Shown here one piece after another: positions 1 through 64,000 of a DNA stretch of 64,000 nt (position 1 is the stretch's first letter; each line of letters starts with the position of its first letter). The notes under the pieces are model-generated. The model had not been told where the DNA came from and ran no database searches. It saw only the letters and a list, made by a program, of their open reading frames with translations. The translations under genes and the position numbers were made by a program. The stretch lies in the NCBI GenBank assembly GCA_963708525.1, contig CAVPTH010000009.1, positions 94,648 to 158,647 on the forward strand, in the 5' to 3' direction. Source of the stretch: an uncultured Verrucomicrobiae bacterium (GTDB lineage: Bacteria > Verrucomicrobiota > Verrucomicrobiia > Limisphaerales > UBA11358).

Positions 1-453
1 GTGGTGAAGGTGGAAAATTTCTGGAAAGCGACTTCGCTCATCGCGCAGACGACGCTGCGCAGCGTGCTCGGCCAGTCACCGTTGGACGACCTGCTGGCGC
101 AACGCGATATCATCAACCAAAAGCTCCAGGAAATCATTGATAAACAAACCGAGCCGTGGGGCGTCAAAGTCACCGCCGTCGAGGTGAAGGACGTGGCGTT
201 GCCGGACAGCATGAAACGCGCAATGGCCAAACAAGCTGAAGCCGAACGCGAACGCCGCGCGAAAGTCGTGAACGCGGAAGGTGAATTCCAGGCCGCCGAG
301 AAAATGGTGCAGGCTGCGGCGTTGATCGCCAAAGAACCGATTGCATTGCAACTGCGCTATCTCCAGACCATGCGCGAAATGGCCAGCGAACACAACACGA
401 CCACCTTCCTGCCGTTGCCGATCGATTTGTTCAGCGCGTTTTTGAAGAAATAA
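1..453 (+). CDS. SPFH/band-7 family protein (stomatin/QmcA-like), C-terminal portion; true 5' end probably upstream of window
   Basis: The ORF is open from base 1. It has an SPFH core followed by an Ala/Glu/Arg-rich helix (KRAMAKQAEAERERRAKVVNAEGEFQAAEK), typical of stomatin-like proteins. Confidence 0.8.
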   Translation: MVKVENFWKATSLIAQTTLRSVLGQSPLDDLLAQRDIINQKLQEIIDKQTEPWGVKVTAVEVKDVALPDSMKRAMAKQAEAERERRAKVVNAEGEFQAAEKMVQAAALIAKEPIALQLRYLQTMREMASEHNTTTFLPLPIDLFSAFLKK

Positions 454-476
454 ACCGTGAGGCCAATTCAGTAAAA

Positions 477-851
477 CTACAATTTGCAGGCACGCGAAAC
501 ATGGCAGCGGTGCGTGGCAAATTTTCGATAACCCCGGTCGAAAATATTTCTACCCAGCGGCGCTATGGAAAACAGGTAAACCGGATAGGCCCACCAGATC
601 CTTCTCATAACGTAGCGATAAGTGTCAGCGCCCCGGATTTGTTCGCCATTTGTCAGCCACAAGCGTAAGTCTTGTAGCAACTCGTCTTCGTTCAACCGCA
701 GCTTTTCTTTAATCCAATCAGCTTGCAGCGGCGCGATTTCAAATCCTCGTTTCCGCAAGGTATTTGCCCAAAACGGCACCCAGCGCCGGCAAAAGCCGCA
801 GGTATCGTCATATAGAATCCAGCCGTATGGTTTAGGGTTGGCTTGTTTCAT
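477..851 (-). CDS. DCC-family thiol-disulfide oxidoreductase (DUF393)
   Basis: 124 aa with an N-terminal ILYDDTCGFCRRWV (DxxCxxC) motif characteristic of the DCC1-like family. Confidence 0.75.
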   Translation of the reverse strand: MKQANPKPYGWILYDDTCGFCRRWVPFWANTLRKRGFEIAPLQADWIKEKLRLNEDELLQDLRLWLTNGEQIRGADTYRYVMRRIWWAYPVYLFSIAPLGRNIFDRGYRKFATHRCHVSRACKL

Positions 852-1591
852 TGCGTCAGCTTGGCACCTTGAAACACTTTAACTTCCGAACCGTCCGCGA
901 GAAAAGCCAAAGACGGAGGGCGGTTGAAAATCTCCCGGAAATTTTCTCCATACAAATTGGCCGCGTCGCAATGAAGTTCCGTTGCCCGGGCCTCCCAAAC
1001 GCGCCAGCGGGGGTGCTCCACCCGATATTCCATGGTTGAGCCATCGCGCTGCTTTGTGTAGCCCCAATAATGCTCGCTGATGAACCCGGATAACGAACCG
1101 TTCACCACTGGCCGGGCACAGTCGGACACGGCTACGTTCATAAAATTCGCGCGGCCCTTCGAGCGCCAGGAATAGGAAACGGATTTTATTTCGTCCTGGA
1201 ACTTTTCAATCCGATGCGCCATCGGCACCGCAAAATAGTTTTCATTGTAACATTTCCGCGCGACGAAAGCGACGGCTCTTCGCGGAACAAATTCCCGGAT
1301 GAAAACAACCCCGCGCTGCCAACTATTGTCCACTTTCCGGCGAACGTAAAATCTCAAATTGACTTCTTCGAAATTGCGGTGAAACGGGATGGGTATTCCG
1401 CCGACACATGCATGCCGAAAGAGAAACCCGACAAGGCTGATATAAGCTTTGCCGTTCCAAAAATCCAATTCCGTGCCTGCAGGGACGAAAGGTGCGAGCA
1501 CCGCTGGATCTATTTCGTAATTGAGCATCGCCAGATAACGCCATTCGGCGGTTAGAAAGACCCGGGGCGAACTGGATATGGTTTTGCCCAT
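848..1591 (-). CDS. DUF2071 (YqjF-like) family protein
   Basis: 247 aa. The N-terminus FLTAEWRYLAMLNYEIDPAVLAPFVPAGTELD..GKAYISLVGF matches my recollection of DUF2071. It overlaps the downstream DCC gene by 4 nt. Confidence 0.65.
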   Translation of the reverse strand: MGKTISSSPRVFLTAEWRYLAMLNYEIDPAVLAPFVPAGTELDFWNGKAYISLVGFLFRHACVGGIPIPFHRNFEEVNLRFYVRRKVDNSWQRGVVFIREFVPRRAVAFVARKCYNENYFAVPMAHRIEKFQDEIKSVSYSWRSKGRANFMNVAVSDCARPVVNGSLSGFISEHYWGYTKQRDGSTMEYRVEHPRWRVWEARATELHCDAANLYGENFREIFNRPPSLAFLADGSEVKVFQGAKLTQ

Positions 1592-1651
1592 GGCAGATGA
1601 TTTTACTCAATTTCCATTCGACAATCAGCAATCGAAAAATGAAATTGAGGT

Positions 1652-1897
1652 ATGCCGCTGTACGAATACGAGTTGTGCGAGGGTGACTGCAAGGTTTGCG
1701 GCGGGCGGTTCACGCTGCGCCGGCCGCTGTCCGCCAAACCGCTGACGAATTGTCCGGCGTGTAAAAAGCCGGTGCGCAAAATCATTTCCGGTTTCAACAC
1801 CCCTACCAAACTCAAACCCCTGTCTGTTTCCGACGCCAAAAAGGCCGGGTTTACCGTGCTGAAGAAGGTCAGCAAAGGCGAATACGAACGGCAGTAA
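1652..1897 (+). CDS. FmdB-family zinc-ribbon protein
   Basis: 81 aa. MPLYEYELC..C..CGGRF plus a second CPACKK pair (CxxC_CxxC_SSSS type). Confidence 0.8.
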   Translation: MPLYEYELCEGDCKVCGGRFTLRRPLSAKPLTNCPACKKPVRKIISGFNTPTKLKPLSVSDAKKAGFTVLKKVSKGEYERQ

Positions 1898-1942
1898 ATC
1901 CGTTTTGACGCATGTGCTAATCTGCGGTAGGGTGAAGGTTGA

Positions 1943-2987
1943 ATGGAAAGCCGCCTCTTTCATTTAAGATGCACACCGCTTTTGGTTCTGGCGGCGATGG
2001 TAGCGGTGCCCTTTGCCAGGGCGGAACCGCCGACAACCAATGCCTGGAAGCCGATTATTTTTTCGACGCCGGACAACAACGTGATTTCCTCCAACCCGAC
2101 CTCGCCCTCAACCCAACCGGTGCTGCCGGCGAATCTGCAAGGGAGCCTGTTTGATAACACTACGCCGGTGCCTTCTTTCAATTTTGGTCCGGCACCCGCT
2201 CCGGACGCAGGGCGGCGGGTCCAAAAAAAAATCCGACGACCGTGCGGATTGGGCTTTCCAGACCCCCGCAGAAATTATGGGGGTGGCACCGGAACAAATA
2301 CTGTCAAACGGGAAACGAAACGACGATGGTCGGCAGAAAAACCTGACCCCGCTTGAACGTTACCTGGAAGGACGGAACCCGGGTTCCAAATCCAGGTCGA
2401 ATCCCTCCTCATCCCAGAACTACCGGGGAGGTGAAAATGCCCAGACCAATAGTGACGACTTTTCTTCTGATCAGATGAACGCGGGCTGGGGCGACCTGCA
2501 GTCGTCCGCTACTCCCGGTCAGCCTTTAAACGCCATGCCGAATACGGTAGTGGTTAACAATTTGTTTGGTAACCCGAATCAAGATTCCGTCTGGGGGAAT
2601 GCATTGGGCTCGCCGGCGCCGCAGCCTGCTCAAAACCCCGTCAACGCCCTGCAACAACAGGCGGACATGGACCAGTTCCGGCGAATGCTTAATCCGGGCT
2701 TGGTACCAGCCACCGCGACTGCCATCGTACCGGACAGCGCCCCATCGCTTAAATCGCAAATCGCTCTGCCGTTTTCCAGTTCCACGCAACCGCTGGTCAA
2801 TCCGATCGGAGCCTCATTCGCTCCCTTAAACAGTGGCATTGGTCAACCGAGTCCTTTGACGCAACTTCCCGGCATTACCAGTCAGGCCAACATGCAATCC
2901 TCACTCGCGCCGGCCTGGGCGCCGCAACCCGCCCCCTGGACCTCACCCAATCCCCAGCCGTTCGCGGTTCCCCAGCGTAAATTCTGA
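1943..2987 (+). CDS. Secreted Pro/Gln/Asn/Ser-rich protein of unknown function; reading frame broken at an A9 run (2223-2231)
   Basis: ORF 1943-2356 carries a signal peptide (LLVLAAMVAVPFARAEP). ORF 2151-2987 only looks protein-like after the A9 run. Removing one A joins ..APDAGRRVQKK to SDDRADWAFQTPAEIMGV... Confidence 0.55.
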
Positions 2988-3001
2988 GCCGGCAACGCTA
3001 A

Positions 3002-4738
3002 TCAGTGCGACGAGGTCATCACGAGGACCTGTTCCAGGGTGGAGACACCCTCCCGGGCACGATCCATGGCGACCATGCGCAAGGTGCGCATACCCTGGCT
3101 GATGGCCACCTTGGCCAATTCACGCGTATTGGCCCGCGCGATGACGAGTTTACGGATTTGATCGGAGATGGTCATGGCCTCAATGACCGCGAGGCGCCCG
3201 CTGTACCCGGAATTCTTGCAGCGCTCGCAACCGCGCCCGCGATAAAGTTGCAGGCCTTCGAGCGTGGCGGGATCGATACCGAGGTCCTCGAACATCTTTG
3301 GAGGATAGGTCACCGGTTCCTTGCAATGCGGGCAGATGCGGCGCATCAGGCGTTGGGCACAGGAGAGAATCACGGAGGAGGAGATCAAAAACGGGGCGAT
3401 GCCCATGTCATCCAGCCGGGCGATGGCGCCCGGGGCGTCATTGCAATGCATGGTACTGAGCACCTGATGGCCGGTGAGCGCGGCTTCAATGGCGATTTCG
3501 GCGGTCTCGGTGTCACGGATTTCCCCGATCATGATGATGTCCGGGTCCTGGCGGAGAATCGAACGCAACGCGTTGGCGAAGGTCAGGCCGATTTCCTTCT
3601 TGGTAGGCACCTGATTGATGCCGGGAATCTGAAATTCCACCGGGTCTTCCACGGTGACGATGTTGTAAATGGGGTTGTTGAGTTCGTTCAACGCGGAGTA
3701 AAGCGTTGTCGTTTTGCCCGAACCGGTCGGGCCGGTGACGAGAATCAATCCGTGTGGAGCTTCAATGGCGTTCTTGACTTGTTTGAAAGTTTCGGCATCC
3801 AATCCCAGTTTGTCGATGCTGGCGGAAAGATTGGTCTTGTCCAATACGCGCAACACGATTTTTTCGCCGTGCACGGTGGGCAACACCGAAACGCGCAGGT
3901 CGTAGTCCTTGCCACCCACCCGCACCCGCATGCGGCCGTCCTGGGGCAAACGACGTTCGGCGATGTCGAGACTGCTCATGATTTTGAACCGCGAGGCCAG
4001 GGCCAGCTGCATTTGCTTGGGTGGCGGTGTGGCATCAATCAACACACCGTCGACGCGGTAACGCAACCGCATGGTTTTCTCGAACGGCTCCAGGTGCACG
4101 TCACTGGCGTGATCCTTGATGGCCTGAACAACGATCAGGTTGGCCAGCTTGATGACCGGCGCCTCGCCACTGGAGGCAGCCAGTTGGTCGAGGTTGACCT
4201 CTTCCAGGGTTTCTTTGATCGTTTCAATCGAGGCGTCTTCATCATTCTCACGCTGTTTTTCAGCGTCTTGAATGATATCTTCCATCGAACTTCCTTTGGC
4301 GGAATCGATCGCAGCCAGTTTGTCCACGATGGCTTTTTCCGAGGCAATCAGCGGGGCAATTTCCAGGCGGGTCAGGCGCTTGACGTCGTCGAGGGCCAGC
4401 ACATTCAATGGGTCGGCCATGGCCAGAAACAACTTGTTTTCCAGCCGTGATACGGGAACCACCTTGTAATTATGCGCGGCATCCCGCGGCAACAAATCGG
4501 CAATTTCCAGGGGAACCGTCAGCCGGGCGAGATTGATGGAAGGCACATTCAGAACACGGCCCATGGAAACCGTCAAATCCTGTTCGCTGACATAGGCTTT
4601 CTCGATGATCAGTTTGACCAGTCGCGTGCCCCCCTTTTTTTGTTCCTCCAGCAGTGACTCCACCTGTTGGGCCGTCAACAAGCCATCCTCGACCAGGGCG
4701 TCGGCAATGCGTTCTCCGAATGATTTGACTTTGGCCAT
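3002..4738 (-). CDS. pilB: Type IV pilus / type II secretion ATPase (PilB/GspE family)
   Basis: 578 aa with an N-terminal T2SE_Nter/MshEN-like domain, Walker A GPTGSGKTTT, Asp/His boxes and a C-terminal CPHC...CERC zinc tetracysteine. Confidence 0.93.
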   Translation of the reverse strand: MAKVKSFGERIADALVEDGLLTAQQVESLLEEQKKGGTRLVKLIIEKAYVSEQDLTVSMGRVLNVPSINLARLTVPLEIADLLPRDAAHNYKVVPVSRLENKLFLAMADPLNVLALDDVKRLTRLEIAPLIASEKAIVDKLAAIDSAKGSSMEDIIQDAEKQRENDEDASIETIKETLEEVNLDQLAASSGEAPVIKLANLIVVQAIKDHASDVHLEPFEKTMRLRYRVDGVLIDATPPPKQMQLALASRFKIMSSLDIAERRLPQDGRMRVRVGGKDYDLRVSVLPTVHGEKIVLRVLDKTNLSASIDKLGLDAETFKQVKNAIEAPHGLILVTGPTGSGKTTTLYSALNELNNPIYNIVTVEDPVEFQIPGINQVPTKKEIGLTFANALRSILRQDPDIIMIGEIRDTETAEIAIEAALTGHQVLSTMHCNDAPGAIARLDDMGIAPFLISSSVILSCAQRLMRRICPHCKEPVTYPPKMFEDLGIDPATLEGLQLYRGRGCERCKNSGYSGRLAVIEAMTISDQIRKLVIARANTRELAKVAISQGMRTLRMVAMDRAREGVSTLEQVLVMTSSH

Positions 4739-4742
4739 GATC

Positions 4743-5594
4743 TTAACGGAAAGCTTTGCGGATGTTTAGCATGAGGTTCGCCGGCGACGCCAGATACCAG
4801 AGCAACCGGTTGGTCGTAGTCTCGGCCAGTTCCTTGGCTGCTTGCTGGTTGAACGGATTCGCCGTCGCCACCAAAATGCCCTTGCTCATCCGGTCGAAGG
4901 GCAGCAGACACCAGCGCCGGCAAATCGCCATGGGAAATCCGCGCGCCAATTCCATGTCCAGCTCATATTTATCGAGCGGCAGATAGGCCAGACGCGATTT
5001 GTCCGACAGCAATTTGAGGGATTTCTCGATCGGCAAAATACTTTTTTCCGACAGGGCGTGAACGAAGGGTTCGATCACGTCTGTGGGCGGCCGGGTCATA
5101 TCGGGCGAGTGCCACCATAAATCGAAATCACCAGCGGAGATAATGCGACCTTCAACGAAAATTTTATGCATCGCCTTCCGGCCGTCATCCACTTCTTCCG
5201 CCGTCGCGCGGGTCTTCTTTTTGAATCGAGCCGTGTCCGAGGAAGGCGTCAGCGCCGTCGGCTCGACTCCCGAAATTTGTTGTACGGCCACGTTGTTGGC
5301 CTTGTCCTCGATCTGTTTCAACGCCAACTGCACATCGGTGTCGTTCGGACGGCGCTGCAAGACTGTCTCGTATTCCAAAATGGCCGAGGAAAGTTGTCCC
5401 ATTTGCAGGTACGCCTGGGCGATGCGCTTGGAGGTGGTGATGACGTCGGGTTCGCGGCCGAGCTTGGTGTAAGCTTCCTTAAGGATTTCCAGCGATTGGC
5501 AATCGTTCGGCTGCGATTGTACAATGACTTCGAACATCTCAATTGTCTGCTGCAATTGAGCTTCTTCACCTGCATTTAACGTCGCTGTAGCCAT
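4743..5594 (-). CDS. TPR plus T2SE_Nter (GspE N-terminal-like) domain protein, co-oriented 4 nt upstream of pilB
   Basis: I place the start at MATATLNAGEE (ATG complement at 5592-5594). The N-terminal half is TPR-like (AYTKLGREPD..AQAYLQMGQLSSAILEYETVLQRRPNDTD). The C-terminal half resembles T2SE_Nter (LAYLPLDKYELD..LLPFDRMSKGILVATANPFN). The longer 475-aa ORF extension is low-complexity and overlaps the opposite-strand gene. Confidence 0.7.
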   Translation of the reverse strand: MATATLNAGEEAQLQQTIEMFEVIVQSQPNDCQSLEILKEAYTKLGREPDVITTSKRIAQAYLQMGQLSSAILEYETVLQRRPNDTDVQLALKQIEDKANNVAVQQISGVEPTALTPSSDTARFKKKTRATAEEVDDGRKAMHKIFVEGRIISAGDFDLWWHSPDMTRPPTDVIEPFVHALSEKSILPIEKSLKLLSDKSRLAYLPLDKYELDMELARGFPMAICRRWCLLPFDRMSKGILVATANPFNQQAAKELAETTTNRLLWYLASPANLMLNIRKAFR

Positions 5595-5927
5595 GCCTCG
5601 AAATCGACCACCGTCATTCTCACCCAACATATGCGGTAAGACACAGTTTTTCAGCAATTTTCCTGCCAGCCTGAACAAGGTTGAGCGGCCAATTCCGGCG
5701 GCTGCACCGTGCCCGATAAGAAACTTCGCAACGGCACTTTTACGATTTAAGTTTTGGTCTTTTCCTGCTAAAACCCCGCCAATGGAGAGGCCCATGCCAA
5801 CCATGACGCCCCCCGCCGGTGAACGCCTGGTGCGTTTCGTGGGTGATCGTATCCGTTTCACTTTGCACGATGGCAAGCCGCCCTCCAACCCGGCCCCAAC
5901 GGATGGCCCCCCGGCAGCTGGCGCGGG

Positions 5928-8900
5928 TTGCTTCGTACTAACCTCGGCCGCAGCCTGGCCCGGCGCCGCGAAATTATCGCCGGCCACGCCGGCGGAGCCG
6001 GTCACGCCGGCACTTCCTGGCATGACCTGCCCATGCAGAAAAAGGGCGACACCTGGGAAATCGAATTGCCGCTGGCCGAGGTCGGCTTTTTCAAAGCCAA
6101 ACCTTATCTGCTGGACGCCAAAGGCTGGCAACACTGGCCGGAGGGACCCGATGTGGGCATCAGTGTTCATCCGGATTTTTGCCGTACCGCGAATACCATT
6201 TACTGCGCCTTCACCCGGCTCTTTGGAACGACTCGCACCGCTGCGATTGCCGTGGATCCACAGTTACAGTTTCAACTTAACCCCCTTGATTCCCAGGGTT
6301 ACACCGTTATTCCTCCGTCCGGTAAATTGCGCGACTTGACACGGCAGTTGCCTCATATCGTGCAAACACTCGGCTGCCGCCTCCTGCATCTGCTGCCCGT
6401 GCATCCAACGCCGACGACTTACGCACGGTTCGGACGATTTGGCAGTCCCTACGCCGCGCTGGATCTGACGGCGATCGATCCGGCACTCGCCGAATTCGAC
6501 CATCGCACTACCGCCATCGATCAGTTTTGCGAACTCACCACTGCGGCACATGCGCTCGGAGCACGGGTGTTCCTCGACATCGTCATCAATCACACCGGCT
6601 GGGGTGCCGTTCTGCAGGAAAATCATCCTGAATTTTTCCTGCGGCAACCCGACGGTGCTTTCGCCAGCCCGGGCGCGTGGGGGGTCACCTGGGGTGATCT
6701 GGTGGAATTGAAACAGGACGGCGTTGCGCTCTGGGATATCATCGCCGATGCGCTACTCACCTGGTGTCGCCGCGGAGTGGATGGTTATCGCTGTGACGCC
6801 GGCTACAAAATTCCCGTTCCGGCGTGGCAATACATCATCACCCGCGTTCAGGAGGAATTTCCCGAGGCCATCTTTCTGCTCGAGGGACTGGGCGGCTCCT
6901 GGGAGGCCACGGAAAATCTGCTCACCGAGGGTGGCATGCAATGGGCTTATTCCGAACTGTTTCAAAATTATTCCGGACAGGAGGTGGCTCAATACCTCGA
7001 TTACGCGCTGCGTCAGAGCGCGCGGGTCGGACTTTACGTGCATTACAGCGAAACGCATGACAACGAACGGCTCGCCAAACGTGGCCGGGCCTGGTCACTG
7101 CTGCGCAATCGCTTCTGTGCCTTGACCAGCATCAGCGGCGGGTTTGGGTTCACCTGCGGCGTGGAATGGCTCGCCGCCGAAAAGATCAAAGTTCACGACT
7201 GCACGGGCCTGGCCTGGGATAGTCATGACAATATCGTCCCCGATCTGGCGCAGTTGAACCGGCTGCTGGCCGACCATCCTTGCTTCTTCGATGGCGCAAT
7301 GCTCACCCGGCTAAGTACGCCCGATTCGCCGGTGTACGCCTTGTTGCGCGAGTCTTTCGAAGGCCAGGATTCCGTGGTTGTCCTGGTCAATACCGACGCG
7401 GAAAAGGAAAATTCCATCACCATCATGGACCCGGAAAACCGGGTTCCGAATTGTAAAATTGAATTACTTGGCCAGTCGCTGCCGAAAACGGTCATGGACG
7501 GCAGCCAAATGACATTCACCCTCCCGGCGGGGGCTTGTCATTGCCTCGCGCCGACGCCGCAACCGCAGGGGATGAGCAGTGATGCCTATCGCCGCGCCCG
7601 GGCTCAAGCCGCGTTTGCCATCCAGGCGATGAGTTGGGTTTTACCAATCCAGACGATTCCGAATTTCCCCTGGCAGGAACTCGCGGGCCTGATTGATAAT
7701 ACTCCAGGCCAATTCCTCGCCGCCATCACCTGTCTGGCAGGCGAATTTTCCGGGGCTGAAAGGAACCATTCCGAAATTACGGCGATGACAGCCCGGTTGA
7801 TGGCACTTGCGAAATCGCTGCAAAAATATCCTTCAGTCGTTGAGTGGACGTTGATCGATCAACGCCGGATTACACTCGTGCCACCGGATCATTGGTTGCT
7901 GGTTGAAGACAGCGCGCCTTTTCGAGCCAGGCTGGCAACCAGAAACGGGAATGGTTCAGTGCAAACACCGGAACATGTCCAATCCATCGGCGTTCGCAGC
8001 GGTTACGTCGCCTGTTTCCCGCCCCGGGCAAATACAGCGGAAGCGGAATTGGTCCTGGAACGTTATGCCGCAATATCACAAAAGGTTTCCGCGACGGTCC
8101 GTTTTCTTCCGGCGGGACCGGAATCCGGTATCTGGAATCCGAAATCCGAAGCCGTGGTTCTTTTGACCAACGGCATTGGCGGCATGGCCCGCATTCGCGT
8201 GGACCTCGGCCGCATTCATTCCAAGTACGACTGCGTATTGGGTGCGAATCTGGATCCGAACGTGCCGGTGGACCGGCATATTTTTGTCAAACGCATCCGC
8301 GCCTGGGTGAATGCCGACGGTTTTCTCTCGCCTCTGGACGCAAAAAACCTGTCCTCGTTCGCAGCGGGTCCCCCGGCGATCTGGAAATTTGTCGCCGATG
8401 CCGGTGACGGGCGCACCGTCGAGATCGGGTTGCGTGCCGAAATGCTCGCGGGCAAAAATACAACGGTCCTGCAATTCAGCCGGCCGACCGCCGAACGTGC
8501 CTGTGGGAAGCAATTGCCTGCTGCCGCCGATGTGCGTCTGACCGTGCGGTTTGATATTGAGGATCGGAATTTTCATTGGGAAACCAAACGCAACGGCGGG
8601 TCGGATTACCATTTTTCAACAAACACTCACACGCTGCCGGCCTCGGGACCCGGGAACGACGATTCGATTTGTGGTTTTGCTTTTACACCGGCGGCCGATC
8701 GCCGATTGCGTATATTCGCGAACGCCGGCGAATACCATCCGCAGCCGGAGTGGAGTGAAAATATCCCACACCCGGCCGAACTGAGCCGCGACCAGACCGG
8801 CAGCGGTGATGCCTACAGCCCGGGCTGGTTTGAGATCCCATTGTCCCAGGGCGCAACGGTAACGCTGGTCGCAACGGCAGACATGGAGGAATCCCTTCTC

Positions 8901-10178
8901 CCGGCCTCCGGCCACCCTCTCCCCGCCCTGGGGGAAGAGGGACGGGGCAAGGGGTCCGTTCAGGAAAATCGGTTTGAACAACAACTTTCGTCGGCTGCCA
9001 GACAATTCGTCGTCCGCCGTGACACAGGCAAAACCGTCATTGCGGGCTACCCCTGGTTTTTGGACTGGGGGCGGGACACACTCATTTGTGTGCGGGGCCT
9101 GTTGGCCGACGGAATGGCCGACGACGTCAGGCAAATCCTGCTCACGTTCGCAAAGTTTGAAAAGGACGGCACTTTGCCCAACGCGATTTACGGTGACAAC
9201 ATGTTGAACCGCGATACTTCCGATGCGCCGTTGTGGTTCGCTTTGGCCTGCGAGGAATTTTCGCAGACTTCATCTCCAGATTTTTATGCAACGCCGGTGG
9301 ATGCCAACCGCACCGTCCACGAGGTGCTGAAGAGCATCGCGCAAAATTATTCGCGCGGTACACCGAATGGCATCCGCATGGATGCGGATTCCGCGATGAT
9401 CTGGAGCCCGGCCCACTTCACCTGGATGGACACGAACCATCCCGCCGGCACACCGCGTGAGGGTTATCCGGTGGAAATCCAGGTTTTATGGATTCGGCTG
9501 CTGCGCCAAATCGAAAACATTTCCCCACCCGCTGAACAAAAGCAGTGGCGCGACGTTGCCGACCATGCGACCGCGTCATTTGAAAAGCTCTTCTGGCTGG
9601 AAGACCGGGGTTGGTTCGCCGACGTGTTGCTGGCTGGACCGCGGGTCATGGCTCGTGATGCCACGCCCAGCGATGCCCTTCGCAGCAATTGTCTATTTCC
9701 CGTGAGCCTTGGATTGGTAGCTGGCGACCGCGCCAAACGTTGTGTCGCCGCGGCGCAAAAATATCTGGTTGTGCCAGGCGCCACCCGTTCGCTCGCACCG
9801 TTACCGGTATCTGTGCCTCTCCCGGTTTACAGCAATAACGGCGGGCCATTGAACCATCCCAGCGAACCCTATTGGCCGCGTTATGAGGGCGATGAGGACA
9901 CAAGCCGCAAACCGGCTTATCATAACGGCACGGCATGGACGTGGACATTCCCGATATTTTGCGAGGCACTCGCCCGCGCGTGGGACTTTGCACCGGAGGC
10001 CGTGGCGGCTGCCAAAGCGTATCTGGGCAGCATCCAGCAATTGATGGATGAAGGTTGTCTGGGTCAACTTCCTGAAATCCTGGACGGGGACGTTCCCCAC
10101 GTCCAACGTGGATGTGACGCGCAGGCGTGGGGTGTGACCGAAGCCTTACGGGTCTGGAAATTATTACAGCGCCGTTAA
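5928..10178 (+). CDS. Fusion of GH13 alpha-amylase-family catalytic domain and amylo-alpha-1,6-glucosidase (glycogen debranching, GDE_C) domain; the N-terminus may extend to about 5782 through a frameshift
   Basis: GH13 regions are present: FLDIVINHTGW, GYRCDAGYKIP, FLLEGLG, YSETHDNERL. The C-terminal half has GYPWFLDWGRDTLICVRGLL, YHNGTAWTWTFP and QAWGVTEALRVW, typical of amylo-1,6-glucosidase. Confidence 0.9.
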   Translation: MLRTNLGRSLARRREIIAGHAGGAGHAGTSWHDLPMQKKGDTWEIELPLAEVGFFKAKPYLLDAKGWQHWPEGPDVGISVHPDFCRTANTIYCAFTRLFGTTRTAAIAVDPQLQFQLNPLDSQGYTVIPPSGKLRDLTRQLPHIVQTLGCRLLHLLPVHPTPTTYARFGRFGSPYAALDLTAIDPALAEFDHRTTAIDQFCELTTAAHALGARVFLDIVINHTGWGAVLQENHPEFFLRQPDGAFASPGAWGVTWGDLVELKQDGVALWDIIADALLTWCRRGVDGYRCDAGYKIPVPAWQYIITRVQEEFPEAIFLLEGLGGSWEATENLLTEGGMQWAYSELFQNYSGQEVAQYLDYALRQSARVGLYVHYSETHDNERLAKRGRAWSLLRNRFCALTSISGGFGFTCGVEWLAAEKIKVHDCTGLAWDSHDNIVPDLAQLNRLLADHPCFFDGAMLTRLSTPDSPVYALLRESFEGQDSVVVLVNTDAEKENSITIMDPENRVPNCKIELLGQSLPKTVMDGSQMTFTLPAGACHCLAPTPQPQGMSSDAYRRARAQAAFAIQAMSWVLPIQTIPNFPWQELAGLIDNTPGQFLAAITCLAGEFSGAERNHSEITAMTARLMALAKSLQKYPSVVEWTLIDQRRITLVPPDHWLLVEDSAPFRARLATRNGNGSVQTPEHVQSIGVRSGYVACFPPRANTAEAELVLERYAAISQKVSATVRFLPAGPESGIWNPKSEAVVLLTNGIGGMARIRVDLGRIHSKYDCVLGANLDPNVPVDRHIFVKRIRAWVNADGFLSPLDAKNLSSFAAGPPAIWKFVADAGDGRTVEIGLRAEMLAGKNTTVLQFSRPTAERACGKQLPAAADVRLTVRFDIEDRNFHWETKRNGGSDYHFSTNTHTLPASGPGNDDSICGFAFTPAADRRLRIFANAGEYHPQPEWSENIPHPAELSRDQTGSGDAYSPGWFEIPLSQGATVTLVATADMEESLLPASGHPLPALGEEGRGKGSVQENRFEQQLSSAARQFVVRRDTGKTVIAGYPWFLDWGRDTLICVRGLLADGMADDVRQILLTFAKFEKDGTLPNAIYGDNMLNRDTSDAPLWFALACEEFSQTSSPDFYATPVDANRTVHEVLKSIAQNYSRGTPNGIRMDADSAMIWSPAHFTWMDTNHPAGTPREGYPVEIQVLWIRLLRQIENISPPAEQKQWRDVADHATASFEKLFWLEDRGWFADVLLAGPRVMARDATPSDALRSNCLFPVSLGLVAGDRAKRCVAAAQKYLVVPGATRSLAPLPVSVPLPVYSNNGGPLNHPSEPYWPRYEGDEDTSRKPAYHNGTAWTWTFPIFCEALARAWDFAPEAVAAAKAYLGSIQQLMDEGCLGQLPEILDGDVPHVQRGCDAQAWGVTEALRVWKLLQRR

Positions 10179-10189
10179 ACCAAAGGTTC

Positions 10190-11518
10190 ATGACCTCTTC
10201 GTTGCTTCAGCTGCTGATTTGTCTGGTCGTAGGCGTTGGCGTCATCATCCTGTTGACGGCAAGATACCGGGTGCACGCCTTTTTCGCGCTGTTGATTGCT
10301 TCATTTCTGGTGGGATTGGGGACACAACTTCCGGTTCCGGATCTGATTAATGCCATCAAGGAAGGCTTCGGCAATATTATGAAGTCTTTGGGATTGATCA
10401 TCGTTCTGGGAACGGCCCTGGGTGTGTTGCTGGAACATACCGGGAGCACCCGGGTAATGGCGGGTTTCATTCTGCGAAAAGTCGGAGAACGACATGCGAC
10501 CCTGGCGATCAGTCTTACGGGCTTCATCGTCGGGTTGCCCATTTTTTGTGACTCGGGATATATCGTTCTTAGTGGATTAAGCCGGTCGCTGGCCCGGCGA
10601 ACCGGCATCTCCATGGTAGCGATGGCGGTTTCGCTGGCGGCAGGACTGTATGCCGTGCATTGCCTGATTCCGCCACATCCCGGGGCGACGGCCGCTGCCG
10701 GCGTCATCGGCGTGGATTTCGGGAGATTGATTTTCTTCGGAATTCTGGTGGCGATTCCGGCCACGATAACCGGTTATTTGTGGGCTGATATTGCCGGCAG
10801 GAAGATTCCCGTGTCGGTTGCCGAAGAGGAAATCATGCCCGAAGAAACGTCCCAACCACCCTCGGTGATTAAAGCGTTTTTGCCCGTGGTAGTGCCGATT
10901 GTTCTGATTGCCGTCCGATCCTTTCTTTCCATCCAGGTATCCGCCGTCCAAGGCTGGTGGTTTTCGGCACTGCTCTCGTTGGGTGATCCGGTTATAGCGC
11001 TGGCGATCGGCGTGTTACTGGCAATGAATTGCCATCGGTCCTGGAGCACAGAAACTCTGGGACATTTGCTGCAGGAAGCGGCGGAAAAAGCCGGCGGTAT
11101 CCTGGTTATCATTGGGGCGGGAGGAGCTTTTGGGGCAATACTGGCCGCGGCTGACATCGGCCGGCATCTCAGTCAATCCTTGGCATTGGACAGCCTGGGC
11201 ATTTTATTTCCCTTTTTAATCACCTTCATCTTAAAAACAGCACAGGGATCGTCCACTGTCGCCATCATCACGGCCGCTTCCATCGTTCAACCCCTGCTGC
11301 CGGCGCTGGGGCTGGCGACGGGGAAAGGCCCGTTGTTCGCCGTGTTGGCCATGGGCGCCGGATCCATGATGATTTCCCACGTAAACGATGCTTACTTTTG
11401 GGTGATCACAAAATTCTCCGGACTGGACGTGAAATCCATGCTGAAAGTTCATTCCGTGGCTTCCGTGCTGATGGGGCTGGTTTCCTTGCTGACGATTTAC
11501 CTGTTGTCCCGGTTCTGA
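10190..11518 (+). CDS. GntP-family (gluconate:H+ symporter-like) permease
   Basis: A polytopic membrane protein of about 442 aa. The start is set at MTSSLLQLLICLVVGVGVIILL (ATG 10190). GntP-like segments include FCDSGYIVL and KTAQGSSTVAIITAASI. Confidence 0.8.
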   Translation: MTSSLLQLLICLVVGVGVIILLTARYRVHAFFALLIASFLVGLGTQLPVPDLINAIKEGFGNIMKSLGLIIVLGTALGVLLEHTGSTRVMAGFILRKVGERHATLAISLTGFIVGLPIFCDSGYIVLSGLSRSLARRTGISMVAMAVSLAAGLYAVHCLIPPHPGATAAAGVIGVDFGRLIFFGILVAIPATITGYLWADIAGRKIPVSVAEEEIMPEETSQPPSVIKAFLPVVVPIVLIAVRSFLSIQVSAVQGWWFSALLSLGDPVIALAIGVLLAMNCHRSWSTETLGHLLQEAAEKAGGILVIIGAGGAFGAILAAADIGRHLSQSLALDSLGILFPFLITFILKTAQGSSTVAIITAASIVQPLLPALGLATGKGPLFAVLAMGAGSMMISHVNDAYFWVITKFSGLDVKSMLKVHSVASVLMGLVSLLTIYLLSRF

Positions 11519-11580
11519 CCGTAACTCCGTTGCGCATAATGGGCGTTGCCAAGTGACGGTGGGTCGACAAAGATTGCGTT

Positions 11581-12066
11581 GTGCATTTCCGCGATAAAAT
11601 CATTGCCTGGAACCAATTGCCGGAATGGCGCGCCGCCGTGCGGGCCAAGGGCAAAAAGCTGGTCGTGACCAATGGTTGCTTTGACATTTTGCACCTGGGA
11701 CACGTGACTTATCTGGAATCAGCGCGCAACCTGGGTGACGCTTTGCTCGTGGGTGTAAATGGTGACGGCTCCGCGCGGGAATTGAAAGGTCCCGGCCGGC
11801 CGGTAAATCCGGAATCGGACCGGGCCGCCGTTTTGGCGGCCCTGGCCAGCTTGGACGGAGTCTGCATTTTCCCGGAAACCAGGGCGGTGAAATTCTTGGC
11901 GGCCACGCAGCCGGATATTTATGTTAAAGGCGGTGATTATACACCGGACACGCTCGACCAGGATGAGCGCCACACGGTTGAATCCGCCGGCGGGAAAATC
12001 GTGATCATCCCCTTCGTGCCCGGCAAATCCACCACGGCACTGCTGGAAAAAATTTCACGGTTGTGA
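11581..12066 (+). CDS. hldC: D-glycero-beta-D-manno-heptose 1-phosphate adenylyltransferase (stand-alone RfaE domain II / HldC-like)
   Basis: 161 aa with the cytidylyltransferase fold motif VVTNGCFDILHLGHVTYL, then ..RPVNPESDRAAVLAALASLDGVCIF and YVKGGDY. GTG start. Its stop overlaps the next gene's start. Confidence 0.85.
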   Translation: MHFRDKIIAWNQLPEWRAAVRAKGKKLVVTNGCFDILHLGHVTYLESARNLGDALLVGVNGDGSARELKGPGRPVNPESDRAAVLAALASLDGVCIFPETRAVKFLAATQPDIYVKGGDYTPDTLDQDERHTVESAGGKIVIIPFVPGKSTTALLEKISRL

Positions 12067-13133
12067 AGATTCTGGTCATTTCCCTCGCCGGTATCGGCGA
12101 CACACTCATTGCCACTCCGTTGATCCGCGAGCTGCGCGAGAATTTTCCCGGGGTGACCATTGATGCGTTCGTCAGGTGGCCCGGAGCGAAAGATTTGCTG
12201 GAACATAATCCGAACGTCAACCGCGTGTTTCAGAAAGACCTCATCTCCTGTGGAAAATTCGAGGTGGTGCGTTTCTTCCGGTCATTGCGTCGGGAACGTT
12301 ACCAGCTTTCCATCAATACACATCCGCAGGGCCCAAGGCTCTATCGCGTCGCCGCCTGGCTGGCCGGTGCGGAAGTCCGCATCAGTCATGAATATGAGCG
12401 TTTTTCCTGGATCGACCGGTTGCTGATGACCGGCTCGCTGCCGCAGGATTATTCGCGACACTCGATTGAGAACAATTTCGACGTGTTGCCGTTGATTGGT
12501 GCGAAGAAAAAACTGGCAGCGCATGAGATGGAATTTTATCTCGAACCGGGTGATGTACGGCTGGCGGGTGATTTTCTGGCCAGACACAATTTATCCGGCC
12601 AGAAGCTCCTGGGGATCCACGTCGGTTCCGGTGGAACCAAGAATCTCCGGCTCAAACGCTGGCCGTTGAAAAACCACGCCGGCCTGGTGCGACGGTTGAA
12701 CCAGAAACGGCCGGACATCCGGATCTTGCTTTTCGGCGGGCCGGAAGAAATCAAGGATCATCCGGTCGTGCTCGCCCAGGCGAATCCCGTTCTGACACTG
12801 GAAGTTAAAACTGAAAACCTGCGGCAGACCGCGGCATTGATGAAACGATGCCATGCCTTTTTGAGTGTCGACACCGTGCTCATGCATGTCGCGGCGGCAA
12901 TGAAAGTACCCCATCAGATTGTCATCGAAGCGCCCACCCTGAATGCGACCAACCTGCCTTATGGCAACGCGTTTACTCTGGTGAAAAACCCCGTCTTGGC
13001 GGGACGAAACCTGAATTATTACCGTTACGATGGCGGTGATATCAAAGGAACGCACGAAGAACTGGTGGCGTGCATGGCGTCCATCACCATCGACAACGTT
13101 TATGACGCAGTAAACAGGCTGATTCAGCCCTGA
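12063..13133 (+). CDS. Glycosyltransferase family 9 (heptosyltransferase-like)
   Basis: 356 aa. N-terminus MKILVISLAGIGDTLIATPLIRELRENFPG and GGPEE...D..LMHVAAA are typical of GT9. Confidence 0.85.
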   Translation: MKILVISLAGIGDTLIATPLIRELRENFPGVTIDAFVRWPGAKDLLEHNPNVNRVFQKDLISCGKFEVVRFFRSLRRERYQLSINTHPQGPRLYRVAAWLAGAEVRISHEYERFSWIDRLLMTGSLPQDYSRHSIENNFDVLPLIGAKKKLAAHEMEFYLEPGDVRLAGDFLARHNLSGQKLLGIHVGSGGTKNLRLKRWPLKNHAGLVRRLNQKRPDIRILLFGGPEEIKDHPVVLAQANPVLTLEVKTENLRQTAALMKRCHAFLSVDTVLMHVAAAMKVPHQIVIEAPTLNATNLPYGNAFTLVKNPVLAGRNLNYYRYDGGDIKGTHEELVACMASITIDNVYDAVNRLIQP

Positions 13134-13138
13134 TAAAA

Positions 13139-13858
13139 CTACAAAGCAAATCCCGCCGCCTTGGCGTCGGCCGCAAACGTCTTTACGGTGTCCAGCGACA
13201 TTTCCGGCAGCCCCGTCCCGACCAGCTTCATCGCCTTGTTCAAAATATCGTGCGGCACGGTGACAATTTTGCAGCCGCATTCCTCCGCTTGAAAAATATT
13301 CAATACTTCACGCACGCTGGCCCAGAGCAGTTCGGCCTCGGGCAACCCCGCCAGGATTTTATTGGCCTTCACCATGTGCGGCATCGGATCCTGCCCGACA
13401 TCGGCAATACGCCCGGCAAACACCGAAACCACGGCGGGCACTTTGGGATTGAGCGCCTTCGCAACCCCGGCGATCTGTTCCTCGGTGAAAATGGCGGTGA
13501 TATTGAGCTTCACGCCTTCGCCGGCCAGCTCGCGCACGAGCGACAATGAAGATTCGCTGCGCGTGTTGGTGATGGGAATCTTGACATAGACATTCTTCGC
13601 CCAGTCCTTGATTTTCAGCGCCTGCCGCCGCATTTCCGGAAATTCATCAGAGAATACTTCGAAGGAAATCGGCTTTCCCGTGATGCTTTTCAATATGTCC
13701 CGCGCGAACGCCTCGTAATCGTGCACTCCCACTTTGCGCATCAGCGTGGGGTTGGTCGTCATGCCCTTGATCAGCGGGTTGTTGTTCAACTGAAGCATTC
13801 CGGCTTTATCCGCACCATCGGCAAAAAGTTTGATCTTGAGACTGGCCAAATTTTTCAT
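13139..13858 (-). CDS. tal: Short-form transaldolase / fructose-6-phosphate aldolase family
   Basis: Start set at MKNLASLKIKLFADGAD. Has GMTTNPTLM and VYVKIPITN motifs. Confidence 0.85.
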   Translation of the reverse strand: MKNLASLKIKLFADGADKAGMLQLNNNPLIKGMTTNPTLMRKVGVHDYEAFARDILKSITGKPISFEVFSDEFPEMRRQALKIKDWAKNVYVKIPITNTRSESSLSLVRELAGEGVKLNITAIFTEEQIAGVAKALNPKVPAVVSVFAGRIADVGQDPMPHMVKANKILAGLPEAELLWASVREVLNIFQAEECGCKIVTVPHDILNKAMKLVGTGLPEMSLDTVKTFAADAKAAGFAL

Positions 13859-13896
13859 GTGGTTCACAAGATAAAACAACCCGGCCAATCTTCAAC

Positions 13897-14466
13897 TTAT
13901 TTCACTTCCGCCAGGATGATTTCAGCCGCTTCCAGCAGGTTTTTGACACAAAAATCAGGTAGCCGCTTCAAGTCTTCCGCATAACCGCGATCAATAAAAA
14001 TGGTCCGGCAACCGGCCGCGTGGCCACAATCCACATCACGCCAGCGGTCGCCCACCATCCAGCTTTGCGCGAGGTCAATGCCCAGTTCGCGCGCCGCACG
14101 CAGCAACATGCCCGGTTTGGGCTTGCGACAGTCGCAATCCGACAAATCCTTTCCCGGGTGATAACAAACTTCCACCCGGTCGAGCGGCAACCGCCGGCGC
14201 ATCTCCGCGTGAATCTCCTCGACCGCTTGCTGTTTTAAAGTGCCACGGCCGACGTCCGGTTGATTGGTCGCCACCACGAGCAGAAAACCCGACTGTTTCA
14301 AACGACGGCAGGCCTCCGGCACCTCGGGAAAGATTTCAAATTCGCTTAAATCCGCTGACGGATACGGTTTGCCATCGCGTTCCAGGGCACGGTTGATGAC
14401 GCCATCCCGGTCGAGAAAAACAGCGCGCGCGCCAGGGGACTTCTGAGTTTTAGAGATTTCAGACAT
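13897..14466 (-). CDS. gmhB: D-glycero-D-manno-heptose 1,7-bisphosphate phosphatase (HAD-IIIA)
   Basis: AVFLDRDGVIN (DxDGxxN), VVATNQPDVGRG, C..CDCRKPKPGML and VGDRWRDV. Confidence 0.88.
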   Translation of the reverse strand: MSEISKTQKSPGARAVFLDRDGVINRALERDGKPYPSADLSEFEIFPEVPEACRRLKQSGFLLVVATNQPDVGRGTLKQQAVEEIHAEMRRRLPLDRVEVCYHPGKDLSDCDCRKPKPGMLLRAARELGIDLAQSWMVGDRWRDVDCGHAAGCRTIFIDRGYAEDLKRLPDFCVKNLLEAAEIILAEVK

Positions 14467-14475
14467 TGGCGCGCG

Positions 14476-14507
14476 AATGACTAATGACTAAAACCTAATG
14501 ACGAATC
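14476..14507. repeat. Left imperfect inverted repeat flanking the four-helix-bundle gene
   Basis: AATGACTAATGACTAAAACCTAATGACGAATC pairs with the reverse complement of 14921-14956. 29 of 32 positions match, with one 4-nt indel. Confidence 0.8.
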
Positions 14508-14550
14508 AATGCCGAACCGCGAAGAATAAAGATAATAAAGGGAACCCATC

Positions 14551-14934
14551 TCATGACTTCCTCCAGATTGCGGCAAAAATAAGGTGTAATTCCTTTGCTT
14601 CCCGCCAAAGTTTGCGAGCGTCGGTCTTCAATTCCGGTTCAGCAGAGACAATCATCCGTAACCAAAGCTTGGTTTCGCGCGACTCTTTCCGACAGGTCCC
14701 AATCTTATTTTTGAAATCCTTTTTAGAAACCGCGTCATCTGCCTCGCAATAATTTGCCGCCACGCTTGTTCCAGAGCGGACGAACTGATCAATCAAGGGC
14801 AGAGTCACGGTATTCTTGGGAACCGTTTTGGCAAAACGAATCACAGCTTCGCCAAATACTGCGGTGCGTTCTTCCAAATCAAATGAAGTCCGCCCATTGG
14901 GTTTGTCATTCGGAATTGGAGATTCATTAGTCAT
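14551..14934 (-). CDS. Four-helix-bundle protein (23S rRNA intervening-sequence protein / Avd family, TIGR02436/PF05635-like)
   Basis: 127 aa. ..QFVRSGTSVAANYCEADDAVSKKDFKNKIGTCRKESRETKLWLRMI matches the family signature (RSGTS.GANY.EA...SK.DF..K....KE..ET..WL). Confidence 0.85.
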   Translation of the reverse strand: MTNESPIPNDKPNGRTSFDLEERTAVFGEAVIRFAKTVPKNTVTLPLIDQFVRSGTSVAANYCEADDAVSKKDFKNKIGTCRKESRETKLWLRMIVSAEPELKTDARKLWREAKELHLIFAAIWRKS

Positions 14935-14956
14935 TAGGGTTTAGGAATTAGTCATT
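14921..14956. repeat. Right imperfect inverted repeat flanking the four-helix-bundle gene (contains its start codon and overlaps the gmhA stop)
   Basis: GATTCATTAGTCATTAGGGTTTAGGAATTAGTCATT. Its reverse complement aligns to 14476-14507. Confidence 0.8.
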
Positions 14957-15548
14957 TCGTAGACTCCCACTTGGTTTGGGCGACTTTAAGCTTTGGGTGG
15001 GAGACGAACAAATGCCAGATGACAGCCTGAAACGCCTCGCTGTGGGGCGTGATGTGTTCCGGGTTTACCGTCGGCACAATCACACAGGCTGTTGCTTCTT
15101 TGGCCGTGTAGCCACCGTCGCGTCCCACAATGCCAATAACGGAAGCACCGGCTTTTTTTGCGACTTGAATGGCGCTGACCAAATTCGGACTGACATTCTT
15201 CTCAAGATTGCCGCCACCCACCGAAAAAATCAGCAGACCGTCTTTTGCGTTCAGGCGGCTGCCCTTGAGCCATTCGGAAAAAATCGTTGCCCACCCTTCG
15301 TCATTGGTCCGCGCGGTCAACTCGGAAACATTGTCCGTGGGCGCGTAGGCCTCGAAACCGCAGATTTTGCGGAAGTCATTGACGGCATGGCCGGCGTTGC
15401 CCGCACTGCCGCCGACGCCAAGGATGAACAGGCGCCCGCCGCGTTCGCGTACGCGTGCCAGTTCCCCGGCGGCCTTTTCAATGGCGTCAACATTCAGTTG
15501 CGCGACAACTTGTGATACTTCCCCCAGAAATTCTTTTGCAAAGCTCAT
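14952..15548 (-). CDS. gmhA: D-sedoheptulose 7-phosphate isomerase (SIS domain)
   Basis: 198 aa. GGRLFILGVGGSAGNAGHAVNDF and LLIFSVGGG are typical of GmhA. Confidence 0.9.
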   Translation of the reverse strand: MSFAKEFLGEVSQVVAQLNVDAIEKAAGELARVRERGGRLFILGVGGSAGNAGHAVNDFRKICGFEAYAPTDNVSELTARTNDEGWATIFSEWLKGSRLNAKDGLLIFSVGGGNLEKNVSPNLVSAIQVAKKAGASVIGIVGRDGGYTAKEATACVIVPTVNPEHITPHSEAFQAVIWHLFVSHPKLKVAQTKWESTK

Positions 15549-15589
15549 GGTTTATTTTGGTCGGATGAAAACACAACCTTGTGAAAATT

Positions 15590-15716
15590 GAAATCCTAAT
15601 TCCTAAATCCGAATGACTAAAGAATGACGAAGCCTGAATAACAAATGGCAAGCCTGCAATGGTATTTGTCATTTGGAATTCTTTAGTCATTCGGATTTAT
15701 GATTTAGTCATTCCCG
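15590..15716. mobile_element. Gene-less palindromic (MITE-like) element related to the repeats around the four-helix-bundle gene
   Basis: A perfect 21-bp inverted repeat, AAATCCGAATGACTAAAGAAT, at 15605-15625 / 15678-15698 with a 52-nt loop. It shares GAATGACTAA and the 12-mer TTTAGGAATTAG with the cassette ends. An extra TTAGTCATTC at 15704-15713 overlaps the stop of the upstream gene. Confidence 0.6.
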
Positions 15717-16460
15717 TTGTCGTCGTTGAAGTAATTTTTCCAACTCGGCCAAACCTGCCGGCGAACCCATTTCGTAAAAGCGCTCGTGTACTTCGTAACC
15801 GGCCAGTTGCTTTTCATGGACGAGTTTGCCCATCACCCCGGCTAGATCGAATGGCTGGTCCGGGGCATAGGTATTGAAAACCAACGCCTTGAACAGGCTC
15901 AATCCGTAATCGATGTGCCGCATTTCCGGCCGGCGATTTTTCTTATCGTAAACTGCAATTTCCCCGTCGCGGAAGACCACATTGCTGGAATCATAGCGGC
16001 CTTCATTGCGATAGACGGTCATGCAACCGAGTTTGCCGCTGCGGCGGAAAAACTCCGCCACCGGACGATATTCCACTGGCAGATAGGAATCGCCATAGAG
16101 CACAAAAAATTCATCCCCCAGCAGTGGCAGAGCCTGTTTAACCGCGCCACCCGTACCGAGCAGCCGAGGACCACCCGCCGTTGCTACGCTCTGGCGCGGC
16201 GAGTCAAACGAATAATCGAGCTGTATGCCAAACGCCGAGCCGTCGCCAAAATCGCGCTGAATCATCTCACCCAAAAAGCCGACACACAATACGACCCGAC
16301 GAATGCCGCGCGCACGGAGCAGTTCGAGCTGGTGCGCCAGAAATGGTTTCCCGGCCACCGGTACCAGGGATTTGGGGATTTTCTCCGTGATGGGCCGCAG
16401 GCGCGTCGCGAGTCCACCGGCGAGAATGGCTACCGGAATTTCCAAAGCAGGAGATGTCAT
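15708..16460 (-). CDS. hddC: Sugar-phosphate nucleotidyltransferase, probably D-glycero-alpha-D-manno-heptose 1-phosphate guanylyltransferase (HddC-like)
   Basis: 250 aa. The N-terminus AILAGGLATRLRPITEKIPKSLVPVAGKPFL is the NTP_transferase signature. The specific function is inferred from adjacency to gmhA, gmhB and a GHMP kinase. Confidence 0.7.
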   Translation of the reverse strand: MTSPALEIPVAILAGGLATRLRPITEKIPKSLVPVAGKPFLAHQLELLRARGIRRVVLCVGFLGEMIQRDFGDGSAFGIQLDYSFDSPRQSVATAGGPRLLGTGGAVKQALPLLGDEFFVLYGDSYLPVEYRPVAEFFRRSGKLGCMTVYRNEGRYDSSNVVFRDGEIAVYDKKNRRPEMRHIDYGLSLFKALVFNTYAPDQPFDLAGVMGKLVHEKQLAGYEVHERFYEMGSPAGLAELEKLLQRRQRE

Positions 16461-16629
16461 TGACCGTAGTAGTCTTTATGGACTGCGACGACGGAGCGCA
16501 GCGGCGACGGCGCTTTAGCACGGATGACGCACTCTCCTGTCTGATCCCAGAGTGGTGTCGCGCTTCGCTTGTCACCGCGGTCCAAAACCTCGTGGCCATC
16601 CGACCAATTTATGCGTGGGATCGAATCTT

Positions 16630-17611
16630 TCACGAAATCAACAGCTTGGTCCCTTCAAAATCAAAACGGAACCGGACTTCCTTCAGACCTGTGTGGCGCA
16701 TCGCCTGGCGCAACCGGGCTTTGTCTTCCGCATAGAACATCAGAAAGCCGCCTCCACCAGCACCGATGAGTTTGCCACCCAAAGCACCGTTGGCCATGGC
16801 CAAATCGTACCACTCATTGATTTTCAAGTTGCTCATGCCGCCGCTCCGCTGTTTTTTTCTCTGCCAGTGAACGTCCATCAGCCGGGCAAATTCGGGCAGA
16901 TTTCCCGATTCCAGAGCACGCTGGCTTTGCATACCAAGGTCTTTGACGAAATGCAGGTTCTCAATCATGGCCGCGTCAGACTGCTTTGATTTCTGGTCCT
17001 GCTCTTTCAAAATGGCCGAGGCCGATCGCGAATAACCGGTAAAGAACAACAACAGATTATCTTCGAGATTGTCGCGCGTGTCGTCAGCGATCTTCAGCGG
17101 CCACGCCTCCACCTTGCCGTCCGGGAGAAATTTGAAGCAAGTGACACCGCCGTAAGCGGCGATGTATTGGTCCTGCTTGCCGATGGGTTCTTTGAGGCGA
17201 ACAAGCTCAATGTCACAGGCTTGCGCCGCCAGTTCGGCCGGATGAACGAGATTTTTCCGGTATGCATGCAGGACTTTGAGCAGTGCGGTCGTAAAACTTC
17301 CCGGAGGATCCCAGGCCTGTGCCTGCCGGAATATCAGCCATGGAGGCCAGTTCCAATCCACAACCATTCATTCCCAGCAGAGCGAAGGCTTCACGGATGA
17401 TGGGATGCTCGATCTTGTTGACATCAGTCACCCTTTCGAGCCGCGAATATTTCAGGATCAAGTCGGGCGTGAAATTGTCGTGCAACGTGATGTAAACATA
17501 TTTATCGATGGCAGCGGCGATGAGAAAACCGCCGAAATTCTGATAGTATGACGGCAAATCCGTGCCGCCACCGCCGAGCGTGACGCGAAGAGGAGAGCGT
17601 GCGATGATCAT
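16630..17611 (-). pseudogene. hddA: GHMP-family sugar kinase (HddA-like D-glycero-alpha-D-manno-heptose 7-phosphate kinase), split by a 1-nt frameshift in GHMP motif II
   Basis: ORF 17213-17611 ends ..DIPAGTGLGSSG then goes out of frame. ORF 16630-17367 continues SFTTALLKVLHAY... Deleting one A from GGGAAGTTT (complement of about 17297-17302) restores PAGTGLGSSGSFTTALL. The C-terminal GAGGGGFLMFY motif III is present. Confidence 0.8.
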
Positions 17612-17652
17612 TTCAAGTCGGGGACGGATGTCCGGGTTTCGTGCACAACGAT

Positions 17653-18660
17653 TTAGGCGTTTGGCAATGAGGAGTCAAAGTTAAACCCGCATTTCCGATA
17701 GATTTCCCCAACAATACGCAACGAGGCCTTTGCCTCTTTTAATCCCGCATCCGGTTCCCGCTTCATTCGGATGTCCTGTTCAAATTCAGTCAGTTCCAGC
17801 TGCCACGATTCATCCGGCCCGGAAAATTCATAGACTTTGGTCTCGGGTGGTCCCATTTCCGGTTTCATCTGGTAATGATAAAGTTTCTCCAGGCCGTAAC
17901 TTCCGCCCAGACCTTCGACGTGGAGCTTGGCATTGCGACCGTAAATTTCAAACGAGAAAAGGTTCTTCCACTCCGTGCAACTGACGTGCAACCACGCGGT
18001 CTGGCCCCGGGCGGTGCGGAGGCTCACAAACGCATTGTCATCCACAGGCATCTTCCAAAAAAATGTCGCGGCATGTCCGTCCACGGTTGTGAACTCCCCC
18101 AAAAACCAGCCGGCCAAATTAATCAGGTGAATGCCTTGATCGATTAATTCGCCACCCCCGGATAATTTCGGATTGGCCCGCCATTCCTGATCGTAACCAA
18201 CACGCCCGCCATGACCGTAGCGTGCGCGCAGAAACATCAACTCACCCATCACCCCGGAGGAAAATATTTCCCACGCCTTGCGGAAAGCGGGATGAAAGCG
18301 ATGATTGAAGCCGATGCGGACACAAACGCCCCGCTGTTGCGCCAGCGCAATCAGTGCCTCCAGCTGGGAAACGGAAACGCCCGCCGGTTTTTCCACCAGC
18401 ACATGCTTGCCGGCACGAATCGCGGCAGCGGAAACTTCGGCGAGAGCGGAATTGATGGTGGCCACCACGACTGCGTCCACCTGCGGATCGGTGACGGCCT
18501 GATTGAAATCAGCCAGGGCGCGGCCGGTATTGGCGAGTTTCACCAGCTCTTCGGCGCGGGCCAGGTTGGTATCGCAGGCAATGGCCAGTTTTGAACCCGC
18601 GGGTAATCCAGCCAGCCGTTTTTTCCCGATCAGCCCACAACCGATGATGGCGTAATTCAT
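17653..18660 (-). CDS. Gfo/Idh/MocA-family NAD(P)-dependent oxidoreductase
   Basis: 335 aa. N-terminal Rossmann segment MNYAIIGCGLIGKKR, then EKP motif (VLVEKP). ATGA overlap with the downstream SDR gene. Confidence 0.85.
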   Translation of the reverse strand: MNYAIIGCGLIGKKRLAGLPAGSKLAIACDTNLARAEELVKLANTGRALADFNQAVTDPQVDAVVVATINSALAEVSAAAIRAGKHVLVEKPAGVSVSQLEALIALAQQRGVCVRIGFNHRFHPAFRKAWEIFSSGVMGELMFLRARYGHGGRVGYDQEWRANPKLSGGGELIDQGIHLINLAGWFLGEFTTVDGHAATFFWKMPVDDNAFVSLRTARGQTAWLHVSCTEWKNLFSFEIYGRNAKLHVEGLGGSYGLEKLYHYQMKPEMGPPETKVYEFSGPDESWQLELTEFEQDIRMKREPDAGLKEAKASLRIVGEIYRKCGFNFDSSLPNA

Positions 18661-19460
18661 TGGTCACTCCAATTTTTCCCCCGGTCGCCGGGCAGGATGC
18701 GGCGCAAGGTGTAAATGTCATTGTTCAAATCAGACTTGAATTCGGAAAGTTTTTCCCACGGATCCCATTGCGCGCTGATAAGTTTGCCACTGAGTTGATC
18801 ACTTTTCTCCGAGAGCAGAAATTCCACGAGGCCCAGCACCTTTCCCAGTTTGGCTGAATTGTCGCGGGATAATTTGCTGGCGGACGCAAATTCCTTTTGG
18901 CCGGCCCGTTTTTCGCCCTGCGCCAAAATTTGTTCGGTCATGCGCGTAAAAATGGCGCCGGGGGCGACGGCATTGATGTCCAGTGGCAATCCTTCCCATT
19001 CGGCCGCGAGGGTTTCGACAAGGCGGACGACACCGGTTTTGGCGACACCGTAAGCCGCAAAATTGGGGCGAGGACTGGTTGAACCGCCGCCGGAAAAGCA
19101 AATGACCTTGGCACGCCGCTGCGCACGCCGAAGCAACGGATAAAACGCGCGAATTGAGAAGAAAGTACCATCAAGATTCACCGACAAGGCCGACCGCCAG
19201 GCGGCGGGTTCAATTTCCATCGCCGGTCCAATGGGTTCCTGGATCCCTGCGCAACAGATCAACCCGTCAACTGCTTCCCATTTCGACGTGATGCCCGCCG
19301 CACACTGTTGCAGAGCATCCCAATTCGAAACGTCGCATTGAACACTGAACCCGTCTTGCGGTGAACGCGCAAGTTTGCAGATATGATGGCCCCTTTTCGC
19401 GAGCGACTCTGCCAGAAACCGGCCAATCCCGCTGCTGCTGCCGGTGACGACGAGGTTCAT
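18657..19460 (-). CDS. Short-chain dehydrogenase/reductase (SDR)
   Basis: Start taken at MNLVVTGSSSGIGRFLA (TGxxxGIG). It forms an ATGA overlap with the upstream epimerase stop. YGVAK (YxxxK) is present. Confidence 0.8.
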   Translation of the reverse strand: MNLVVTGSSSGIGRFLAESLAKRGHHICKLARSPQDGFSVQCDVSNWDALQQCAAGITSKWEAVDGLICCAGIQEPIGPAMEIEPAAWRSALSVNLDGTFFSIRAFYPLLRRAQRRAKVICFSGGGSTSPRPNFAAYGVAKTGVVRLVETLAAEWEGLPLDINAVAPGAIFTRMTEQILAQGEKRAGQKEFASASKLSRDNSAKLGKVLGLVEFLLSEKSDQLSGKLISAQWDPWEKLSEFKSDLNNDIYTLRRILPGDRGKNWSDQ

Positions 19461-20428
19461 CGGCGCTGGAGCACCCATTGGTTTTGTTGAAGCCATTGCA
19501 AAGTGCGCTCAACGCTTTGCTCGATAGTAAGCGTGGTTTTCCAACCGGTAGCGCGGATTTTTTTGGTGTCGAGAAAAATGAACGGGTTGTCGCCCACCCA
19601 GCCTTTGTTGCCGCCGGAATATTCCAGCCTGGGCTTGAGCCCCAGTGAATGGCAGATCATGCGGATGGAATCGTTGACCTGGACGTATTCATCCGTACCG
19701 AGATTGAAGATTTCGACGTGGTGTTTGGCCTTTTTCGCCGCGCCCTGGGCAATGACATGAAGCATCGCAGCCAGACAGTCAACCACATAGAGGTAGGACT
19801 TTCGCTGCGTACCGTCGCCGAGAACTTTTAAATGGTCGGGATGAGTGATCAATTGCTTATAGAAATCGAGGACGTGGCCGTGCGTATAACGTTCACCCAG
19901 AATTGAAACAAACCGGAAAATATAACCTTCAAAATGGTACCCCTCGCAATAGGCACTGATAAGACTTTCACCGGCGAGCTTCGAAGCCGCGTAAAGAGAC
20001 GTTTGGACGGGAAACGACGCATGTTCCGGTGTCGGGATCGTTTCAGCTTCGCCGTAAACCGAACCGGTGGAACTGAACGCGATGCGTTTAACGCCGTTGG
20101 CGCGCATGGCCTCCAGCACATTGAAGGTGGCGATGGTGTTTTGCTGCAAATCCCTGGACGGATGGTCGAGGCCAAAACGCACATCCGCATTGGCGGCGAG
20201 GTGAAACACAAAATCGCACCCGGCCATGGCTTTCGTCAACGCCGGCAAATCCAGGCAGTCCCCTTCAATGAGTTTGAATCGGGGGTTGCGCCGCGCACTT
20301 TGGAGAAATTCCGGCTGGCCGGTGGAGAAATTGTCCCAACCAACGATCATTTTACCGTCAGCTAAAAGCCGGTCAACGAGGTTGCTGCCAATGAACCCGC
20401 CCGCACCGGTGATAAAAACTCTTTCCAT
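19457..20428 (-). CDS. NAD-dependent nucleotide-sugar epimerase/dehydratase (extended SDR)
   Basis: Start at MERVFITGAGGFIGSNLVDRLL (GxxGxxG), with YAASKLAGE (YxxxK). Confidence 0.85.
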   Translation of the reverse strand: MERVFITGAGGFIGSNLVDRLLADGKMIVGWDNFSTGQPEFLQSARRNPRFKLIEGDCLDLPALTKAMAGCDFVFHLAANADVRFGLDHPSRDLQQNTIATFNVLEAMRANGVKRIAFSSTGSVYGEAETIPTPEHASFPVQTSLYAASKLAGESLISAYCEGYHFEGYIFRFVSILGERYTHGHVLDFYKQLITHPDHLKVLGDGTQRKSYLYVVDCLAAMLHVIAQGAAKKAKHHVEIFNLGTDEYVQVNDSIRMICHSLGLKPRLEYSGGNKGWVGDNPFIFLDTKKIRATGWKTTLTIEQSVERTLQWLQQNQWVLQRR

Positions 20429-20618
20429 GATCAGGTGAGCAGGCAGGATAGGCGGAATCATTCCGGTTTGCCAGCTTTTTCAAATCTACCACCCTTCCGA
20501 ATTTCCGGCTGAGGCTTTGTCAGATTGCAGACCCGGGCGGTAATTTCATTCATAATCGGCAACAGCCATAATTCCAGCTACAGTGAGTTTGACGCGTGGA
20601 AATAAGGTTGATTAGACC

Positions 20619-21446
20619 TCAAACCGCTTCACGTTTCCCGTTGGCAAATGGCCTCCGGTAAAATGCGGTACCCAGCGTCCCAAAATCTTCGATAATTTTC
20701 CCCAGACAGAAACCTTGTGATGTCAGAAAGGAATCCAGTTCCTTGAATGAAACCCTGTGGGTATGCCACTCGACAAAAATCGAATCAACCAGTTTAAGGA
20801 AATCCACTTCAGTCTGGAAGAATTCCAGTTCACTGCCCTCAATATCGATTTTCAACACATGACAACGTTGATTGCCCATTTTATGAGACCATTCACGGCC
20901 GAAGGAAAGGAAGGGAACCGTAATTTTCTTGAATCCCTTTATATCCATGGCCTGTCCTTCCTCCAATTGAGCCATCGAACAGGTATCCGCTTCATTTACA
21001 AAAAAATCCGCATTCCCACTCAGGCTGGCATTGCCGATCAATCCTTCCATCACGAATACGTCCGGCCAATGATTTGTCTGCACATGCCAACGGGCTTCCT
21101 TAAGAACGGCCGGATTCGCGTCCACCATAATCCCGCTGATTCGGCGCCCCTTTGCATGATAGGCCAATAAACAGGCAAAGAACCCCACGTTACAGCCCAG
21201 ATCTGCAAATGTGGAATATTTGTCAGGCAGCAAATTCACATCATACGCATCGCCTCCTTCGAGCATCTCCAGCGCCAGCGAAACACTTTCTGTCCGCCGG
21301 CACCGATAGATAACATCGCCATCACCCAGAAATTTCGTGCGCGGAAAATGTTCGAGCCAATGGTTGTAGAGCTTGTGAAAACGCAGGGTCCTGAACGTTT
21401 TGCGAAGAAGGTTTGACCTCGAAATGTTAATGATTCTCTTATTCAT
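20619..21446 (-). CDS. FkbM-family methyltransferase
   Basis: 275 aa with FADLGCNVGFFA and HVLKIDIEGSELEFF motifs. Confidence 0.8.
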   Translation of the reverse strand: MNKRIINISRSNLLRKTFRTLRFHKLYNHWLEHFPRTKFLGDGDVIYRCRRTESVSLALEMLEGGDAYDVNLLPDKYSTFADLGCNVGFFACLLAYHAKGRRISGIMVDANPAVLKEARWHVQTNHWPDVFVMEGLIGNASLSGNADFFVNEADTCSMAQLEEGQAMDIKGFKKITVPFLSFGREWSHKMGNQRCHVLKIDIEGSELEFFQTEVDFLKLVDSIFVEWHTHRVSFKELDSFLTSQGFCLGKIIEDFGTLGTAFYRRPFANGKREAV

Positions 21447-21792
21447 TCACTCGCGTAATTTCGTTACTGATACCCTGCCACGGCAGCCGGCTTTATGTGC
21501 TTGCTGCAAGGGAGATGGTTAACAAGAATTGACAAGACTATCCACAACATCACCAGATACCTTACGTTTACGTTCCTACAGCCATTTGTCAACCACTTTT
21601 AAAATGCCGGATTCAGGTTTGCGCCCATCGAGGTCGTGGCCAACTGCTCACCTGCTCCGCGGGGGATGGTTCTTGTTTTTCTCGCGTCTGCCGGTACAGT
21701 CGTCATAAATAGGTGTCCTGCAATTTCGCGATCTGCATACGGAGCAGCGATATCGCACTCCCCTTACGTGAATAAACTGAATATCGGCTGAC

Positions 21793-23073
21793 ATGAGAAA
21801 GAACTCAACCGAGTTTAAGGAACGCAAAACCAGCGGTTTGTTGCAGAGTGGCCTTATCTTCTCTGCTGTCAGTTTCGTGACGGGCATGGGTAATCTGGCC
21901 TTTCAAGGCGTCATGGGACATCACTTAAAAGGGATCGGCGAGTATGGTGTCGCCAACAGTGCCTTGGGTGGTCTGATGAACCTGCTGGCATTATTGCCTT
22001 CAGTCGCCACGTTTGCCGTCACGCACTACATCGCCCACTTCCAGGCCAGCGGCGACACAGCTCGGCTGCAGGGACTGCTTTTGGGTTGCCGTCAATTGTT
22101 GTTTCGCCTGACGATCGCCGGTTCGGTACTGGCCATCATTCTGGTGAGACCGTTGAGCGATTTTTTCCATTATTCCCAGAGCCTGACCCTGGTAACGCTT
22201 GGCTGCGCCCTGTTTGGACTGTGGGCCGCTCTGGCCACGGCTTTATGCCAGGGCCTCGCCTGGTTTAAACGGCTCGCGCTCATCGGCCTTTTGGCGATGG
22301 TCTTGCGGGTCGGATTTGGCTGGCTGGTTACCTTGAAATGGCCTTCGGCGGAAACGGCGGTACTAGCCTCGGGCTTCGCGTTACTGGCCAACCTGGCCCT
22401 GCTTTTCTGGAGAAGAGATTTATCGCTGCACGGCACGCCCGTCTCCCCTTGGAACCGTGAATTCGTTCAGTACTTGGCCGTGAGCGCTGCGTTCGTCATT
22501 GGGAATTTTTGTTTCTTTCAGAGCGACCAACTGGTCGCCAGAAAATTTTTCCCACCGGACGAACTCGACGCCTACATCGCGGCCGGCATTTTGGCGCGCG
22601 CCTTGCCGATGACGGTTGCGCCGTTGTTGTTGGTATTATTCACTTCGCGCTCGGGCGAGCGCGTGGGCGACAACCTGGCGGAACAACTTAAACTGGCTGC
22701 ATTGTCCGGCCTTGGCCTGGTGCTCGGGGCGATCGGTCTTTTTTTACTCCGGGCGTTTTGCCTCAAACTTCTGAACAGGTACACACCGGAAGCGGCCGCC
22801 ATGGTCGGCCAATTCGCCGCTATCATGGTGCTTGTTGGTCTGCTGCAATCGCTTGCCTACTGGGCACTCGCCAGTCGCTGGTTGAAAATTTCCATCCTCT
22901 ACGGCGCATTCGGAATCGGTTACTGGTTCATCTTACTCGCGGTCGGGAAGACCCCGGCCATGCTGCTACAAGCCATGCTGGCTGCTGCCGGTGCCGTATT
23001 CAGCATTTTGCTGGTCTCCTGGCTGGTTACAATGCAACGGCATCAATTGGTCCGCTCCGCAAAGCTGATTTGA
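21793..23073 (+). CDS. Polysaccharide/oligosaccharide flippase (Wzx / MOP-superfamily-like) membrane protein
   Basis: 426 aa with about 12 predicted hydrophobic segments. It lies at the head of a glycosyltransferase string. Family assignment is by architecture only. Confidence 0.6.
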   Translation: MRKNSTEFKERKTSGLLQSGLIFSAVSFVTGMGNLAFQGVMGHHLKGIGEYGVANSALGGLMNLLALLPSVATFAVTHYIAHFQASGDTARLQGLLLGCRQLLFRLTIAGSVLAIILVRPLSDFFHYSQSLTLVTLGCALFGLWAALATALCQGLAWFKRLALIGLLAMVLRVGFGWLVTLKWPSAETAVLASGFALLANLALLFWRRDLSLHGTPVSPWNREFVQYLAVSAAFVIGNFCFFQSDQLVARKFFPPDELDAYIAAGILARALPMTVAPLLLVLFTSRSGERVGDNLAEQLKLAALSGLGLVLGAIGLFLLRAFCLKLLNRYTPEAAAMVGQFAAIMVLVGLLQSLAYWALASRWLKISILYGAFGIGYWFILLAVGKTPAMLLQAMLAAAGAVFSILLVSWLVTMQRHQLVRSAKLI

Positions 23074-23104
23074 ATTCGTCACTGGTTTCGGTCAGACTCG
23101 TCCC

Positions 23105-24119
23105 ATGCCGTCCGGGCCGGAAAATCTGCCGCGCGTCAGTTTCATCATGCCGACACTTAACGTCGAAGCATTGCTGGAAAATGCCCTGTCGTCCATTACC
23201 CGCCAGACCTATGCCACGCGATCGATACGAGATACTGCTGGCGGACGCGCACTCGACTGACCGGACGCGTGAAATCGCCCGAAAATACGGCGCCATCGTC
23301 CTTGATGACGACGGCAAAAACATGGAAGAAGGCAAACGGCTCGCGCTCCGCCACGCCACCGGCGAATATATTGTGTTCATGGATGCCGACAATGAAATCA
23401 CCCATCCCGATTATGTTGAACTCGCCGTGAAGGCGTTGTCGACGAACCCACAGGCGCTGGGCGTGGAAAGTTATTATTTGCCATCGCCAAAGATGAGTTC
23501 GTTCTGTGTCTACCTGACCCATCTGCTTCACATCAGCGACCCGATTGCCTGGTTGATGTGCGCTAAACCACGACTGGTGGCGCGTGATGGCGAAATCGAG
23601 CGCTGGGCACTATCCGGCGATTCGTTGTCCTATCCCCTGGGTGCCAACGGTTTTGTCTTCCGACGTGAGGACCTGGGTTCCGTTAAAGCCGACGAACATT
23701 TCCAGGACACACACGCGGCGTTGCACCTCATGCGAGCCGGCAAACGCGAATGGCTCCGGATACACGGGCGCGGGGTACATCACTATTATGTCCAAACCTG
23801 GTGGGGATTCGTGCAAAAGCGCCGTCGCGCGACCGTACATTTCCTTCGCGTGCAGGAGGAAGCCAGGACAAATTGGATGAAGGAAAAGCCGCGGGTCCCG
23901 CTTTGGCTGGCGGCGGTTTATTGTGTCACCTTGATCGGCCCGCTCTGGCACACCGCACGGGGTTTAGTCCGCGACAGCGACTTATGCTGGCTCTGGCACG
24001 TACCCGCGTGCCTCGCGAGCGTCGGTGGCAATGCCTGGGGGATGTGGACTTACAAACGGCACGGGAACGAAAAAAAACTGATCGCCGAATTGCAGGTGAA
24101 ACAGAATTTGAAACCCTGA
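23105..24119 (+). CDS. Glycosyltransferase family 2 with C-terminal membrane segments; apparent 1-nt frameshift near 23211
   Basis: The frame from ATG 23105 gives the GT2 N-terminus PRVSFIMPTLNVEALLENALSSITRQTY and then stops. The frame of ORF 22758-24119 continues PRDRYEILLADAHSTDRTREIA...FMDADN. An alternative intact start is ATG 23211. Confidence 0.75.
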
Positions 24120-24132
24120 CGACAGTCTTTCC

Positions 24133-25368
24133 GTGAACACTTCGTCACCCATTAACTCTGCCGCGACAACGGGTCACCCGCGTCTGGTTTGCTTCGGGAA
24201 TGGCATCTTTGGCGAAGGCGTCGGCGGCGGAGACGTTTATTTTTATTACATGGCGCGCGCCGCAGGGGAGGCCGGTTACCCCATTCACTTTTTCGGGGGA
24301 CACGCTTTCAGAAATTATCTGGAAAAGCAAAACCTGCCACTCAATCTGACGCTGACTGATTCTGGACCAGGCAATCTCGGTGATGTGAACACATTGTCCG
24401 GACAATTTCGTTTGTTGCGGGATTTCGGGCGCAGGTTGCGGGCTACGTTGCCACAATTGAACGAAGTCAAGCCAGACGACATCGCTTATACGATTTCCGA
24501 TTACTGGTTTGACACCATTCCGTTGATTCGCTGCCGGGCGCGCGCGAAAATCATGTATCTGGGCATGACCGCGCCGACCTTTGGTCAAATTCTGTCTCGA
24601 CGGCGGGCGGACGTGACTTCACTCCGGCTGCCCTCATTGTATTACTGGATGAGCCAGCAACTCTCTCTGAGGTGGTTCCGACGTTGTCAGGGCGGCATCG
24701 TCACCTACAGTCATCCGCAGATCCGGGAATATGCGCTGAAATTCGGCTATCAGGAATCGGATTTGTGGTATGTGCCGAATGGCAGTGACGTGGCCATCGC
24801 TGAGGGTGTGCCGGAACAACCCAAGAAATTTGATCTGGCATGGACCGGCCGCGTGCATCCGCAAAAAGGCATTGACGATCTGTTAGCCACGCTGGTCTGG
24901 CTGAAGCAACGACTGCCGGATTTTCGCGCGGTCATCATCGGCAAGAGCAGGGACAAGCTTGAACCGGTGATCCGGGCCGCCGGCCTGGGTGAAAACGTGT
25001 TTTTTAGCGGACTTGTTTCCGAAACGGAAAAATTCCGATTGCTCAAAAGCAGCCGTGTGTTTGTCATACCAAGTCATTACGAAAGCTGGGGTATTGTTGT
25101 CGGGGAAGCGCTGGTTTCCGGTGTGCCGGTCGTGGGATACAGACTGGCGTGCTATCCGCAGGTGTTTGGCGACTTTGTGCGTTATGTGCCGCCATTCGAC
25201 CAGGAACAACTTCAACGGATGGTCGAGGAGGAAGTCCGGAACCAACGCGCGGGACGAAACTACCTTGCGCGCATGGACCTGGCAGACCTGAAACAACGCT
25301 TGAGCTGGCGAACGGCACAACAAAACTTCTGCAAAGTTCTGAGCCACGTAGAAGGCCTAAAATATTAA
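24133..25368 (+). CDS. Glycosyltransferase family 4 (GT-B, group 1)
   Basis: 411 aa, GTG start. The C-terminal half has GRVHPQKGIDDL...FVIPSHYESWGIVVGEALVSGVPVV (the E-x7-E region). Confidence 0.85.
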   Translation: MNTSSPINSAATTGHPRLVCFGNGIFGEGVGGGDVYFYYMARAAGEAGYPIHFFGGHAFRNYLEKQNLPLNLTLTDSGPGNLGDVNTLSGQFRLLRDFGRRLRATLPQLNEVKPDDIAYTISDYWFDTIPLIRCRARAKIMYLGMTAPTFGQILSRRRADVTSLRLPSLYYWMSQQLSLRWFRRCQGGIVTYSHPQIREYALKFGYQESDLWYVPNGSDVAIAEGVPEQPKKFDLAWTGRVHPQKGIDDLLATLVWLKQRLPDFRAVIIGKSRDKLEPVIRAAGLGENVFFSGLVSETEKFRLLKSSRVFVIPSHYESWGIVVGEALVSGVPVVGYRLACYPQVFGDFVRYVPPFDQEQLQRMVEEEVRNQRAGRNYLARMDLADLKQRLSWRTAQQNFCKVLSHVEGLKY

Positions 25369-25586
25369 GGCTCTGCAATCCGCGAAAAAGCAGCCGCCTG
25401 AAGCGGGTTTACTCCGGCACGACTTACACACTGAAAAGTAGATTGTTTTTGGTCCCTTTCAGGCCTTTGGCAGAATGAGGCAGGATGACGCGATCAGGTG
25501 ATTTCAATGGATTCGTCTCCGAGATAGAACTTTTCTGCGGTCATTTCGTTGTGACGGACCACCGGGAAGCAGGAAATGCCGGCGAT

Positions 25587-26351
25587 TTACCCTACGACCG
25601 GCAAGGGTTTCAATATGACGGCTAGATCCCGCCCCGCCCAGTATCCCAGACGTGCAATGGGACCCTTATTCTGCTTCCACCACCCAACGGTTCTAAACCC
25701 GCAGTATCGGGTCAGGTCGCGCAATCCTCGCGGCGTGAAATCACGAATGTGGCCGGACGGTTTATATCCTTCCAGCCGGGTTTGCAGAATAGCCGGCCAG
25801 AACCCATAGGTAATTTTTTCGGTGCCAAGCTCCGATCCAAGCGGCTGGCCTGCAAATAAGAACAGCAGGCGGTTCACCCAGGCTGCCGCGTTGGGCACAC
25901 TGATGATACAGATGCCTTCCGGGCGCAACACCCGGTGAAATTCCCGGATCAACTTTTCCGTCTCAAAAATGTGTTCCAAGACCTGGTTACAACTCAGGAA
26001 ATCAAAACTTCCGTTCGGAAACGGCAGGTCTGTCCCATCAAGATTCTGTTGGCAAAATCGAAAATTCTCATCGATTTCTTTGAAATGATCACCGGGGCTG
26101 CGCATGAGATCGATGCCGGACGCTTGAATATTTTGAATTTCGCATCGTTTCCGCAAACCTGTCGCGAAATCTCGCAGGAACAACCCCTTCCCACAACCCA
26201 CATCCAGCATCTGAAGGGGCTTATCCCGATAAGCTCTCGCCCATTCAGCAATGATACTTTTAGACAGGAGCGATTTTATATGATATTCACCCGCGGAGTA
26301 AACTTGATCTTGTGTGTGAAGTTTTTGGTAGAATGATTCTACGTTAATCAT
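25587..26351 (-). CDS. Class I SAM-dependent methyltransferase
   Basis: 254 aa. Motif I is LDVGCGKGLF, with downstream FDFLSCNQVLEHI. Confidence 0.8.
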   Translation of the reverse strand: MINVESFYQKLHTQDQVYSAGEYHIKSLLSKSIIAEWARAYRDKPLQMLDVGCGKGLFLRDFATGLRKRCEIQNIQASGIDLMRSPGDHFKEIDENFRFCQQNLDGTDLPFPNGSFDFLSCNQVLEHIFETEKLIREFHRVLRPEGICIISVPNAAAWVNRLLFLFAGQPLGSELGTEKITYGFWPAILQTRLEGYKPSGHIRDFTPRGLRDLTRYCGFRTVGWWKQNKGPIARLGYWAGRDLAVILKPLPVVG

Positions 26352-26440
26352 AAGTCATCAACCGCGCGATTATTTCACCAGCCGCGGCCTGAAGCAAGAA
26401 AGCTTTCCTTCGGCAGTTTGGTCAATGATGATTTCTGCGC

Positions 26441-27490
26441 ATGACGACAAACGAAAGCAAAGTGTTGGTCAGCGTCATCATAGTAAATTACAACGCGCAA
26501 ATTTGGCTGCGCCGTTGTTTCGAGTCGCTGGCCGCGCAGACGATCTTCCCCAGGATCCAGGTCATCGTCACCGACAATCTTTCCAGCGATGGATCGGATC
26601 AAACGGCACAGGAACTCATGGTTGGCTGGAAGGATTCTGTGTTCATCCAGAACGGCGAAAATCTGGGCTTCGGTCGCGCCGTCAATCGCGCGGCCAAGCA
26701 CGCATCAGGGAAATATCTATTTCTTCTCAATGCGGATGTCTGGTTGGAGCGCGATTGCCTCGAACAACTCGTGGCCGCTGCCGAACGCGGGCAGGCTGCT
26801 GTTGCCGGCATTTTGGTGCTGAATTATGATGATGATTCATTTCAAAGCAATGGTGCCAGCGGTTTCGATATTTGTGGCCTTTGCGTAAGGCCACAGCAAG
26901 GAACAAACCCGGAGGAATTGTTTGCCGCCAACGGCTTTAATTTCATACGCAAGGATGTGTTTTATGAAATTGGCGAAGAGGACGGATCCTTTTTTCTTTA
27001 CAACGAAGAGGTCGACCTTTCATGGCGTGTGTGGATCGCCGGACATCGAATCGTTTATGCGCCGGCAGCCCGAATTCATCATCGAGGCGCGGCGTCAATC
27101 AATCCCAAAGGCGGCACCAGGATGGTCGAACTGCGTACCAGCGACACCAAACGATTTTACAGCAATCGCAACCACCTGCTCTGTTGGTTGAAAAACTCCC
27201 AGCACATCCTTCTGTTGTTTCTGGTTCCCGCGATATTGTTTCTAACCTTAGAAGGACTTGCCGGTGCAATCTGGTCCAGGCGTTGGGCTTTCTTCCGACG
27301 GACGTGCTGGGACGCCTTCGCCGACTGCTGGCGGTTGCGCACGCATATCCTTTCATCCCGCCTGCGTGTCAGTGCCTTCCGACAGCACAGCGATTTCTGG
27401 ATGTTACGCTTCTTCTCGTTCCGACTCAGTCGATGGGATGAAATCAGAAACATACTCAAGCTCGGGTTACCCAAGGTGGATGTGCGATAA
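26441..27490 (+). CDS. Glycosyltransferase family 2
   Basis: 349 aa with VSVIIVNYNAQIWLRRCFESLAAQT, VTDNLSSDGS and LLNADV (DxD-like). Confidence 0.85.
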   Translation: MTTNESKVLVSVIIVNYNAQIWLRRCFESLAAQTIFPRIQVIVTDNLSSDGSDQTAQELMVGWKDSVFIQNGENLGFGRAVNRAAKHASGKYLFLLNADVWLERDCLEQLVAAAERGQAAVAGILVLNYDDDSFQSNGASGFDICGLCVRPQQGTNPEELFAANGFNFIRKDVFYEIGEEDGSFFLYNEEVDLSWRVWIAGHRIVYAPAARIHHRGAASINPKGGTRMVELRTSDTKRFYSNRNHLLCWLKNSQHILLLFLVPAILFLTLEGLAGAIWSRRWAFFRRTCWDAFADCWRLRTHILSSRLRVSAFRQHSDFWMLRFFSFRLSRWDEIRNILKLGLPKVDVR

Positions 27491-27765
27491 CCAACACTTC
27501 AACTCCGCCTGGAAGAAGCAATAATTCAAGGAACAACAAAGGGATATTTCATTTATGGGCAATCACTTGGAGATCTTGTTTCTCAGGAGGCCCAAGCCTA
27601 TGAGCAACACTTCAGGCTGAGCTGCACTGATGAGATCCTTCTTGACAAATATACTTTACTTCCCCAAAATTCTGGTCAGTCGTCCCGTTTGGGAGAACAC
27701 GTAAAGCTTGCTGTATTAGTTTCCGAAGCATCCGGAACACTGGCCACTAAAATAAAAGGAATAGT

Positions 27766-28485
27766 ATGACTCCTCAAGTTAAACATTCGTTGCCATTTTT
27801 GGCTACATTGTTCATATCTCTGATCAATGTCTCCGCACAACCCAGGCTGACAAGCATCGCTCTCTTCAGCGCAGACCCATCGGGCAACTATTTCGGCCCA
27901 GACCTTTGGGACACACAACCCGGCAACATCTCCAACCAGGGATATTTTAATGTCTGGATACAGAGCGGCGGCATTTTCCTGAGCGGGCCCTTGGATTCCC
28001 AAACGCAACCAAACATCACACTGTCGTCTGGTGTGAATTCGTTTACGCTCAATGCCGATCCGGGCGCCGATTATAGCCAGTTCGGGATCAGTTTGTTCTT
28101 CAATGGATCTGCCACACCGGCGATTTCGGCGTTTGGTCCGATGCAGGCGACGCCGGGACTGCATAGTTTTGCTGCAGATGGCGCGGGAAGCACACCCGGA
28201 CTTGCCATTGGCTCGCGTGTTCCTGGCGCCGGCACGCTCAGCTTCGTAACTGGCGGCGAGGTGATTACTTTGACCGATTACTTCTGGGCAACCCCATCCG
28301 TCTACAATCAAGATCTGGTTGGGGAATACACAACTGGAGCAAATGGACAACCCGATTATGTTGGAGGGATAACTCTTTCCGTGATCCCGGTACCAGAACC
28401 TGAAGTGCCGGTTTTGGCAATCGGCCTCCTGACGGGTGTGATCATGATCCGTCGCAGGATGCAGACCCGCAGGAGCTTACTATAA
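27766..28485 (+). CDS. PEP-CTERM sorting-domain secreted protein of unknown function
   Basis: It has a signal peptide (LPFLATLFISLINVSAQP). The C-terminus VIPVPEPEVPVLAIGLLTGVIMIRRRMQTRR reads as a PEP motif, a TM helix and an Arg cluster. Confidence 0.8.
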   Translation: MTPQVKHSLPFLATLFISLINVSAQPRLTSIALFSADPSGNYFGPDLWDTQPGNISNQGYFNVWIQSGGIFLSGPLDSQTQPNITLSSGVNSFTLNADPGADYSQFGISLFFNGSATPAISAFGPMQATPGLHSFAADGAGSTPGLAIGSRVPGAGTLSFVTGGEVITLTDYFWATPSVYNQDLVGEYTTGANGQPDYVGGITLSVIPVPEPEVPVLAIGLLTGVIMIRRRMQTRRSLL

Positions 28486-28697
28486 CCGAGAGGCATTTAA
28501 TTCACCCCACAACGCTCTGTTATTACGAGATACAGATTCGCGATACAAAATATGCCAGCGCAGCCATAAGAAACTCGCTGGCAGAGTTCGGCTGGTGCCA
28601 GAACAAACGATAAGAATGGTTTTTGGGCGGCGCCGTCTCGGTTTCTACGATAAAAACTGGCTTTGCCCGGAAAAAGCAGTCTGGCAGGCTGGGGCAA

Positions 28698-29567
28698 ATG
28701 CTCAAAATCCTGGTGACTGGCGGAGGTGGATTGCTGGCTCATGCGCTGCGCGAGTTTCGACCTGCGGGCTGTGGATTGATTTTTCTTTCCCATGCGGATT
28801 TTGATTTGACCGCATCGGCGAGCATGCAGCGGCAGTTGGCCAGGATTGCCCCCGATGTCGTCATCAACACTGCTGCCTATAACCAGGTGGACCGTTGTGA
28901 AATCGAACGCGAACTGTCATGGAATGTCAATGCGGTCGGACCACAGCAACTCGCGGAACTTTGTGCACATGCCGGCATCCGTCTCGTCCACTATGGTACG
29001 GATTACGTTTTTGACGGCGAGAAGAAGTCGCCTTATCTCGAAACCGATGCGCCAAATCCATTGAATCATTACGCCGCGGGAAAGCTCGCAGGCGAACAGG
29101 CCGTGTTACGCGCGTCCGCAACCCATTTGGTCCTGCGCACCAGCTGGGTCTTTGGCTGGCACCCGACGCAAAAGAAGTCCTTTGTCCACACCGTGCTGCG
29201 TCTGACGCAGGAAGGTCGGGAACTGAAAGCAGCCATCGACCAGGCGTCGGTGCCGACGTATGCACCCGATCTCGCGCAATGGACCTGGGAACTTGTCCGC
29301 ATGAGCGCCAGCGGTTTAATTCATGCTGTTAATGACGAAGGCGTTAGCCGCCATGACTGGACGCTCGCGATTTTGGAGGCGGCGGCGCAAGCCGGCTTGA
29401 TCCGGCAACCCCCTCCGGTCGACAAGGTGACAACCGCGTTCTTCAATTCTACTATGCGCCGTCCGGCTTACACGATCTTGAGCAACAAAAAGCTGACCCA
29501 TTTGCTGGACCGCCGGCCGGGTTCGTGGCGTCCGGGTCTGCGAAAAATGCTCGCTCAAATGAAGTGA
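28698..29567 (+). CDS. rmlD: dTDP-4-dehydrorhamnose reductase
   Basis: Start at MLKILVTGGGGLLAHAL, with YGTDYVFDG, YAAGKLAGE (YxxxK) and LRTSWVFG. Confidence 0.85.
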   Translation: MLKILVTGGGGLLAHALREFRPAGCGLIFLSHADFDLTASASMQRQLARIAPDVVINTAAYNQVDRCEIERELSWNVNAVGPQQLAELCAHAGIRLVHYGTDYVFDGEKKSPYLETDAPNPLNHYAAGKLAGEQAVLRASATHLVLRTSWVFGWHPTQKKSFVHTVLRLTQEGRELKAAIDQASVPTYAPDLAQWTWELVRMSASGLIHAVNDEGVSRHDWTLAILEAAAQAGLIRQPPPVDKVTTAFFNSTMRRPAYTILSNKKLTHLLDRRPGSWRPGLRKMLAQMK

Positions 29568-29588
29568 TTTCCAGTAATCTGCGCAGAC

Positions 29589-30104
29589 ATGTCCACCAGC
29601 TGGCAGCATGTCGAAGTGCGCGGGATTATTGAGATTCCCAACTTGCCGGGCGTACTCGTCGAAGCACTGCCGGTTTTCACGGACGTTCGCGGCAGTCTCC
29701 ATGAACTGTACCGTTCCGATGAAATTCCGAAAAAATTCAAACCGGTGATGGCCTGTTGCTCCTGGTCGACCCCCGGGGTGACCCGCGGTCCACATCAACA
29801 TGTTTTCCAGGACGATTATTTTGTTTTTGCAGGTCCGTCAGATTTTCGGGTTTATTTGTGGGACGACCGTCCCGGTTCAGCCAAGGCAGCCAAGGGCTGG
29901 TTCATCAACACCGGCGCGAGCGCGCCATCACGTGTTTATGTTCCGCGTGGTGTGGTTCACGCCTATCGTAATATCGGCATTGTCCCCGGGGTGGTCGTGA
30001 CCGTCACCAGCCTGCTATTCCAAGGCGAGGGCCGCCAGGAACCGGTGGATGAAATCCGCCATGAACTGGATTCGAATTCACCTTACCGGCCTCCTCAATC
30101 ATGA
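29589..30104 (+). CDS. RmlC-like cupin sugar epimerase (dTDP-4-dehydrorhamnose 3,5-epimerase family)
   Basis: 171 aa with FTDVRGSLHELY..., RGPHQH and VPRGVVHAY, resembling the RmlC fold. The exact activity is uncertain. Confidence 0.6.
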   Translation: MSTSWQHVEVRGIIEIPNLPGVLVEALPVFTDVRGSLHELYRSDEIPKKFKPVMACCSWSTPGVTRGPHQHVFQDDYFVFAGPSDFRVYLWDDRPGSAKAAKGWFINTGASAPSRVYVPRGVVHAYRNIGIVPGVVVTVTSLLFQGEGRQEPVDEIRHELDSNSPYRPPQS

Positions 30105-31350
30105 TTCGCGAACGAACACTTTGCCGTACCTGCGGCTCAAAAAATCTCCGACTGATCCTTGATCTTGGCCATACTGCATTGGCCAATGATTTTCTCGATC
30201 CCGAGGAGGTTGCAAACTATAAGATCTCCCTCCCGTTGCGTGTCGTGCTGTGCCAGGATTGTTCCCTGGTACAACTGGCCGACACCGTTGACCCGAAAGT
30301 TCTCTACTCACGCTACGCTTACATTACCTCGACTTCGCGCACGATGGATGCGCACTTGACCGATCAGTCGGCACATCTCCTGTCCGTCGGTCATTTTGGC
30401 GCACGCCCAAAGGTTTTGGAAATCGCCAGCAATACCGGGGTATTCCTGAACAAATTCAAGGAGCGCGGCTGTGAAGTTCTCGGCGTGGAGCCGGCAAAAA
30501 ATATCTGCGAGGTTGCGCTGAAATCCGGCATCCCGACCCGCAGCGAGTTCTTCAACGCTGCCAATGCCGCAAAAATTAAAGCGGAATGGGGCACGGCGGA
30601 TTTGGTTTTGGGACGGCACGTTTTCGCGCATATTGACGACCTGGGCGATTTGCTCGGTGGATTGGAAGCGGTTTCGCACCCGGAGACACTGATCGCTTTC
30701 GAGGTGCCCTACCTTGTTGATTTCTTTGAGCATACGGAATACGACACGATTTATCACGAGCATTTGTCTTACATTTCGGTTCGCGCGCTCGAGGCGCTGG
30801 TGAAGAATTCGCCGTTTGCATTGTCCCGGATTGACCATTATCAGATTCACGGCGGTTCGATTTTGTTTCATTTGCGTCACCGCTCGTCGAAAGTCGTAAT
30901 CGATGAAAGTGTCGCAAAAGCTCTGGAAGTGGAGCGTCGCCTGAAGCTGGCTGAACCCGTCACCTGGAGGAAAGTTTACCGAAAGGGTCGACCACGTACG
31001 CACAGAATTGCCCGCTCTCGTGCGGCGTCTCAAGTCACAGGGTAAACGCATCATCGGCTACGGTGCATCCGCAAAAGGCAACACCCTGCTCAATACCTGC
31101 GGTCTCAGCGCAAAAGAACTCGACTATATCATTGATAACACTCCGTTTAAGCAGAACAAAGTCGCGCCCGGCTCGTGGAGTACCCATTCGACCGCCGGAA
31201 ACATTACTCAGGGAACAGCCGGATTTTGCCTTGTTGCTTGCATGGAATTTCGCTCCGGAAATTGTCGGACGCGAAACGGAATATCAAAAGCGCGGCGGAC
31301 GGTTCATCGTTCCCATCCCTGAACCGAAAATTGTTGGATTTCCGGCATAA
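30101..31350 (+). pseudogene. NDP-hexose C-methyltransferase (TylC3/NovU-like: zinc ribbon, SAM methyltransferase and C-terminal domain), interrupted by two 1-nt frameshifts
   Basis: N-terminus CRTCGSKNL...LCQDCSLVQL (Zn ribbon), VLEIASNTGVFL (SAM motif) and YHEHLSYIS. The reading continues in a second frame (KFTERVDHVRTELPALVRRLKSQGKRIIGYGASAKGNTLLN) after AGGAAAGTTT at about 30971. It continues in a third frame (GVPIRPPETLLREQPDFALLLAWNFAPEI...RFIVPIPEPKIV) after about 31176. Confidence 0.75.
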
Positions 31351-31416
31351 TGGTCCAACGGCAAAGCCTTCAAAAGAAAATGAGTTCTCCCGGAACAACG
31401 GATCCAGTCTTCCCTC

Positions 31417-31659
31417 GTGAGCGTTGTGGTGGTGAACTATAACTGCAAAAAATGGCTCGGTCGTTTTTTCCCTTCGTTACGCGCGCAAACGATTTTCGAC
31501 CGTACCGAAGTCATCATGGTGGATAACACATCAACGGATGGTTCGGCAGAGGTTTGTGAAAAAGAAATGGCGGGATGGCGGAACGGAGCCTTCCTCCCCA
31601 CCGGTGGCAATTACGGCTTTGGCGGTGGCAGCAACCGCGGCACGAAAATTCCAAGCTGA
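31417..31659 (+). pseudogene. Truncated N-terminal remnant (80 aa) of a family-2 glycosyltransferase
   Basis: VVVVNYNCKKWLGRFFPSLRAQTIFDRTEVIMVDNTSTDGS...GFGGGSNRG parallels residues about 8-95 of the intact GT2 at 26441-27490. It ends before the DxD motif, and no continuation appears in any frame. Confidence 0.7.
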
Positions 31660-31765
31660 AGTCTGGTGGATATGCGAGTGCTTTTCCGCTTTGGTTTTGG
31701 CCGTTCAGCGGATTAAACGTTTATTCAAGTCCGGCATCAAGATTGTGAAATCATGTCGGCAACCG

Positions 31766-31790
31766 TTTTAAAAACGAATGGCGCGATTCG
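31766..31790 (-). terminator. Weak candidate intrinsic terminator downstream of the LamG/Ig gene
   Basis: On the minus strand: CGAAT-cgcgcc-ATTCG (5-bp stem) followed by TTTTTAAAA. Confidence 0.3.
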
Positions 31791-31797
31791 TCCTCGT

Positions 31798-34700
31798 TCA
31801 CTGGCTGAGCAGCAAGCGATAAAATCGATTTGTCTCCGTCATCTGAACCGACTCCAGATATATACCACCTATTTGAATGGGCGGATTGGACACAATCACC
31901 CAATCTGCCGGAGACAGACTGGGAGTGGTTTCCAGTACAAAACCAGGTGAGCTCTGGGGCCAGAAGATATATAAGTTATTGCCTGATGGCGTCGCTCCGA
32001 GCGTCGGCGGCAGATGGACGGTCAGCACCGCGTTGGAACTGAGGACGGAATTGACGAGATTGCTTACCAGTACGGCGTATTGACCTGCCTGACTCAACTG
32101 AACATTGGTCAACACCAGGGTCGCGTTGGTTGCATTGGCAATGTTGGTCTGATTAAAGTTCCATTGATAACGTAACGGCATTGTGCCGGAGGCGGTCACA
32201 GCAAAACTTGCGGTGCCTCCAACATAAATCGTCAGGTTCGTAGGTTGGGCGGTGATCATCACCGGCGCCAAAACCGTCAAGAGAGCATTGGAACTGGTGA
32301 TGGAGCCGTACGCGTTGGTCACCAGAACCGAATAGCTGCCCGCGTTGGTCAATTGGGCATTGGCCAGGATTAATGCAGCATTGGTCGCCCCCGTGATGTT
32401 CGTAGTATTGAACATCCACTGATAACTCAAGGGCGGTGTCCCGTTTGCACTGACAGTAAAGGTGGCGGTCTGGCCCACCACCACCGTCTGATTGGTCGGC
32501 TGCATCGTAATCACCGGGAGCTGGCCAGGCGGACACTTGCCCCCGCTACCAGCCAGGTAAATCGCCGCCATCTCATTGGAGGACAACACACGATTGTACA
32601 CACTGAATTCGTCCAGGCTCCCTGCCCACAGCGTCGGCGGCACATCGCTTGCCCGCACACCCAAATAGAAGTCATAGCTGGTCTGCGGAACAATGTTGGT
32701 GGGAAAAGTTGTTTGAGCTACATTGACTCCGTTTAAATAAATCGTCGCCACTCCTGACGTTCGATCATAAGTAAACGCCACATGTTGATACACATTGGCA
32801 TGAACTACCCCGGCCGGCGATGCCAGTGTGTGATAACCATTGGGGGGATTGTTATTGGCGTCCTGGATGTTGAGGTACAAACATCCCGGTCCGGTGCCGT
32901 AGGAATCCCATAGGTGCACGCCCCATACACCTCCGTGGCTGTGGTTGTTCCACTCTACGATCGGCCGGGGGGCACTGTCGACGACAGAAGGATCAATCCA
33001 ACCTTCAACGGTCATCCCGTTCCCAACCCCGACATTCAGGCCGGAACTGGCCGGTACTCCTACATAGGCATTCGTTCCATTTAAATAAAACGCCTGTCCC
33101 ACCTCGCCATTGCTATAACTCAGGCCGCCTGCCGGCACTCCGTTGTTGGTTCCGATTAGGTCATTGGCATTGCCTTCCCCCGGCCACCAGCTCACCAATC
33201 CCGACGGCGCTGGATCACAATTGGTCGGAGATAGAACAACGGTCAACATCGCATTGGAACTGAGTGTGGAGCCGTACCTATTGGTCACCAAAACCGAATA
33301 GAAACCCGCATTGGTCAATTGCACGTTGGCTAGGATCAAGGAAGCATTGGTAGCCCCCGCGATGTTCGTTGTATTAAATGCCCAGTGATAGCTCAATGGC
33401 GGTGTCCCGCTTGCACTGACTGAGAACGCCGCCGTTTGACCTCCGATTACCGTCTGGTTGGTCGGCTGCATCGTAATCACCGGGGGCTGGCCAGGCGGAC
33501 ACTTACCCCCGCTTCCAGCCAGATAAATCGCCGCGATCTCGTTGGAGGATAATAGCCGATTGTACACACTGAATTCATCCAGGCTCCCTGCCCACAGCGT
33601 CGGCGGCACATCGCTTGCCCGTACACCTAAATAGAAATCATAACTGGTTTGCGGTACGATGCCGGTGGCAAACGTTGTCTGCGCTACATTGACACCGTTC
33701 AAATAAATCGTCGCCACTCCTGACGTTTGATCATACGTAAATGCCACATGTTGATACACATTGGCATGAACTATCCCGGCCGGCGATGCCAGTGTGTGAT
33801 AACCACCGGGGGGATTGTTGTTGGCGTCCTGGATGTTGAGGTACAAACATCCCGGTCCGGTGCCAAAAGCAGAGCTTGGCTGGGAATCCCATAAGTGCAC
33901 GCCCCATACACCTCCGTGGCTGTGGTTGTTCCACTCCACGATCGGCCGGGGGGCACTATCTACGACAGCAGGGTCAATCCAACCTTCAACCGTAAGACCA
34001 TTGTTGGTCCCCACATTCAGACTCCCACTGGCCGGTACTTCTACATAAGCATTCGTTCCATTTAAATAAAACGCCTGTCCCACCTCGCCATTGGTATAAC
34101 TCAGGCCGCCTGCCGGCACTCCGTTGTTGGTTCCGATTAGGTCATTGGCATTGCCTTCCCCGGGCCACCAGCTCACCAATCCCGACGGCGCTGGATCACA
34201 ATTGGTCGGAGGCAGAACAACCGTCAGTATGGCATTGGAACTGAGCACCGAACCCGCCAGATTGCTCACCATCACTGCGTAGGTGCCTGCCTGGTTGAGC
34301 TGGACGTCATCCAATATCAGCAAGGAGTTCGTTGCGCCGCTAATGTTCGTCGTATTGAATGTCCAGTGATAGCTCAAGGGCGGTGTCCCGTTTGCACTGA
34401 CGGTAAAGGTGGCTGTCTGGCCCACTACCACTGTGCTGTCAGCGGGTTGGTTGGTGATGACAGGGGCCATGGGGGTAAAACACTTACCTCCACCACCAGC
34501 CAGGTAGATCGCCCCAATCTCGTTGGAGGATAATACCCGGTTGTACACACTGAATTCATCCAGACTCCCCGCCCACAGCGTCGGCGGCACATCGCTTGCA
34601 CGTACACCTAAATAGAAATCATAACTGGTTTGCGGTACGATGCCGGTGGCAAACGTTGTCTGCGCTACATTGACACCGTTCAAATAAATCGTCGCCACTC

Positions 34701-35103
34701 CTGACGTTCGATCATACGTAAATGCCACATGTTGATACACATTGGCATGAACTATCCCGGCCGGCGATGCCAGTGTGTGATAACCACCGGGGGGATTGTT
34801 GTTGGCGTCCTGGATGTTGAGGTACAAACATCCCGGTCCGGTGCCATAAGCAGAGGCTGACTGGGAATCCCATAAGTGCACGCCCCATACACCTCCGTGG
34901 CTGTGGTTGTTCCACTCCACGATCGGCCGGGGGGCACTATCTACGACAGCAGGATCAATCCAACCTTCAACCGTAAGACCATTGTTGGTCCCCACATTCA
35001 GACTCCCACTGGCCGGTACTTCCACATAAGCATTCGTTCCATTCAAATAAAACGCCTGTCCCACCTCGCCATTGGTATAACTGGCCGCCGGCCGGCGTAC
35101 CAT
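31798..35103 (-). CDS. Repetitive LamG (concanavalin-A-like lectin) / Ig-like domain surface protein, (LamG-Ig)x3 plus Ig plus a C-terminal ...FYRLLLSQ domain; lacks its own signal peptide
   Basis: 1,101 aa containing three units of about 327 aa. Each unit has a LamG-type segment (GEVGQAFYLNGTNAYVEVP...GWIDP...IYLNGVNVAQTTF...LDEFSVYN) and an I-set-like Ig domain (PVITMQPTNQTV..GQTA.F.V.A.GTPPLSY.W.FNTTNI.GATN..L.L..VQL..AG.Y.V.V.N). Confidence 0.85.
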   Translation of the reverse strand: MVRRPAASYTNGEVGQAFYLNGTNAYVEVPASGSLNVGTNNGLTVEGWIDPAVVDSAPRPIVEWNNHSHGGVWGVHLWDSQSASAYGTGPGCLYLNIQDANNNPPGGYHTLASPAGIVHANVYQHVAFTYDRTSGVATIYLNGVNVAQTTFATGIVPQTSYDFYLGVRASDVPPTLWAGSLDEFSVYNRVLSSNEIGAIYLAGGGGKCFTPMAPVITNQPADSTVVVGQTATFTVSANGTPPLSYHWTFNTTNISGATNSLLILDDVQLNQAGTYAVMVSNLAGSVLSSNAILTVVLPPTNCDPAPSGLVSWWPGEGNANDLIGTNNGVPAGGLSYTNGEVGQAFYLNGTNAYVEVPASGSLNVGTNNGLTVEGWIDPAVVDSAPRPIVEWNNHSHGGVWGVHLWDSQPSSAFGTGPGCLYLNIQDANNNPPGGYHTLASPAGIVHANVYQHVAFTYDQTSGVATIYLNGVNVAQTTFATGIVPQTSYDFYLGVRASDVPPTLWAGSLDEFSVYNRLLSSNEIAAIYLAGSGGKCPPGQPPVITMQPTNQTVIGGQTAAFSVSASGTPPLSYHWAFNTTNIAGATNASLILANVQLTNAGFYSVLVTNRYGSTLSSNAMLTVVLSPTNCDPAPSGLVSWWPGEGNANDLIGTNNGVPAGGLSYSNGEVGQAFYLNGTNAYVGVPASSGLNVGVGNGMTVEGWIDPSVVDSAPRPIVEWNNHSHGGVWGVHLWDSYGTGPGCLYLNIQDANNNPPNGYHTLASPAGVVHANVYQHVAFTYDRTSGVATIYLNGVNVAQTTFPTNIVPQTSYDFYLGVRASDVPPTLWAGSLDEFSVYNRVLSSNEMAAIYLAGSGGKCPPGQLPVITMQPTNQTVVVGQTATFTVSANGTPPLSYQWMFNTTNITGATNAALILANAQLTNAGSYSVLVTNAYGSITSSNALLTVLAPVMITAQPTNLTIYVGGTASFAVTASGTMPLRYQWNFNQTNIANATNATLVLTNVQLSQAGQYAVLVSNLVNSVLSSNAVLTVHLPPTLGATPSGNNLYIFWPQSSPGFVLETTPSLSPADWVIVSNPPIQIGGIYLESVQMTETNRFYRLLLSQ

Positions 35104-35185
35104 TGTTGGCTCCGATTATGTCATTGGCATTGCCTTCCCCGGGCCACCAGCTCACCAATCCCGACGGCGCCGGATCACAGGGCAA
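32260..35185. repeat. Coding tandem repeat, 3 units of about 963-981 bp
   Basis: The Cys codon of CDPAPSG recurs at 35177-35179, 34198-34200 and 33217-33219 (spacing 979 and 981 bp). The out-of-frame track ORFs 33731-33934 and 34712-34915 are the same 67-aa string with 3 differences. Confidence 0.95.
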
Positions 35186-37751
35186 TCACCGTTAAATTGG
35201 CGTTAGAACTAAGTGTGGCGCCGTAAACGTTCGTTATCTCCACCGAGTACGTCCCCGCCTCACTGAATTGCACATTGGTCAAAGTCAGGGTGGCATTCGT
35301 CGCTCCTGTGATATTTGTCGTGTTGAAAGTCCATTGATAAACGAATGGTTTGGTGCCCACCGCCACCACAGCAAACTGGGCGGTTCCGTTCAGACCTACT
35401 GTGACATCGGCAGGTTCCTGGGTAATTACCGGCAGAGAGGGAATAATGGTCAACAGCACATTGGAGCTTATCGCAGTGCCGGCGGCGTTGCTCACAATGA
35501 CGTTGTAATATCCCACGTCGGCCCCGAAAGCATTGCTGATGATCAGATTCGGCGTCGTAGAGCCCGAAATGTTTCCTCCATCTATCAGGTTATTGCTGTT
35601 GTACTGCCACTGATAATATAACGGCAAGCCTCCGGTGGCCGTTACCGTGAACATAACCGCTTGCCCGTCCAACACCGCCTGGTTGGTCGGTTGCTGGTAA
35701 TCGTCGGAGGACTGAGCACCGCCAAAGCAAACTGACGGCTCCTGTCCGACCTGGTCATTCAAATTGGTGAACCAGACCGTCGCATAGTAAGTCCCGACCA
35801 GGAGGTTGCTGGCAACTGAATTCAAACTGATAACTACATTGGTTGCCGGTCCACCATGGGCCAATGTACCGCCACTGGCCGAAGCGTTAAGCCACAATGA
35901 CGTGTTGACCAGGCTCCAAGTCAGCAAATTGGTTCCCACGTTGGTCAGCGAGAAGTTCTGCTTTGTCACGGTGAAAGGACCACCCACCCCGCCCAGAGAT
36001 GTAAATCCGATGTTCGGGGTGATCTGCAGGGCCTCCGGATTGGCCAATGCACTGATCAGCTTTTGTCCATTGGGGGTGCCCCAACCGGTACATAAATCGT
36101 AACCGGTCACTGCGTAGAACTTGGTCGGGCTGAAAGGACTGGTATTGTTGCCAGTGGTGATATCGTGGAAACACGCCGTATAATTAGGACCGCTGCCAAT
36201 CGTATCAACCGCGGGATTGATAAAGCCCACCGCCGGTGCACCCGTAGCCGACGCCTGTTGATTCACCAGTGCTGTAAATCCCGCCCATAGTGGCGCGGCA
36301 CAACTGGTGCCTCCGACGTTGTAATCAGAGCCGTTGGCCCGAACATAAACATTGTCCGCCGTCAACGCTACATCTGGCGTGTTCCGCATTGTCGTCGATC
36401 CCTGGCTGGCCGTCATGTTGATATTCGTCTGCCAAAACGGAATCGGATATTGTGTGCTGATCCCACCGCCGCTGCCTATCCCATTGTCCCAATTCCACAC
36501 CCTCTCGGATACCCATACCCCACTTGCATTGCTCGTAGTCAATGTGGTTCCACCCACTTGAGTGATGTTGGTGCTGTCTCCCGGAAAATCAATCAGTCCG
36601 GTATAGGCATCGTAATCACCGGAAGCATTGTAGAAGGACTGTCCTTGTGCAGCCATCTCCTTCCAGACCTGCTCAGCCGCCGGCTCGGCCGGTCCGTTAG
36701 GGGCATACCAGGAACAACTCAATTGCTTGGCCAGATTGTCCGTGGCCATGCGATTGAGAATGTCCTCAAATGGACTCGGATTTGGAGCTTCGTAAACCAT
36801 CACCCGCGACAATCCGGGTGCCATTGAAATTGCCATTTCGATGTCCAGTGATACTTCTACTTCCCCGCCGGTGTGCGAAGGATTCCCGGTGGCACCATCG
36901 ATCAATACATTCGTCAACGTCACGTTCGGCAAGCCGGCCTTGTTTGCATAGTAAGTAATGTCGCTGGCCGTATAACCGTCGAATTGCAGCAGCCCCACCA
37001 CTTGTCCTGTTCCGTTCAACGTTGTGTCCGGGACATAAGCCGCGCGAAAATCGTTTCCCATGAAGGCGCCGCCGGGACCTGAACCAGCGTTGGATGTTAT
37101 CCCCTGTCCTTGAATCATCGACTTAACCCGATAATGCGGCCGCGGCAACGAATAACTGTTCAGCCCGCCAATACTCAAGATCGGCACCGCCAAATCCACC
37201 GTCGGTTCCTTATCCGGCGCGTAGAACGTTCGCGCTTCTCTCGGATGGTGATACTCCTGCAGGTTCACATGCATTACCCGTTCGATGTCGCCCACCGACG
37301 CGCGCACGTCCACCAGCATCCGGTTGGGATGCACGGTCGTCACCGTCAGCCCGTTGGCTTTGGCAAACGCGATCACTGCCTGATAATCCTGTTCCGTGGG
37401 CCCAAATCGTTCGGTGAACTGTTCGGGGGTCAGGTAATGATGGTAGTTCGGACTGGCCGGGTCATAGATTTCCCGGAGCAAATGGTCCAGGGCTTCGGGG
37501 TTGCGCAGTGGCAACCCGATGGCCAGATTTAAACGTTGGGAACGGTCCATTGCTCCGATGGGTTGCAAACCGGCGGTTGCCGCAGGCAACCGGACGGGCA
37601 CCACCTGCAGCTCAGCTGCTTGGCTGGTGAAAGCAAGCGGAGAAATCGTAACTGCCAAAGTCGTCCCGAGGAAAACGGCAGCCTTTTGGCACCAATTTAT
37701 TCGCCAGTCAACCAACCATTGAAGTATTTCCATAGCAAACTCCTGATTCAT
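35175..37751 (-). CDS. Peptidase S53 (sedolisin/kumamolisin-like) with pro-kumamolisin activation domain and C-terminal Ig-like domains
   Basis: Signal peptide present. The prodomain reads LRNPEALDHLLREIYDPASPNYHHYLTPEQFTERFGP. Catalytic elements are GGEVEVSLDIEM, NASGDYDAY and GGTSCAAPLWAG. There are two C-terminal Ig repeats (PLYYQWQY.., KPFVYQWTFNTTNITGATN). Confidence 0.88.
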   Translation of the reverse strand: MNQEFAMEILQWLVDWRINWCQKAAVFLGTTLAVTISPLAFTSQAAELQVVPVRLPAATAGLQPIGAMDRSQRLNLAIGLPLRNPEALDHLLREIYDPASPNYHHYLTPEQFTERFGPTEQDYQAVIAFAKANGLTVTTVHPNRMLVDVRASVGDIERVMHVNLQEYHHPREARTFYAPDKEPTVDLAVPILSIGGLNSYSLPRPHYRVKSMIQGQGITSNAGSGPGGAFMGNDFRAAYVPDTTLNGTGQVVGLLQFDGYTASDITYYANKAGLPNVTLTNVLIDGATGNPSHTGGEVEVSLDIEMAISMAPGLSRVMVYEAPNPSPFEDILNRMATDNLAKQLSCSWYAPNGPAEPAAEQVWKEMAAQGQSFYNASGDYDAYTGLIDFPGDSTNITQVGGTTLTTSNASGVWVSERVWNWDNGIGSGGGISTQYPIPFWQTNINMTASQGSTTMRNTPDVALTADNVYVRANGSDYNVGGTSCAAPLWAGFTALVNQQASATGAPAVGFINPAVDTIGSGPNYTACFHDITTGNNTSPFSPTKFYAVTGYDLCTGWGTPNGQKLISALANPEALQITPNIGFTSLGGVGGPFTVTKQNFSLTNVGTNLLTWSLVNTSLWLNASASGGTLAHGGPATNVVISLNSVASNLLVGTYYATVWFTNLNDQVGQEPSVCFGGAQSSDDYQQPTNQAVLDGQAVMFTVTATGGLPLYYQWQYNSNNLIDGGNISGSTTPNLIISNAFGADVGYYNVIVSNAAGTAISSNVLLTIIPSLPVITQEPADVTVGLNGTAQFAVVAVGTKPFVYQWTFNTTNITGATNATLTLTNVQFSEAGTYSVEITNVYGATLSSNANLTVIAL

Positions 37752-38111
37752 CCAGTTATCGGTGAGTTCAAACCTCTTGTTAGAGAACTATTTGCCCGAA
37801 TATTTGTTTGGATGCTTTGCCTATAATTCTATAAGATAACCTGTTCATGATCAAGTTACTTTTGAAAAACTATTGAAATGTAACATTCAAATGAGAGATG
37901 TCTTAACGCATAGTTAAGTCATTCAATCAAGCTCGTAACCTGTTATATTGGAGCGCATTATCTGACTCCAGTCAGCAGCCGTATTTTTGGTTTGAAACCG
38001 CCGGCATGCCAAACCCAAACCGATGCGTCATTTCCCTTATGAAGCTCAAGCTCTTTTGTCGTGATTGCCAATCACGGTGAATAACTCCACACTGTTTGAA
38101 AAGTCAGAGGA

Positions 38112-38888
38112 TTGATGAGAAGCCCTCCACCCAACCCGAAGAGCCCACCAGTGAAACTGTTGTCCGTGGTGATCCCCGCCCGCGATGAAGAGGGTTGTAT
38201 TGCCTCGACCGTCGAGCATTTGCATTTGGAACTGCGCCTGCAAAATGTCCCGCACGAAATTGTGGTGGTGGATGACGGCAGCACCGATACCACCTGGGAG
38301 ATTCTGTCCAGGTTGAAAAACGAGGTGGGGGAACTGAATCCGTGCAAAAATCCGCCGCCGCATGGTTTTGGACGCGCGGTGATCCAGGGATTGGACCACT
38401 CAAGAGGCGATGCGATCGTCATCATGATGGCCGATGAATCAGACGATTGCCGTGACGTGGTTCGATATTGGAAACTGCTGAACGAAGGTTACGATTGTGT
38501 CTTTGGCAGCCGTTTTGTGGCGGGAGGCGGGGTAATTGACTATCCCCGCTTCAAGCTGTTACTCAATCGACTGGCCAATTTTTTCATTCGAGTTTTGTTT
38601 AGAATCAAACTCAACGATATCACCAACGCTTTCAAGGCCTATCGGCGCGAAGTCATCGACGGCTGCCGACCTTTAATTTCGTCGCACTTCAACCTGACGG
38701 TGGAACTGCCGCTCAAAGCCATCGTCCGGGGGTTTTCGTGGAACACCATGCCCATCACCTGGCGTAACCGCCGAACCGGAACGCCGAAACTGAAAATCAA
38801 GGAGATGGGAAGCCGTTATCTCTTTATCTGCCTGTATGTTTGGCTGGAAAAGTACTTCAGCCGGGGTGATTATCGTAGAAAATTATGA
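38112..38888 (+). CDS. Family-2 glycosyltransferase of the polyprenol-phosphate sugar synthase type (GtrB/DPM1/ArnC-like)
   Basis: LSVVIPARDEEGCI, VVVDDGSTDTT, MMADESDD (DxD-like), NDITNAFKAYRREV and a C-terminal hydrophobic helix. The likely start is ATG 38115. Confidence 0.8.
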   Translation: MMRSPPPNPKSPPVKLLSVVIPARDEEGCIASTVEHLHLELRLQNVPHEIVVVDDGSTDTTWEILSRLKNEVGELNPCKNPPPHGFGRAVIQGLDHSRGDAIVIMMADESDDCRDVVRYWKLLNEGYDCVFGSRFVAGGGVIDYPRFKLLLNRLANFFIRVLFRIKLNDITNAFKAYRREVIDGCRPLISSHFNLTVELPLKAIVRGFSWNTMPITWRNRRTGTPKLKIKEMGSRYLFICLYVWLEKYFSRGDYRRKL

Positions 38889-39613
38889 TCCATAGTGAAA
38901 GCGAGCTCGCAACGATTTACGATCAACGGTTCAAAGGCAGACAAGATTACCGTAATCGTATGTGGCGGGTTTTGGTCACTGATTTCCTGCAAACCTATGT
39001 TCCGTTCGATGGGGCGGTATTGGATCTTGGCTGTGGTTATGGAGAATTTATCAACCACATTCGATGCCGCACCAAGTTTGGAATGGATATGAATCCCGAT
39101 ACTGCCAGACGCTTGTCTGCCGATGTTCAGTTTTTGCAGCAGGACTGCTCGATTGCCTGGAATCTTCCAGAGGCATCGCTGGATGTGATTTTTACCAGCA
39201 ACTTTTTCGAGCACCTTCCGAATAAACAGGTGTTGGCCTCGATCTTGAAGCAGGCATTTCGCTCCCTGAAGCCCGGCGGAAAGCTGATCGCATTGGGACC
39301 CAATATCAAATTCCTGTCGGGAGCGTATTGGGATTTTTGGGACCACCATCTGCCCTTGACAGAAAAGTCATTGGAAGAAGGGCTCAAAATTCACGGCTTT
39401 GAAGTGGTTTGTTGCAGAGACAGGTTTCTGCCTTACAGGATGCCCCAGGGAGTCCAGTATCCGATTTTATTTCTCAAGCTCTATTTAAAACTTCCGTTTG
39501 CCTGGCGCATCTGGGGAAGGCAGTTTTTCCTGGTTGCTCAGAGACCGAAAGCCAGCCTGGAGGCCGTCCGAGATAGCGCTCAAACCATTCCGGGGTTGCC
39601 GGCCACGCTTTGA
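38885..39613 (+). CDS. Class I SAM-dependent methyltransferase
   Basis: 242 aa with VLDLGCGYGEFI (motif I) and DVIFTSNFFEHL. ATGA overlap with the upstream GT2. Confidence 0.8.
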   Translation: MIHSESELATIYDQRFKGRQDYRNRMWRVLVTDFLQTYVPFDGAVLDLGCGYGEFINHIRCRTKFGMDMNPDTARRLSADVQFLQQDCSIAWNLPEASLDVIFTSNFFEHLPNKQVLASILKQAFRSLKPGGKLIALGPNIKFLSGAYWDFWDHHLPLTEKSLEEGLKIHGFEVVCCRDRFLPYRMPQGVQYPILFLKLYLKLPFAWRIWGRQFFLVAQRPKASLEAVRDSAQTIPGLPATL

Positions 39614-39623
39614 ACCGGACGAG

Positions 39624-40695
39624 ATGAACACACTAAAAGCTAAAATCATTTGTCTATTTGTCGCGTTGTCGCTGACGGTTACCTATTACTACGTCGTCAA
39701 ACCGTATGCAATGGGCACTCCGGGGAATGGGACGAATTTCTGGGTTTTTTCGGCCATGTCCCAAACCAGCCCCCATCTAAGTGCGATTTACCCCGTCTGG
39801 CGCTCTCGCGTTGGGGGTATGTGGATTACGGGAAAACTGGTGGACAGTGCAGTGAAGAATGGCGAACTCCGGATTGAAGACGTGCAACAGTTATTTGGGC
39901 TCTACCAGTCTGCGTGGCTCTTTCTGTTTTTTTTGATGCTGATTTTTCTTGTGGACGATCCGTTATTCGTCGTCACGGCCTGTTTTGCCTGCATGTTGTA
40001 CATGTTCACACCCAGGGCGAATTATTACTCCTACCCTTGGGATTTGCCGGGCATGATCTTTTTCACATTGAATTATCTCCTTTGGCGTAAAAAGCGTTTC
40101 AATCTTATGCTATTGGTGCTGTTCGTGGGTTATTTCTTCAAGGAAACCATCATTTTATCCGGGGTGTTGTTCTTTTTTACCGACCTGACAAAAGCCTATA
40201 AGATCCGATATCTCGCGGCTACGGCTGGCATTGCTTTCTTAATGAAAGCCGGAATTACTTTGGTCATCGACGGTAGAATCTCATTCGTCACCAACCAGTT
40301 CATCTCGGGTACCTCGGACGAACGGTTCTAAAAACTTCCAACTCCTCATTAATCTGAAGGACTTGGCCACACCGACCCTGAATCATTTCATTTTCACGAA
40401 TGGTGGCACTTTTCTCATTTCCCTGTGTCTGCCAATGAAGACGCAGGTTGAAAAAGGGACAAAAGCGGTGATCGGCATCTTCGCTTTGGCTGCGCTTTTG
40501 GCCGGTGCCTTGAACGAATTTCGAATCATGTTGGATATCCTGCCGATTTCCATTCTAGCCATCCGCGAATATCTGGTAAATCCACGTAACGCGGTTGTCT
40601 CTGATCAGATCCCGGACAAACGATCGCCTTCCAAAATTGAACGGGCGGGCAAAACCATCGATTCCCGGAAAATTGCTGCCAATGATAAAAAATGA
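39624..40695 (+). CDS. Polytopic membrane protein of unknown function; may be one gene (39624-40331 plus 40363-40695) joined across a 1-nt frameshift near 40320
   Basis: Start at MNTLKAKIICLFVALSL. Several hydrophobic segments are present. The downstream 110-aa ORF is also hydrophobic, and its frame is open back through the stop of the first ORF. Confidence 0.5.
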
Positions 40696-40800
40696 CTTGC
40701 GGAAAACTATTCTTGATTTGGTGTCCCGTCAAGCGATTGACCGCAGAAACTGCGGGCGGAAAACTTTTTCCTTCTGCCGCCTGACTACAGCACACATTGC

Positions 40801-41832
40801 ATGAAAATTCTGGTCACTGGCTCAAATGGATTGATTGGTTCTGAAGCGGTCATTTATTTCGACCGCGAAGGACACGAAGTCATCGGCGTTGATAACAACC
40901 TGCGGCGCGAGTTTTTCGGGCCGGCGGGCGACACCTTGTGGAATTTGGAACACCTGAAAAAGACCGCCCGTCGTTTTCGCCACTTGAGTCTGGACATCCG
41001 GGACCGGCAAAAAATCCTTGACCTGTTCAAGCAGGAGCGGTTCGACCTGATCGTCCACTGTGCCGCACAACCTTCGCACGACAAAGCGGCTGAGATCCCA
41101 TTTATTGATTTTGATGTCAATGCCGGCGGCACCCTGAACCTGCTCGAGGCCACCCGGCAATCAAACAAGGAAGCCGTTTTCATTTTCATGTCCACGAACA
41201 AGGTATACGGTGATGCGCCCAACGAAATCCCCTTGAAGGAACTGCCCACGCGCTGGGATTATGCGCGACCCGAAGACTGGCATGGCGTAAATGAAAATTG
41301 TCGGATTGATCACACCCTGCACAGCCTTTTTGGGGCCAGCAAAACCGCAGCGGACGTGGTGGCACAGGAGTACGGCCGTTATTTCAAAATGAACGTCGGC
41401 ATTTTTCGCGGCGGCTGTCTCACCGGCGAACATCATTCCGGCGCTCAGGCGCACGGGTTTTTGTCGTACCTGATGAAAGTCGCGAAAGCCGGCCAGACGT
41501 ACTCCATTTTTGGTTATCAGGGCAAGCAGGTGCGGGATCAGATCCACAGCTCCGATGTCATTTTAGCTTTTGTGGAATTTGCGAAAAATCCCCGGCCCGG
41601 CGAGGTGTATAATCTCGGTGGCGGACGCGAAAATGCCGCGTCCTTGCTGGAATGCGTGTCGAAAATCGAAGGCCTGCTGGGTTGCAAAGTCCAAACCGAA
41701 TACGTGGATCAGGCGCGCAAAGGCGACCACATCTGTTACATCAGTGATTTGCGAAAACTAAAAAGCCACTACCCGAACTGGCGAATCACCCAGTCGCTGG
41801 ATCAAATCCTGGAACGGATGGCAGCGACTTGA
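40801..41832 (+). CDS. CDP-paratose/tyvelose 2-epimerase-like NAD-dependent epimerase (extended SDR)
   Basis: [48 protein letters not shown] and [13 protein letters not shown] resemble Salmonella RfbE as I recall it. Confidence 0.75.
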
Positions 41833-42931
41833 TATCCCCAAAATTCAGGCTTAAAGATCGGCCGACACATTCCAGCCAGTCCTTGTGCGCGTGCGCATGC
41901 TGTGCCACTTCGTCAAAGATTTCCGTAAGCTTCGTCTGAGGCTGCCAGTTCCAGAATGCGGCGGCCCGATTTGAATCCATGATCATCCACGGAATATCAA
42001 ATTGACGCGGGGTCGGATCGGCCTCGATTTTGTGCTCGCCAAACTGATCGGCGCACCAACGGCTGAGTTGCAACAAGGAAAAGGCATTGGCCGGTCCACC
42101 GCCGAAATTAAAAATCCGATCTTCCGGCCGGTCATGGTAAGCAAACTGTCTGAGCAAAACGGGCACCAAATCCCGCGGATGAAGGACATCACGCGTCTGG
42201 TGTCCACGGCCATTAAAGCCGATGTACTTGAGCGGACGACGACGCAAACAGGCATTGATCCAAAAGCTGACGATGCCTTGATCGGCGCGCCCGAATTGTC
42301 CCGCCCCCGCCAATACCCCGCAACGGTTAATCCAAACCGGCAATTCGAATGCCTCACCGTATTCGAGCGCAAGAAATTCCGAGGCCAGTTTGCTCGCGCC
42401 ATACAGGGAGAGCGGCGGCCGGGTGGAGAAGTCTTCGGTCACACCTTGCGCCGAAATGCCTTCGGGAAGCGGTTTGCCCGAATCGAGCGTGAACGCTCCG
42501 TTCTTCTCCGACATTGGCAGTCCGGCCAGGGCATGAATGGAATACACCCGGCTCGTGCTCAATAGAGTGAAACCCGCTTTATGCCGCTTGCAGAACTCCA
42601 ATACATTGATGGTGGACACCAGATTGTGGTCGAGAATCTGACGGCTGCTGGTCTTGCCATCCACACCAGCCAGCACGCTGGGATTGGCCGCTGCGTCAAT
42701 CACCCAATCGAACACCGGCAGCGCATCCAAATCCGACGCCAGGCGCAAGTCACCATGATAAAGTTTTATCCCCCGCTGTCGCAGCAGGTGTCGGTTCGTT
42801 TCACTGCCGGCGCGGGAAAAATTGTCCAGGCCAGAGATGATCAGCGGTTCACCGGTACGGCGTTGATCCTGCAGGGCACAGGCAATCGTTGAGCCGACAA
42901 ACCCACAAATCCCCGTAATCAGCAGTCTCAT
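41786..42931 (-). CDS. Second CDP-paratose/tyvelose 2-epimerase-like NAD-dependent epimerase (paralog)
   Basis: Start at [14 protein letters not shown], with [26 protein letters not shown] and [13 protein letters not shown]. Its 3' end overlaps the convergent paralog by 47 bp. Confidence 0.75.
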
Positions 42932-43234
42932 CGTTGTGGAGTCATTTAGACTGGTAAATTTGGCAAAAAGCAAGTTCGGTTTCTCAGGTTCGAGCCAGTT
43001 CCCGTGCTTTCTGCTTTCAGTTTACTGGTTATCAACACCCTGGTGCAATTCAGCTGCTGCCGGAGGGCTGAATTGCGTCTTAATCCTCCGAACCGGCGAC
43101 TTGGCAGCGTATGAATATAGGATTCCTGTATTTCACTTCCTGATGGCTGAATGCAAAACAAAATGCAATGCCATTAGTATCAAACGTATCATTGGAGCGC
43201 AGGCAAACCTCCAAACCGGAGCTCAAAAGAAAAA

Positions 43235-44041
43235 TTATCGAACTCGCTGCCAAAATCTTCCCTGGCCGTCTATGTCTTGTATTTCTTCGCTGATGCCATG
43301 TTTATTCCGATAATCCTGTACCGCCTTTTCACACATGGGCAGCGAGTAATCATCCACAATCAGATATCCTCCAGCCGAAAGCTTCGGATACAGCGCTGTC
43401 AGCGCGTCCATCGTGGATTCGTACAAGTCTCCATCCAACCTGGCTATCGCCAGTTTGGAAATTGGCGCGCCGGGCAATGTGTCCTTGAACCAGCCTTTTA
43501 GAAATCGCACCTGGTCGTCCATCAAATCATAGGCGGCGAAGTTTGCTTTGACCTGTTCCAACGACACTTTCAATTCCTTTACAAAATATTGCAGGTCACC
43601 GGCATCGGCAGGGTACTTTTTTGAGTTCGGCTTGGGCAAACCTTCGAACGAATCGGCAACCCACACAGTGCGATCCGTCACGCCCCACACTTTGAGCAAG
43701 GCTTTCATGAAAATAACTGAGCCACCCCGCCACACCCCGGTTTCAATAAAATCTCCAGGGATACTGTTCTTAATGACGTCTTCGACACAAAATTGCAGAT
43801 TGTTCAGTCGTTTCTGGCCAATCATCGTTTGGGCTTGGATCGGCCAACCCAAGCCGCGCTCGATTTCGTCCTGAGTCATCAACTTATGGCACCGGACATC
43901 AGGCCACAGCATTCCAAGTAACATCCGGGCTGGAAATGTCTGGGGCCAGATTTTGCCGGTCATTCCCGGGTAAATCAATCCGCTCAAGCACCGCTTCATC
44001 AGGCCGATATAAAGCTCGTTAATGTTAGTTGGTTTACTCAT
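43235..44041 (-). CDS. TylF/MycF-family (macrocin-O-methyltransferase-like) SAM-dependent O-methyltransferase
   Basis: Start at MSKPTNINELY, with GDFIETGVWRGGS, VWVADSFEGLP and ARLDGDLYEST, characteristic of the TylF family. Confidence 0.8.
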   Translation of the reverse strand: MSKPTNINELYIGLMKRCLSGLIYPGMTGKIWPQTFPARMLLGMLWPDVRCHKLMTQDEIERGLGWPIQAQTMIGQKRLNNLQFCVEDVIKNSIPGDFIETGVWRGGSVIFMKALLKVWGVTDRTVWVADSFEGLPKPNSKKYPADAGDLQYFVKELKVSLEQVKANFAAYDLMDDQVRFLKGWFKDTLPGAPISKLAIARLDGDLYESTMDALTALYPKLSAGGYLIVDDYSLPMCEKAVQDYRNKHGISEEIQDIDGQGRFWQRVR

Positions 44042-44051
44042 TCTCAAAAAA

Positions 44052-44080
44052 ACATAACAATTGGTCTCCAAACCTGTCAA
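44052..44080 (-). promoter_or_regulatory. Candidate sigma70-type promoter for the TylF-like methyltransferase
   Basis: On the minus strand: TTGACA (44080-44075), a 17-nt spacer, then TTATGT (44057-52), about 10 nt before the ATG. Confidence 0.35.
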
Positions 44081-44164
44081 GGCATCGTGGCAGTGATGCT
44101 TCATAATCTTGACAGCCAGAACTGGAAAATTGATGATTAAGTTTTGAACGCCTGACGCGCATCT

Positions 44165-46858
44165 GTGAACGCCACGAAACCACACATCACCACTAAGTTC
44201 CAAGGCCTTTCGGTTGGGCTGATGCTGGCAATAATTCTGGGATTGTTATTTTGGAAATGCTTTTTGCCGAACTATGTTCACTTCAACAACGACGGACCGC
44301 TCGGGCAGCAAAATGCCGCCTGGCACCAGCTGTCCTGCCGGCTTTTCCGGTTGCTGGTATGACTTGAACGACATCGGCAGTAGCGCAGGCATCATCGCAC
44401 CGTCTTTGAGCACGCTGATTCATTTGGATGCTGGGCCCGGTCGGCTGTGCAAAATTTATCGCGCCCATCGCTTTGCTCATATTAGGTCTTTGTGCCTGGA
44501 ATTTTTTCCGACAATTGAAGCTCTCACCATTGGCGGCGGTTTTGGGTGCCTTGGCGGCAACACTGATTTCCACTTTTTTTTCGGACGCCTGCTGGGGCAC
44601 GGCTCCGCATCAAATCGCTTTCGGGATGGATTTCCTGGCGCTGGCCTTGATTGTTTCCAATTCAGCCACGACCCCGTGGTTTGTTCGTTGGGCGCGACTG
44701 GCCCTGGCGGGATTCGCCGTAGGAATCAACGTGGTTGAAGCAGCAGATATCGGCGCCATTTTCAGTCTGTTCGTCGCCGCGTTTGCTCTGTTCCACTCGC
44801 TCACGGAAACCGGCACCGTGGCCAGAAAAATTGGTCATGGAATCGGACGTGTCGTCATCATTAGCCGCATTTGCGGGTTTTTTTGCCGCTCAAACCATTC
44901 AAGCACTGGTCGGCACCAACATTCAGGGCATCCTCGGCATGAAACAAAATGAGGAAGCAAAAGCGGCGCAATGGGACTGGGCCACGCAATGGAGTCTTCC
45001 CAAAGCCGAGGCATTTGGAATCATTGTGCCCGGACTGTTCGGTTACCGGATGGATACGCCGGATGGCGGCAATTACTGGGGCGGCGTCGGACGCGACGCG
45101 TCTTGGGATCGTTATTTTGCCAATGGAGAACAGGGTTCACCACAAGGGTTCCAGCGTTTCTGTGGCACTGGCAACTATGCGGGTATTCTGGTCATTTTGG
45201 TGGCCGCCTGGGCGATTGCACAATCGTTGCGCCGACAAAATTCAGTATTCTCGGAAACACATCGGCGATTTCTTTGGTTCTGGACAGCGGTGCTGCTGGT
45301 TTCACTGCTTTTGGCATTTGGTCGATTTGCCCCGTTCTATCAGTTCTTCTATGCGTTGCCGTACTTTTCGACCATTCGCAATCCCATGAAGTTTCTTTTC
45401 GTCTTTTCCTGGGCCATCGTCATCATCTTTGCCTACGGCATCCACGGGTTGAGTAGACGCTATTTGGAAGTTCCGGCGACCGGTTCTGGTTCAGTGTTTG
45501 CCCAGTTTAAAACGTGGCGGGCCAAAGTCCGCGGTTTCGACCGGAATTGGATTTCGGTCTGTATCATCATTTTGATAGGCGGTCTGCTGGCCTGGTTGAT
45601 TTATGCGTTACAGAAACCAAACCTGGTTGCCAATCTTAAATTGGTGGGTTTTCCCGATGAAAATATGGCCGGCCAGATTGCTGCTTTCAGCATTCATCAA
45701 GTCGGCTGGTTCGTTTTATTTTTCGCACTCGCGACCGCATTGCTCGCCTTGATCTTGAGCGGGGCTTTTGCCGGGCGCCGGGCCAAATGGGCCGGAATAT
45801 TGCTTGGCGCGTTGCTGCTTTTGGACCTGGGACGCGCGGATTTACCCTGGATTGTGTTTTGGAATTATCCGCAAAAGTATGCGAGCAATCCCGTTATTGA
45901 GGTGCTACGTGACAAACCCTACGAGCATCGTGTTGCCATGTTGCAAACCCGCTCGCCGGACCACTTGCCCCTTTACGATGACCAGTTTGAAGGCCTTTAC
46001 AATATTGAGTGGTCCCAGCAACTGTTCACCTATTACAACATCCAGTCGCTGGACGTTATTCAGATGGCGCGCATGGCGGAGGATTTGGCAGCTTACCGCG
46101 GAGCACTGGCACCGCGAGGGACACTGGATACGGCATATCTCATTGCCCGTCGTTGGGAACTAACCAATACGCGCTACCTGTTGGGTCTCGCCGGCTATCT
46201 TGATGCGCTGAACACAGAACTCGACCCGGCCAGACACCGGTTCCGGATCGCTGTCCGATTTGATGTGGTGCCAAAACCGGGCATTGACCGAGTCACCAGT
46301 TTTGAACAATTGACCGCCCTGCCCAGTGATAACGGCGCTTGTGCGCTGTTTGAATTTACCGGTGCGCTACCACGTGCCATGCTGTATTCCCAGTGGCAGG
46401 TCAGCACGAACGATAGCATGACGCTTCAGACACTCGTTAGCGCGAACTTCGACCCTTGGAAATCGGTCCTGGTCTCTACGCCATTACCAGAGATGCCGGC
46501 GGGCAACGCGACCAACGAGAATTCCGGCACAGTTGAATTCAAAAGCTATGCCCCGGCCGATATCCTGTTAAACGCGCAGGCCAACGCGCCGTCCGTGCTG
46601 CTGCTCAATGACAAATTTGACCCGAACTGGCATGTGTTTGTAGATGGCAAATCTGCTCCCCTGCTTCGCTGCAATTTCATCATGCGCGGGGTTTATTTGC
46701 CTCCCGGCACCCATTCGGTGGAATTCAAGTTCTTGCTTCCGATGGGCCCACTTTATATCACCCTTTCGGCCATCAGCGTTGGAATTCTTTTATGCGGATT
46801 TCTGATTTTTTCCACACGGCGGATCGCCCACCGTTTAAGACCGGTCCATCAGGTTTGA
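44165..46858 (+). pseudogene. Large YfhO-like (GT-C-type) membrane protein, N-terminal 700 bp broken by three +1 frameshifts
   Basis: Four consecutive ORFs (44165-, 44274-, 44428-, 44735-46858) read on as one hydrophobic protein. The joins are ..AAWHQL/PAGFSGCWYDLN (about 44331-44336), ..STLIH/WMLGPVG (T-run 44423-44425) and ..GRVVII/AAFAGFFAAQ (about 44858-44865). FAPFYQFFYALPYFSTIRNPMKF resembles YfhO family proteins. Confidence 0.65.
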
Positions 46859-46861
46859 AAT

Positions 46862-47623
46862 TTATAATCCGGTCGGATGATCAAGAAACGTCCAGGGCAC
46901 ACGGAATTTTTTTGAAAGTTGCGCGGCCAGCGCCTTCACTCCGAAGGTTTCAGTTGCGTAGTGGCCGCCGTAAAGAACGTTGACGCCAAGTTCCTCGGCC
47001 AGCGCGTAGGTCCAATGCGGCCCTTCGCCGGTGACGAACGTGTCCACGCCTTCTTCCGCGGCTTTCTGTAAAAAATCGCCCGCTCCGCCGGTGATCACGC
47101 CGATGCGTTCGCAGTTTTCACTCCCGCCGGGAACGGTCAGCGTTTCTGTTCCAGTAACCCGCTGCAAGCGTGAGGCCAATACCGAACGCGCGATTTTGAT
47201 CCGCGATTGCAAGCCATAGGCCTGTCCGTCTTTAAATAAAAACGGGCGGGGTTTTTTTAAACCCAGCGCGGTACAAAGAATTACGTTATTGCCAAGTTTC
47301 GGGTGAAAATCCAGCGGCAGGTGTGAGCTGTATACCGCAAGATTGTTTTCGGTTAACAACCGGAACACTTTGTAGTGATTCCCGGTCCATGGCTGGCGCA
47401 CGTTCCAAAACAAACCGTGATGGACAATGAGCAGATCCGCCCCGGCGGCAATGGCGAGTTGCACCGTGGCCAGGCTCGCATCCACGGTGGCGGCAATGCG
47501 GCTGACCCTGCCGCCGTTCTCCACCTGCAAACCATTGACCGCTCCGGCAAAGTCTTTGATGTCAGCGACACGAAGAATCCTGTCACAATAGGCGACGATC
47601 GTTTCGAGCTGAACCTTCGGCAT
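46862..47623 (-). CDS. Nif3-like dinuclear metal centre protein (YbgI / GTP cyclohydrolase 1 type 2 homolog)
   Basis: Start at MPKVQLETIVAYCDRIL, with DLLIVHHGLFW, the C-terminal GHYATE motif and FVTGEG. Confidence 0.85.
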   Translation of the reverse strand: MPKVQLETIVAYCDRILRVADIKDFAGAVNGLQVENGGRVSRIAATVDASLATVQLAIAAGADLLIVHHGLFWNVRQPWTGNHYKVFRLLTENNLAVYSSHLPLDFHPKLGNNVILCTALGLKKPRPFLFKDGQAYGLQSRIKIARSVLASRLQRVTGTETLTVPGGSENCERIGVITGGAGDFLQKAAEEGVDTFVTGEGPHWTYALAEELGVNVLYGGHYATETFGVKALAAQLSKKFRVPWTFLDHPTGL

Positions 47624-47692
47624 GAAACGATGTAAACAGTTTCGCTCCATATTGCAAAGCTTGAAGCGCCGACAAAAACCTTGAACCGGTTC

Positions 47693-47720
47693 TTGAATTT
47701 CACGCGCCGGGTTCTATAGT
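47693..47720 (+). promoter_or_regulatory. Candidate sigma70-type promoter of the VOC gene
   Basis: TTGAAT (47693-98), a 16-nt spacer, then TATAGT (47715-20), 14 nt before ATG 47735. These are the same hexamers and spacing as at 48203-48230. Confidence 0.5.
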
Positions 47721-47734
47721 GCCCCGCGTCTGAT

Positions 47735-48148
47735 ATGATCAAAACCCTTGCTCACCTTTGCATCTTTTCAAAAGATTTAAACCGGAGTCTGGACTTTTAT
47801 TGTGGCGCGCTCGGCCTGAAAAAGCATTTTGACTTTTTCAAGGACGGCAGCTTGTTTGGATTTTATCTGGAGGTCGATCCGGGACATTTCATCGAAGTTT
47901 TCAAAGCCGATCCCTCGGCGGAGGTTCGCCACCAGCGAATCCACCATTTCTGCCTGGAAGTGGACGACATCGACGCGATGCGTGAGACGTTGATCCGGCG
48001 CGGCGTGGAAGTGACGCCCAAAAAACTCGGTTGCGACCAGTCGTGGCAGTGCTGGTGCAAAGACCCGGATGGAACGGAGTTGGAATTTCAGCAGTACACC
48101 GCCCAAAGCACGCAGTTCACCCGCAAAAATTGTATCGTGGATTGGTAG
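47735..48148 (+). CDS. VOC-family (glyoxalase I / bleomycin-resistance fold) protein
   Basis: 137 aa with HLCIFSKDLNRSLDFY and HHFCLEVDDID. Confidence 0.8.
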   Translation: MIKTLAHLCIFSKDLNRSLDFYCGALGLKKHFDFFKDGSLFGFYLEVDPGHFIEVFKADPSAEVRHQRIHHFCLEVDDIDAMRETLIRRGVEVTPKKLGCDQSWQCWCKDPDGTELEFQQYTAQSTQFTRKNCIVDW

Positions 48149-48202
48149 AGTAAAACCAGCGCGGGTGTTTTTTTCTGTTTCCAAAATTTTTCAATCTGCG
48201 TA

Positions 48203-48230
48203 TTGAATTCCCCGTACAGCATTCTATAGT
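48203..48230 (+). promoter_or_regulatory. Candidate sigma70-type promoter of speA
   Basis: TTGAAT (48203-08), a 16-nt spacer, then TATAGT (48225-30), 17 nt before ATG 48248. Confidence 0.5.
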
Positions 48231-48247
48231 GCGAATGGATTCATGAG

Positions 48248-50188
48248 ATGAGCAATTCAAACGATGCGAGTTCGCCGTGGAGCATCGACGCGGCGCGCTC
48301 TCTTTACAACATCCGCCGCTGGGGCGCGAAGTATTACGACATCAACGAGGCGGGGCATGTTGTGGCCCGTCCGTTGCAGGATGCGGGCGTGGCGGTGGAT
48401 TTGACGGATGTCACTGAGGAAGCCAAGGCGCGGGGGTTGAAGTTTCCGCTGCTCATCCGGTTTCAGGATATTTTGCGTCATCGGGTCGAGTCGTTGAATC
48501 AGGCCTTTCGCACCGCTATCACGGAATACAATTATCAGGGCCGATATCGCGGTGTATTCCCCATCAAGGTGAACCAGTTACGCGAAGTGGTGGAGGAAAT
48601 CCTCGACGCGGGCAAATTGTACGAATTCGGCCTCGAAGTCGGCAGCAAGCCGGAGTTGTTTGCCGGACTGGCGCTGCAAAACCAGATGGGTTGTCTGATT
48701 GTCTGTAATGGTTACAAGGACGCGGAGTTCGTCAAAATGGCCATGCTCGGCATCAAATTGGGCAAGACGGTCATCATGGTCGTGGAGAAACTGGAGGAGC
48801 TGCGGCAAATCATTACCATTTCCAAGCAGCTCGGAGTCGAACCGCTGATCGGCATCCGGGCGCGGCTGTTGAGCAAGGGGGCCGGACGCTGGGCGGAAAG
48901 CGGTGGCGAAAACGCGAAGTTCGGCCTGAGCACGGCGGAAATCCTGGAGGCAACGGAATTGTTAAAGACTGAAAACCTCGGTCACTGCCTCAAGTTGCTG
49001 CACTTTCACATTGGCTCGCAGGTGCCGGACATTTTAACGGTCAAAAAGGCGGTGCAGGAGGCTGCGCGCTTTTACGCCAAGCTGCACAAGATGGGCTTCC
49101 CGATTTCATACCTCGACGTCGGCGGCGGCCTGGGTGTGGACTATGATGGCAGCCGCTCGGCATTCGACAGCTCGACCAATTATACCCTGCAGGAATATAC
49201 CAACGACGTGGTCTATTACATCGCCGACGTGTGCAATGCGGAAAAGGTCCCGCACCCGGACATCATCAGCGAAAGTGGACGCGCCATCGTCGCCCATCAC
49301 AGTGTTCTAATTGTCGAAGTCTTCGGCGCCATCGAAAAAATCCGGCCCAACGGGTTCTTGAAGTATGGCGACCAGGAGCACCCTCTGGTGCAGGAGCTGC
49401 TGGAAATCAAACAAAACCTGCCGAAGCTCAACATGTTGGAGGCCTACCACGACGCGCTGGAAAGGCGCGAGGATGCACAGCACATGTTTACCCTCGGCGT
49501 CCTGGACTTGCCGGATAAGGCGAAGATCGAAGACCTTTACTGGCAGATCAGCCGGGCGGTGGTCGAGCATTACAAGGGCCAGCATTATGCGCCGGAGGAA
49601 ATTCGTCAGCTGGAAGACAGCCTCGGCGATCAATATCTCTGCAATTTCTCTGTATTCCAATCATTGCTCGATCACTGGGCGCTGGATCAGCTTTTCCCGA
49701 TCATGCCCATCGCCCGGTTGAACGAACGCCCCACCCGCGAAGGCACACTCGTGGACATCACGTGTGACTCCGACGGGCAGGTCAACAAATTCATCGATTT
49801 TCGTGACGTGCGCGATACGCTGCCGCTGCACCAGCTCAACAGCAACGGCAACGGCCTGCCGGAGCCCTATTATATCGGATTTTTTCTCATGGGCGCCTAT
49901 CAGGATATCATGGGTGACTTGCATAACCTCTTCGGTCGTGTCAATGAAGTGCACGTTTTTCTCGAACCTGACGAACCGACCGGTTATTACATCGAGGAAA
50001 TCATCGAAGGTAACACCATCATCCAATCGCTGGCGGCGGTGCAATATGATGAAAACGAACTGAAACGCCAGATGAAGGCGCAGATTGACGAGGCGATTAA
50101 ATCCGACCGTATGAAGCCCTCCGAGGCCATGCGACTGCTTGATGATTACGAACGCGGCTTGAAGGCGTATACCTACCTTTCGTTTTGA
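48248..50188 (+). CDS. speA: Biosynthetic arginine decarboxylase
   Basis: 646 aa. SIDAARSLYNIRRWG, FPIKVNQ (PLP lysine region), HFHIGSQ and GGGLGVDYDG are typical of SpeA. Confidence 0.93.
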   Translation: MSNSNDASSPWSIDAARSLYNIRRWGAKYYDINEAGHVVARPLQDAGVAVDLTDVTEEAKARGLKFPLLIRFQDILRHRVESLNQAFRTAITEYNYQGRYRGVFPIKVNQLREVVEEILDAGKLYEFGLEVGSKPELFAGLALQNQMGCLIVCNGYKDAEFVKMAMLGIKLGKTVIMVVEKLEELRQIITISKQLGVEPLIGIRARLLSKGAGRWAESGGENAKFGLSTAEILEATELLKTENLGHCLKLLHFHIGSQVPDILTVKKAVQEAARFYAKLHKMGFPISYLDVGGGLGVDYDGSRSAFDSSTNYTLQEYTNDVVYYIADVCNAEKVPHPDIISESGRAIVAHHSVLIVEVFGAIEKIRPNGFLKYGDQEHPLVQELLEIKQNLPKLNMLEAYHDALERREDAQHMFTLGVLDLPDKAKIEDLYWQISRAVVEHYKGQHYAPEEIRQLEDSLGDQYLCNFSVFQSLLDHWALDQLFPIMPIARLNERPTREGTLVDITCDSDGQVNKFIDFRDVRDTLPLHQLNSNGNGLPEPYYIGFFLMGAYQDIMGDLHNLFGRVNEVHVFLEPDEPTGYYIEEIIEGNTIIQSLAAVQYDENELKRQMKAQIDEAIKSDRMKPSEAMRLLDDYERGLKAYTYLSF

Positions 50189-50886
50189 TTGAGACCCAAA
50201 ATCCTGAAATCGAAACTCGAAACAAAGCCGAATTGCTTCACTCGCTCGGACGGTTGACGCGAGGTTTATCCGCCTTGTTCTGGGGATTGCCAACATCGCT
50301 GGTCATCGGCGTGCAAACCGTCCGAACCGATTGGTTGAGATCCTTTGGACTGGTTCCAGCACTGGCGGCGACCGGATTGTTGGTTTTCGGGCTCTGGCAG
50401 ATGGGCGATTTCCAGAAACAGGAACGCCCCTGGCGCAACGTGCTGGACCGGGCGAAACTCCTGGCTCTCGTCAACTTCGGGCTTTGCCCGTTTCTTTACT
50501 GGCACAATCGCCTGCCGCAGGAATCCTTTTTCAGCGCCGCGGTCTTTGTGCTGGCCCTCTCGGCCGTAACCTTTTTATTCAACTTGAATGTGGTCCTCAA
50601 ACAGTTGGGGGCTATGCTCCCGGATGAAACCCTTCGGCACGAGACCGGACTGTTTACCTTGCTCAATCGCTGGTTGCTCGGCTTTCTGCTGTTGTTGACG
50701 GCCGTTTACGAAGTGTTGCTCCGCGCAACGCCCATGCTGTTGGAATTCGGTATCCGTTCCGTCTGGTTCAACGAGCTCGGCTTATGGTTGCTGGTATTCT
50801 TTGCTCTGTTGCCACTGGCCATGACCATGGCGCTCATCTGGAAAACCAAAGAAACCATCTTCGACAGCGTGTTTGATGCGAAGTGA
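50185..50886 (+). CDS. Hypothetical multi-pass membrane protein, start/stop-overlapped with speA and the aminotransferase
   Basis: 233 aa with 5-6 hydrophobic segments and no motif I recognise. The TTG start is uncertain. Confidence 0.55.
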   Translation: MIETQNPEIETRNKAELLHSLGRLTRGLSALFWGLPTSLVIGVQTVRTDWLRSFGLVPALAATGLLVFGLWQMGDFQKQERPWRNVLDRAKLLALVNFGLCPFLYWHNRLPQESFFSAAVFVLALSAVTFLFNLNVVLKQLGAMLPDETLRHETGLFTLLNRWLLGFLLLLTAVYEVLLRATPMLLEFGIRSVWFNELGLWLLVFFALLPLAMTMALIWKTKETIFDSVFDAK

Positions 50887-52217
50887 TGAAGACTGACGCG
50901 CTTTCTCAAATGGGCCGCCGCACCGCTCCGCCGCCTATTTCCTGGCTCATGCAGGCGGCACTGTCACGACCCAAATTGATTTCGCTGGCCGCCGGTTTCA
51001 CCGACAACGCCACTTTGCCCGTTGAAATTTCGCACAAGGTAGTGCATCACGTTTTACGCTCGTCCAAAACCGGCCGACCCGCCCTCCAATACGGCATGAC
51101 TGCCGGCGAAACCAATCTCCGCCAACTGACCGCGCTCCATTTGCGAAAACTGGATACGCAGGCAGCCGAACGGACGGAGCATTGGAGTGATGGAGTAATG
51201 GGGCCAAAAGCCCAACGCTCCACTGCTCCATCACTCCATTCCCCTTCTCGCGTGCTGATTACCGGCGGTTCGCAGCAATTGCTTTATATGACCACGGAAG
51301 CACTTTGCGATGAAGGTGATATCGTGCTCGTCGAAGATCCGACTTATTTTGTATTCCTGAGTATCCTGCAAAGCCGCGGCCTCCGCGCGCGCGGTGTCCG
51401 GCTGGAACGCGACGGTCTCGACCTCGCGCACCTGGAGACGGTTCTGGAACGATTGAAGAAATCCGGCGAACTCCGCCGGGTCAAGGCACTTTACCTGGTC
51501 AGCTATTTTCAAAATCCGACCGGCGTTACCACCAGCTTCGACAAAAAACGCGGCATCCTGCAATTGCTCAGGCAATTTGAGCGTGCGGCGGGCCATGCGA
51601 TTTATCTGATTGAAGACGCGGCCTATCGTGAATTGCGGTTCAAGGGCCCGGACATCAAATCCGCCCTTATGGCGCCGGCGGCGGCGGAACGCGTCATCTA
51701 TACCGGCACCTACAGCAAACCTTACGCCCCGGGCGCACGGGTTGGTTTTGGCCTTTTGCCCGAACCGCTCTTCACGAGCGTCCTGCGCATCAAGGGCAAC
51801 CACGATTTCGGCACTGCCAATCTGCTGCAACAGCTGCTCGCCGGTGCTCTGGAAACCGGCCTGTACGACCGGCATGTCGCGAAAATTGAAAAACGCTACG
51901 GCCAAAAGGCGCAGGTGATGAAGCGGGCGATCGCTGAGCATTTTCCGCCGGGTATGGACATCTGGGAATCCAGCGGCGGACTTTATTTCTGGGCACGCCT
52001 GCCCGCGCATGTTTCCACCGGCGTCAAATCAAAAATCTTTCGGACTGCGCTAAAAAATGACGTGCTCTATGTGCCTGGTGGAATTTGTTACGCCGCCGAC
52101 CCGGCTCGCAAAAAACCGGACCACGAAATGCGCATCAGCTTCGGCAATGCCAGTGAAGCAGATATTTGCGAAGGCATCAAACGGCTGGGCAGGGTGCTTC
52201 GTCCGTTTTTGAAATAA
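50883..52217 (+). CDS. PLP-dependent aminotransferase, class I/II (2-aminoadipate / MocR-type catalytic domain without HTH)
   Basis: 444 aa with ISLAAGFTD, YFQNPTG and YTGTYSKPYAPGARVG (SK Schiff-base lysine context). Confidence 0.8.
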   Translation: MMKTDALSQMGRRTAPPPISWLMQAALSRPKLISLAAGFTDNATLPVEISHKVVHHVLRSSKTGRPALQYGMTAGETNLRQLTALHLRKLDTQAAERTEHWSDGVMGPKAQRSTAPSLHSPSRVLITGGSQQLLYMTTEALCDEGDIVLVEDPTYFVFLSILQSRGLRARGVRLERDGLDLAHLETVLERLKKSGELRRVKALYLVSYFQNPTGVTTSFDKKRGILQLLRQFERAAGHAIYLIEDAAYRELRFKGPDIKSALMAPAAAERVIYTGTYSKPYAPGARVGFGLLPEPLFTSVLRIKGNHDFGTANLLQQLLAGALETGLYDRHVAKIEKRYGQKAQVMKRAIAEHFPPGMDIWESSGGLYFWARLPAHVSTGVKSKIFRTALKNDVLYVPGGICYAADPARKKPDHEMRISFGNASEADICEGIKRLGRVLRPFLK

Positions 52218-52315
52218 CGCTGCCAAAGGCGTTGACAAAAGTGTTGTGCCGCTCAGAATCACAGCGGTCCGGGGGATACGTGGTTTTTAGAAGTTGGAGC
52301 TGATCGTTCAAAATC

Positions 52316-53227
52316 ATGAAAATAAAATTCTCCTTTTTGCTGTTGGCTGGTTTTCTGGCCGTAACGGTTTCCCTCCGCGCGCAAGATGACCCGAACACCT
52401 TGCCGCCTAAAATCGCCGCGCTGCTTAAAAGTTTGAAGTACCGACAGGGTGAAATCGATTTGCGCGGCGGCCTGGCCCGATTGACGGTACCGACCAATTT
52501 TAATTACCTCGGCCCGGAAGACGCTGAAACGGTGTTGGTGAAGCTTTGGGGCAACCCGCCCGATGAACAAAAACCGCTGGGGCTCCTGATTCCGGCGGGC
52601 ATGACGCCGATCAATTCCAACGCGTGGATCGTCACCATTGATTACAACGAGGAAGGCTTCGTCAAGGACGACGACGCGAATAAAATCAACTACGACGATT
52701 TGCTCAAAAAAATGCAAAAGGGTGTCGTCGAAGAAAATAAGGAACGCCGGAAAGAGGGTTATCCCACCGTGGAATTGGTGGGCTGGGCCGCGCCGCCGCG
52801 TTATGACCCGGCCACTCATAAATTGTATTGGGCAAAGAAATTGAGATTCGAAGGCGAGGGCGGCAACACGCTGAATTACAACATCCGCATTCTGGGACGC
52901 CGTGGTGTTCTGGAACTGACTGCCGTGGCGAACCTCGAACAATTCGATGCGATCGACAAACAAACCCCGGAAATTCTCGGCATGGTGGACTTCAAAGAAG
53001 GCAGTCGCTACGCCGATTTTGATCCCAAAGTGGACAAGGTCGCGAAATACGGTATCGCCACACTCGTGGCCGGCGGAGCCTTGGCGGCGGCGGCAAAGTT
53101 AGGACTGCTCAAAGGCCTTTGGGTTTTCATTCTCGCGGCGAAAAAATTTATCATCATCGCCATCATCGCTGTGGCCGCATTTTTCAGGAAATTGTTCAAA
53201 CGTGGGGGCGGGAACCCCACGGCTTGA
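52316..53227 (+). CDS. DUF2167-family membrane-anchored protein
   Basis: Signal peptide, LKYRQGEIDL..GLARLTVPTNFNYLGPEDAETVL..LWGNPP and a C-terminal hydrophobic tail, as in DUF2167. Confidence 0.7.
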   Translation: MKIKFSFLLLAGFLAVTVSLRAQDDPNTLPPKIAALLKSLKYRQGEIDLRGGLARLTVPTNFNYLGPEDAETVLVKLWGNPPDEQKPLGLLIPAGMTPINSNAWIVTIDYNEEGFVKDDDANKINYDDLLKKMQKGVVEENKERRKEGYPTVELVGWAAPPRYDPATHKLYWAKKLRFEGEGGNTLNYNIRILGRRGVLELTAVANLEQFDAIDKQTPEILGMVDFKEGSRYADFDPKVDKVAKYGIATLVAGGALAAAAKLGLLKGLWVFILAAKKFIIIAIIAVAAFFRKLFKRGGGNPTA

Positions 53228-53569
53228 TTAACCCGGCGGCCATTTCATGTAGCGTCCGCCAAGAATGTGAACGTGCAGATGCGGTACCGTTTCGCCGCCG
53301 TCAGCACCGTTGTTGATGACCAGCCGGAATCCGCTTTGGTCCAAACCCAGCTTCCCCGCCACTTCGGCGGCCTTGAGCAACAGGTAACCGATTAACTCCT
53401 GATCTTCGGGTTTCGCCTCGGCCACGCGCGGGATCGGTCTCTTCGGAACAATCAAGGCGTGTGTCGGGGCCTGGGGATTGATGTCGCGAAACGCGAGCAC
53501 CTGATCATCTTCATAGACAATCTGTGCCGGGATTTCACGGGCGATGATTTTTTCAAACAGGGTCTTCAT
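53228..53569 (-). CDS. HIT-family (HinT-like) nucleotide hydrolase
   Basis: 113 aa with FEKIIAREIPA and the histidine triad HLHVHILGG. Confidence 0.9.
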   Translation of the reverse strand: MKTLFEKIIAREIPAQIVYEDDQVLAFRDINPQAPTHALIVPKRPIPRVAEAKPEDQELIGYLLLKAAEVAGKLGLDQSGFRLVINNGADGGETVPHLHVHILGGRYMKWPPG

Positions 53570-53670
53570 CCAGTTTTAAGTTTTGCATCTTTAATTTTGA
53601 ATTCCAGAAGTTGCAGAATGGCAACAACGTTTCCACTTGAAACTTAAAAAACTTAAAATTTAGAATTCAG

Positions 53671-54228
53671 TTATTCCACCACCAGGGCACAATCGGACGA
53701 TTCCGGCTCGGCGGAGAGGCATTGGCGCAGGTATTCGACGATATGGTCCTGCAATTTTTCGCAGCGGCCGCTCCAGCGGCGAGCCCCGGCCATCTGCTTG
53801 ACGCAGCCGCGCAAACCGCGAAAACGCAACACCCGCGGTGACTGCCGCAGCTGGGCGCGCAATTCATGGCGCAGACGCGGGAAGAAGAACAGTTCGAAAC
53901 CACCGCCGGTTTCACGCGCCATCAGCCCCAGGTCGGTTTCCGTGGTCTCCGGTTTGTGTGATTCCAGGGTACCGGCGCGGATGGTGAAACCGAGCTGGCG
54001 CAGCACCTTTTCCAGGGCGCCGGCGAACTCCCCTACGGTGACACTCTCGCGGCACAGATCCTTCTTGAAGTAGTGGAAGACAGAGGCGGCGGCGTGGCGC
54101 AATACTTCGGGGTCAAGCCAGCCGTCGTCGCCGCCCACGAGCTCGACGGAAATCATCTCGGCCGAGCAGGGCACACTTTCACCGTTGGCGAGTCTGAACA
54201 GCAGGCATTCGGACAGCAAGGCAATCAT
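53671..54228 (-). CDS. Hypothetical protein, translationally coupled downstream of nrdR
   Basis: 185-aa ORF with protein-like composition and a 4-nt overlap with the nrdR stop. No domain recognised. Confidence 0.55.
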   Translation of the reverse strand: MIALLSECLLFRLANGESVPCSAEMISVELVGGDDGWLDPEVLRHAAASVFHYFKKDLCRESVTVGEFAGALEKVLRQLGFTIRAGTLESHKPETTETDLGLMARETGGGFELFFFPRLRHELRAQLRQSPRVLRFRGLRGCVKQMAGARRWSGRCEKLQDHIVEYLRQCLSAEPESSDCALVVE

Positions 54229-54680
54229 TTGGCAGCCTCCAGTTTTTTGACTTCATGAACGAAATCCGTGGCCTCCTGAAACCGCCGATAGACACTGGCA
54301 AATCGTACATAGGCGACCTCATCAATGTCCCGCAGACCGTCCATGACTGATTTGCCGATGAATTCAGCGGGCACTTCACTTTCAAACTTGTCGGTCACGG
54401 CGGCGACGATATGGTCGGTCAAATCCTCCATGACCTGCGGACTGACGGGGCGCTTCTGACAGGCCTTTTTGATGCCGGACAAAAGCTTCTCGCGGGAAAA
54501 TTCCTCGTGTCGCCCATCCCGCTTCAACACCATGAGCCCTTCCCGTTCAACTTCTTCATAGGTGGTGAACCGATGACCGCACTTGCTACATTCGCGGCGG
54601 CGGCGAATCGTGGCTCCTTCGCGCGAGGCGCGCGAGTCAATGACTTTGTCTTCCTGACAGCCGCACTTGGTGCAACGCAT
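54225..54680 (-). CDS. nrdR: Transcriptional repressor NrdR
   Basis: MRCTKCGCQEDKVIDSR...RRRRECSKCGHRFTTYE (zinc ribbon) plus an ATP-cone. Confidence 0.93.
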   Translation of the reverse strand: MRCTKCGCQEDKVIDSRASREGATIRRRRECSKCGHRFTTYEEVEREGLMVLKRDGRHEEFSREKLLSGIKKACQKRPVSPQVMEDLTDHIVAAVTDKFESEVPAEFIGKSVMDGLRDIDEVAYVRFASVYRRFQEATDFVHEVKKLEAAK

Positions 54681-54866
54681 AAAGCCACTGCTAATTGTGG
54701 CTGCTTTCTTGTATCATACAAAGTTTTGTGGTGTCAAGGGGTGACCGGCAGGATGCGGCCGAAAGTTATTCACAAGAAAGTGCGCTTGCGTTCACGCATT
54801 TTTTGGTTATGCTTAACGACTCTTTTTGCGAGATGGCAGTGACACGATTTTTTTACGATTGATTTT

Positions 54867-55424
54867 ATGGCAACAGCGAACGACCTCCGCCGCGGCATGG
54901 CGATCAACTACAACGGTGACATTTCAGTGGTGCTGGACATGCAACACCGTACGCCGGGCAACCTGCGCGCGTTTGTCCAGGCAACGCTCCGCAGCATCCG
55001 CACCGGTAAATCGTCCGACGTGCGGTTCAGTTCCACCGAGCGCATCGAGCCCGTCCCAATGATCACCAAACGGATGGAGTACAGTTATAAGGATGGTGAG
55101 GATTATGTTTTCACCGATCCGGAAACGTACGAAACGGTCACGCTTACTCCGGAATTGGTCGGCGATTCAAAAAATTATCTGGTAGAGAATGGCGGAGCAA
55201 CCGTGACCTTTGTGGAAGAGAAGGCCGTGTCCGTTGAGTTGCCATCCAGTGTCGTCCTGGCCGTAACCGATGCGCCGGAAGGGATCCGCGGCGACTCATC
55301 CAATAACGTCCAGAAACCCATCACGCTGGAAACCGGCATCACGGTTCAAGCGCCATTGTTCATCAAGACGGGTGAGAAGATCAAGGTGGACACCCGCACC
55401 GGCAAGTATATGGAGCGCGCCTGA
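54867..55424 (+). CDS. efp: Elongation factor P
   Basis: 185 aa with MATANDLRRGMAINYNG and the KPG-region equivalent. OB domains run through to the C-terminus. Confidence 0.92.
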   Translation: MATANDLRRGMAINYNGDISVVLDMQHRTPGNLRAFVQATLRSIRTGKSSDVRFSSTERIEPVPMITKRMEYSYKDGEDYVFTDPETYETVTLTPELVGDSKNYLVENGGATVTFVEEKAVSVELPSSVVLAVTDAPEGIRGDSSNNVQKPITLETGITVQAPLFIKTGEKIKVDTRTGKYMERA

Positions 55425-55535
55425 GGGCCGGAGAAGCCGGCTTTGACCCGTTGCAGCCCGTCGCCGGCGGGCTTTTATTTTGCAAGGGAATGCTTTTCAA
55501 GCCCACCGGGTTTGGTTATTTCTGTGCCGACACAT

Positions 55536-57311
55536 ATGCCGGAGCAGGCAAAAGGAGAGAAGTTGTTTCACGGCATTGCCGTTTCCGCCGGCATTTGCCG
55601 GGGGAAAATTCTTGTTCTCCACCGTGCCCGCCACATCATCGCCCGCCGCGGACTGGCCGACAACGAGCTCAATGAAGAAGTCAGCCGCTTTGAAAAGGCG
55701 CTCGTCCAGACGCGCCAGCAAATCCTGGAAATTCAGGGTAAAGTGCGGGAAACCCTCAGCTCGAAGGAAGCGGACATTTTTGAGGCCCACCTGCTGATGC
55801 TGGAAGACCGGGTATTGGTGGATGAGGTCATCCGCATGGTCCGGGAACAAAAAGTCAACGCCGACTTTGCCTTTCACACCGTGGCGGAGCGTTACGTCAC
55901 GGCGCTCGTCTCGGCCAATGACGAATACCTCCGTGAACGCGCCAACGACATGCGCGATCTGACCGCACGGGTGCTGGATAACCTGCTGGAGGTGGAGGAT
56001 GAATTTGACCTGCGCCATCTCGCCGAACCGTGCATCCTGGTCAGCCACGATCTGAGCCCGTCCACCACGGCGCAACTGGACAAGAAATTCGTGCTGGGGT
56101 TCGCCACCGACATCGGCGGGCAGACTTCGCATACCGCCATCATGGCGAGGTCATTGGGCATCCCCGCCGTCGTCGGTCTCCAAACCGTCAGTCAGGAATT
56201 GGACAGCGGCGATTACGCATTGCTGGACGGTTATAACGGCACGGTCATCGTCAACCCGACCGATCAGACGCTGTTCGAATACGGGCAGTTGGCGAAAATC
56301 AAGGCGTCCCTGGCGGAGAAACTGCGGGAAATTCAACAGCAGCCCGCGGTCACCCTGGACGGCAAAATCATTCATCTTTCGGCCAACATCGAAGATCAGA
56401 ACGATATCGAATCGGTGCTGGCGCACGGCGCCGAAGGCGTGGGTTTGTTTCGGACGGAATATCTGTTTATCAGCCGCGAAAGCCTGCCGACCGAGGAGGA
56501 ACAGTATCAGTCCTATCGCAAAGTGGCCGCGGCGTTGAAACCGAATCCGGTTATCATTCGCACTCTCGATTTAGGCGGTGACAAATTCGCCTCGCATCTG
56601 CAGCTGGCCAAGGAAGTCAATCCCTTCCTGGGCTGGCGGGCCATCCGGTTCTGCCTCGCGCAACCGGAATTGTTCCGCGCCCAGCTCCGCGCCATCCTGC
56701 GCGCCAGCGCCGAGGGCAACGTTAAAATGATGTATCCGATGATTTCCGGCCTGGAGGAACTGAACCAGGCCAATGCGCTGGTGGAAAAATGCCGGGCCGA
56801 ACTGCGCGCCGAGGGGCTGCCATTCGATGAAAAAATGGAAATCGGTGCGATGATTGAAATTCCATCCGCCGCGTTGATCGCCGACGTGCTGGCTCCTCGC
56901 GTCAAGTTTTTCAGCATCGGCAGCAATGACCTCATCCAATATACGCTCGCTGCCGACCGCACCAATGAGAAGGTGTCACACCTTTATGAACCAACGCACC
57001 CGGCGATCATCCGCCTCATCAAAATGACGGTGGATGCAGCACATCGGCATGGAATCTGGGCGGGTGTCTGCGGTGAAGTCGCCGGGGATCCCGTGCTCGC
57101 GCCGCTGTTGATCGGTCTGGGGGTGGATGAACTCAGCGCCGCGCCGACCGTCGTGGCCCAGGTCAAATATATCGTTCGCCGCCTCAAATTGAGCGAAGCC
57201 CAGGCACTGGCTGAATTTGCAATCCAATGCGAATCGCCCACCGAAATTTATGCGCATTGCCGGGAATTGGCTCGCCAGACGGCACCGAGTCTTTTTGAAA
57301 GCGAATCATGA
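55536..57311 (+). CDS. ptsI: Phosphoenolpyruvate-protein phosphotransferase (PTS enzyme I)
   Basis: Start at MPEQAKGEKLFHGIAVSAG, with GGQTSHTAIMARSLGIPAVVG (active-site His), GLFRTEYLF and FSIGSNDLIQYTLA. Confidence 0.92.
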   Translation: MPEQAKGEKLFHGIAVSAGICRGKILVLHRARHIIARRGLADNELNEEVSRFEKALVQTRQQILEIQGKVRETLSSKEADIFEAHLLMLEDRVLVDEVIRMVREQKVNADFAFHTVAERYVTALVSANDEYLRERANDMRDLTARVLDNLLEVEDEFDLRHLAEPCILVSHDLSPSTTAQLDKKFVLGFATDIGGQTSHTAIMARSLGIPAVVGLQTVSQELDSGDYALLDGYNGTVIVNPTDQTLFEYGQLAKIKASLAEKLREIQQQPAVTLDGKIIHLSANIEDQNDIESVLAHGAEGVGLFRTEYLFISRESLPTEEEQYQSYRKVAAALKPNPVIIRTLDLGGDKFASHLQLAKEVNPFLGWRAIRFCLAQPELFRAQLRAILRASAEGNVKMMYPMISGLEELNQANALVEKCRAELRAEGLPFDEKMEIGAMIEIPSAALIADVLAPRVKFFSIGSNDLIQYTLAADRTNEKVSHLYEPTHPAIIRLIKMTVDAAHRHGIWAGVCGEVAGDPVLAPLLIGLGVDELSAAPTVVAQVKYIVRRLKLSEAQALAEFAIQCESPTEIYAHCRELARQTAPSLFESES

Positions 57312-58069
57312 AGATGATCATCCTTGCCGCCGGTTACGCGACCCGGCTGTATCCGCTTACTCTTAATCAACCCAAGCCGCTATTGCATGTCGCCGGTAAA
57401 CCGATGGTGGAATATGTCCTCGACAACCTCGCGCCCATCGGAGGCATCGACCGTGTTTACGTCGTCACCAACGCCAAATTCGCAGGTCATTTCCAACAAT
57501 GGTCGGACCAGTACCGCGCCACCAAATCCAAATTTGACTTCACCGTCGTCAACGACGGCTCGACCGACGACGCCAATAAACTCGGCGCCATTGGCGACAT
57601 TCATTTTGTCCTTAAGACCCAGCATGTGGACGACGACCTCATCGTCGTGGCCGGAGACAATCTGTTCAGTGAAAAACTGGGTGATTTCGGAAAATTTTGC
57701 CGCGAGAAGAACGCACCGGTCCTGGCGCTATACGACGTGGGTGATTTGGAACAGATCAGAAAGTACAACTCCATTTCTGTGGATAGCACCGGTCGGATCA
57801 CGTTTTTCGAAGAAAAACCAAAGAACCCGACCAGTACCCTCACCGGCATCGCGCTTTATTTTTATCCGAAAGACAGCATCCCGCTCATCCGACAGTACAT
57901 GGCCGAAGGTAACAACCCTGACCAGCCGGGCCGATTGGTCCAATGGCTTTACCCGCGCACAGCGGTTTATACCTGGCGCGTACCCGGGCTCTGGTTTGAT
58001 ATCGGCTCGAAGGAAACACTGGAGGAGGCCAACCAGATCTTTGCCAGCCTTCCCGGCGTGAACAAATAA
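57308..58069 (+). CDS. Sugar-phosphate nucleotidyltransferase (NDP-sugar pyrophosphorylase family)
   Basis: MKMIILAAGYATRLYPLTLNQPKPLLHVAGKP signature. ATGA overlap with ptsI. Confidence 0.85.
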   Translation: MKMIILAAGYATRLYPLTLNQPKPLLHVAGKPMVEYVLDNLAPIGGIDRVYVVTNAKFAGHFQQWSDQYRATKSKFDFTVVNDGSTDDANKLGAIGDIHFVLKTQHVDDDLIVVAGDNLFSEKLGDFGKFCREKNAPVLALYDVGDLEQIRKYNSISVDSTGRITFFEEKPKNPTSTLTGIALYFYPKDSIPLIRQYMAEGNNPDQPGRLVQWLYPRTAVYTWRVPGLWFDIGSKETLEEANQIFASLPGVNK

Positions 58070-58131
58070 ATCTCCGGTCGCGCAAAAATATTTCCCGGTC
58101 ATCGGGGGCATGATACAAACGGAAAGCGACC

Positions 58132-59286
58132 ATGGATTTTTTCGATCAGGAAACGCATGCCAGGAGGCAAACACGCCTGCTCGGATGTCTGTTTGGGCTG
58201 GCGGTATTGGCCTTCATTGTCCTGACGTATTTGATTCTGGCCGTACCGATTCTGTTTTTCTGGAAAAATTCGGCGTTGTCTACAGGCTTTTCTCAATGGA
58301 TTTGGGATCCGCGCCTGGCCTTATGGGTCGTGGCCGGCACCTTGCTTTCCACCACACTGGGTTGTCTTTATAAAATGCACCTGTTGTCCGGCGGTGGTGC
58401 CGTAGTCGCCGAGCTGCTGGGTGGCCGGAAAATCGATCCGGATCCAGCCGACCCGGACGAAAAACGATTGCGCGATGTCGTTGAGGAAATGGCCATCGCT
58501 GCCGGTCTGCCCTCACCGGAAATCTACGTGCTCGACCATGAGCGGGGTATCAACGCCTTTGCCGCCGGCCACACCCGCGAGGATACGGTCCTGGGCGTCA
58601 CGTTCGGGTGCCTGAAGCTGCTGACGCGCGACGAATTGCAGGGCATAGTCGCCCACGAATTCAGCCACGTGTTGAACGGCGACACCCGGTTGAATATGAA
58701 ACTGATGGCGCTGGCCCACGGGCTTTTCTGGCCGACGATTGTCGGCCGCATTCTGGTGCGTGGAACCACGCGCGCGCCGGAAATCGGTGAATCCATCTTT
58801 GATGAGGGCACCCCTCCAATTTTTCTGCCCACCGCGCCCCTGGGGGTGCTGTTCCTGATTATCGGCGGCGTCAGCTCACCCCTGGTACGACTGCTCAAAA
58901 GTCTGATTTGCCGCGAACGCGAATGGTTGGCGGATGCCGCGGCGGTGCAATTCACACGCAATCCGGCCGGCATCGCCGGCGCACTCAAAAAAATCGGCGG
59001 GTTGTACAAGCAGGGACGGCTCGACACACCATATGCCGAAACTGCCAGTCACTTGTATTTTGCAAATTCCGCTTTCTATCCGTGGCTCAGCTGTCTCTCC
59101 ACCCACCCGCCGCTCACCAAACGGATTCTGGCCATTGATCCGGCATTCGACGGCCAGTTTGCACATGTTCAATCCCTGCCGCGCCCGGCGGAAGACCTCG
59201 CAGAGGAAGCCAAATACGACCGGGAGTACGAAGAAACCATCCGGCGGGCGCGCGAGGAGGCCAAAGAGCGCGGGGAACTGCAGTGA
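58132..59286 (+). CDS. M48-family zinc metallopeptidase (HtpX-like)
   Basis: N-terminal TM helices and HEFSHVLNGD (HExxH). Confidence 0.85.
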   Translation: MDFFDQETHARRQTRLLGCLFGLAVLAFIVLTYLILAVPILFFWKNSALSTGFSQWIWDPRLALWVVAGTLLSTTLGCLYKMHLLSGGGAVVAELLGGRKIDPDPADPDEKRLRDVVEEMAIAAGLPSPEIYVLDHERGINAFAAGHTREDTVLGVTFGCLKLLTRDELQGIVAHEFSHVLNGDTRLNMKLMALAHGLFWPTIVGRILVRGTTRAPEIGESIFDEGTPPIFLPTAPLGVLFLIIGGVSSPLVRLLKSLICREREWLADAAAVQFTRNPAGIAGALKKIGGLYKQGRLDTPYAETASHLYFANSAFYPWLSCLSTHPPLTKRILAIDPAFDGQFAHVQSLPRPAEDLAEEAKYDREYEETIRRAREEAKERGELQ

Positions 59287-59289
59287 AAT

Positions 59290-60567
59290 TTATTTCACCG
59301 TCACAACGACGTAATTTTTTTTGCCCTTGCGCAGCAGGATATGCTTGCCGAAGAGCAAATCGTTGCTCGTGATCGCATGCTGAAAACTGGATTCACGAAC
59401 ATTGTTGAGGTTTACGCCGCCGCCTTCAACGTCTTTGCGCGCCTGACCCTTGGATGAACATAAACCGGAAAGGATGAGCAGCTCCACCAGTGGCAAACCG
59501 GCACCGTCCAGTTTCGCCTTTTCCAGTTCCTTTGTCGGCACCTCGCCGACAATTTCGTTGAACGTGCTTTCGGCGAGCCCTTTGAGGTCACCCCCGAATA
59601 GAATTTCGCTGGCGCGGATGGCTTCCATGGTTGCCGCCGGCCCATGTATTAAATCGGTGGCTGCCCGGGCCAGGGCCTTGTGCGCCTCGCGCGTGCCAGG
59701 ATTTTCCATGTGCTTTTTTTCCAGCGCTTCAATCTCCGCTTTTGGCAAAAACGTGAAGTATTTCAGGTAACGGATGACATCGCGGTCATCCGTATTGACC
59801 CAAAACTGGTAAAATTTGTAGACGCTCGTCCGTTTCGGGTCGAGCCACACAGCTCCGGCCTCGGTCTTGCCGAATTTCGTACCATCGGCATTGGTGATCA
59901 GCGGAAGCGTGAGACCGTACGCGGTTTTGCCCAGCTTCTTACGAATGAGATCAATGCCCGCCGTGATGTTACCCCATTGGTCGCTGCCGCCAATCTGCAG
60001 TTCGCAACCATGTTTCTCGTACAACACCAGAAAATCAAACGCCTGCAACAGCATGTAGCTGAATTCGGTATAGCTGATGCCCACCTCGCGGTCCTCCATC
60101 CGCGCCCGAACGCTTTCCTTGGCAACCATCTGGTTGACGGAAAAATGCTTGCCAACATCGCGGAGGAAATCGAGAAAAGAAACGTTCGCCGTCCAGGAAG
60201 CGTTGTCCACCAACCGCGCCGGATTGGTTTTGGTTTCAAAGTCGAGCAACCGTTTGAGTTGTTCCTTTACGCTGGCGATGTTGCGTTCCAGCACTTGTTT
60301 GGTGAGCAGCTGTCGCTCCTGGGTCTTGCCGCTGGGATCACCGATGGAACCGGTGGCGCCACCCGCCACGGCAATCGGATGATGGCCAAGCGCCTGGAAC
60401 CGACGGAGCGCGAGCAAGGGCACCAGATTGCCAACGTGCAGGCTGTCAGCGGTCGGATCAAACCCACAGTAAAGCGTGAGCGGAGTGGAAACTTTTTTCG
60501 CCAGTTCCGGCACATCGGTGCAATCGGCAATGAGACCGCGCCATTTCAATTCTTCCAGAATGCTCAC
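59290..60567 (-). CDS. tyrS: Tyrosine--tRNA ligase
   Basis: 425 aa with YCGFDPTADSLHVGN (HIGH), KFGKT (KMSKS) and a C-terminal S4 domain. Confidence 0.95.
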   Translation of the reverse strand: MSILEELKWRGLIADCTDVPELAKKVSTPLTLYCGFDPTADSLHVGNLVPLLALRRFQALGHHPIAVAGGATGSIGDPSGKTQERQLLTKQVLERNIASVKEQLKRLLDFETKTNPARLVDNASWTANVSFLDFLRDVGKHFSVNQMVAKESVRARMEDREVGISYTEFSYMLLQAFDFLVLYEKHGCELQIGGSDQWGNITAGIDLIRKKLGKTAYGLTLPLITNADGTKFGKTEAGAVWLDPKRTSVYKFYQFWVNTDDRDVIRYLKYFTFLPKAEIEALEKKHMENPGTREAHKALARAATDLIHGPAATMEAIRASEILFGGDLKGLAESTFNEIVGEVPTKELEKAKLDGAGLPLVELLILSGLCSSKGQARKDVEGGGVNLNNVRESSFQHAITSNDLLFGKHILLRKGKKNYVVVTVK

Positions 60568-60739
60568 AAAGGCAGAATAAATTGACGATGGCTAATTGCC
60601 AATGGCCAATTGATGTTTGGTTCCTCCTCACTCTCGTCCTCGTCGTCGAATTTTCGATTACAAGAACGCGGACGACAACGAGGACGGTTGGAGAAACTTT
60701 GGACTTTGGACTTCAGGCTTGGGACTTTAATCTTCGGCG

Positions 60740-62317
60740 ATGTCACAAATGTTGAAGTCGTCCGGCGCGATGGCTGTCGCCACGTTTACCAGCCGTATCC
60801 TGGGCATGGTGCGCGAAATAGTCTACGCCCAGTTCATGGGTGACACCTGGGTCGCCGGGATTTTCAAGTTTGCCTTCCAGATTCCGAACCTCTTCCGCAG
60901 GTTACTGGGCGAAGGCGCGTTGACCGCAGCGTTCATTCCCATCTTTAAGGAAAAGGAAAAAACACACGGCGAAACCGAGATGTGGCGCGCGGCGAACGCG
61001 GTGATTTCCGGCCTGGTCATGGTTGCGAGTGTGGTCGTGGCGCTGGTCTTGCTCGGTCTCTCCCTCGCCCTGGCGCTGCATCAGTTCGACGCCAAAACCG
61101 AGCTGATGTTGCGGTTGCTGCGGGTGATGTTTCCCTACATGGTGCTGGTCTGCGTCGCAGCAGCGTTCATGGGCATGTTGAACGCCCGCGGCCACTTTTT
61201 CATTCCGGCGATGGGCGCGACCGCGCTTAACGTCGTGATGATCGGCTCCGTGCTCTGGCTCGCCCCGAAATTCGGCCTGGACCTGCCGAAGGAACAAAGG
61301 CTGCCGGTACAGATTTTTGCGCTGGCTTACGGAGTGCTGGCGGCGGGAGTGGCCCAGGCCGCGTTTCAACTGCCAACGCTCTGGCGCGACGGCTTCCGTT
61401 ACCGGTGGGTTTCCCCCTGGCACAATGAAACCGTCCGATTGGTGGTGACCCGCATGATTCCCGCCACCATTGGCGTCGCCGCGTTTCAAATCAACGTGAC
61501 GCTGGTCCAATTCCTCGCCGTCTCGGTCAATCCGCAAATCAACGCCTCCTTTGATTACGCCGTGCGCCTGATGGAACTGCCGCAGGGCATGTTCGGTATT
61601 TCACTGGCGACGTATTTGCTGACAGCCTTGAGTGCCCTGGCGGTGGAAAAAAAGTACCCGGAATTTCGCGCCACGTTGCGGCACGGGTTGGGCACACTGC
61701 TCTTCGCCAACCTCATCGCCGCTGTTTTGCTCGTCGTGCTGGCGGAACCCATTGTGCGACTGCTGTTTGAACACGGCAACAAATTCACCGCCGCCTCCAC
61801 CACCCGCGCGACGTTCGCCCTCCAATGCCTCGCCCCCGGGCTGGTGGCCTTTTCCTCCGTCAACGTCCTGGCACGGGCGTTTTTCGCACTGGGCGACACC
61901 AAAACGCCGATGAAAATCAGTGTGTTTTGTCTCACGCTGAATCTGATCCTGGCGGCTGTGCTCATCCTGCCGTTGCGGCAGGGCGGCCTCGGCCTGGCAA
62001 ACACGGCAACGTCCATCTGCAACGTTGGCCTGCTGCTTTACTGGCTGCGCCGGAAACTCACCACGCTGGAAATGGAACCACTGCGCGCGACCTTTTTGCC
62101 ACTGGCGGTGGCTGGAATTTTGGCGGGATTGGTGGCGTGGGGTGGCTGGCAATTTTGGGAGGGCAAAATCGGACATGCGACCCTCGCATTGAAAATCGGC
62201 GCGGTATTTGTACCGGCCGGAGTGGCCGGTCTGGTTTACTGGGTGACAGCTCTGGCGTTCAAAATTCCAGCGGCGAAAGAGATGGCGGAGTTTGCCCTGG
62301 CAAAGTTTAAAAAATAA
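60740..62317 (+). CDS. murJ: Lipid II flippase MurJ
   Basis: 525 aa with SRILGMVREIVYAQFMG...FAFQIPNLFRRLLGEGALTAAFIPIF and about 14 TM segments. Confidence 0.92.
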   Translation: MSQMLKSSGAMAVATFTSRILGMVREIVYAQFMGDTWVAGIFKFAFQIPNLFRRLLGEGALTAAFIPIFKEKEKTHGETEMWRAANAVISGLVMVASVVVALVLLGLSLALALHQFDAKTELMLRLLRVMFPYMVLVCVAAAFMGMLNARGHFFIPAMGATALNVVMIGSVLWLAPKFGLDLPKEQRLPVQIFALAYGVLAAGVAQAAFQLPTLWRDGFRYRWVSPWHNETVRLVVTRMIPATIGVAAFQINVTLVQFLAVSVNPQINASFDYAVRLMELPQGMFGISLATYLLTALSALAVEKKYPEFRATLRHGLGTLLFANLIAAVLLVVLAEPIVRLLFEHGNKFTAASTTRATFALQCLAPGLVAFSSVNVLARAFFALGDTKTPMKISVFCLTLNLILAAVLILPLRQGGLGLANTATSICNVGLLLYWLRRKLTTLEMEPLRATFLPLAVAGILAGLVAWGGWQFWEGKIGHATLALKIGAVFVPAGVAGLVYWVTALAFKIPAAKEMAEFALAKFKK

Positions 62318-62324
62318 ACCGGGA

Positions 62325-62357
62325 GGGACGGCGTGCCGCCGTCCCTGATTTTTATTT
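62325..62357 (+). terminator. Rho-independent terminator after murJ (in the convergent gap with ispE)
   Basis: A perfect 9-bp GC-rich stem, GGGACGGCG (62325-33) / CGCCGTCCC (62337-45), with a 3-nt loop, followed by TGATTTTTATTT. Confidence 0.75.
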
Positions 62358-62386
62358 GGGACATCGACTCGGCGTGCCTCCCAAAA

Positions 62387-63259
62387 TCAAATTCTCACCA
62401 CGGCCATCCAGCAATTTTGCCCGAACTTCGCTTTGAATTTTTCGGTGAGTGCCTCGGCAGCGGGCACATTATTAAAAATGGCAAACGTCGTCGAACCGCT
62501 ACCGGACATCAGCGCGACCAGCGCGCCATGGGCAAGGAGAAATTCCTGGAACAGCGCGAGCAACGGGTACTTTCCCAGTACGGGTGCTTCCAGCGAATTG
62601 TAGAAACGGTCAGCACCGGCGGGCCAGTTGTCGGTTTGCAAATTTGAAATCAATTCCCCGGCACGCCCGGGCCGGCCGTTCAGGGCGACCGGAAACCGTG
62701 CCAGCTCCTGATACGCCCACGCGGTGGAAACACCGAACCCCGGGTGAATCAACAGCAGTGCCTTGTCGCGCAAGGCTGGAAACGGAGACAGCGGTTGGAT
62801 TTGTTCGCCCCGGCCACTGGCCAACGCCGGCTGGTTCTGCAAAAAGAACGGCACATCCGAACCAAGCGACGCGGCCAATTCGGTGAGTTTTTCCGATGCG
62901 AGTGGCTGTTCGAAAAGTTCGTTGAGGGCCAGCAGGGTGATGGCGGCATTGCCGCTGCCGCCGCCGAGACCGGCCGCGAGGGGAATCTTCTTCTCCAAAT
63001 GAATCTTTACCCCTTCCTGGATTTTTGTTGTCTGCAAAAATACGGCGGCCGCCCGGTGGACCAGGTTTTGCGCGTCCACGGGCAGGTTGGCATCGGAACA
63101 CGAAAGTTCGACGCCGGCACCACCGCGCGTAAACGTCAACCGGTCGCACACATTAACGGGTTGCAGGACGGTCTCAAGTTCGTGAAAACCGTCGGCGCGC
63201 CGGCCGAGGATGTTCAGCAGCAGGTTGACCTTGCACGGCGATTTTTTTTCCAGGCGCAT
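62387..63259 (-). CDS. ispE: 4-(cytidine 5'-diphospho)-2-C-methyl-D-erythritol kinase
   Basis: 290 aa with KVNLLLNILGRRADGFHELET and GHMP motif PLAAGLGGGSGNAA. Confidence 0.92.
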   Translation of the reverse strand: MRLEKKSPCKVNLLLNILGRRADGFHELETVLQPVNVCDRLTFTRGGAGVELSCSDANLPVDAQNLVHRAAAVFLQTTKIQEGVKIHLEKKIPLAAGLGGGSGNAAITLLALNELFEQPLASEKLTELAASLGSDVPFFLQNQPALASGRGEQIQPLSPFPALRDKALLLIHPGFGVSTAWAYQELARFPVALNGRPGRAGELISNLQTDNWPAGADRFYNSLEAPVLGKYPLLALFQEFLLAHGALVALMSGSGSTTFAIFNNVPAAEALTEKFKAKFGQNCWMAVVRI

Positions 63260-63331
63260 GGGGTCTTTACCAAAGCAAAACGCGCCAACGAACAGGTGTT
63301 GGCGCGCGGGTCAAAACGGGTTCCGACACGT

Positions 63332-63776
63332 TTAATTGTCAGTGACCTGGAACCGGCTGTTGGGAACCAGGGGAGCAATGTCGCCTCCACTTATGCCCAC
63401 GTACGTATCGGTGTCATATAACGGATCGGCCGGTAAACCGGGTTGGTAACAGTCCGGATAAGCCGGGTTGGGCGAGAGATAGCTGGTGAAAAGGGGATGA
63501 TACGGCGGTATCGGAAAAGTAATGACTTCATAGAGGCCCACGCCGGTCCGTGCGACGGTACGGTCGAAACCACTGACAAATCCGACGGTGCGACCGGCGG
63601 CCGGCGACTCAAACACGGCGGTCTGTTCCACGGACCGCCGCCATTCGCCACCACGGACAATTTCGGCAGAATTACTCATGCCGCGGCCGAGTTTGGATTC
63701 CATCTGGCCCAGCACAACCGGAAGTGAGCACCGCGGCCAGAGCAACCGCGCTCAGAAGGAAAAGTGCGCTACGCAT
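63332..63776 (-). CDS. Small lipoprotein resembling the exosortase-system-associated TIGR04073 family; apparent 1-nt frameshift between the signal peptide and the mature domain
   Basis: The frame from ATG (complement of 63774-63776) gives MRSALFLLSAVALAAVLTSGCAG (lipobox) and then stops. The track ORF continues QMESKLGRGMSNSAEI...RTGVGLYEVITFPIPPY. Removing one C from GGGCCAG (complement of 63704-63710) joins them. Confidence 0.55.
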
Positions 63777-63850
63777 AAATTCTCAAGTTGACGATTGAAG
63801 CTTACGGCAATGTGGCGGGATGTAAAGCACGTTTTGCATCCGTCCCCGCC

Positions 63851-64000
63851 TCACCGCCCGGGGGTCACCTCTGCCCCGTGCATCCGTTTCCTTTCCCGGC
63901 GGTCCCAATACCACGCAATCCAGACGGTGACCTCGTAAAGCAGTTGTAACGGCACGAACATTACCAGCTGCGTGATCGGCTCGGGCGTGGTCAGCACCGC
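63851..64000 (-). CDS. tatC: Twin-arginine translocase subunit TatC, C-terminal 49 codons (gene continues beyond window)
   Basis: The minus-strand frame is open from the window edge: AVLTTPEPITQLVMFVPLQLLYEVTVWIAWYWDRRERKR*. This parallels the E. coli TatC C-terminus ([29 protein letters not shown]). It is not in the ORF track because it lacks a start codon within the window. Confidence 0.65.
   Translation of the reverse strand, partial: AVLTTPEPITQLVMFVPLQLLYEVTVWIAWYWDRRERKRMHGAEVTPGR

Follow-up and report, generated by a model that had tools for sequence, protein, structure and literature searches.

Why PF05635 genes are spread over operons, rRNA genes, and cas loci alike has puzzled the field since the intervening-sequence (IVS) papers of the early 1990s, and PF05635/TIGR02436 is, to our knowledge, among the large families without known function. 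In Coxiella, the IVS is 428 nt long (428 to 444 nt), is closed by a 28-bp terminal inverted-repeat stem that is cut by RNase III, and carries an S23p ORF in its loop, with three tandem heptamers just upstream of the ORF start (PMC4990558). ORF-less versions of rRNA IVSs exist, and their mobility has long been suspected (PMC4990558, PMC11270868). Family members are found not only in rRNA insertions but also in cas operons (PMC11270868, PMC3936711). Heptamer arrays are described from another setting as well: the TAACTGA repeats of Beggiatoaceae, Cyanobacteria, and Bacteroidetes are proposed to be post-transcriptional sites; as described, these arrays are direct, and one set in 170 is inverted (PMC4679880).

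The locus described here lies in a 64-kb stretch of Verrucomicrobiae DNA, the whole of which was analyzed and is referred to below as the window. A first-pass annotation had proposed a four-helix-bundle cassette and a related gene-less hairpin in the spacers of a heptose operon; the 127-aa ORF, here called fhb, and the coordinates and sequences of the repeats were all verified (Table 1). Models for GmhB, GmhA, and HddC matched the neighboring genes only below their equivalog cutoffs, and the names gmhB, gmhA, and hddC are therefore used at the family level. Within about 5 kb of fhb, the genes encode sugar-pathway enzymes and oxidoreductases, with no reverse transcriptase gene of a diversity-generating retroelement (DGR) among them. 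The window holds no tRNA gene, and PADLOC and PHROGs gave no match. fhb is flanked by protein-coding genes, not rRNA, and a search for Rfam families, rRNA included, gave no hit in the window or across 80 related loci. The link to true IVSs is one of architecture and protein family only.

Table 1. Coordinates of the cassette, the gene-less hairpin, and the neighboring genes in the window
Feature	Position	Strand	Remarks
Nucleotidyltransferase, HddC/MurU-like	15708-16460	-	Stop codon inside the outer heptamer of E1
E1, gene-less hairpin in the hddC-gmhA spacer	15582-15721	-	Same repeat family as the cassette arms
SIS-domain isomerase, GmhA-like, upstream cistron	14952-15548	-	Stop codon from the first heptamer of the cassette
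Whole cassette, 481 nt	14476-14956	-	Proximal arm, fhb, and distal arm; fills the gmhA-gmhB spacer
Proximal (5') arm	14902-14956, core 14921-14956	-	AATGACT / AATTCCT / AAACCCT / AATGACT / AATGAAT
fhb, 127-aa ORF	14551-14934	-	PF05635 / TIGR02436 four-helix bundle, S23p / 23S_rRNA_IVP family
Distal (3') arm	14476-14530, core 14476-14507	-	Plus strand: AATGACT AATGACT AAAACCT AATGACG AATC
HAD-IIIA phosphatase, GmhB-like, downstream cistron	13897-14466	-	Family-model matches

The locus holds a discrete cassette in which an inverted pair of tandem-heptamer arrays encloses fhb. When 14476-14507 is aligned with the reverse complement of 14921-14956, 29 of 32 positions agree and a single 4-nt gap is needed; an inverted-repeat search extended the match to 55 nt at 75% (14476-14530 / 14902-14956). 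Tandem Repeats Finder resolved the arms into heptamers of the AATGACT type (period 7), with 4.4 copies in the distal and 4.7 in the proximal arm. The proximal arm contains the gmhA stop codon (TGA, 14952-14954) and the fhb start codon (ATG, 14932-14934) and encodes the disordered N terminus of the protein, MTNESPIPND; the distal arm stops 9 nt short of the gmhB start codon. The repeat match, the overlap with the ORF start and the gmhA stop, and the distance to gmhB had all been given in the first-pass annotation and hold. Its term "terminal inverted repeats" was borne out as to the inverted pairing but not in the sense of unique terminal inverted repeats (TIRs), because the arms are tandem heptamer arrays. 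The motif AATGACTAA occurs seven times in the 64 kb, each time within 14476-15712, with 0.21 copies expected by chance, and every copy of the repeat family in the window lies at this one locus. An integron cassette was also considered and rejected: the repeats flank the ORF, there is no 3' attC, single cassettes sit inside operons, and no integrase gene is nearby.

Profile searches placed fhb above the cutoffs of both TIGR02436 (65.9 bits, cutoff 24) and PF05635 (45.5 bits, cutoff 33.8). fhb is thus a PF05635/TIGR02436 four-helix-bundle protein, as had been assigned from the sequence. The AlphaFold2 model (pLDDT 83.6) predicts four helices at residues 20 to 37, 44 to 66, 71 to 98, and 100 to 126, with residues 1 to 16 below a pLDDT of 50. 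When this model was used in Foldseek, 2RLD (BT_0352) ranked first (query-normalized TM 0.70, E = 3e-5), followed by 2GSC (Xcc0516) and then by Avd (4DWL). phmmer also aligned fhb with 2RLD at an E value of 1.5e-10. The 2RLD structure comprises five chains, and the solved relatives of fhb are pentamers. The earlier suggestion of kinship was upheld, for the 23S IVS proteins at the level of the protein family and for Avd at that of the fold superfamily, Avd itself being only a distant fold match. Within VRSGTSVAANYCE, fhb carries R53, S57, N61, and E64 of the family motif RxxxSxxxNxxE, given as GxxRxxxSxxxNxxE (PMC3936711), and lacks the leading G; R53, S57, and N61 are invariant in the family alignment, and E64 is nearly so. 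The pI of the protein is 9.4, or about 9.4 to 9.6. Nucleic-acid binding is plausible in view of this basic pI and of the place of its relative Avd in a DGR ribonucleoprotein of solved structure (8UBE).

The bracket is not peculiar to this locus. In 70 metagenomic relatives that were picked by protein similarity alone (58 to 85% identity), inverted repeats flank the gene in 65, and nearly all of these repeats are tandem heptamers. Distant copies on cyanobacterial and Chloroflexi plasmids have inverted repeats in 10 of 11 cases; nine of the 11 arm pairs consist of heptamers with a different sequence, and in two pairs the match is perfect, over 31 and 39 nt. Compared with a locus-matched pseudo-gene control (mean score 9.0, 99th percentile 14.4), the real loci had a mean score of 21.9, and 30 of 31 lay above the 99th percentile of the control. 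Arms match their partner within the element better than arms of other elements (21.9 versus 13.8), and at one locus (L050), a single V-ATPase operon contains two cassettes whose heptamers differ. Heptamers of the subfamilies include AATGACT, ATTTCGG, and AATTCGT. The arms are imperfect, about 75 to 85% matched, and related cassettes at other loci are about 430 to 680 nt long. They occupy more than 15 unrelated intergenic sites, including rpoB/rpoC, V-ATPase A/B and B/D, POR alpha/beta, DUF1553/DUF1501, and RNase Y, and run from the upstream stop codon to a few bases short of the next start, with gaps to the flanking genes mostly of -22 to +40 nt. Both the motif and the architecture recur in relatives and in other phyla, and the repeat-bracketed cassette first noted here generalizes. 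Altogether, we consider it very likely that this is a family-wide discrete cassette of intergenic, mostly intercistronic spacers. One fhb family search returned about 8,000 related clusters. In the literature that we searched, with incomplete coverage, we found no description of a bracket around PF05635 genes; as a trait of the whole PF05635 family it would appear to be new here.

Comparison of orthologous operons shows that the cassette is old in this Verrucomicrobiae clade and fixed between gmhA and gmhB, with the ORF and the arms under selection. Among orthologues, the dN/dS of fhb is 0.03 to 0.08; the non-coding part of the proximal arm is 89 to 96% identical and the distal arm 81 to 90%, versus 48 to 76% at third codon positions. 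The orthologous operons carry both the gene and the repeats, and the gmhA-fhb-gmhB-TAL block is preserved even in operons that otherwise differ. The earlier picture of a landing needs correcting in that the copy in this operon, fixed across the clade and under strong purifying selection, is not a recent arrival. The idea that both elements lie between cistrons and leave the ORFs intact was confirmed; stop and start codons fall within or beside the arms. The conserved block and the strong constraint on fhb would also suit a genuine role in the heptose pathway, with the protein acting, for instance, as accessory or regulatory subunit and the repeats being ordinary spacer. However, relatives of 58 to 70% identity, and one of 78% (L137), sit in unrelated contexts, which largely refutes this reading; family members are likewise known from rRNA insertions and cas operons, and the repeats are far from ordinary. 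We therefore regard pathway membership as highly improbable.

E1, the gene-less hairpin one spacer upstream, has arms that repeat comparison showed to be homologous to those of the cassette. They pair over 30 nt at 93% (15596-15625 / 15678-15707), with a perfect 21-bp core and a 52-nt loop, and the hddC stop codon (TGA, 15708-15710) falls inside the outermost heptamer, GAATGAC; the 21-bp inverted repeat, the loop, and the repeat at the hddC stop are all as first annotated. The predicted fold of the hairpin has a z score of -4.6. E1 is kept in five orthologous operons and missing from three, and where it is kept, 45 pairs are conserved, five of them with compensatory change. A covariance model of the hairpin found E1 as its single match in the window (142.5 bits) and many gene-less hairpins in related genomes. 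One such site is the TAL/GT9 junction, which has no hairpin in the window and in L001 and a hairpin in L007 and L130; when two hairpin sites were compared, all four combinations of presence and absence occurred. From these patterns, gene-less hairpins appear still to be gained and lost among orthologous operons.

That purifying selection acts on the ORF and on each arm, at a position fixed across the clade, would fit a domesticated regulatory module, in which fhb or a host factor binds the arrays and thereby tunes the translation or stability of the flanking cistrons and the cassette is now immobile. The arms keep their sequence beyond mere complementarity, the distal arm lies 6 to 33 nt from the downstream start in most loci, and the protein is basic; in other phyla, moreover, arrays of the TAACTGA heptamer immediately precede start codons (PMC4679880). 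Nevertheless, many lineages have the same module between genes of unrelated function, so that a role, if any, would not be specific to heptose metabolism, and regulation leaves the inverted pairing of the arrays around the gene unexplained. The gene-less hairpins, moreover, are conserved too. We judge a domesticated regulatory module to be quite unlikely.

The alternative of a DNA transposable element, with the arrays as TIRs for a transposase or recombinase encoded elsewhere, the hairpins as MITEs, fhb as cargo or accessory gene, and RNA structure as incidental, is in our view unlikely, if less so than domestication. It would account for the inverted ends, for the many gene-less copies that are present or absent at orthologous sites in all four two-site combinations, and for cassettes at many unrelated sites. 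At every locus but one out of 65, fhb is 2 to 14 points lower in G+C than the flanking DNA, which points the same way, as does the lack of a sense-strand G.U bias among arm mismatches. Against it, the target-site duplications that the first-pass annotation proposed to look for were absent from 19 cassettes, where the fuzzy array ends limit the power of the test, and from the one empty/filled pair, the TAL-GT9 junction. No transposase is encoded in the element or among its neighbors; its only ORF is the four-helix bundle, and the neighbors are housekeeping genes. No defined TIR is present, the ends being degenerate tandem arrays, and every insertion falls precisely between a stop codon and the next start codon. 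Recent transposition would leave identical proteins in different contexts, and none were found; a phage collection contained no copies of the cassette. The description of E1 as a MITE-like derivative remains plausible on account of its homologous arms, the many hairpins, and their presence/absence pattern; no target-site duplication was seen. For the gene-bearing cassette, mobility is suggested by its distribution; our guess is that DNA movement may proceed by recombination between the ubiquitous arms.

We lean toward the cassette being the operon-spacer counterpart of an ORF-bearing 23S rRNA IVS, by analogy with that system. The whole-cassette fold has a z score of -3.3, and the arm duplex is predicted at -41.2 kcal/mol, versus -14.2 +/- 3.7 for shuffles. 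In the minimum-free-energy fold, the 5' end of the element is joined to the 3' end by 31 long-range pairs, and the fhb AUG is fully paired; a consensus scan of the elements found no promoter or terminator. The more specific proposal of an IVS-like RNA stem with processing is a tentative one, with somewhat less than an even chance of being right. Under this proposal, the cassette, which has neither a promoter nor a terminator signal, would be co-transcribed with the operon. The arms would pair in the transcript to form a stem of about 30 to 50 bp around the ORF, burying the start codon, and the double-strand-specific RNase III would cut this stem, separating the flanking cistrons and freeing the fhb message. 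Cleavage by RNase III is here purely our inference from the analogy. The element would persist only where RNA cutting is harmless, that is, between cistrons or at rRNA helix tips, and the basic protein, whose solved relatives are pentameric, would in this scheme probably bind the heptamer arrays; taken by itself, such binding is a rather doubtful possibility. G.U-compatible arm mismatches were not in excess on the sense strand (58 versus 70), so pairing of the sense RNA is not specifically supported; the sequence conservation of both arms fits protein binding as well as pairing. A wider and still less likely proposition is that PF05635 genes with inverted heptamer arrays make up one unrecognized class of selfish element behind both the rRNA IVSs and the thousands of "stand-alone" genes. 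The pentamer would then read its own arrays, with the heptamer co-varying with the protein subfamily, and the gene-less hairpins would be non-autonomous. The protein would serve the maintenance, RNA processing, or copying of the element, and any transcribed site that tolerates an RNA cut would be colonized.

The bracket is a strong clue to how a very common mystery gene family spreads. Bracketed copies in many phyla, together with the intercistronic sites, provide a testable model that joins rRNA IVSs and stand-alone genes, predicts RNase III-type processing sites inside operons, and nominates a nucleic-acid target for the PF05635 protein. Guilt by association is unsafe for annotation of this family: both the link to cas genes (PMC3936711) and the placement among heptose genes look like hitchhiking.

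Compared with known systems, the cassette resembles the ORF-bearing 23S rRNA IVSs of Coxiella burnetii and Leptospira in size (481 nt versus 428 to 444 nt in Coxiella), in terminal inverted repeats that are predicted to form a stem around an ORF of the same family, in tandem heptamers at the 5' end, adjoining the ORF start, and in having ORF-less counterparts. Unlike an IVS, it lies between protein-coding cistrons and not within an rRNA helix. Its ORF is under strong purifying selection, whereas that of Coxiella is decaying and probably untranslated, and RNase III cleavage, established for the Coxiella IVS, would apply to the fhb cassette by analogy. Like MITEs and REP/BIME elements, the repeats form short AT-rich palindromes in intergenic spacers, with many copies in related genomes and presence/absence at orthologous sites, and the gene-less copies share the arms of the gene-bearing form; unlike them, they have no target-site duplication and no transposase or RAYT-like gene, their arms are degenerate tandem heptamers, and the gene-bearing form encodes only a four-helix bundle. 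The cyanobacterial STRR and TAACTGA repeats are likewise intergenic period-7 arrays that often end before a start codon, and they occur in the same phyla, but the fhb arrays form an inverted pair around a PF05635 gene, which has not been reported for those repeats. When a genome collection was scanned with the pattern AATGACTAA-N12-AATGACTAA, exact (AATGACT)n arrays were common in Nostoc, Microcoleus, and Tychonema among the matches listed, which also included L050 and several gene-less hairpins. An HMM search beside the cyanobacterial AATGACT arrays found fhb in one case (L097) among about 100 loci; for the most part, then, these arrays occur independently of the gene. Finally, fhb and the DGR accessory protein Avd share a fold superfamily (4DWL and 8UBE, TM normalized to target 0.66 to 0.78), and both are small and basic, Avd belonging to a ribonucleoprotein. 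Sequence similarity to Avd is marginal (11 to 16% identity, E = 0.055), and the closest proteins to fhb are instead the stand-alone S23p proteins 2RLD and 2GSC.

A rereading of the region placed the host operon on the minus strand, and the gene order, the repeat arms, the gene-less hairpin E1, and the overlaps of the arms with stop and start codons were all as the first-pass annotation had given them (see the table). Because the matches to the HddC, GmhA, and GmhB models all fell below the equivalog cutoffs, these names are used at the family level. The 127-aa ORF, here called fhb, had been read as a four-helix-bundle protein, and profile searches bore this out, with scores of 65.9 bits against TIGR02436 (cutoff, 24) and 45.5 bits against PF05635 (cutoff, 33.8). 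Its AlphaFold2 model contains four helices (pLDDT, 83.6), with residues 1 to 16 at the N-terminus disordered. In structural comparison, the closest entries were 2RLD and 2GSC of the S23p family, followed at a distance by Avd, the DGR accessory protein. The protein is basic, with a computed pI of ~9.4 to 9.6. The reading frame of the GHMP kinase gene is broken into overlapping ORFs (17213-17611 and 16630-17367, both on the minus strand), with the break near 17290-17300 at an apparent 1-nt insertion just past the GLGSSG motif (GGGAAGT, where GGGAGT would hold the frame); orthologues are unbroken at 326 aa. A sequencing error would account for the split; otherwise, the gene is a pseudogene.

Features of the heptose-type operon and its repeat elements, in window coordinates
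Feature	Position	Strand	Basis
Split GHMP kinase (HddA-like)	16630-17611	-	profile match
NTP-transferase (hddC)	15708-16460	-	HddC model, below equivalog cutoff
Gene-less hairpin E1	15582-15721	-	
SIS isomerase (gmhA)	14952-15548	-	GmhA model, below equivalog cutoff
Cassette	14476-14956	-	
Proximal arm	14902-14956	-	
fhb, 127-aa ORF	14551-14934	-	TIGR02436, PF05635
HAD-IIIA phosphatase (gmhB)	13897-14466	-	GmhB model, below equivalog cutoff
Transaldolase-family gene, last in operon order, after HAD-IIIA phosphatase		-	profile match

Seven copies of the 9-mer AATGACTAA are present in the 64 kb, versus 0.21 expected, and all of them lie inside 14476-15712. The two cassette arms are identical at 29 of 32 core positions (75% over a longer, 55-nt version) and consist of 4.4 and 4.7 tandem copies of the heptamer AATGACT, a feature that the first-pass annotation missed. 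The stop codons of gmhA (14952-14954) and hddC (15708-15710) are the TGA within the outermost AATGAC heptamer, and the fhb start codon lies inside the proximal arm. E1 has 30-nt arms that match at 93%, with a 52-nt loop. Compared to shuffled sequences, both E1 (z = -4.6) and the cassette (z = -3.3) fold more stably; the cassette arm duplex has a predicted energy of -41.2 kcal/mol, versus -14.2 ± 3.7 for shuffles. The fhb AUG is wholly paired in the fold predicted for the entire element. These models show that the cassette termini are able to pair, with predicted burial of the start codon. A scan of the window's cassette and hairpin detected no promoter or terminator consensus. In some orthologues (loci L135, L139, and L141 and proteins P0054 and P0102), the repeat-encoded N-terminus MTNESP is replaced by MSGDGEQ, with the start outside the proximal arm; thus, the repeat-encoded N-terminus appears dispensable. 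Two related loci carry a whole additional two-armed hairpin in the fhb-gmhB spacer (L001, 5385-5509; L007, 5385-5528), of which the window keeps the distal arm alone (14476-14530).

A scan that used protein motifs alone yielded 80 metagenomic loci encoding proteins 58 to 85% identical to fhb. A significant inverted repeat surrounded the gene in 65 of the 70 loci having sufficient flank. The arms consist of heptamers in tandem that follow AA-N-N-N-C-N (AATGACT, AATGACG, AATGACC, AATTTCT, AATTCCT, AAATCCG, and others), the proximal one at the start codon or slightly upstream and the distal one beginning at most ~130 nt from the stop. Bracket scores averaged 21.9 for real genes and 9.0 for pseudo-genes positioned at other points of these loci (99th percentile, 14.4), a percentile that 30 of 31 real genes exceeded; the window gave just two high scores, both at the cassette locus. 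Arms matched better within an element (21.9) than between elements (13.8; standard deviation, 5.6), with a same-orientation control of 10.3. Heptamer sequence varies with protein cluster and with the G+C content of the genome. The flanks range from 0.35 to 0.70 in G+C, and, with one exception among 65 loci (L130-L209 set), the four-helix-bundle gene lies 2 to 14 points below them. The bracket was also present on 10 of 11 distant copies (33 to 43% identical) from cyanobacterial and Chloroflexi plasmids (L210-L220), and in 9 of the 11 the heptamers are very unlike AATGACT; the distant heptamers include AATTCAA (31 nt perfect), AATTCGT (39 nt perfect), CAAGTCG, AGTAAAA, and AATCCCC/AATCGTA. A single V-ATPase operon of a Phycisphaerae MAG (L050) holds two PF05635 cassettes (666-1335 and 2669-3140): in the spacer of subunits A and B, the arms are of the AATGAC type and the protein shares 66% identity with fhb; in that of B and D, the arms are ATTTCGG and the distal one encodes the C-terminus of a distant protein. 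Judging from these sequence comparisons, the inverted heptamer bracket belongs to the gene family and is not peculiar to the window locus. In another locus (L148), two unlike PF05635 genes lie side by side (237-899 and 939-1319), the upstream one scoring 81 bits to PF05635 and being distant from the cassette gene.

The arms of E1 are homologous to those of the cassette (80% over 50 nt and 73% over 45 nt). E1 is a 45-pair hairpin kept in five orthologous operons, with compensatory change at 5 pairs; it is missing from three others, in which hddC overlaps gmhA. With filters off, an E1-derived covariance model found E1 as its sole match in the window and many more hairpins in related loci, in some of them several per 6 to 8 kb. 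A ~150-nt hairpin of the same repeat family occupies the convergent junction of the transaldolase (TAL) and glycosyltransferase-9 (GT9) genes in two loci (L007, 6836-6984; L130, 4753-4903), its boundaries being exactly the two stop codons; this junction is empty in the window (13131-13141, 5-nt spacer) and in L001 (0 nt). All four presence/absence combinations were observed for the hddC-gmhA and TAL/GT9 sites, a pattern that implies repeated gain or loss of gene-less hairpins. Pirellulales carry similar hairpins as well (between sucC and sucD), as do other Verrucomicrobiota and Thermoguttaceae. Deletion within cassettes may have produced the hairpins, or hairpins may have been the sites where cassettes arose.

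The best 120 homologues of fhb are 76 to 100% identical, some with a Verrucomicrobiae label, and all four checked for context have this SIS gene on one side and this HAD gene on the other, despite a differing remainder of the operon. Synonymous sites have reached saturation in comparisons of the window, L001, and L007 (dS, 0.9 to 2.4), and the dN/dS of fhb is 0.03 to 0.08, a constraint equal to that on gmhA and stronger than that on gmhB, hddC, or the transaldolase gene. Non-coding arm portions are 81 to 96% identical between orthologues, versus 48 to 76% for third codon positions, indicating that selection maintains both arms as well. No identical fhb-type proteins in two different contexts were found among those looked up. 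With its fixed position, constrained ORF, and conserved arms, the gmhA/gmhB cassette is, by sequence criteria, ancient, fixed, and under selection rather than a recent landing. The earlier picture of a cassette plus a derivative gains support and applies across the family, except that the window copy is not recent.

Copies at least 73% identical to fhb occupy the gmhA/gmhB spacer, bar two partial exceptions: L137 (78% identical) has an unknown gene on one side and a convergent Zn-dehydrogenase gene on the other, and L133 (80% identical) retains gmhB downstream, with gmhA not detected upstream. Less similar copies lie between rpoB and rpoC, V-ATPase A/B and B/D, pyruvate:ferredoxin oxidoreductase alpha/beta, and DUF1553/DUF1501 and DUF1800/DUF1501 pairs; after RNase Y, ABC ATPase, MlaE, CoaC, and a NuoF-like gene; and, on plasmids, within DISARM, BREX/RM, and CRISPR-Cas operons. 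The fit is tight: in most loci the upstream gene ends ~ -22 to +10 nt from the first heptamer, often with the TGA of that heptamer as its stop codon, and the last heptamer is usually 6 to 33 nt from the next gene start. The cassette gene mostly has the orientation of its upstream neighbour. We found no target-site duplication at the cassette ends examined or at the empty/filled TAL/GT9 junction, no transposase near cassette copies, no fhb copies in a phage collection, no match for fhb among PADLOC and PHROGs profiles, and no rRNA at any copy studied in the window and related loci. These data show a discrete repeat-bounded unit that recurs at unrelated intercistronic sites and whose window copy selection keeps. 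The distant genes on cyanobacterial and Chlorohelix plasmids (L210-L220) sit, bracketed, within defence operons, amid drmD/pglX, helicase/methyltransferase, cas2/cas1, and csx2/cas1; hitchhiking, and not a functional tie, may therefore explain the published link of the PF05635 family with cas genes.

The 428-nt IVS (intervening sequence) of Coxiella 23S rRNA holds an ORF of the PF05635/S23p family, an RNase III-cut 28-bp stem formed by terminal inverted repeats, and three tandem GACAGAT heptamers immediately 5' of the ORF start, and its mobility has long been suspected (PMC4990558). ORFs of the same family (23S_rRNA_IVP) are also known from CPR bacteria, in which they lie in insertions within 16S and 23S (PMC11270868), and from the cmr3-cmr2 interval (PMC3936711). 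By analogy, we infer that the cassette is an operon-spacer version of an ORF-bearing IVS. It would be transcribed together with the operon, its transcript would fold via the arms and then be processed by RNase III, and it would be tolerated solely where an RNA cut is harmless. The fhb protein could plausibly bind the heptamer arrays, given its basic pI and the presence of its relative Avd in a solved ribonucleoprotein. Against RNA-level pairing, arm mismatches show no sense-strand G·U bias (58 versus 70); against a role in pairing only, the arms are conserved in sequence as well as complementarity. The thirty-year-old puzzle of IVS proteins thereby becomes a set of testable predictions.

A literature search, not exhaustive, did not find the inverted heptamer bracket of PF05635 genes described. 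A DGR Avd system was ruled out, as no reverse transcriptase gene lies nearby. Long exact (AATGACT)n arrays are common in Microcoleus, Nostoc, and Tychonema among the matches listed (L010-L129; e.g., L020, 5018-5146; L046, 2-120; L092, 5-125), a PF05635-like ORF adjoining the array in 1 of ~100 cyanobacterial loci among them (L097; ORF, 7763-7999); a Bacteroidia MAG (L019, 1575-1790) has ~30 copies of GTCATTG/GTCATTA. STRR and TAACTGA-type intergenic repeats have heptamers resembling those of the cassette but are described as direct arrays unlinked to a PF05635 gene (PMC4679880). MITE and REP elements have a distribution like that of the cassette, whereas the cassette has neither target-site duplication nor transposase. 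The 23S rRNA IVS is resembled in its putative working, but the cassette differs in the defining trait, location in rRNA; lying outside rRNA, it would thus be a variant of the IVS kind rather than a member.

Follow-up and report, generated by a model that had tools for sequence, protein, structure and literature searches.

The closest described enzymes to the protease analyzed here are kumamolisin and pro-kumamolisin (MEROPS S53; PDB 1t1e, 1gt9), which are single-module enzymes of ~550 aa. A second group with a similar organization consists of Verrucomicrobiota Ig/LamG "stalk" proteins with a FYRL-type C-terminus, which are annotated as "immunoglobulin domain-containing protein". Our literature searches found nothing relevant on sedolisins in Verrucomicrobia and no experimental study of any FYRL-tailed Verrucomicrobiota stalk protein. 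The locus described below lies in a 64,000-nt stretch of DNA from an uncultured Verrucomicrobiae bacterium, which is called the window. Query residues 67-577 align with kumamolisin and retain the Glu/Asp/Ser triad motifs, the oxyanion Asp and the Ca-site region (FHDITTGNN…CTGWGTP), but ~1,400 more residues follow the catalytic domain, made up of BACON-like, Ig and LamG modules and a C-terminal domain. Compared with the stalk proteins, the Ig-LamG-Ig modules and the tail are the same, whereas the N-terminal head is here an S53 protease.

Our analysis supports reading positions 31798-37751 of the minus strand as one gene, which would encode a secreted pre-pro-S53 (sedolisin/kumamolisin-type) serine-carboxyl peptidase of ~1,984 aa. 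From its N-terminus the protein would comprise a signal peptide, the prodomain and the catalytic domain, then a BACON-like sandwich and a pair of Ig domains; three (LamG-Ig) units follow in tandem, and after them another Ig domain and a conserved C-terminal domain bearing a …FYRL tail. The appearance of two ORFs would be due to small indels peculiar to this sequence, at 35186, 35082/35083 and 35739/35696 (Table 1).

Reading frame across the two ORFs

The first-pass annotation had proposed one secreted modular protein of ~1,980 aa split by two indels; the single protein stood, whereas the indels proved to be four. As it had stated, the S53 ORF ends with …ANLTVIAL* (stop at 35175-35177), and the third frame that follows, reading LPCDPAPSGLVSWWPGEGNANDIIGANNGTPAGG, is the beginning of a LamG-Ig unit found again downstream. 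The further copies lie at 34200 and 33219, giving a period of 981 nt. This beginning of unit 1 makes up the gap of ~33 codons between the two ORFs. Also upheld were the 2-nt shortfall of LamG unit 1, which reads GGCGGCC--AGTTATACC at a site where GGCC-TG-AGT stands in the other two units (2 and 3) and in the related locus L001, the position of the nominal ATG of the 1,101-aa ORF (35103) inside that unit with no signal peptide after it, and the common type of the Ig domains in both ORFs (I-set/Ig_3). However, the extra base had been taken for one G of the GGG at 35180-35182. Removing a G there restores the frame but gives …LTVIACDP…, at odds with four relatives, and alignment with these (L001, L003, L007, and L002) identifies the extra base as the A at 35186 (T on the plus strand), in the context ACGGTG[A]TTGCC. 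At this point the S53 frame goes out of phase, three codons ahead of its TGA, and removal of the A gives …NLTVLPCDP…, as in P0001, the protein encoded in L001. A coding-frame model, which after retraining recovers the already known shifts, switched frame at 35082/35083 and at 35180/35181.

When one base is removed and two are restored, a single ORF of 1,984 codons runs without a stop and reads …NLTVLPCDPAPSG… and …PAGGLSYTNGEVG… across its junctions. Residues 27-1984 of the repaired protein align with one ORF of L003, and the continuity of the repaired frame together with this alignment is far beyond chance. The S53 ORF additionally contains a compensated frameshift pair that the first-pass annotation did not mention: 15 codons between 35739 and 35696 are out of frame, with EPSVCFGGAQSSDDY in place of (D/E)RQFALAVLSPPTIT, and repair restores ERQFALAVLSPPTIT.

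Table 1. Features of the S53-LamG gene and frame-breaking indels in the window (minus strand where indicated).
Feature	Position	Strand	Basis or remark
S53 ORF as found, N-terminal fragment	35175..37751	-	858 aa
Putative signal peptide, aa 1-45 (…LAFTSQA before AE)	37617..37751	-	read by eye from translation
Pro-kumamolisin activation domain, aa 64-186	37194..37562	-	PF09286, E=3.4e-29
S53 catalytic domain, aa 233-577	36021..37055	-	alignment to pro-kumamolisin 1t1e, E=1.5e-53
BACON-like beta-sandwich domain, aa 598-649	35805..35960	-	PF19190, 22.8 bits
Compensated frameshift pair in S53 ORF, +1 (G) at 35739, -1 at 35696	35696..35739	-	
Two Ig (I-set/Ig_3) domains, aa 686-762 and 774-841	35229..35695	-	Pfam match
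Extra base (A on coding strand, T on plus strand)	35186	-	absent from L001, L003, L007, L002
Orphan third-frame segment, LamG unit 1 start, encodes LPCDPAPSGLVSWWPGEGNANDIIGANNGTPAGG	35083..35185	-	frame -1 HSP
Missing 2 nt, GGCC[TG]AGT	35082..35083	-	comparison with units 2, 3 and L001
LamG-Ig ORF as found, C-terminal fragment	31798..35103	-	1,101 aa
LamG-Ig unit 1	34201..35179	-	repeat comparison
LamG-Ig unit 2	33220..34200	-	repeat comparison
LamG-Ig unit 3, 15-nt in-frame deletion vs other units	32266..33219	-	repeat comparison
Last Ig domain, aa ~1830-1912	32017..32265	-	Pfam match
C-terminal ~72-aa domain, end …TNRFYRLLLSQ*	31798..32016	-	family C-terminal signature
GHMP kinase, break	about 17292		beyond L001-covered stretch
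GT2, break	about 23215		beyond L001-covered stretch
C-methyltransferase, indels	30969 and 31179		vs L001
S53 gene, four indels			vs L001
355-aa membrane protein, indel	about 40311		vs L001
Epimerase, indel	40766		vs L001
870-aa membrane protein, indels	44332, 44419 and 44863		vs L001

The S53 ORF is 92% identical to P0001 (1,335 aa) over its whole length. Its prodomain matched PF09286 with 102 bits (cut-off 23.5). In the alignment to 1t1e, which we take to be a Ser-to-Ala mutant, EVEVSLDIE, ASGD, and GGTSCAAPL correspond to EVELDIE, AAGD, and GGTAAVAPL, so that the Ser-Glu-Asp triad and the oxyanion Asp are all found in conserved motifs. The BACON-like match is under the curated cut-off of 25, and PF19190 was also recorded for many homologues. 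In the 1,101-aa ORF, PF13385 matched three stretches (E=2.9e-63), the best of them covering profile positions 1-151 of 151, which is a full-length LamG domain. NCBIfam models gave no match to the first 1,184 residues or to the C-terminal 156 residues of the repaired protein. By analogy with kumamolisin, the prodomain is predicted to be removed autocatalytically. The LamG (concanavalin-A-like lectin) and Ig modules may keep the protease off the cell or bind a glycan or protein substrate, and the C-terminal domain may serve in export or anchoring.

Relatives and family architecture

The first-pass annotation had suggested a comparison with orthologues for a single ORF, and L003 (MAG MFD00031.bin.2.149, CAVPSH010000001.1) provides one, with an intact and collinear ORF of 1,972 aa (9941-15859) in one frame, 77% identical at the amino-acid level and in the same synteny. 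The closest relative, P0001 (JGI contig Ga0669113_0001795, 92% identity), also passes the junction as …NLTVLPCDP…. Both share the domain order, the junction and the flanking genes with the window but, unlike the window gene, are uninterrupted. A single LamG-Ig unit is present in P0001, compared with three here; either the copy number truly differs or near-identical repeats have collapsed in its assembly. P0001-P0008 all continue in frame past the junction, with …LTV(L/T)PCDP… in P0001, P0002, P0003, P0004, P0006, and P0008. A scan of the genome collection found no genome nearer than 76% identity, and an exact junction-spanning pattern that allowed the sequence with or without the extra base had no match in the metagenomes scanned. 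Exact-sequence look-ups of the S53 ORF and of two intact proteins encoded next to it likewise returned no record.

A single HSP spans the Ig-to-LamG junction in 72 of the 79 metagenome loci. The S53 domain and the stalk share an ORF in 10 metagenome loci, with complete ORFs of 1,830-2,524 aa present in short-read metagenome contigs, and the C-terminal query matched inside a junction-spanning ORF in 15. In all, 41 metagenome loci encode the stalk without an S53 match in an ORF that does not run off the upstream contig end; therefore, the stalk occurs with other N-terminal heads too. Among the best 120 homologues, 28 combine an S53 prodomain with a LamG domain, and a [FYW][FYW]R[LVIA] tail is found near the C-terminus of 49 of the 120 S53 homologues. 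The combination of S53, Ig and LamG domains, which had been thought unusual, is thus ordinary among Verrucomicrobiota homologues. S53-Ig-LamG proteins with a conserved FYRL-type C-terminal domain form a large, wholly uncharacterized family of surface or secreted proteins in Verrucomicrobiota. The locus represents a member of this family in conserved synteny within a dTDP-sugar/glycosyltransferase cluster, which makes it a modest lead.

Frame breaks in the window and their cause

Comparison of the window, mainly with L001 (94% nucleotide identity), revealed at least 13 frame-breaking indels in eight genes, all between 17 and 45 kb (Table 1). Those in the seven genes other than the protease gene are absent from the first-pass annotation. 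The flanks at 0-17 kb and 45-64 kb yielded no frame-breaking indel, and the large genes there appear intact by Pfam coverage. L001 and L003 both have intact copies of all affected genes within the L001-covered stretch. The spectrum comprises ~10 insertions vs 3-4 deletions, most being single-base insertions outside homopolymers. The protease gene had a dN/dS ratio of 0.17 and the remaining broken genes had ratios of 0.14-0.21, compared with 0.09-0.27 for intact genes, and the broken genes contain no in-frame stop after repair. Hence neither raised dN/dS nor nonsense codons, both marks of relaxed selection, were seen in them. Further same-strand frame changes flagged by the coding-frame model turned out to be ordinary stop-next-to-start boundaries or complete Pfam domains.

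We infer that the split of the protease gene is probably an assembly artefact, and that the indels of the 17-45 kb region would be consensus errors, typical of long-read or low-coverage data. An artefact is the likeliest cause because seven other nearby genes are broken by similar indels, because the broken genes are without relaxed selection and without stops after repair while their relatives are intact, and because MAG assemblies carry frameshifts too: in L007, an assembly of a relative, a pair of +1 insertions separated by 30 nt splits the orthologue, and in L003 the RmlD gene is frameshifted. Natural pseudogene decay is deletion-biased and slippage-prone, the reverse of the insertion bias outside homopolymers seen here. 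On the other hand, a 2-nt deletion outside repeats is an atypical consensus error and counts against an artefact, as does the uneven spread of the indels, which all fall in the envelope-glycan gene island. Spurious pseudogenes resulting from assembly are well documented (Cooley & Wright 2024, PMC11017572; Cusco et al. 2021, PMC8103633). As in those cases, many single-base indels affect conserved genes in which relaxed selection is not seen, although here the presumed errors are clustered in one 28-kb stretch.

The 1,984-codon repaired frame, the intact collinear L003 ORF, the read-through in the homologues, the single frame of the Ig-to-LamG junction in most metagenome loci, the presence of the family FYRL tail on the downstream ORF only and the intact S53 catalytic motifs all argue for one gene. 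This makes it highly improbable that there are two genes, one for a secreted S53-Ig protease and the other for an independent LamG-Ig repeat protein that begins at the ATG at 35103. Both ORFs are long as found, and some family members are ~900-aa S53-Ig proteins without LamG (e.g., P0014). Yet that ATG lies within a LamG domain whose first 33 codons are upstream in another frame, the LamG-Ig ORF (nominal start MVRRPAAS…) is without a signal peptide, the family C-terminal tail is missing from the S53 ORF, and the orthologues are single ORFs. Among close relatives, no separately initiated S53 and LamG genes, the latter with its own signal peptide, were found. It is equally hard to believe that the frame changes are decoded by the cell, whether through programmed +1 ribosomal frameshifting or through phase variation caused by slipped-strand mispairing. 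A +1-type shift is needed at both breaks and a G11 tract occurs in a homologue, though at another site. However, two consecutive shifts would be needed, the relatives are in frame and need none, and comparable insertions of one base are found in seven unrelated genes. No homopolymer, short tandem repeat or known slippery motif was found at 35186 (ACGGTG[A]TTGCC) or at 35082/35083 (GGCC[TG]AGTT); the G11 tract is confined to the homologues L013 and L014, and no slippery site is conserved among the relatives.

A less remote alternative, which we still consider rather unlikely, is that the indels are genuine recent mutations, by which the gene and several of its neighbours in the glycan-biosynthesis island were inactivated or truncated. 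All detected frameshifts lie within the envelope-glycan island at 17-45 kb with apparently intact housekeeping genes on either side, loss of surface-structure loci is common, and a natural-looking frameshift at the G11 tract of the L013 and L014 homologue, found in two independent samples, speaks against an artefact in this gene family. However, several genes were hit repeatedly (3, 4, and 2 indels) with dN/dS unchanged, and about six stops would be expected at an assumed ~ten neutral substitutions per indel, but none was seen. The insertion-biased spectrum outside repeats and the intact genes of both relatives (94% nucleotide and 77% amino-acid identity) also argue against it. Were the mutations real, at most an 858-aa secreted S53-Ig fragment would be made, lacking the stalk and the C-terminal domain, and the 1,101-aa remainder would be an untranslated or cytoplasmic relic. 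It is a little more doubtful still that an unusual insertion-biased process acting outside repeats knocked out a set of envelope-glycan genes in this strain and, with them, the protease-lectin gene embedded there. What remained of the protein would then be a free, stalk-less S53 head, secreted as an enzyme naturally uncoupled from the adhesin modules, and the locus would be a case of rapid, targeted cell-surface remodelling.

The 17-45 kb region should be treated as error-prone, and its gene calls and "pseudogene" counts as unreliable before re-polishing. For annotation, which is where the result matters most, the S53 and LamG-Ig ORFs should be joined into one gene that is marked as frameshifted.

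The S53 and LamG-Ig reading frames as one gene

The two adjoining ORFs of this locus (Table) encode different modules. According to Pfam, the S53 ORF contains a pro-kumamolisin activation domain (E=3.4e-29), two Ig domains and a sub-threshold BACON-like match, and the 1,101-aa ORF three Laminin_G_3 stretches (E=2.9e-63) and four Ig_3 stretches. In the DNA of the locus, three units lie in tandem with a period of 981 nt, each starting with TGTGATCC(R)GCGCCGTCGGG, which encodes CDPAPSG. Unit 1 begins just 2 nt past the final sense codon of the S53 ORF and overlaps its stop in the third frame, which there reads LPCDPAPSGLVSWWPGEGNANDIIGANNGTPAGG. This unit is also short of two bases (GGCGGCC--AGTTATACC for GGCGGCCTGAGTTATA(C/G)C in units 2 and 3), so that its remainder enters the frame of the 1,101-aa ORF. 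The ORFs, the third-frame unit start and the 2-nt gap, as described in the first-pass annotation, are thus all present in the window DNA.

The closest relative, JGI metagenome contig Ga0669113_0001795 (L001), is syntenic with window positions 23446-47758 (94% DNA identity) and encodes one 1,335-aa protein (P0001), which shares 92% identity with the S53 ORF and runs through the junction as …SSNANLTVLPCDPVPGG…. When the DNA of unit 1 was aligned with L001 and the relative loci L003, L007 and L002, only the window had an extra A at 35186 (ACGGTG[A]TTGCC) and only window unit 1 lacked TG at 35082/35083. The repair proposed earlier, removal of a G from the GGG at 35180-35182, does restore the frame, but comparison with relatives points to 35186. 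With the A deleted and the TG restored, we obtained a 5,955-nt ORF of 1,984 codons with zero internal stops. Besides the two indels that split the gene, this comparison shows a compensated pair within the S53 ORF, with one base gained at 35739 and one lost at 35696, between which 15 out-of-frame codons read EPSVCFGGAQSSDDY in place of ERQFALAVLSPPTIT. The total for this gene is thus four small indels rather than two.

MAG MFD00031.bin.2.149 contains an uninterrupted orthologue of equal length: a 2.24-Mb contig (L003) carries an ATG-initiated 1,972-aa ORF at 9941-15859. Residues 27-1984 of the repaired protein align to it in a single frame (77% identity), and the flanking genes on both sides are the same. 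Five other S53 homologues (P0002, P0003, P0004, P0006 and P0008) read through the junction as …LTVTPCDP…. Using a 318-aa query spanning the junction, 79 metagenome loci were recovered, of which 72 gave one HSP across it; the S53 domain lay in the same ORF in 10 of these 72, the complete ORFs measuring 1,830, 1,901, 1,935, 2,056, 2,062 and 2,524 aa. Among the 120 best S53 homologues, 49 have the motif [FYW][FYW]R[LVIA] a few residues from the C-terminus, and most of the named ones without it are annotated as "partial". The window tail, …TNRFYRLLLSQ, is absent from the S53 ORF and sits on the 1,101-aa ORF, which has no independent start: its nominal ATG (35103) falls within a LamG domain and is not followed by a signal peptide. 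Intact orthologues, junction read-through, tail location and the internal ATG effectively exclude two separate genes. The single modular gene of about 1,980 aa put forward in the first-pass annotation is borne out by the repaired frame, the homologues and the collinear L003 ORF, which also provides the single ORF to be looked for in related genomes. The split itself most likely does not reflect biology.

The architecture itself, earlier regarded as unusual, is common in Verrucomicrobiota; PF09286 and PF13385 occur together in 28 of the 120 best matches. The S53-LamG-Ig family is uncharacterised, and the window locus adds only another member.

Frame-breaking indels and their origin

Using tblastn with L001 proteins, we observed frame changes in four genes besides the S53 gene; where L001 gives no coverage, two more came to light through a coding-frame model and direct reading (Table). 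Other same-strand frame changes were rejected as ordinary gene boundaries.

Reading frames, repeat units and frame changes in the window
Feature	Position	Strand	Observation	Basis
S53 ORF, 858 aa	35175-37751	-	ends …SSNANLTVIAL*	
LamG-Ig ORF, 1,101 aa	31798-35103	-	starts MVRRPAASYTNGEVG	
LamG-Ig unit starts	35179, 34200, 33219	-		DNA repeat
C-methyltransferase, 415 aa	30969, 31179		+1 each	tblastn with L001 proteins
Membrane protein, 355 aa	about 40311		net frameshift	tblastn with L001 proteins
Epimerase	40766		-1, near N-terminus	tblastn with L001 proteins
YfhO-like membrane protein, 870 aa	44332, 44419, 44863		+1 each	tblastn with L001 proteins
GHMP kinase	about 17292		extra A, …PAGTGLGSSG|SFTTALL…	coding-frame model and direct reading
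GT2 glycosyltransferase	about 23215		extra G	coding-frame model and direct reading

Counting the S53 gene, eight genes carry at least 13 frame-breaking indels between them, all inside the envelope-glycan island. No such indels were detected on either side of it (0-17 kb and 45-64 kb), and the large genes there look complete, including those for a T2SS ATPase, a glycogen-debranching enzyme, a GntP permease and an arginine decarboxylase. Insertions (~10) outnumbered deletions (3-4), mostly outside homopolymers (e.g., GCGGC[T]AATG, GGGA[C]AGC, GTAC[T]CCAC, TAT[G]CCA). The dN/dS between window and L001 was 0.14-0.21 for broken and 0.09-0.27 for intact genes.

We consider it probable that the gene is intact in the organism as one and that the indels are consensus errors of the assembly, judging from the indel spectrum, selection, stop counts, defects in MAGs of relatives and documented spurious pseudogenes. 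Several of the genes carry more than one indel, and genuine decay would bring about 10 neutral substitutions per indel, including several nonsense codons (an assumed ratio, from bacterial mutation spectra). About six stops would thus be expected with 13 indels, and zero were seen in the repaired frames of the broken genes. Natural pseudogene decay is also biased to deletions and slippage, the opposite of the insertion-rich, non-slippage spectrum of the window. MAGs assembled from relatives have defects of this kind too: in L007 (MAG MFD03044.bin.1.155), two +1 insertions 30 nt apart (13420-13450) split the orthologue into 1,147 and 464 aa at a LamG-Ig unit boundary, and the L003 RmlD gene is frameshifted at ~18322. 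Spurious pseudogenes caused by assembler, sequencing platform or low coverage are well documented (PMC11017572; PMC8103633). The uneven spread of the indels speaks against consensus error; as artefacts, they would fit reduced coverage or mixed strains across a variable island in a metagenome.

That the indels are instead real, recent mutations seems unlikely. Their confinement to the envelope-glycan island is consistent with real inactivation of surface functions, and real frameshifts appear to occur in this protein family, as a homologue found in two samples (L013 and L014) has its S53 head and its stalk in different frames owing to a G11 tract. However, the window sites are not repeats, unlike that tract, and insertions outside homopolymers run against the bias of natural decay. 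Moreover, the broken genes fall within the dN/dS range of the intact ones and need no stop removed after repair, and the five genes covered by both L001 and L003 are all intact in these relatives. The practical value lies in merging the two ORFs and flagging 17-45 kb as error-prone.

The G11 homopolymer (L013 ~5113-5123, L014 ~3665-3675) lies inside the second Ig domain of a homologue with 70% identity, encoded on two independent bog/peat metagenome contigs, which makes it a candidate site of slipped-strand phase variation for the family.

Protein architecture and gene neighbourhood

Alignment to pro-kumamolisin (1t1e, E=1.5e-53) covers both the prodomain and the catalytic domain of the S53 part, in which the motifs EVEVSLDIE, ASGD and GGTSCAAP as well as the region FHDITTGNN…CTGWGTP are conserved. 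The N-terminal sequence (…AAVFLGTTLAVTISPLAFTSQA|AE) resembles a Sec signal peptide, and the prodomain, as in kumamolisin, would presumably be lost by autocatalysis. Together with the Ig spacers between them, the three LamG modules, which are concanavalin-A-like, could form a stalk binding substrate or glycan. Members of the S53-stalk family have the C-terminal tail in common, and this domain also terminates stalk proteins with other N-terminal heads in metagenome loci, suggesting a common putative export or anchoring role.

The gene lies opposite in strand to its neighbours, inside a cluster of dTDP-sugar epimerase/reductase, methyltransferase and glycosyltransferase genes, and this placement and gene order are conserved in three genomes (window 23446-47758, L001 and L003; 77-94% identity). 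A ~1.2-kb segment between the GT2 and RmlD genes (27493-28704) is absent from L001; its ORF (27751-28485, +) encodes a secreted-looking 245-aa protein ending …VPEPEVPVLAIGLLTGVIMIRRR, a tail that is PEP-CTERM-like by eye with sub-threshold HMM support. An 80-aa GT2 N-terminal fragment (31417-31659, +) separates the C-methyltransferase gene from the 3' end of the S53-LamG gene; its identity to the intact GT2 (26441-27487) is ~50%. The same relic occurs in L003 (15985-16266), which indicates an old remnant, and it possibly marks the insertion point of the protease gene into the glycan cluster.

One LamG-Ig unit is present in P0001 (L001 10001-14008) and three in the window (31798-37751) and L003 (9941-15859). 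As the LamG cores of the units are 90-95% identical, the single L001 unit may be a real product of unequal recombination or a repeat collapse in the L001 assembly.

Follow-up and report, generated by a model that had tools for sequence, protein, structure and literature searches.

Homogenized LamG halves in a tandem LamG-Ig array suggest intragenic gene conversion in a putative S53 protease gene of an uncultured Verrucomicrobiota bacterium

Results

A putative secreted S53 protease gene with three LamG-Ig units

We analyzed a stretch of 64,000 nucleotides (the window) from an uncultured bacterium of the Limisphaerales (Verrucomicrobiota) and found that its three LamG-Ig repeat units belong to one long gene on the minus strand (Table 1). 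The preliminary description of this DNA had recognized the units themselves and overlooked their membership in a single S53 protease gene of ~1,985 codons. From the N-terminus, the parts of the gene are a signal peptide, a pro-kumamolisin activation domain, an S53 catalytic domain, a BACON-like domain, two Ig domains, three LamG-Ig pairs, a further Ig domain, and a C-terminal tail. The same order is found in the orthologue P0001, which is one unbroken ORF. The signal peptide was recognized by eye, as a hydrophobic signal-like segment in the ORF translation, and a Pfam library search returned no match for the tail. Rfam and tRNA scans of the window gave no matches, and a scan for promoters and terminators did no better than chance level.

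The first of the two ORFs into which the gene is divided as assembled (ORF1) contains Pro-kuma_activ (Pfam PF09286, 3.4e-29) and matches the pro-kumamolisin structure 1t1e over query residues 67-577 (E = 3.2e-53). The S53 motifs are kept: GGTS aligns opposite the mutated GGTA of 1t1e, and GEVEVSLDIE (E..D) is aligned as well. With an activation prodomain and the motifs of the Ser-Glu-Asp triad, ORF1 is predicted from its sequence to be a sedolisin/kumamolisin (S53). Laminin_G_3 (Pfam PF13385, 2.9e-63) was found in three stretches of the gene, and Foldseek matched the structure model of the LamG domain to ConA-like domains (probability 1.00, TM 0.5-0.8, identity 11-19%). Both the profile and the modeled jelly-roll fold thus place these domains in the LamG/Laminin_G_3 group of the ConA-like lectin/glucanase superfamily. 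From fold and architecture, on which both function and location are based here, we infer that the LamG modules are lectin-like and may bind a substrate or surface, carrying or targeting the protease outside the cell.

Table 1. Positions of the gene, its parts, and its sequence lesions within the window.
Feature	Position	Strand	Remarks and evidence
Whole gene, both frameshifts repaired	31798..37751	-	~1,985 codons; ORFs, three-frame junction reading, Pfam, orthologue P0001
ORF1 as assembled, 858 aa	35175..37751	-	Pro-kuma_activ, kumamolisin-like S53 peptidase, BACON-like domain, two Ig
Compensated +1/-1 indel pair	35696..35739	-	14 residues scrambled: GQ.RQF.LAVLSPP.IT -> GQEPSVCFGGAQSSDDY; indel list against L001
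Extra base (A on minus strand) relative to L001	35186 (about)	-	LTVLPCDP -> LTVIAL*; frame shifted just ahead of the first Cys codon
2-nt (TG) deletion relative to units 2, 3 and L001	35082..35083	-	Second frameshift, in the head of LamG 1
ORF2 as assembled	31798-35103	-	Recorded as separate 1,101-aa protein P0121
Unit 1 LamG-like domain	34480..35179	-	234 aa once repaired
Unit 1 variable hairpin loop, QSASAY	34846..34863	-	Same state as in P0001
Unit 1 Ig, 'CFTP' linker type	34201..34479	-	Nearest are Ig domains from other genomes (70-72%)
Unit 2 LamG-like domain	33499..34200	-	95.9% DNA identity to unit-1 LamG half; core dS 0.04
Unit 2 variable hairpin loop, QPSSAF	33865..33882	-	4 nt changes, all non-synonymous
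Unit 2 Ig, 'CPPGQ' linker type	33220..33498	-	Identity and nearest-neighbor analyses
Unit 3 LamG-like domain	32533..33219	-	15-nt deletion and private-difference patch at aa 54-69
Unit 3 5-codon deletion junction, between WDS and YGTGPG	32899..32904	-	Unit alignment
Unit 3 Ig	32254..32532	-	95% identity to the orthologous Ig of P0001
Last Ig, beyond the 981-nt period	32011..32253	-	Pfam
C-terminal tail, ~70 aa, ending ...FYRLLLSQ + stop codon	31798..32010	-	Conserved in 61/239 collected family proteins

Identity along the repeat units is uneven

The array is a tandem coding repeat of three copies with a period of 981 nt, lying in register on the minus strand between 35179 and 32254. TRF missed it only owing to its maximum period of 500, and a repeat search with pairwise alignments was used instead. 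These alignments bear out the unit starts proposed earlier, at the Cys codons at 35179, 34200, and 33219 (spacing 979/981 nt). The units had been described as 981-bp repeats; they are indeed tandem and coding, with actual lengths of 979, 981, and 966 nt. Overall identity in the DNA alignment is 82-87%, and it is distributed as the preliminary description had proposed. The LamG halves are near-identical in DNA (95.9% for units 1 and 2, 89.1% for 1 and 3, and 91.1% for 2 and 3), and the Ig halves differ strongly (65.6%, 65.2%, and 77.4% for the same pairs). The out-of-frame ORFs at 34712-34915 and 33731-33934 differ at 3 of 67 residues, exactly as claimed. Within LamG, units 1 and 2 have 10 amino-acid differences, including three in the variable loop and three in the head (aa 21-28), and unit 3 departs from both not only through its loop deletion but also at aa 54-69, where it has six substitutions.

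The gene-splitting frameshifts are most likely consensus errors

What had gone unnoticed in the array is a break of frame: the tandem units are as described, and unit 1 is out of frame with both of its flanks (+1 and -2 indels). The stop codon of ORF1 is a TGA that arises from the +1 insertion. Upstream, the 14 residues scrambled by the compensated indel pair are conserved in the homologues that we read. By inspection, neither frameshift site has a slippery heptamer, and the net shift is not compensating, so that programmed frameshifting was rejected.

The frameshifts might instead be real, which would make the gene a recent pseudogene, or an 858-aa protease lacking the LamG modules and tail, with a decaying array. 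The indels do stand in the deposited sequence, with ORF2 recorded as a protein of its own, the net change of +1 and -2 leaves the frame unrestored, and the indels lie outside homopolymer runs, unlike the errors typical of some long-read methods. Against this, similar frameshifts relative to the closest relative (L001) affect at least three other genes, unrelated in function, within the 24-kb syntenic block, and the shifted segments still retain 80-100% identity to L001, save one 99-aa stretch at 71%. Nor is constraint relaxed in the array or the tail (dN/dS 0.13-0.31), and the orthologous gene at a relative's long-read locus (L007) is broken in a like manner, although another assembly has a near-identical, intact protein. 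We therefore regard real frameshifts as unlikely, though deserving of some weight. Because neighboring genes are shifted too, and because the compensated indel pair scrambles a conserved motif, both gene-splitting frameshifts most likely arose as mistakes in the consensus of an error-prone metagenome assembly, probably one from long reads; the protein is therefore probably made intact.

The variable loop is one of several

The loop peptides singled out earlier, WDSQSASAYGTGPG, WDSQPSSAFGTGPG, and WDS-----YGTGPG, are all present in the units. The coordinates reported for the unit-2 loop (33865-33882) are correct; for unit 1, the variable part is at 34846-34863 and not at 34865-34882, and the deletion in unit 3, given as six codons, is one of 15 nt (five codons). 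In the structure model (pLDDT 93) the loop sits between strands 98-105 and 119-125, and it is, on this model, a beta-hairpin loop whose length varies across the family, from 1 to 18 residues; at aa 107-111 the gap fraction is 0.4-0.6. Two derived events appear to have occurred in the window: unit 2 acquired three substitutions, and unit 3 lost five codons. The idea that differences concentrate in one loop fails, as the head at aa 21-28 (units 1 and 2) and aa 54-69 (unit 3) also differ. That of "one hypervariable loop" finds weak support: the loop does vary, through two events, and about five loops, this one among them, are variable and rich in indels in the 345 family LamG domains compared. 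The cluster of four nucleotide differences in 14 nt between units 1 and 2 is significant within the homogenized 514-nt core (P = 0.009) and not over the whole LamG half (P = 0.26).

We also weighed whether directed hypermutation, by a diversity-generating retroelement (DGR) or a like system, targets the loop, or whether strong diversifying selection acts on it to tune the specificity for a ligand. All four nucleotide changes in the unit-2 loop are non-synonymous, compared to five synonymous and one non-synonymous in the rest of the unit 1-unit 2 core (Fisher one-sided P ~0.024, hand-computed), the unit-3 deletion strikes the same five codons, and the loop is indel-rich across the family. However, there are only two events, four other loops are equally variable family-wide, and unit 3 has more substitutions at aa 54-69 than in the loop. 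DGR variable proteins likewise vary locally within a binding-type domain, and DGR systems bring together a reverse transcriptase, a template repeat, and adenine-specific substitutions. A Pfam scan of the gene and ten further large ORFs revealed no reverse transcriptase, no further LamG copy that could serve as a template occurs anywhere in the window, and the unit-2 substitutions (T>C, G>A, C>G, and A>T) are not adenine-specific, and a DGR target was rejected on these grounds. Directed hypermutation or tuning selection on this loop is thus improbable. A metagenome contig scan with unit 2 returned 78 loci, the best of them 57% identical, and hence no population sample of the unit-2 LamG type.

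Copy number varies between relatives

Among the 239 family proteins collected, Limisphaerales relatives with both the protease and the tail have 0-4 units, and some of these copy-number differences may reflect assembly collapse. The closest relative, L001 (94% DNA identity), has one unit compared to three in the window. At the long-read locus L007 there are two units with 100% identity to each other, and the short-read protein P0002, which comes from a different assembly and is 99.9-100% identical, has one. Three units in the layout of the window, with LamG1 identical to LamG3, are present on L003, an independent 2.2-Mb contig from long reads. These cases uphold the earlier suggestion that copy number is prone to recombination and to assembly collapse. 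In a scan of genome contigs, all relatives found were at most 76% identical.

Given such collapse, assembly or polishing might itself have produced the array of three units or made LamG 1 and 2 near-identical, through a wrong copy number or homogenization by cross-mapped reads. Arrays of this family are misassembled elsewhere, as P0002 has one unit where L007 has two, and the 2,059-nt contig of P0143 carries the same sequence at both ends. In the window, by contrast, divergence between units is 13-18% overall and 23-35% in the Ig halves, so that each junction is unique, units 1 and 2 match exactly over at most ~137 nt, and L003 independently shows the same three-unit layout. An artefact of this kind is therefore quite improbable.

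Probable homogenization of the LamG halves by gene conversion

The contrast between the two halves is strongest at synonymous sites. For units 1 and 2, dS is 0.04 in the LamG core and 2.7 in the adjoining Ig half; the LamG core dS to unit 3 is ~0.3, dS between Ig halves is 0.72-2.7, and the background between the window and L001 is 0.08-0.27. A GENECONV-type permutation of the longest shared runs gave P <= 0.0002 for units 1 and 2, for units 1 and 3, and for unit 3 with L001. Blocks of informative sites group unit 1 with L001 at columns 8-82 and unit 3 with L001 from column 231 onward. Moreover, the LamG copies are 92-96% identical to their paralogues in the same gene and only 88-90% to P0001, the orthologue in the 94%-identical relative. 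The dS contrast, the permutation test, and the closeness of paralogues relative to the orthologue support the proposal that gene conversion homogenized the LamG halves. The low dS of the unit 1-unit 2 LamG core (0.04), set against 0.7-2.7 for the Ig halves, indicates that the mosaic reflects gene conversion and not protein-level constraint.

The Ig domains show the opposite pattern in the nearest-neighbor analysis, being nearer to orthologues or to domains from other genomes. The companion proposal, that the Ig halves are diversifying, did not hold up: dN/dS is 0.09-0.31 throughout the units and 0.09-0.22 in the Ig halves. Since the unit-3 Ig is near its orthologue and the unit-1 Ig is near those of other genomes, the Ig halves are probably old paralogues that escaped homogenization. 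Other family members have one domain homogenized without the other, in both directions (LamG or Ig). A single old triplication without gene conversion, with LamG under strong purifying selection and Ig under relaxed or diversifying selection, would account for the LamG halves being more alike also at the protein level, but is hardly credible given a >50-fold difference in dS between adjoining halves of the same units, purifying selection on the Ig halves themselves, a family-wide within-protein divergence that is alike for both domains (median identity 57% for LamG and 60% for Ig), and a unit-3 Ig that is 95% identical to its orthologue.

Discussion

Together, these observations make it likely, in our judgment, that the locus is an S53 protease gene with an old array in which LamG segments have been overwritten by gene conversion, and that its frameshifts are consensus errors. 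We propose that the Ig halves are long-diverged paralogues kept under purifying selection, while the LamG halves would have overwritten one another through intragenic, non-allelic recombination. The newest tract would cover approximately columns 100-610 of units 1 and 2 and postdate the split from the closest sequenced relative, and shorter patches may link units 2 and 3 at the head and the LamG-Ig linker. Such recombination could take the form of gene conversion or of a recent, partial duplication in which the LamG segment alone was replaced. The sequence similarity between units would in turn make copy number unstable, in evolution as well as in assembly.

A further reading, which we consider rather doubtful, is that LamG is an exchangeable recognition cassette, homogenized within an array and replaced or strongly diverged between close strains by recombination at the CDPAPSG...GGKC borders. 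Identity is 73-84% in the flanks and 63% in LamG for P0218, and 66-74% in the flanks and 36% in LamG for P0002. If the cassette reading is true, ligand specificity and copy number would be strain-specific, amounting to a recombination-driven, variable lectin display that is possibly tied to the surrounding glycan-synthesis cluster.

The copying of LamG segments by recombination is ordinary for repeats of bacterial surface proteins and reveals no new mechanism. The locus does show cleanly how single domains of a tandem array can evolve in concert, in an uncultured soil or peat Verrucomicrobiota lineage. It also suggests that secreted S53 proteases with 0-4 lectin-like modules form a large, unstudied family, whose binding domain changes more rapidly from strain to strain than the scaffold; the literature was searched for LamG in Limisphaerales, and nothing was found. 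For practical work, the locus cautions that genes of this kind are misassembled in two ways, by collapse of units (P0002 compared to L007) and by frameshifts in long-read MAGs, and protein catalogues therefore list fragments (858 aa and 1,101 aa) and understate the number of repeats.

Compared to kumamolisin (MEROPS S53, 1t1e), the N-terminal 580 residues of the window protein align (E = 3e-53); kumamolisin is without a C-terminal Ig/LamG extension, and the window protein adds ~1,400 residues of Ig and LamG modules. The modeled LamG fold agrees with that of AbnA domain 4 (5hon; TM 0.79, target-normalized, rmsd 3.0 A), and likewise with those of the botulinum neurotoxin Hcn domain, NTNH, and the lectin-like domain of trans-sialidase. 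These ConA-like domains share only 11-19% sequence identity with the window LamG, whose family, unlike them, has invariant Cys residues at both domain ends.

Concerted evolution by intragenic gene conversion is recognized by paralogues within a gene that are closer than orthologues, by mosaic blocks, and by low dS in the tracts. The window array has all three, which points to this process, though its tracts follow domain boundaries only roughly and homogenization elsewhere in the family has affected the Ig half instead of LamG.

The window gene also resembles the Periscope Proteins (SasG/Aap, Rib, Sgo_0707, and similar proteins), in which an N-terminal functional domain precedes an array of folded domains whose DNA repeats are highly similar, the C-terminal end is conserved, and recombination within the gene is presumed to be driven by the high DNA identity of the repeats (Whelan et al., 2021, PMC8201768). 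It likewise has an N-terminal functional domain and a conserved C-terminal end, and repeat number varies between close relatives in its family as well (one in L001, three here, and two in L007). Its N-terminal domain, however, is a protease, its repeat is a two-domain, 327-aa module with one lectin-like LamG half and not a plain stalk domain, and its organism is an environmental Verrucomicrobiota bacterium. Periscope Proteins are surface-anchored with a rod-like stalk, and the window protein is known here from its sequence and model. As for their repeats, the window units fold confidently (pLDDT 93), but only half of each unit is highly similar, with a DNA identity of 89-96% in LamG and only 65-77% in Ig.

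Gene structure and reading-frame breaks

The repeat array belongs to an S53-protease gene that is assembled as two pieces, ORF1 and ORF2 (table below). Judged by the names of hits, the organism belongs to Limisphaerales (Verrucomicrobiota). A three-frame reading of the junction showed that ORF1 ends in ...NLTVIAL* in frame 0, that the first repeat unit opens with CDPAPSGLVSWWPGEGNANDIIGANNGTPAGG in frame 1, and that the rest, SYTNGEVGQAFYLNG..., carries on in frame 2; ORF1 and ORF2 are therefore a single gene with two interruptions, about 1,985 codons long once these are repaired. Pfam and PDB searches gave the domain order Pro-kumamolisin activation domain, S53 catalytic domain, BACON-like domain, two Ig domains, three LamG (Laminin_G_3) + Ig modules and one more Ig domain. 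The S53 domain matches 1t1e (E = 3e-53), contains both the GGTS and the E..D motif, and looks catalytically competent; a signal-like hydrophobic segment, judged by eye, lies at the N terminus of ORF1. The two Ig domains of ORF1 match phage tail Ig-like proteins better than eukaryotic Ig domains, with recently solved phage tail structures among the matches (9ncf_S, E = 8e-31; 9c2d_S, E = 6e-28). No family in the Pfam copy searched matched the C-terminal tail. Of the 239 related proteins gathered, 61 have this tail, with the protease domain present or absent, and it may serve in sorting or anchoring.

Features of the protease-LamG gene and its surroundings (window positions)
Feature	Position	Strand	Length	Remarks
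ORF1	35175-37751	minus	858 aa	
ORF2	31798-35103	minus	1,101 aa	frame differs from ORF1
Unit 1	start 35179		979 nt	
Unit 2	start 34200		981 nt	
Unit 3	start 33219		966 nt	
Unit 1 LamG terminal Cys codons	35177-35179, 34480-34482			aa 1, 234
Unit 1 loop	34846-34863			
C-terminal tail	31798-32010	minus	~70 aa	ends FYRLLLSQ; pattern L.IFWP...GFVLE...W..V..PP...G..Y......FYRL
ORF1 Ig domains	35184-35696			two domains
Extra base	about 35186			
Absent TG	35082/83			
Compensated indel pair	35739/35696			+1/-1, in ORF1
Broken neighbour genes	44222-46858, 39624-40692, 30101-31344			over two or three frames
Sugar/glycan synthesis cluster	~24100-47650			opposite in orientation to the protease-LamG gene
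Overlapping ORFs	21793-23073, 22758-24119	plus		different frames; GT2 domain in the second

An alignment with units 2 and 3 and with the closest relative shows a single additional base and a missing TG in the window. ORF1 also carries a compensated indel pair that scrambles 14 residues conserved in the homologues read, turning the conserved motif DRQFALAVLSPPTIT into EPSVCFGGAQSSDDY. ORF2 is recorded as its own 1,101-aa protein on a 414-kb contig, so the breaks are present in the deposited sequence. We consider it probable that they are consensus errors of the metagenome assembly. Three neighbouring genes are likewise split, and are intact in the locus of the closest relative (L001; JGI 3300079526, Ga0669113_0001795), where their counterparts are an 870-aa unknown protein, a 355-aa unknown protein and a 415-aa C-methyltransferase-like protein; their out-of-frame segments are 80-100% identical to L001, except for a 99-aa stretch at 71%. 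These splits suggest consensus indel errors in that part of the assembly. A less probable alternative is that the frameshifts are real and the gene a recent pseudogene; the position of its indels outside homopolymers speaks for this reading. Elsewhere in the window, two plus-strand ORFs overlap by 315 nt, which may reflect another frameshift.

Probable gene conversion in the LamG halves

The unit starts agree with the preliminary description, as does the difference at 3 of 67 residues between the out-of-frame ORFs of units 1 and 2. The LamG halves of these units are almost identical in DNA, whereas their Ig halves are not, as had been described (95.9% versus 65.6%); the corresponding values are 89.1% and 65.2% for units 1 and 3, and 91.1% and 77.4% for units 2 and 3. 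By Nei-Gojobori estimates, dS in the LamG core is 0.04 between units 1 and 2 and about 0.3 against unit 3, and dS in the Ig halves reaches 2.7 (units 1-2), 1.6 (units 1-3) and 0.72 (units 2-3). L001 is syntenic with the window across 24 kb at 94% DNA identity, and the background dS of the pair is 0.08-0.27. Set against this value, the LamG tract of units 1 and 2 is younger than the split between the window and L001, and the Ig paralogues are far older.

The proposal that gene conversion homogenises the LamG scaffold is borne out by this dS contrast and by three further lines of evidence. Runs of agreement at polymorphic sites are longer than expected by permutation for units 1-2, units 1-3 and unit 3-L001 (P <= 0.0002). 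Informative sites fall into blocks: L001 groups with unit 1 at columns 8-82 and with unit 3 at all columns from 231 onward, and units 2 and 3 are almost the same at columns 0-105 and 660-745. Finally, the nearest sequences to each LamG are those of the same gene (92-96%), followed by the orthologous protein of L001, P0001 (88-90%); the unit 3 Ig is nearest to its orthologue (95%) and the unit 1 Ig to Ig domains from other genomes (70-72%). Concerted evolution is thus limited here to the LamG halves. The Ig halves had been described as diversifying, but dN/dS is 0.09-0.31 throughout the units, LamG core and Ig halves alike, and the Ig halves are therefore under purifying selection. Greater intrinsic conservation of LamG is ruled out by the median identities over 236 within-protein unit pairs from 94 proteins (57% for LamG, 60% for Ig). 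Homogenisation across the family is discordant in both directions (LamG 100% and Ig 63% in P0236; LamG 39% and Ig 93% in P0190).

The variable loop

Differences within the LamG half had been described as concentrated in one loop, but they are not confined to it. Of the 10 amino-acid differences between units 1 and 2, the head accounts for three (aa 21, 24, 28) and the loop for another three (aa 108, 109, 112), the other four being scattered, and unit 3 has six substitutions at aa 54-69 in addition to its loop deletion, which spans 15 nt (5 codons) rather than six codons; the unit 1 loop also lies at other coordinates than first reported (table). The homogenised core (514 nt) has 10 nucleotide differences between units 1 and 2, of which 4 sit within 14 nt (P = 0.009); clustering over the entire LamG half is not significant (P = 0.26). 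All four loop changes of unit 2 are non-synonymous, compared with one of six in the rest of the core, the other five being synonymous (Fisher one-sided, by hand, P ~0.024). QSASAY is common to unit 1 and P0001, and the near-identical QSASSY occurs in the other two W-type LamG sequences (P0143 and L003), so the unit 2 substitutions and the unit 3 deletion are derived states.

AlphaFold modelling of unit 2 (37-sequence alignment, pLDDT 93.3) places the loop between strands 98-105 and 119-125, which it joins. Among 345 family LamG domains its length ranges from 1 to 18 residues, and at aa 107-111 the gap fraction is 0.4-0.6; positions 78-85, 92-99, 127-134 and 193-204 vary equally. The loop described as hypervariable is thus a real soft spot, but one among several, and rests in this array on two events. 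A diversity-generating retroelement is spoken against by a Pfam scan that found no reverse transcriptase among ten other large ORFs in the window, and by the lack of an extra LamG copy in the window that could serve as template. In essentially all 345 aligned domains the first and last LamG residues are Cys, a pair that suggests a disulfide clamping the domain ends.

Copy number and assembly

That copy number is prone to recombination and assembly collapse is supported by the relatives. L001 has a single unit in one intact ORF, with a unit 1-like head and a unit 3-like tail and Ig; since the unit 1 and unit 2 Ig paralogues predate the window/L001 split, the single unit appears to reflect either loss through unequal recombination or a collapsed assembly, and not the ancestral state. 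The long-read MAG locus L007 (1.4-Mb contig, 12566-14325) has two LamG-Ig units, 100% identical over 855 nt, at a spacing of 905 nt that is not a multiple of 3, with frame breaks at the unit junction; P0002, a protein from another assembly that matches the L007 gene at 99.9-100% identity, has a single unit. A second long-read locus, L003 (2.2-Mb contig, 12494-15124), has three units, in which LamG1 equals LamG3 over 699 nt (100%) and LamG2 is 74% identical to both; its LamG1 is of the window type, with loop QSASS. The P0143 contig (2,059 nt) carries the same sequence at its start and end, a typical sign of repeat collapse. The 39 family proteins having both protease and tail contain 0-4 LamG domains, and other LamG-Ig proteins of the set have up to 7. 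Given differences of 13-18% between its units and a unique sequence at each junction, the window array is unlikely to be an assembly artefact. The analysis thus adds an assembly warning for genes with LamG-Ig arrays, alongside useful corrections to the preliminary description.

Predicted function and relation to known systems

The structures matched by the LamG model, at 11-19% identity, are binding modules of the ConA-like kind, including AbnA domain 4 (5hon; TM 0.79, target-normalised), botulinum neurotoxin Hcn and NTNH, and the trans-sialidase lectin-like domain. The protein is likely a secreted or surface-held protease in which the lectin-like modules would bind a glycan or protein target and the Ig domains act as spacers. 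The gene is surrounded by a deoxysugar/glycan synthesis cluster (GT1, three GT2, several methyltransferases, RmlD-like and other epimerases, a dTDP-sugar isomerase and a TylF-like methyltransferase) that is syntenic with L001. In three relatives compared, LamG diverges more than its flanks (63% versus 73-84% in P0218, 36% versus 66-74% in P0002, 47% versus 69-71% in P0003), which leaves room for cassette-like swapping of binding specificity between strains.

[quoted passage not shown] The protease-LamG gene appears to share their architecture and copy-number variation, but differs in its two-domain unit with one lectin-like half and in the homogenisation of one half of each unit and not the other. 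Overall, the array is a genuine but ordinary instance of tandem-module concerted evolution.

Follow-up and report, generated by a model that had tools for sequence, protein, structure and literature searches.

In the GtrA/GtrB/GtrC glucosylation of O-antigen by Shigella and Salmonella phages, and in the CsbB/YfhO or GtlA/GtlB glycosylation of teichoic acids, a highly conserved donor gene is followed by a variable polytopic membrane protein (PMC5836110, PMC7389260, PMC8035078). Pentofuranose three-component systems (Citrobacter youngae O1/O2, PMC11127046; mycobacterial DprE1/DprE2) depend on a lipid-linked monosaccharide donor, whose sugar identity is set by a cytoplasmic SDR, and an auxiliary cytoplasmic SDR epimerase was shown for the O2 system (Kelly et al., 2024). 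In the ArnC/ArnT and the Lgm, Flm and Rgt lipid A/core pathways, an ArnC-related GT2 makes the polyprenyl-phosphate sugar.

The window analyzed here is a 64,000-nt stretch of DNA from an uncultured Verrucomicrobiae bacterium. The seven genes listed for 38112-46858 in a preliminary description were all found in place by ORFs and family matches (Table 1), and its broader proposal, a glycosylation module that works from a carrier lipid at the periplasmic face, is compatible with the results. We lean towards reading the region as two things that are neighbours by chance in this lineage, a donor-plus-transferase cassette and a core GT-C-fold protein, BIG. The cassette is self-contained, comprising EPI1, EPI2, GT2, the methyltransferase MT and the membrane protein MEM; it is widespread and unstudied, and its probable role is to put a tailored sugar on a lipid carrier, from which the sugar would be attached outside the cytoplasm.

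Table 1. Features of the window, with coordinates and the evidence for each assignment.
Feature	Position	Strand	Evidence or remark
12-TM protein, only candidate flippase seen in the window	21781-23073	+	hydropathy; 15 kb upstream
RmlD-like reductase, upstream sugar tailoring	28614-29567	+	Pfam
RmlC-like cupin, upstream sugar tailoring	29568-30104	+	Pfam
C-methyltransferase, two frameshifts	30065-31350	+	Pfam; frame switches vs. intact 415-aa gene in L003
Remnant of 366-aa GT2	31436-31771	+	upstream sugar-tailoring set
GT2, DPM1-like, 245 aa	38151-38888 (longest ORF from 38112)	+	PF00535, E=2.2e-23
MT, class I SAM methyltransferase, 242 aa	38885-39613	+	Methyltransf_23/11/25
MEM, polytopic membrane protein, 356 aa	39624-40695	+	1-nt insertion at 40320; intact form in L001
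EPI1, tyvelose-epimerase-like extended SDR, 343 aa	40801-41832	+	best solved relatives 9rl0/1orr, E=2.5e-41
EPI2, tyvelose-epimerase-like extended SDR, 359 aa	41786/41851-42931	-	best solved relatives 1orr/9rl0, E=1.2e-22
TylF-family O-methyltransferase	43235-44104	-	PF05711, E=1.2e-98; divergent from BIG
BIG, ~889-aa membrane protein	44165-46858	+	GT-C fold; distantly YfhO-related; insertions at 44332, 44419, 44863, 46821

The start of MT overlaps the GT2 stop as ATGA, so that the translational coupling described earlier was confirmed in the sequence. MT belongs to a large family (5207 homologues at E<=1e-10), and it directly follows GT2 in three distant cassettes. The order GT2-MT-MEM-EPI2 was kept in the relatives L003, L004 and L055, two of which also carry EPI1, and in L003 the upstream sugar-tailoring genes (28614-31771) are contiguous with the cassette. 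In a 22-kb metagenome contig with no BIG nearby, two SDR genes are accompanied by a 585-aa GT2-MT fusion and by MEM at 62% identity. L088 carries an F-type SDR (54%), a Y-type SDR (56%), GT2 (75%) and MT (58%, 4-nt overlap), followed by an unrelated 397-aa polytopic protein, Wzy_C and Glyco_transf_9, while another contig has an SDR, a GHMP kinase, GT2 and MT, and then a PMT_2 GT-C, Wzy_C and Glyco_transf_9. L089 has Wzy_C-TPR, an F-type SDR (53%), GT2 (78%) and MT (61%), with no membrane protein gene downstream in the cassette, and in L018 a different 536-aa polytopic protein follows GT2. The conserved unit is an F-type SDR, in which Phe replaces the catalytic Tyr, with or without a second SDR, together with GT2 and the ATGA-coupled SAM methyltransferase. 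Away from BIG, this unit adjoins WaaL-like genes three times and in two of these also heptosyltransferase genes, which suggests LPS as the acceptor.

From its sequence relatives, GT2 is predicted to be a polyprenyl-phosphate sugar synthase. In the PDB, only DPMS 5mlz (E=1.4e-19), ArnC and the GtrB sll0501 were related to it in sequence, and dolichyl-/polyprenyl-phosphate sugar transferases made up five of its six best NCBIfam matches; its earlier placement with these synthases, and not with processive GT2s, was thus upheld. GT2s of distant cassettes are 75-79% identical to it. The C-terminal TM helix previously ascribed to GT2 was not found, as the best 19-residue hydropathy window reached 1.15 and the segment YLFICLYVWL is too short. 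GT2 also carries MAD where its relatives have the DAD metal motif, and fell far below every curated equivalog cut-off of NCBIfam (63.8 bits against 375). Together with the Wzy_C genes that adjoin three distant cassettes, these features could indicate that no monosaccharide is placed on a lipid carrier, and that GT2 is an ordinary cytoplasmic Leloir enzyme adding the SDR- and methyltransferase-tailored sugar to a growing lipid-linked or soluble glycan, with polymerases, ligases or transporters as the neighbouring membrane proteins. We regard this as quite improbable, considering that all PDB relatives and most of the best NCBIfam matches are polyprenyl-/dolichyl-phosphate sugar synthases, that human DPM1 and actinobacterial Ppm1 likewise have no TM helices, and that PMT_2 enzymes, one of which occupies the slot downstream of GT2-MT in one distant cassette, need polyprenyl-phosphate sugar donors.

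Downstream of GT2-MT, in the slot that MEM fills here, most places have some polytopic protein, which varies from one to the next, and one place has a bona fide PMT_2 GT-C; MEM is therefore probably more than the bystander it had been taken for. As this PMT_2 enzyme argues for a transferase slot, the likelier partner of the predicted synthase is the MEM-slot protein, not BIG. MEM had no Pfam, NCBIfam or PDB relative, and its 58 homologues include distant ones with C-terminal TPR repeats. The MEM family adjoins the same GT2 even at 36-38% identity; GT2 holds 78-79% identity while its neighbour diverges to this extent and gains the repeats. The best fold overlaps of the MEM model (pLDDT 80) were the GT-C enzymes STT3, AftB and AftA, which were not significant (E>=0.29). 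Four invariant polar residues, D74, D140, K173 and E174, lie in loops whose predicted side, from the model and the positive-inside rule, is periplasmic. MEM is proposed to be a small GT-C-like transferase using the GT2 product, although it may instead be a flippase or have some other function. The GtrA-like flippase that was sought nearby is absent from the 64-kb window, and the 12-TM protein has no Pfam or other family match, its relative being a 423-aa protein of L083 at 53% identity.

BIG has ~14 TM segments by hydropathy, and its model (pLDDT 64.5) matched the folds of AftD, ArnT, STT3, Pmt4 and AftA at a probability of ~1 with TM-scores of only 0.2-0.44. An intact homologue, P0001, is 97% identical, and the first extracytoplasmic loop contains two invariant residues, D43 and D66. 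The earlier designation as a YfhO-like GT-C protein therefore holds for the fold, while the resemblance to YfhO is weak and confined to the last ~70 residues; the YfhO HMM covered only the C-terminal 58 residues at 19.1 bits, below the gathering score of 28.5. BIG belongs to the core genes of Verrucomicrobia subdivision 3, with relatives encoded in 423 GTDB species loci. NIF3 and SpeA anchor the hypervariable glycan locus in which it lies, and NIF3 is downstream of BIG in 44 of 57 loci with enough sequence. The TylF-type O-methyltransferase, a clear PF05711 match as had been recognized, belongs to the variable glycan gene set around BIG; only 3 of 65 loci have it next to BIG at >=60% identity.

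In the preliminary description, GT2 and BIG made up a CsbB/YfhO-type donor-transferase pair; MEM would then be an accessory such as a flippase. The two genes are indeed at most 7 kb apart in the window and in L001, L003, L004, L055 and L018, the GT-C fold and YfhO-like C-terminus of BIG would suit such a role, and no other flippase candidate is nearby, leaving that function for MEM. However, the pairing is not co-conserved, as GT2 lies upstream of BIG in only 5 of the 65 loci with enough upstream sequence and is missing from the other 60, and GT2-MT occurs without BIG nearby in six other places examined. The PMT_2 enzyme in the slot after GT2-MT and the TPR-fused MEM relatives, which look like transferases and not flippases, further make this pairing unlikely. 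In our reading, this GT2 does not have BIG as its dedicated partner. BIG probably passes a lipid-linked glycan on to an envelope acceptor that is conserved, and could still draw on the GT2 product in those few lineages that have the two side by side.

The two convergent SDRs were correctly described as tyvelose-epimerase-like, since each aligns over its full length with CDP-tyvelose 2-epimerase (TyvE/RfbE; PDB 1orr, 9rl0), its closest relative of solved structure. With TyvE, to which they are only ~30-35% identical, they share the GxxGxxG motif and the STNKVYG region. The two differ from each other in that the YxxxK motif is intact in EPI2, whereas EPI1 has Phe at the catalytic Tyr position (SLFGASK), unlike TyvE. 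This Phe is kept in all EPI1 orthologues (52-97% identity), distant cassettes included, and EPI1 may be no enzyme at all because the SDR catalytic Tyr is missing. No genes of the CDP-3,6-dideoxyhexose pathway (cytidylyltransferase, CDP-glucose dehydratase, E1/E3, paratose synthase) were present among the ORFs examined. In ~10 BIG loci, the same F-type/Y-type pair has Leloir GT2/GT4 genes as neighbours and no DPM1-like GT2, and from this arrangement the SDRs would appear to act at the nucleotide-sugar level.

Comparison with L001 (MAG GCA_041482195.1; 94.3% identical, collinear, all seven genes intact) established the frameshifts as real features of this sequence. BIG is broken, as described, yet by four single-base insertions instead of three, the first three interrupting the frame and the last altering the C-terminus. 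The one frameshift suspected in MEM was found, and EPI2 also has a 1-nt insertion, at 41867, which replaces its last residues and lengthens the ORF beyond an ancestral stop near 41851. The insertions in MEM, BIG and EPI2 are either consensus errors or a very recent inactivation. In the latter case the locus would be dead: not only the cassette and BIG but also the upstream C-methyltransferase and GT2 would be recent pseudogenes, and this strain would have lost the surface glycan. From 23 to 47 kb there are at least nine frame breaks, every one of them in a glycan gene, with none in the housekeeping genes at 47-57.5 kb, and the insertions lie outside homopolymer runs; on the other hand, the six coding indels found from 40 to 47 kb are +1 insertions without exception, with four in a single gene, and strain-variable glycan loci are prone to consensus errors in metagenome assemblies. 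Further, dN/dS against L001 was 0.116 for BIG and 0.10 in the shifted zone, like that of intact neighbours (0.04 to 0.35), giving no sign of relaxed selection and indicating that the indels are extremely recent or consensus errors. An independent assembly for checking the insertions was looked for and none was found. We hold a dead locus to be a serious possibility that falls somewhat short of probable.

From the family and fold assignments, gene order, co-occurrence and the fusion, we infer the substrates, the order of methylation, the membrane topology, the acceptor and the role of MEM as follows. Most likely, the two SDRs tailor a nucleotide hexose in the cytoplasm, and the peripheral DPM1-like GT2 would then move the tailored sugar to polyprenyl phosphate at the inner membrane face. 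The coupled, sometimes fused, methyltransferase would methylate the sugar at or around the GT2 step. After a flippase has carried the lipid-linked sugar across the membrane, MEM would pass it to a periplasmic acceptor, which the cassette contexts elsewhere suggest to be LPS core or O-antigen.

Compared with the pentofuranose systems, the proposed pathway shares the lipid-linked donor, the sugar-determining cytoplasmic SDR and a GT-C transferase, which there has a C-terminal carbohydrate-binding module. Those systems use a MOP/MATE-type flippase and not GtrA, and here the 12-TM protein is a candidate flippase. Their donor synthase is a polyprenyl phosphoribose synthase using PRPP, not a GT2, they have no methyltransferase, and their SDR has an intact YxxxK, whereas the constant SDR here has FxxxK. 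The ArnC/ArnT-type pathways share the ArnC-related GT2, and a PMT_2/ArnT-type GT-C stands in the MEM-equivalent slot of one distant cassette. In contrast, ArnA/B/D-type chemistry and an ArnE/F flippase are lacking here, and MEM is ~200 residues shorter than ArnT, with no detectable sequence similarity. We know of no methylation step in the ArnC/ArnT, Lgm, Flm or Rgt pathways.

With the Gtr, CsbB/YfhO and GtlA/GtlB systems, the locus has in common a GT2 related to GtrB and DPM1, the conserved donor gene followed by a variable polytopic protein, and a YfhO-related GT-C-fold protein. It differs in that a GtrA/GtcA-type small flippase is absent, the YfhO-like protein is not co-conserved with GT2, and GT2 carries MAD and not DAD and is without the two C-terminal TM helices known from GtrB and CsbB. 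The donor cassette also adds tyvelose-epimerase-like SDRs, one or two in number, and a SAM methyltransferase that is coupled or fused to GT2. The coupling to epimerases had been called undescribed, which holds only in part given the C. youngae O2 epimerase (PMC11127046); for the coupled or fused methyltransferase and the Tyr-less SDR no description was found in the literature. On balance, we favour a periplasmic glycosylation system of Gtr/Arn type, having a donor cassette not described before; the system would follow the logic of the Gtr and Arn systems in that the donor genes are conserved and the polytopic transferase is interchangeable.

All seven genes listed in the preliminary description were found within 38112-46858, and the observation was largely confirmed. 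The TylF-type O-methyltransferase was borne out by a full-length PF05711 match (330 bits against a gathering score of 23, with profile positions 2-264 of 264 covered), and the ATGA coupling of the SAM methyltransferase (MT) to the DPM1-like glycosyltransferase (GT2) was evident from the overlap of start and stop. The two convergent tyvelose-epimerase-like SDRs (EPI1 and EPI2) were present as described, CDP-tyvelose 2-epimerase (TyvE) being the best solved relative of each. A collinear relative, L001 (MAG GCA_041482195.1), matched the window with 94.3% identity over 15.7 kb and carried all seven genes intact.

Genes of the glycosylation locus, with coordinates in the window
Gene	Position	Strand	Match or remark
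GT2	38112/38151-38888	+	PF00535, E=2.2e-23
Class I SAM methyltransferase (MT)	38885-39613	+	start overlaps GT2 stop as ATGA
Polytopic membrane gene (MEM)	39624-40695	+	no family match
SDR (EPI1)	40801-41832	+	tyvelose-epimerase-like
SDR (EPI2)	41786/41851-42931	-	tyvelose-epimerase-like
TylF methyltransferase	43235-44104	-	PF05711, E=1.2e-98
~889-aa membrane gene (BIG)	44165-46858	+	GT-C fold

GT2 and BIG, the large YfhO-like protein, had been regarded as a pair, but the homologous loci did not show the two to be co-conserved. The BIG-family profile retrieved 423 species loci among the GTDB representatives, nearly all labelled as Verrucomicrobia subdivision 3/Limisphaerales-type MAGs or unclassified. 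Among the best 80 of these 423 loci, GT2 was upstream of BIG in only 5 of 65, MT and MEM (the 356-aa polytopic membrane protein) were so in 4, a close TylF gene was near BIG in 3 loci only, and NIF3 was downstream of BIG in 44 of the 57 with enough sequence. The GT2 unit, for its part, travels without BIG. Other BIG loci carry different glycan genes on both sides; at L083, for example, BIG is flanked by genes for a Wzx-like 12-TM protein, GT2, GT4, a nucleotidyltransferase, a DegT aminotransferase and RmlC-like proteins. Being core yet flanked by differing glycan genes, BIG is the constant gene in a hypervariable glycan locus. The class of system proposed at first was retained, while the assignment of BIG as the partner of GT2 was not.

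The genes that do accompany GT2 were then compared among distant loci. A 22-kb metagenome contig carries two SDR genes, a GT2-methyltransferase fusion of 585 aa and a MEM homologue (62% identity), with BIG not nearby. At L088, an F-type SDR (Phe at the catalytic Tyr position; 54%), a Y-type SDR (Tyr at this position; 56%), GT2 (75%) and MT (58%, 4-nt overlap) are followed by genes for an unrelated polytopic protein (397 aa), a Wzy_C ligase-like protein and a heptosyltransferase, and a third contig encodes SDR, GHMP kinase, GT2 and MT, then a PMT_2 GT-C protein, Wzy_C and Glyco_transf_9. Wzy_C-TPR, F-type SDR (53%), GT2 (78%) and MT (61%) genes are found at L089. The GT2s of L084 and L086 are 78-79% identical, but the adjoining TPR-fused MEM homologues only 36-38%, and at L018 a GT2 of 87% identity precedes a different, 536-aa polytopic protein. 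In all, a gene of the MEM family, PMT_2 or another polytopic kind follows or adjoins GT2(-MT) in L001, L084, L086, L018, L088, the 22-kb metagenome contig and the third contig. Neither the 536-aa nor the 397-aa partner matched any Pfam family, so that PMT_2 is the sole named GT-C family in the slot after MT. Homologues of the MT family number more than 5000, and at each of the four distant places examined MT was linked to GT2. Judged from these gene orders, the predicted donor genes show high conservation, and what follows them in most places is a polytopic protein whose family varies. On the 22-kb contig (P0140), which bears the cassette with the GT2-methyltransferase fusion, the genes at 786-1985 a few kb away include a faint phage-integrase match; this neighbor hints that the cassette may be mobile.

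The assignment of GT2 to the DPM1/GtrB/ArnC class was upheld, as its PDB sequence matches were DPMS, ArnC or GtrB in 7 of 7 cases (archaeal DPMS 5mlz, E=1.4e-19; GtrB sll0501), and its best NCBIfam matches were dolichyl-phosphate hexose transferase, AglJ, PgfS and ArnC, with PpgS ranking sixth. All NCBIfam scores were far below the curated equivalog cut-offs, none of which was reached (top score 63.8 bits vs. 375 for NF041391; 45.3 vs. 529 for the ArnC model). The C-terminal TM helix attributed to it was not found: with a maximum 19-residue hydropathy of 1.15, GT2 lacks a transmembrane helix like the C-terminal ones of GtrB, ArnC and archaeal DPMS, and its 245 aa fits the size of the TM-less DPM1/Ppm1 class. 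Its metal motif is MAD instead of DAD (MMADESDD vs. VMDADLQH in DPMS and LDADLQN in ArnC), Met replacing the first Asp. The MAD form, IMMADESDD in the window GT2 (38151-38888), was seen in every cassette GT2 examined, and DAD in DPMS, ArnC and GtrB. GT2 is best described as a putative divergent, peripheral, DPM1-sized member of the polyprenyl-phosphate sugar synthase class.

EPI1 has SLFGASK where TyvE has SPYGCSK, Phe replacing the catalytic Tyr, and so lacks the YxxxK triad. This Phe is kept in all EPI1 orthologues (52-97% identity), and EPI2-type proteins retain the Tyr (YGASK). The Phe lies at residue ~179 of EPI1 (FGASK) and also occurs in L003, L004, L019, L022, L088, L089 and others; the F-type SDR mostly comes with a paralogue that has the Tyr, and it is the SDR constantly associated with the GT2-MT unit. 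Possibly it is a pseudoenzyme, or another residue serves as its catalytic base. The genes of a surrounding pathway were not found: neither an NTP_transferase nor a DegT-type gene was detected among the ORFs scanned at 16.6-53 kb, where the CDP-3,6-dideoxyhexose pathway was sought as cytidylyltransferase, CDP-glucose 4,6-dehydratase, E1/E3 and paratose synthase. In ~10 BIG loci, the F-type/Y-type pair stands beside ordinary Leloir GT2/GT4 genes without a DPM1-like GT2. A nucleotide sugar is therefore the most likely substrate of the SDRs, and action on a lipid-linked sugar in the manner of DprE1/E2 was ranked lower.

MEM matched no Pfam or NCBIfam family and, in a profile comparison with all PDB chains, no PDB chain. 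It has only 58 homologues, the distant ones being ~570 aa with C-terminal TPR repeats. Its structure model was confident (pLDDT 80), and the best Foldseek E-value was a non-significant 0.29, with query-normalized TM-scores of 0.35-0.43 recurring to STT3, AftB and AftA. That MEM could be a truncated paralogue of BIG was rejected, because hhalign of MEM vs. BIG found no relationship (probability 1.3%). At L085 (2060-13098), at least four ~580-aa genes stand in tandem around a TPR-fused MEM homologue; at least two of them have TPR matches, and no GT2 is in view. If these genes are MEM paralogues, they would form a battery of alternative transferases.

For BIG, the description as a YfhO-like GT-C protein was sustained with regard to the fold and not the YfhO profile. 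The PF09586 scores were 19.1 bits for the window and 18.5 for P0001, its intact 97% identical homologue, below the gathering score of 28.5, and the match was confined to profile positions ~765-835, the last ~70. The YfhO match was found at E≤0.01 in 33 of 49 close BIG members, and its C-terminal part in all 10 of the more distant members, 3 of them exceeding 28.5 with this part only. BIG had no NCBIfam match, and its profile against all PDB chains gave no meaningful sequence match and no solved GT-C protein. Its AlphaFold model (pLDDT 64.5, pTM 0.67) returned AftD, ArnT, STT3, Pmt4 and AftA as top Foldseek matches with probabilities of 0.96-1.00, but TM-scores of only 0.2-0.44. The protein begins with 13-14 TM segments, continues with a beta-rich periplasmic domain of 300 residues and has its last helix, the anchor, at 860-882, which is the YfhO-type architecture of GT-C core, large extracytoplasmic domain and C-terminal TM anchor in ~850-900 aa. 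D43 and D66, in the first extracytoplasmic loop after TM1, are invariant. The wider superfamily comprises 35,639 clusters at 50% identity (E≤1e-3). These data support a GT-C fold with a distant relationship to YfhO, while membership of BIG in the YfhO family is not established.

Alignment of the window with L001 located the lesions as single-base insertions. BIG, for which three frameshifts had been counted, carries four (44332, 44419, 44863 and 46821); the one suspected in MEM was found at 40320, and EPI2 is also hit, at its C-terminus only (41867). Compared with intact homologues, further frame switches occur in a GT2 near 23213 and in the C-methyltransferase at ~30960-31000 and ~31150-31250. 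Each of the six sites mapped at 40-47 kb is a +1 insertion that does not lie in a homopolymer, and the breaks cluster in glycan genes at 23000-47000, with no frame switches in the housekeeping genes at 47-57.5 kb. Programmed frameshifting in BIG was rejected, since the shifted frames hold stop codons and the 97% identical relative is one uninterrupted ORF. The dN/dS values against L001 were 0.116 for BIG (0.10 inside the shifted zone), 0.135 for MEM and 0.066 for EPI2, with intact neighbors in the same range. No period of relaxed selection is apparent, and the insertions are therefore either very recent mutations or consensus errors in a strain-variable region. Searches of JGI metagenome contigs for the exact patterns of either allele at 44863 and 40320 gave no independent copy, and an exact-sequence look-up of the window EPI1 protein returned no record. 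The long-read MAG of L040 (MFD04434.bin.2.19) has frameshifts of its own in housekeeping genes (SpeA region, 13500-15342), so public assemblies of this clade are not free of indel errors. On balance, we lean slightly toward consensus errors over real mutation.

The cassette forms the end of a larger glycan region of the window, which includes genes for GHMP kinase, GFO/IDH oxidoreductase, SDRs, FkbM methyltransferase, a 12-TM protein, GT2, GT4, GT2, RmlD-like and RmlC-like proteins and C-methyltransferase. In L003, the genes for the RmlD-like and RmlC-like proteins, C-methyltransferase and a 366-aa GT2 lie immediately next to the DPM1-like GT2; this 366-aa GT2 is intact there, and the window keeps only a 111-aa remnant (31436-31771). 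Two large secreted genes, encoding a LamG/Ig protein of 1101 aa and a pro-kumamolisin/Ig protein of 858 aa, lie between C-methyltransferase and the DPM1-like GT2 (31798-37751). As L004 has the pair in one ORF of 1540 aa or more, the window may have a further frameshift near 35100-35180. Synonymous divergence of SpeA (arginine decarboxylase, 48248-50188) from L001 is 0.45, vs. 0.05-0.23 in all neighboring genes, which suggests a recombination mosaic around it. The GtrA-like small four-TM flippase looked for nearby was absent from the window; the screen of 90-260-aa ORFs with at least three hydrophobic segments returned as exceptions one BIG fragment and a 233-aa protein (50185-50886). The latter has ~6 TM segments and is conserved between SpeA and an aminotransferase in L001 and L002; both it and the 12-TM protein (21781-23073) had no Pfam match even at E≤0.1. 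Promoter and terminator counts at 37.7-47.8 kb were not above those of shuffled sequence.

From these results, a pathway can be proposed in which the SDRs would tailor a nucleotide hexose in the cytoplasm, and GT2, to go by its relatives, would load the tailored sugar onto polyprenyl phosphate, with the coupled or fused methyltransferase presumably modifying the sugar at this lipid-loading stage. A flippase, the only candidate being the family-less 12-TM protein at 21781-23073, would carry the lipid-linked sugar across the membrane, where MEM, or elsewhere PMT_2 or another polytopic protein, would transfer it to a periplasmic acceptor. WaaL-like genes neighbor three distant cassettes, and heptosyltransferase genes two of those, suggesting LPS as the acceptor. 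BIG, for its part, probably acts as a GT-C transferase of its own, on an acceptor that is conserved.

Lipid-linked monosaccharide glycosylation in the periplasm is a driver of diversity in surface antigens and of resistance to phages and antimicrobial peptides, and the known systems are those of a few pathogens and of Gram-positive bacteria. The present locus points to a conserved donor cassette whose methyltransferase is physically coupled to the carrier-lipid GT2, with an SDR partner devoid of the catalytic tyrosine and, in the transferase position, small membrane proteins that match no family. The analysis also shows that a ~900-aa GT-C protein belongs to the core envelope genes of a major Verrucomicrobia clade of soil and freshwater, of whose cell-surface chemistry, to our knowledge, next to nothing is known. 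As far as our searches reach, the conserved trio of Tyr-less TyvE-like SDR, MAD-motif DPM1-like GT2 and coupled or fused methyltransferase is new, as are the small membrane proteins without a family that fill the transferase slot and the core status of BIG in its clade; the donor cassette (EPI1, EPI2, GT2 and MT) appears to be without prior study. A joint reading, which we put forward tentatively and consider somewhat improbable as a whole, is that the trio constitutes a widespread undescribed pathway making a methylated or epimerized polyprenyl-phosphate hexose for periplasmic LPS decoration by interchangeable transferases, with MEM (356 aa, sometimes TPR-fused) being a new minimal GT-C family, and the 889-aa protein representing a large GT-C family, related to YfhO and core to Verrucomicrobia subdivision 3, whose acceptor in the envelope is conserved.

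The concept is that of three-component extracytoplasmic glycosylation, known from the Gtr, CsbB/YfhO and GtlA/GtlB systems (PMC5836110, PMC7389260, PMC8035078), and it likewise matches the Arn-type lipid A modification pathways. The preliminary description had regarded the coupling of epimerases and methyltransferases to such a system as undescribed. Since an auxiliary cytoplasmic SDR epimerase was demonstrated in that of Citrobacter youngae O2 (PMC11127046), epimerase coupling is not new in itself; the coupled or fused methyltransferase keeps its claim, literature searches for the GT2-methyltransferase-GT-C combination or for Verrucomicrobial YfhO-like proteins having returned nothing specific. 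The pattern of conserved donor genes with a variable polytopic membrane protein is the same as that of gtrB/gtrC and arnC/arnT.
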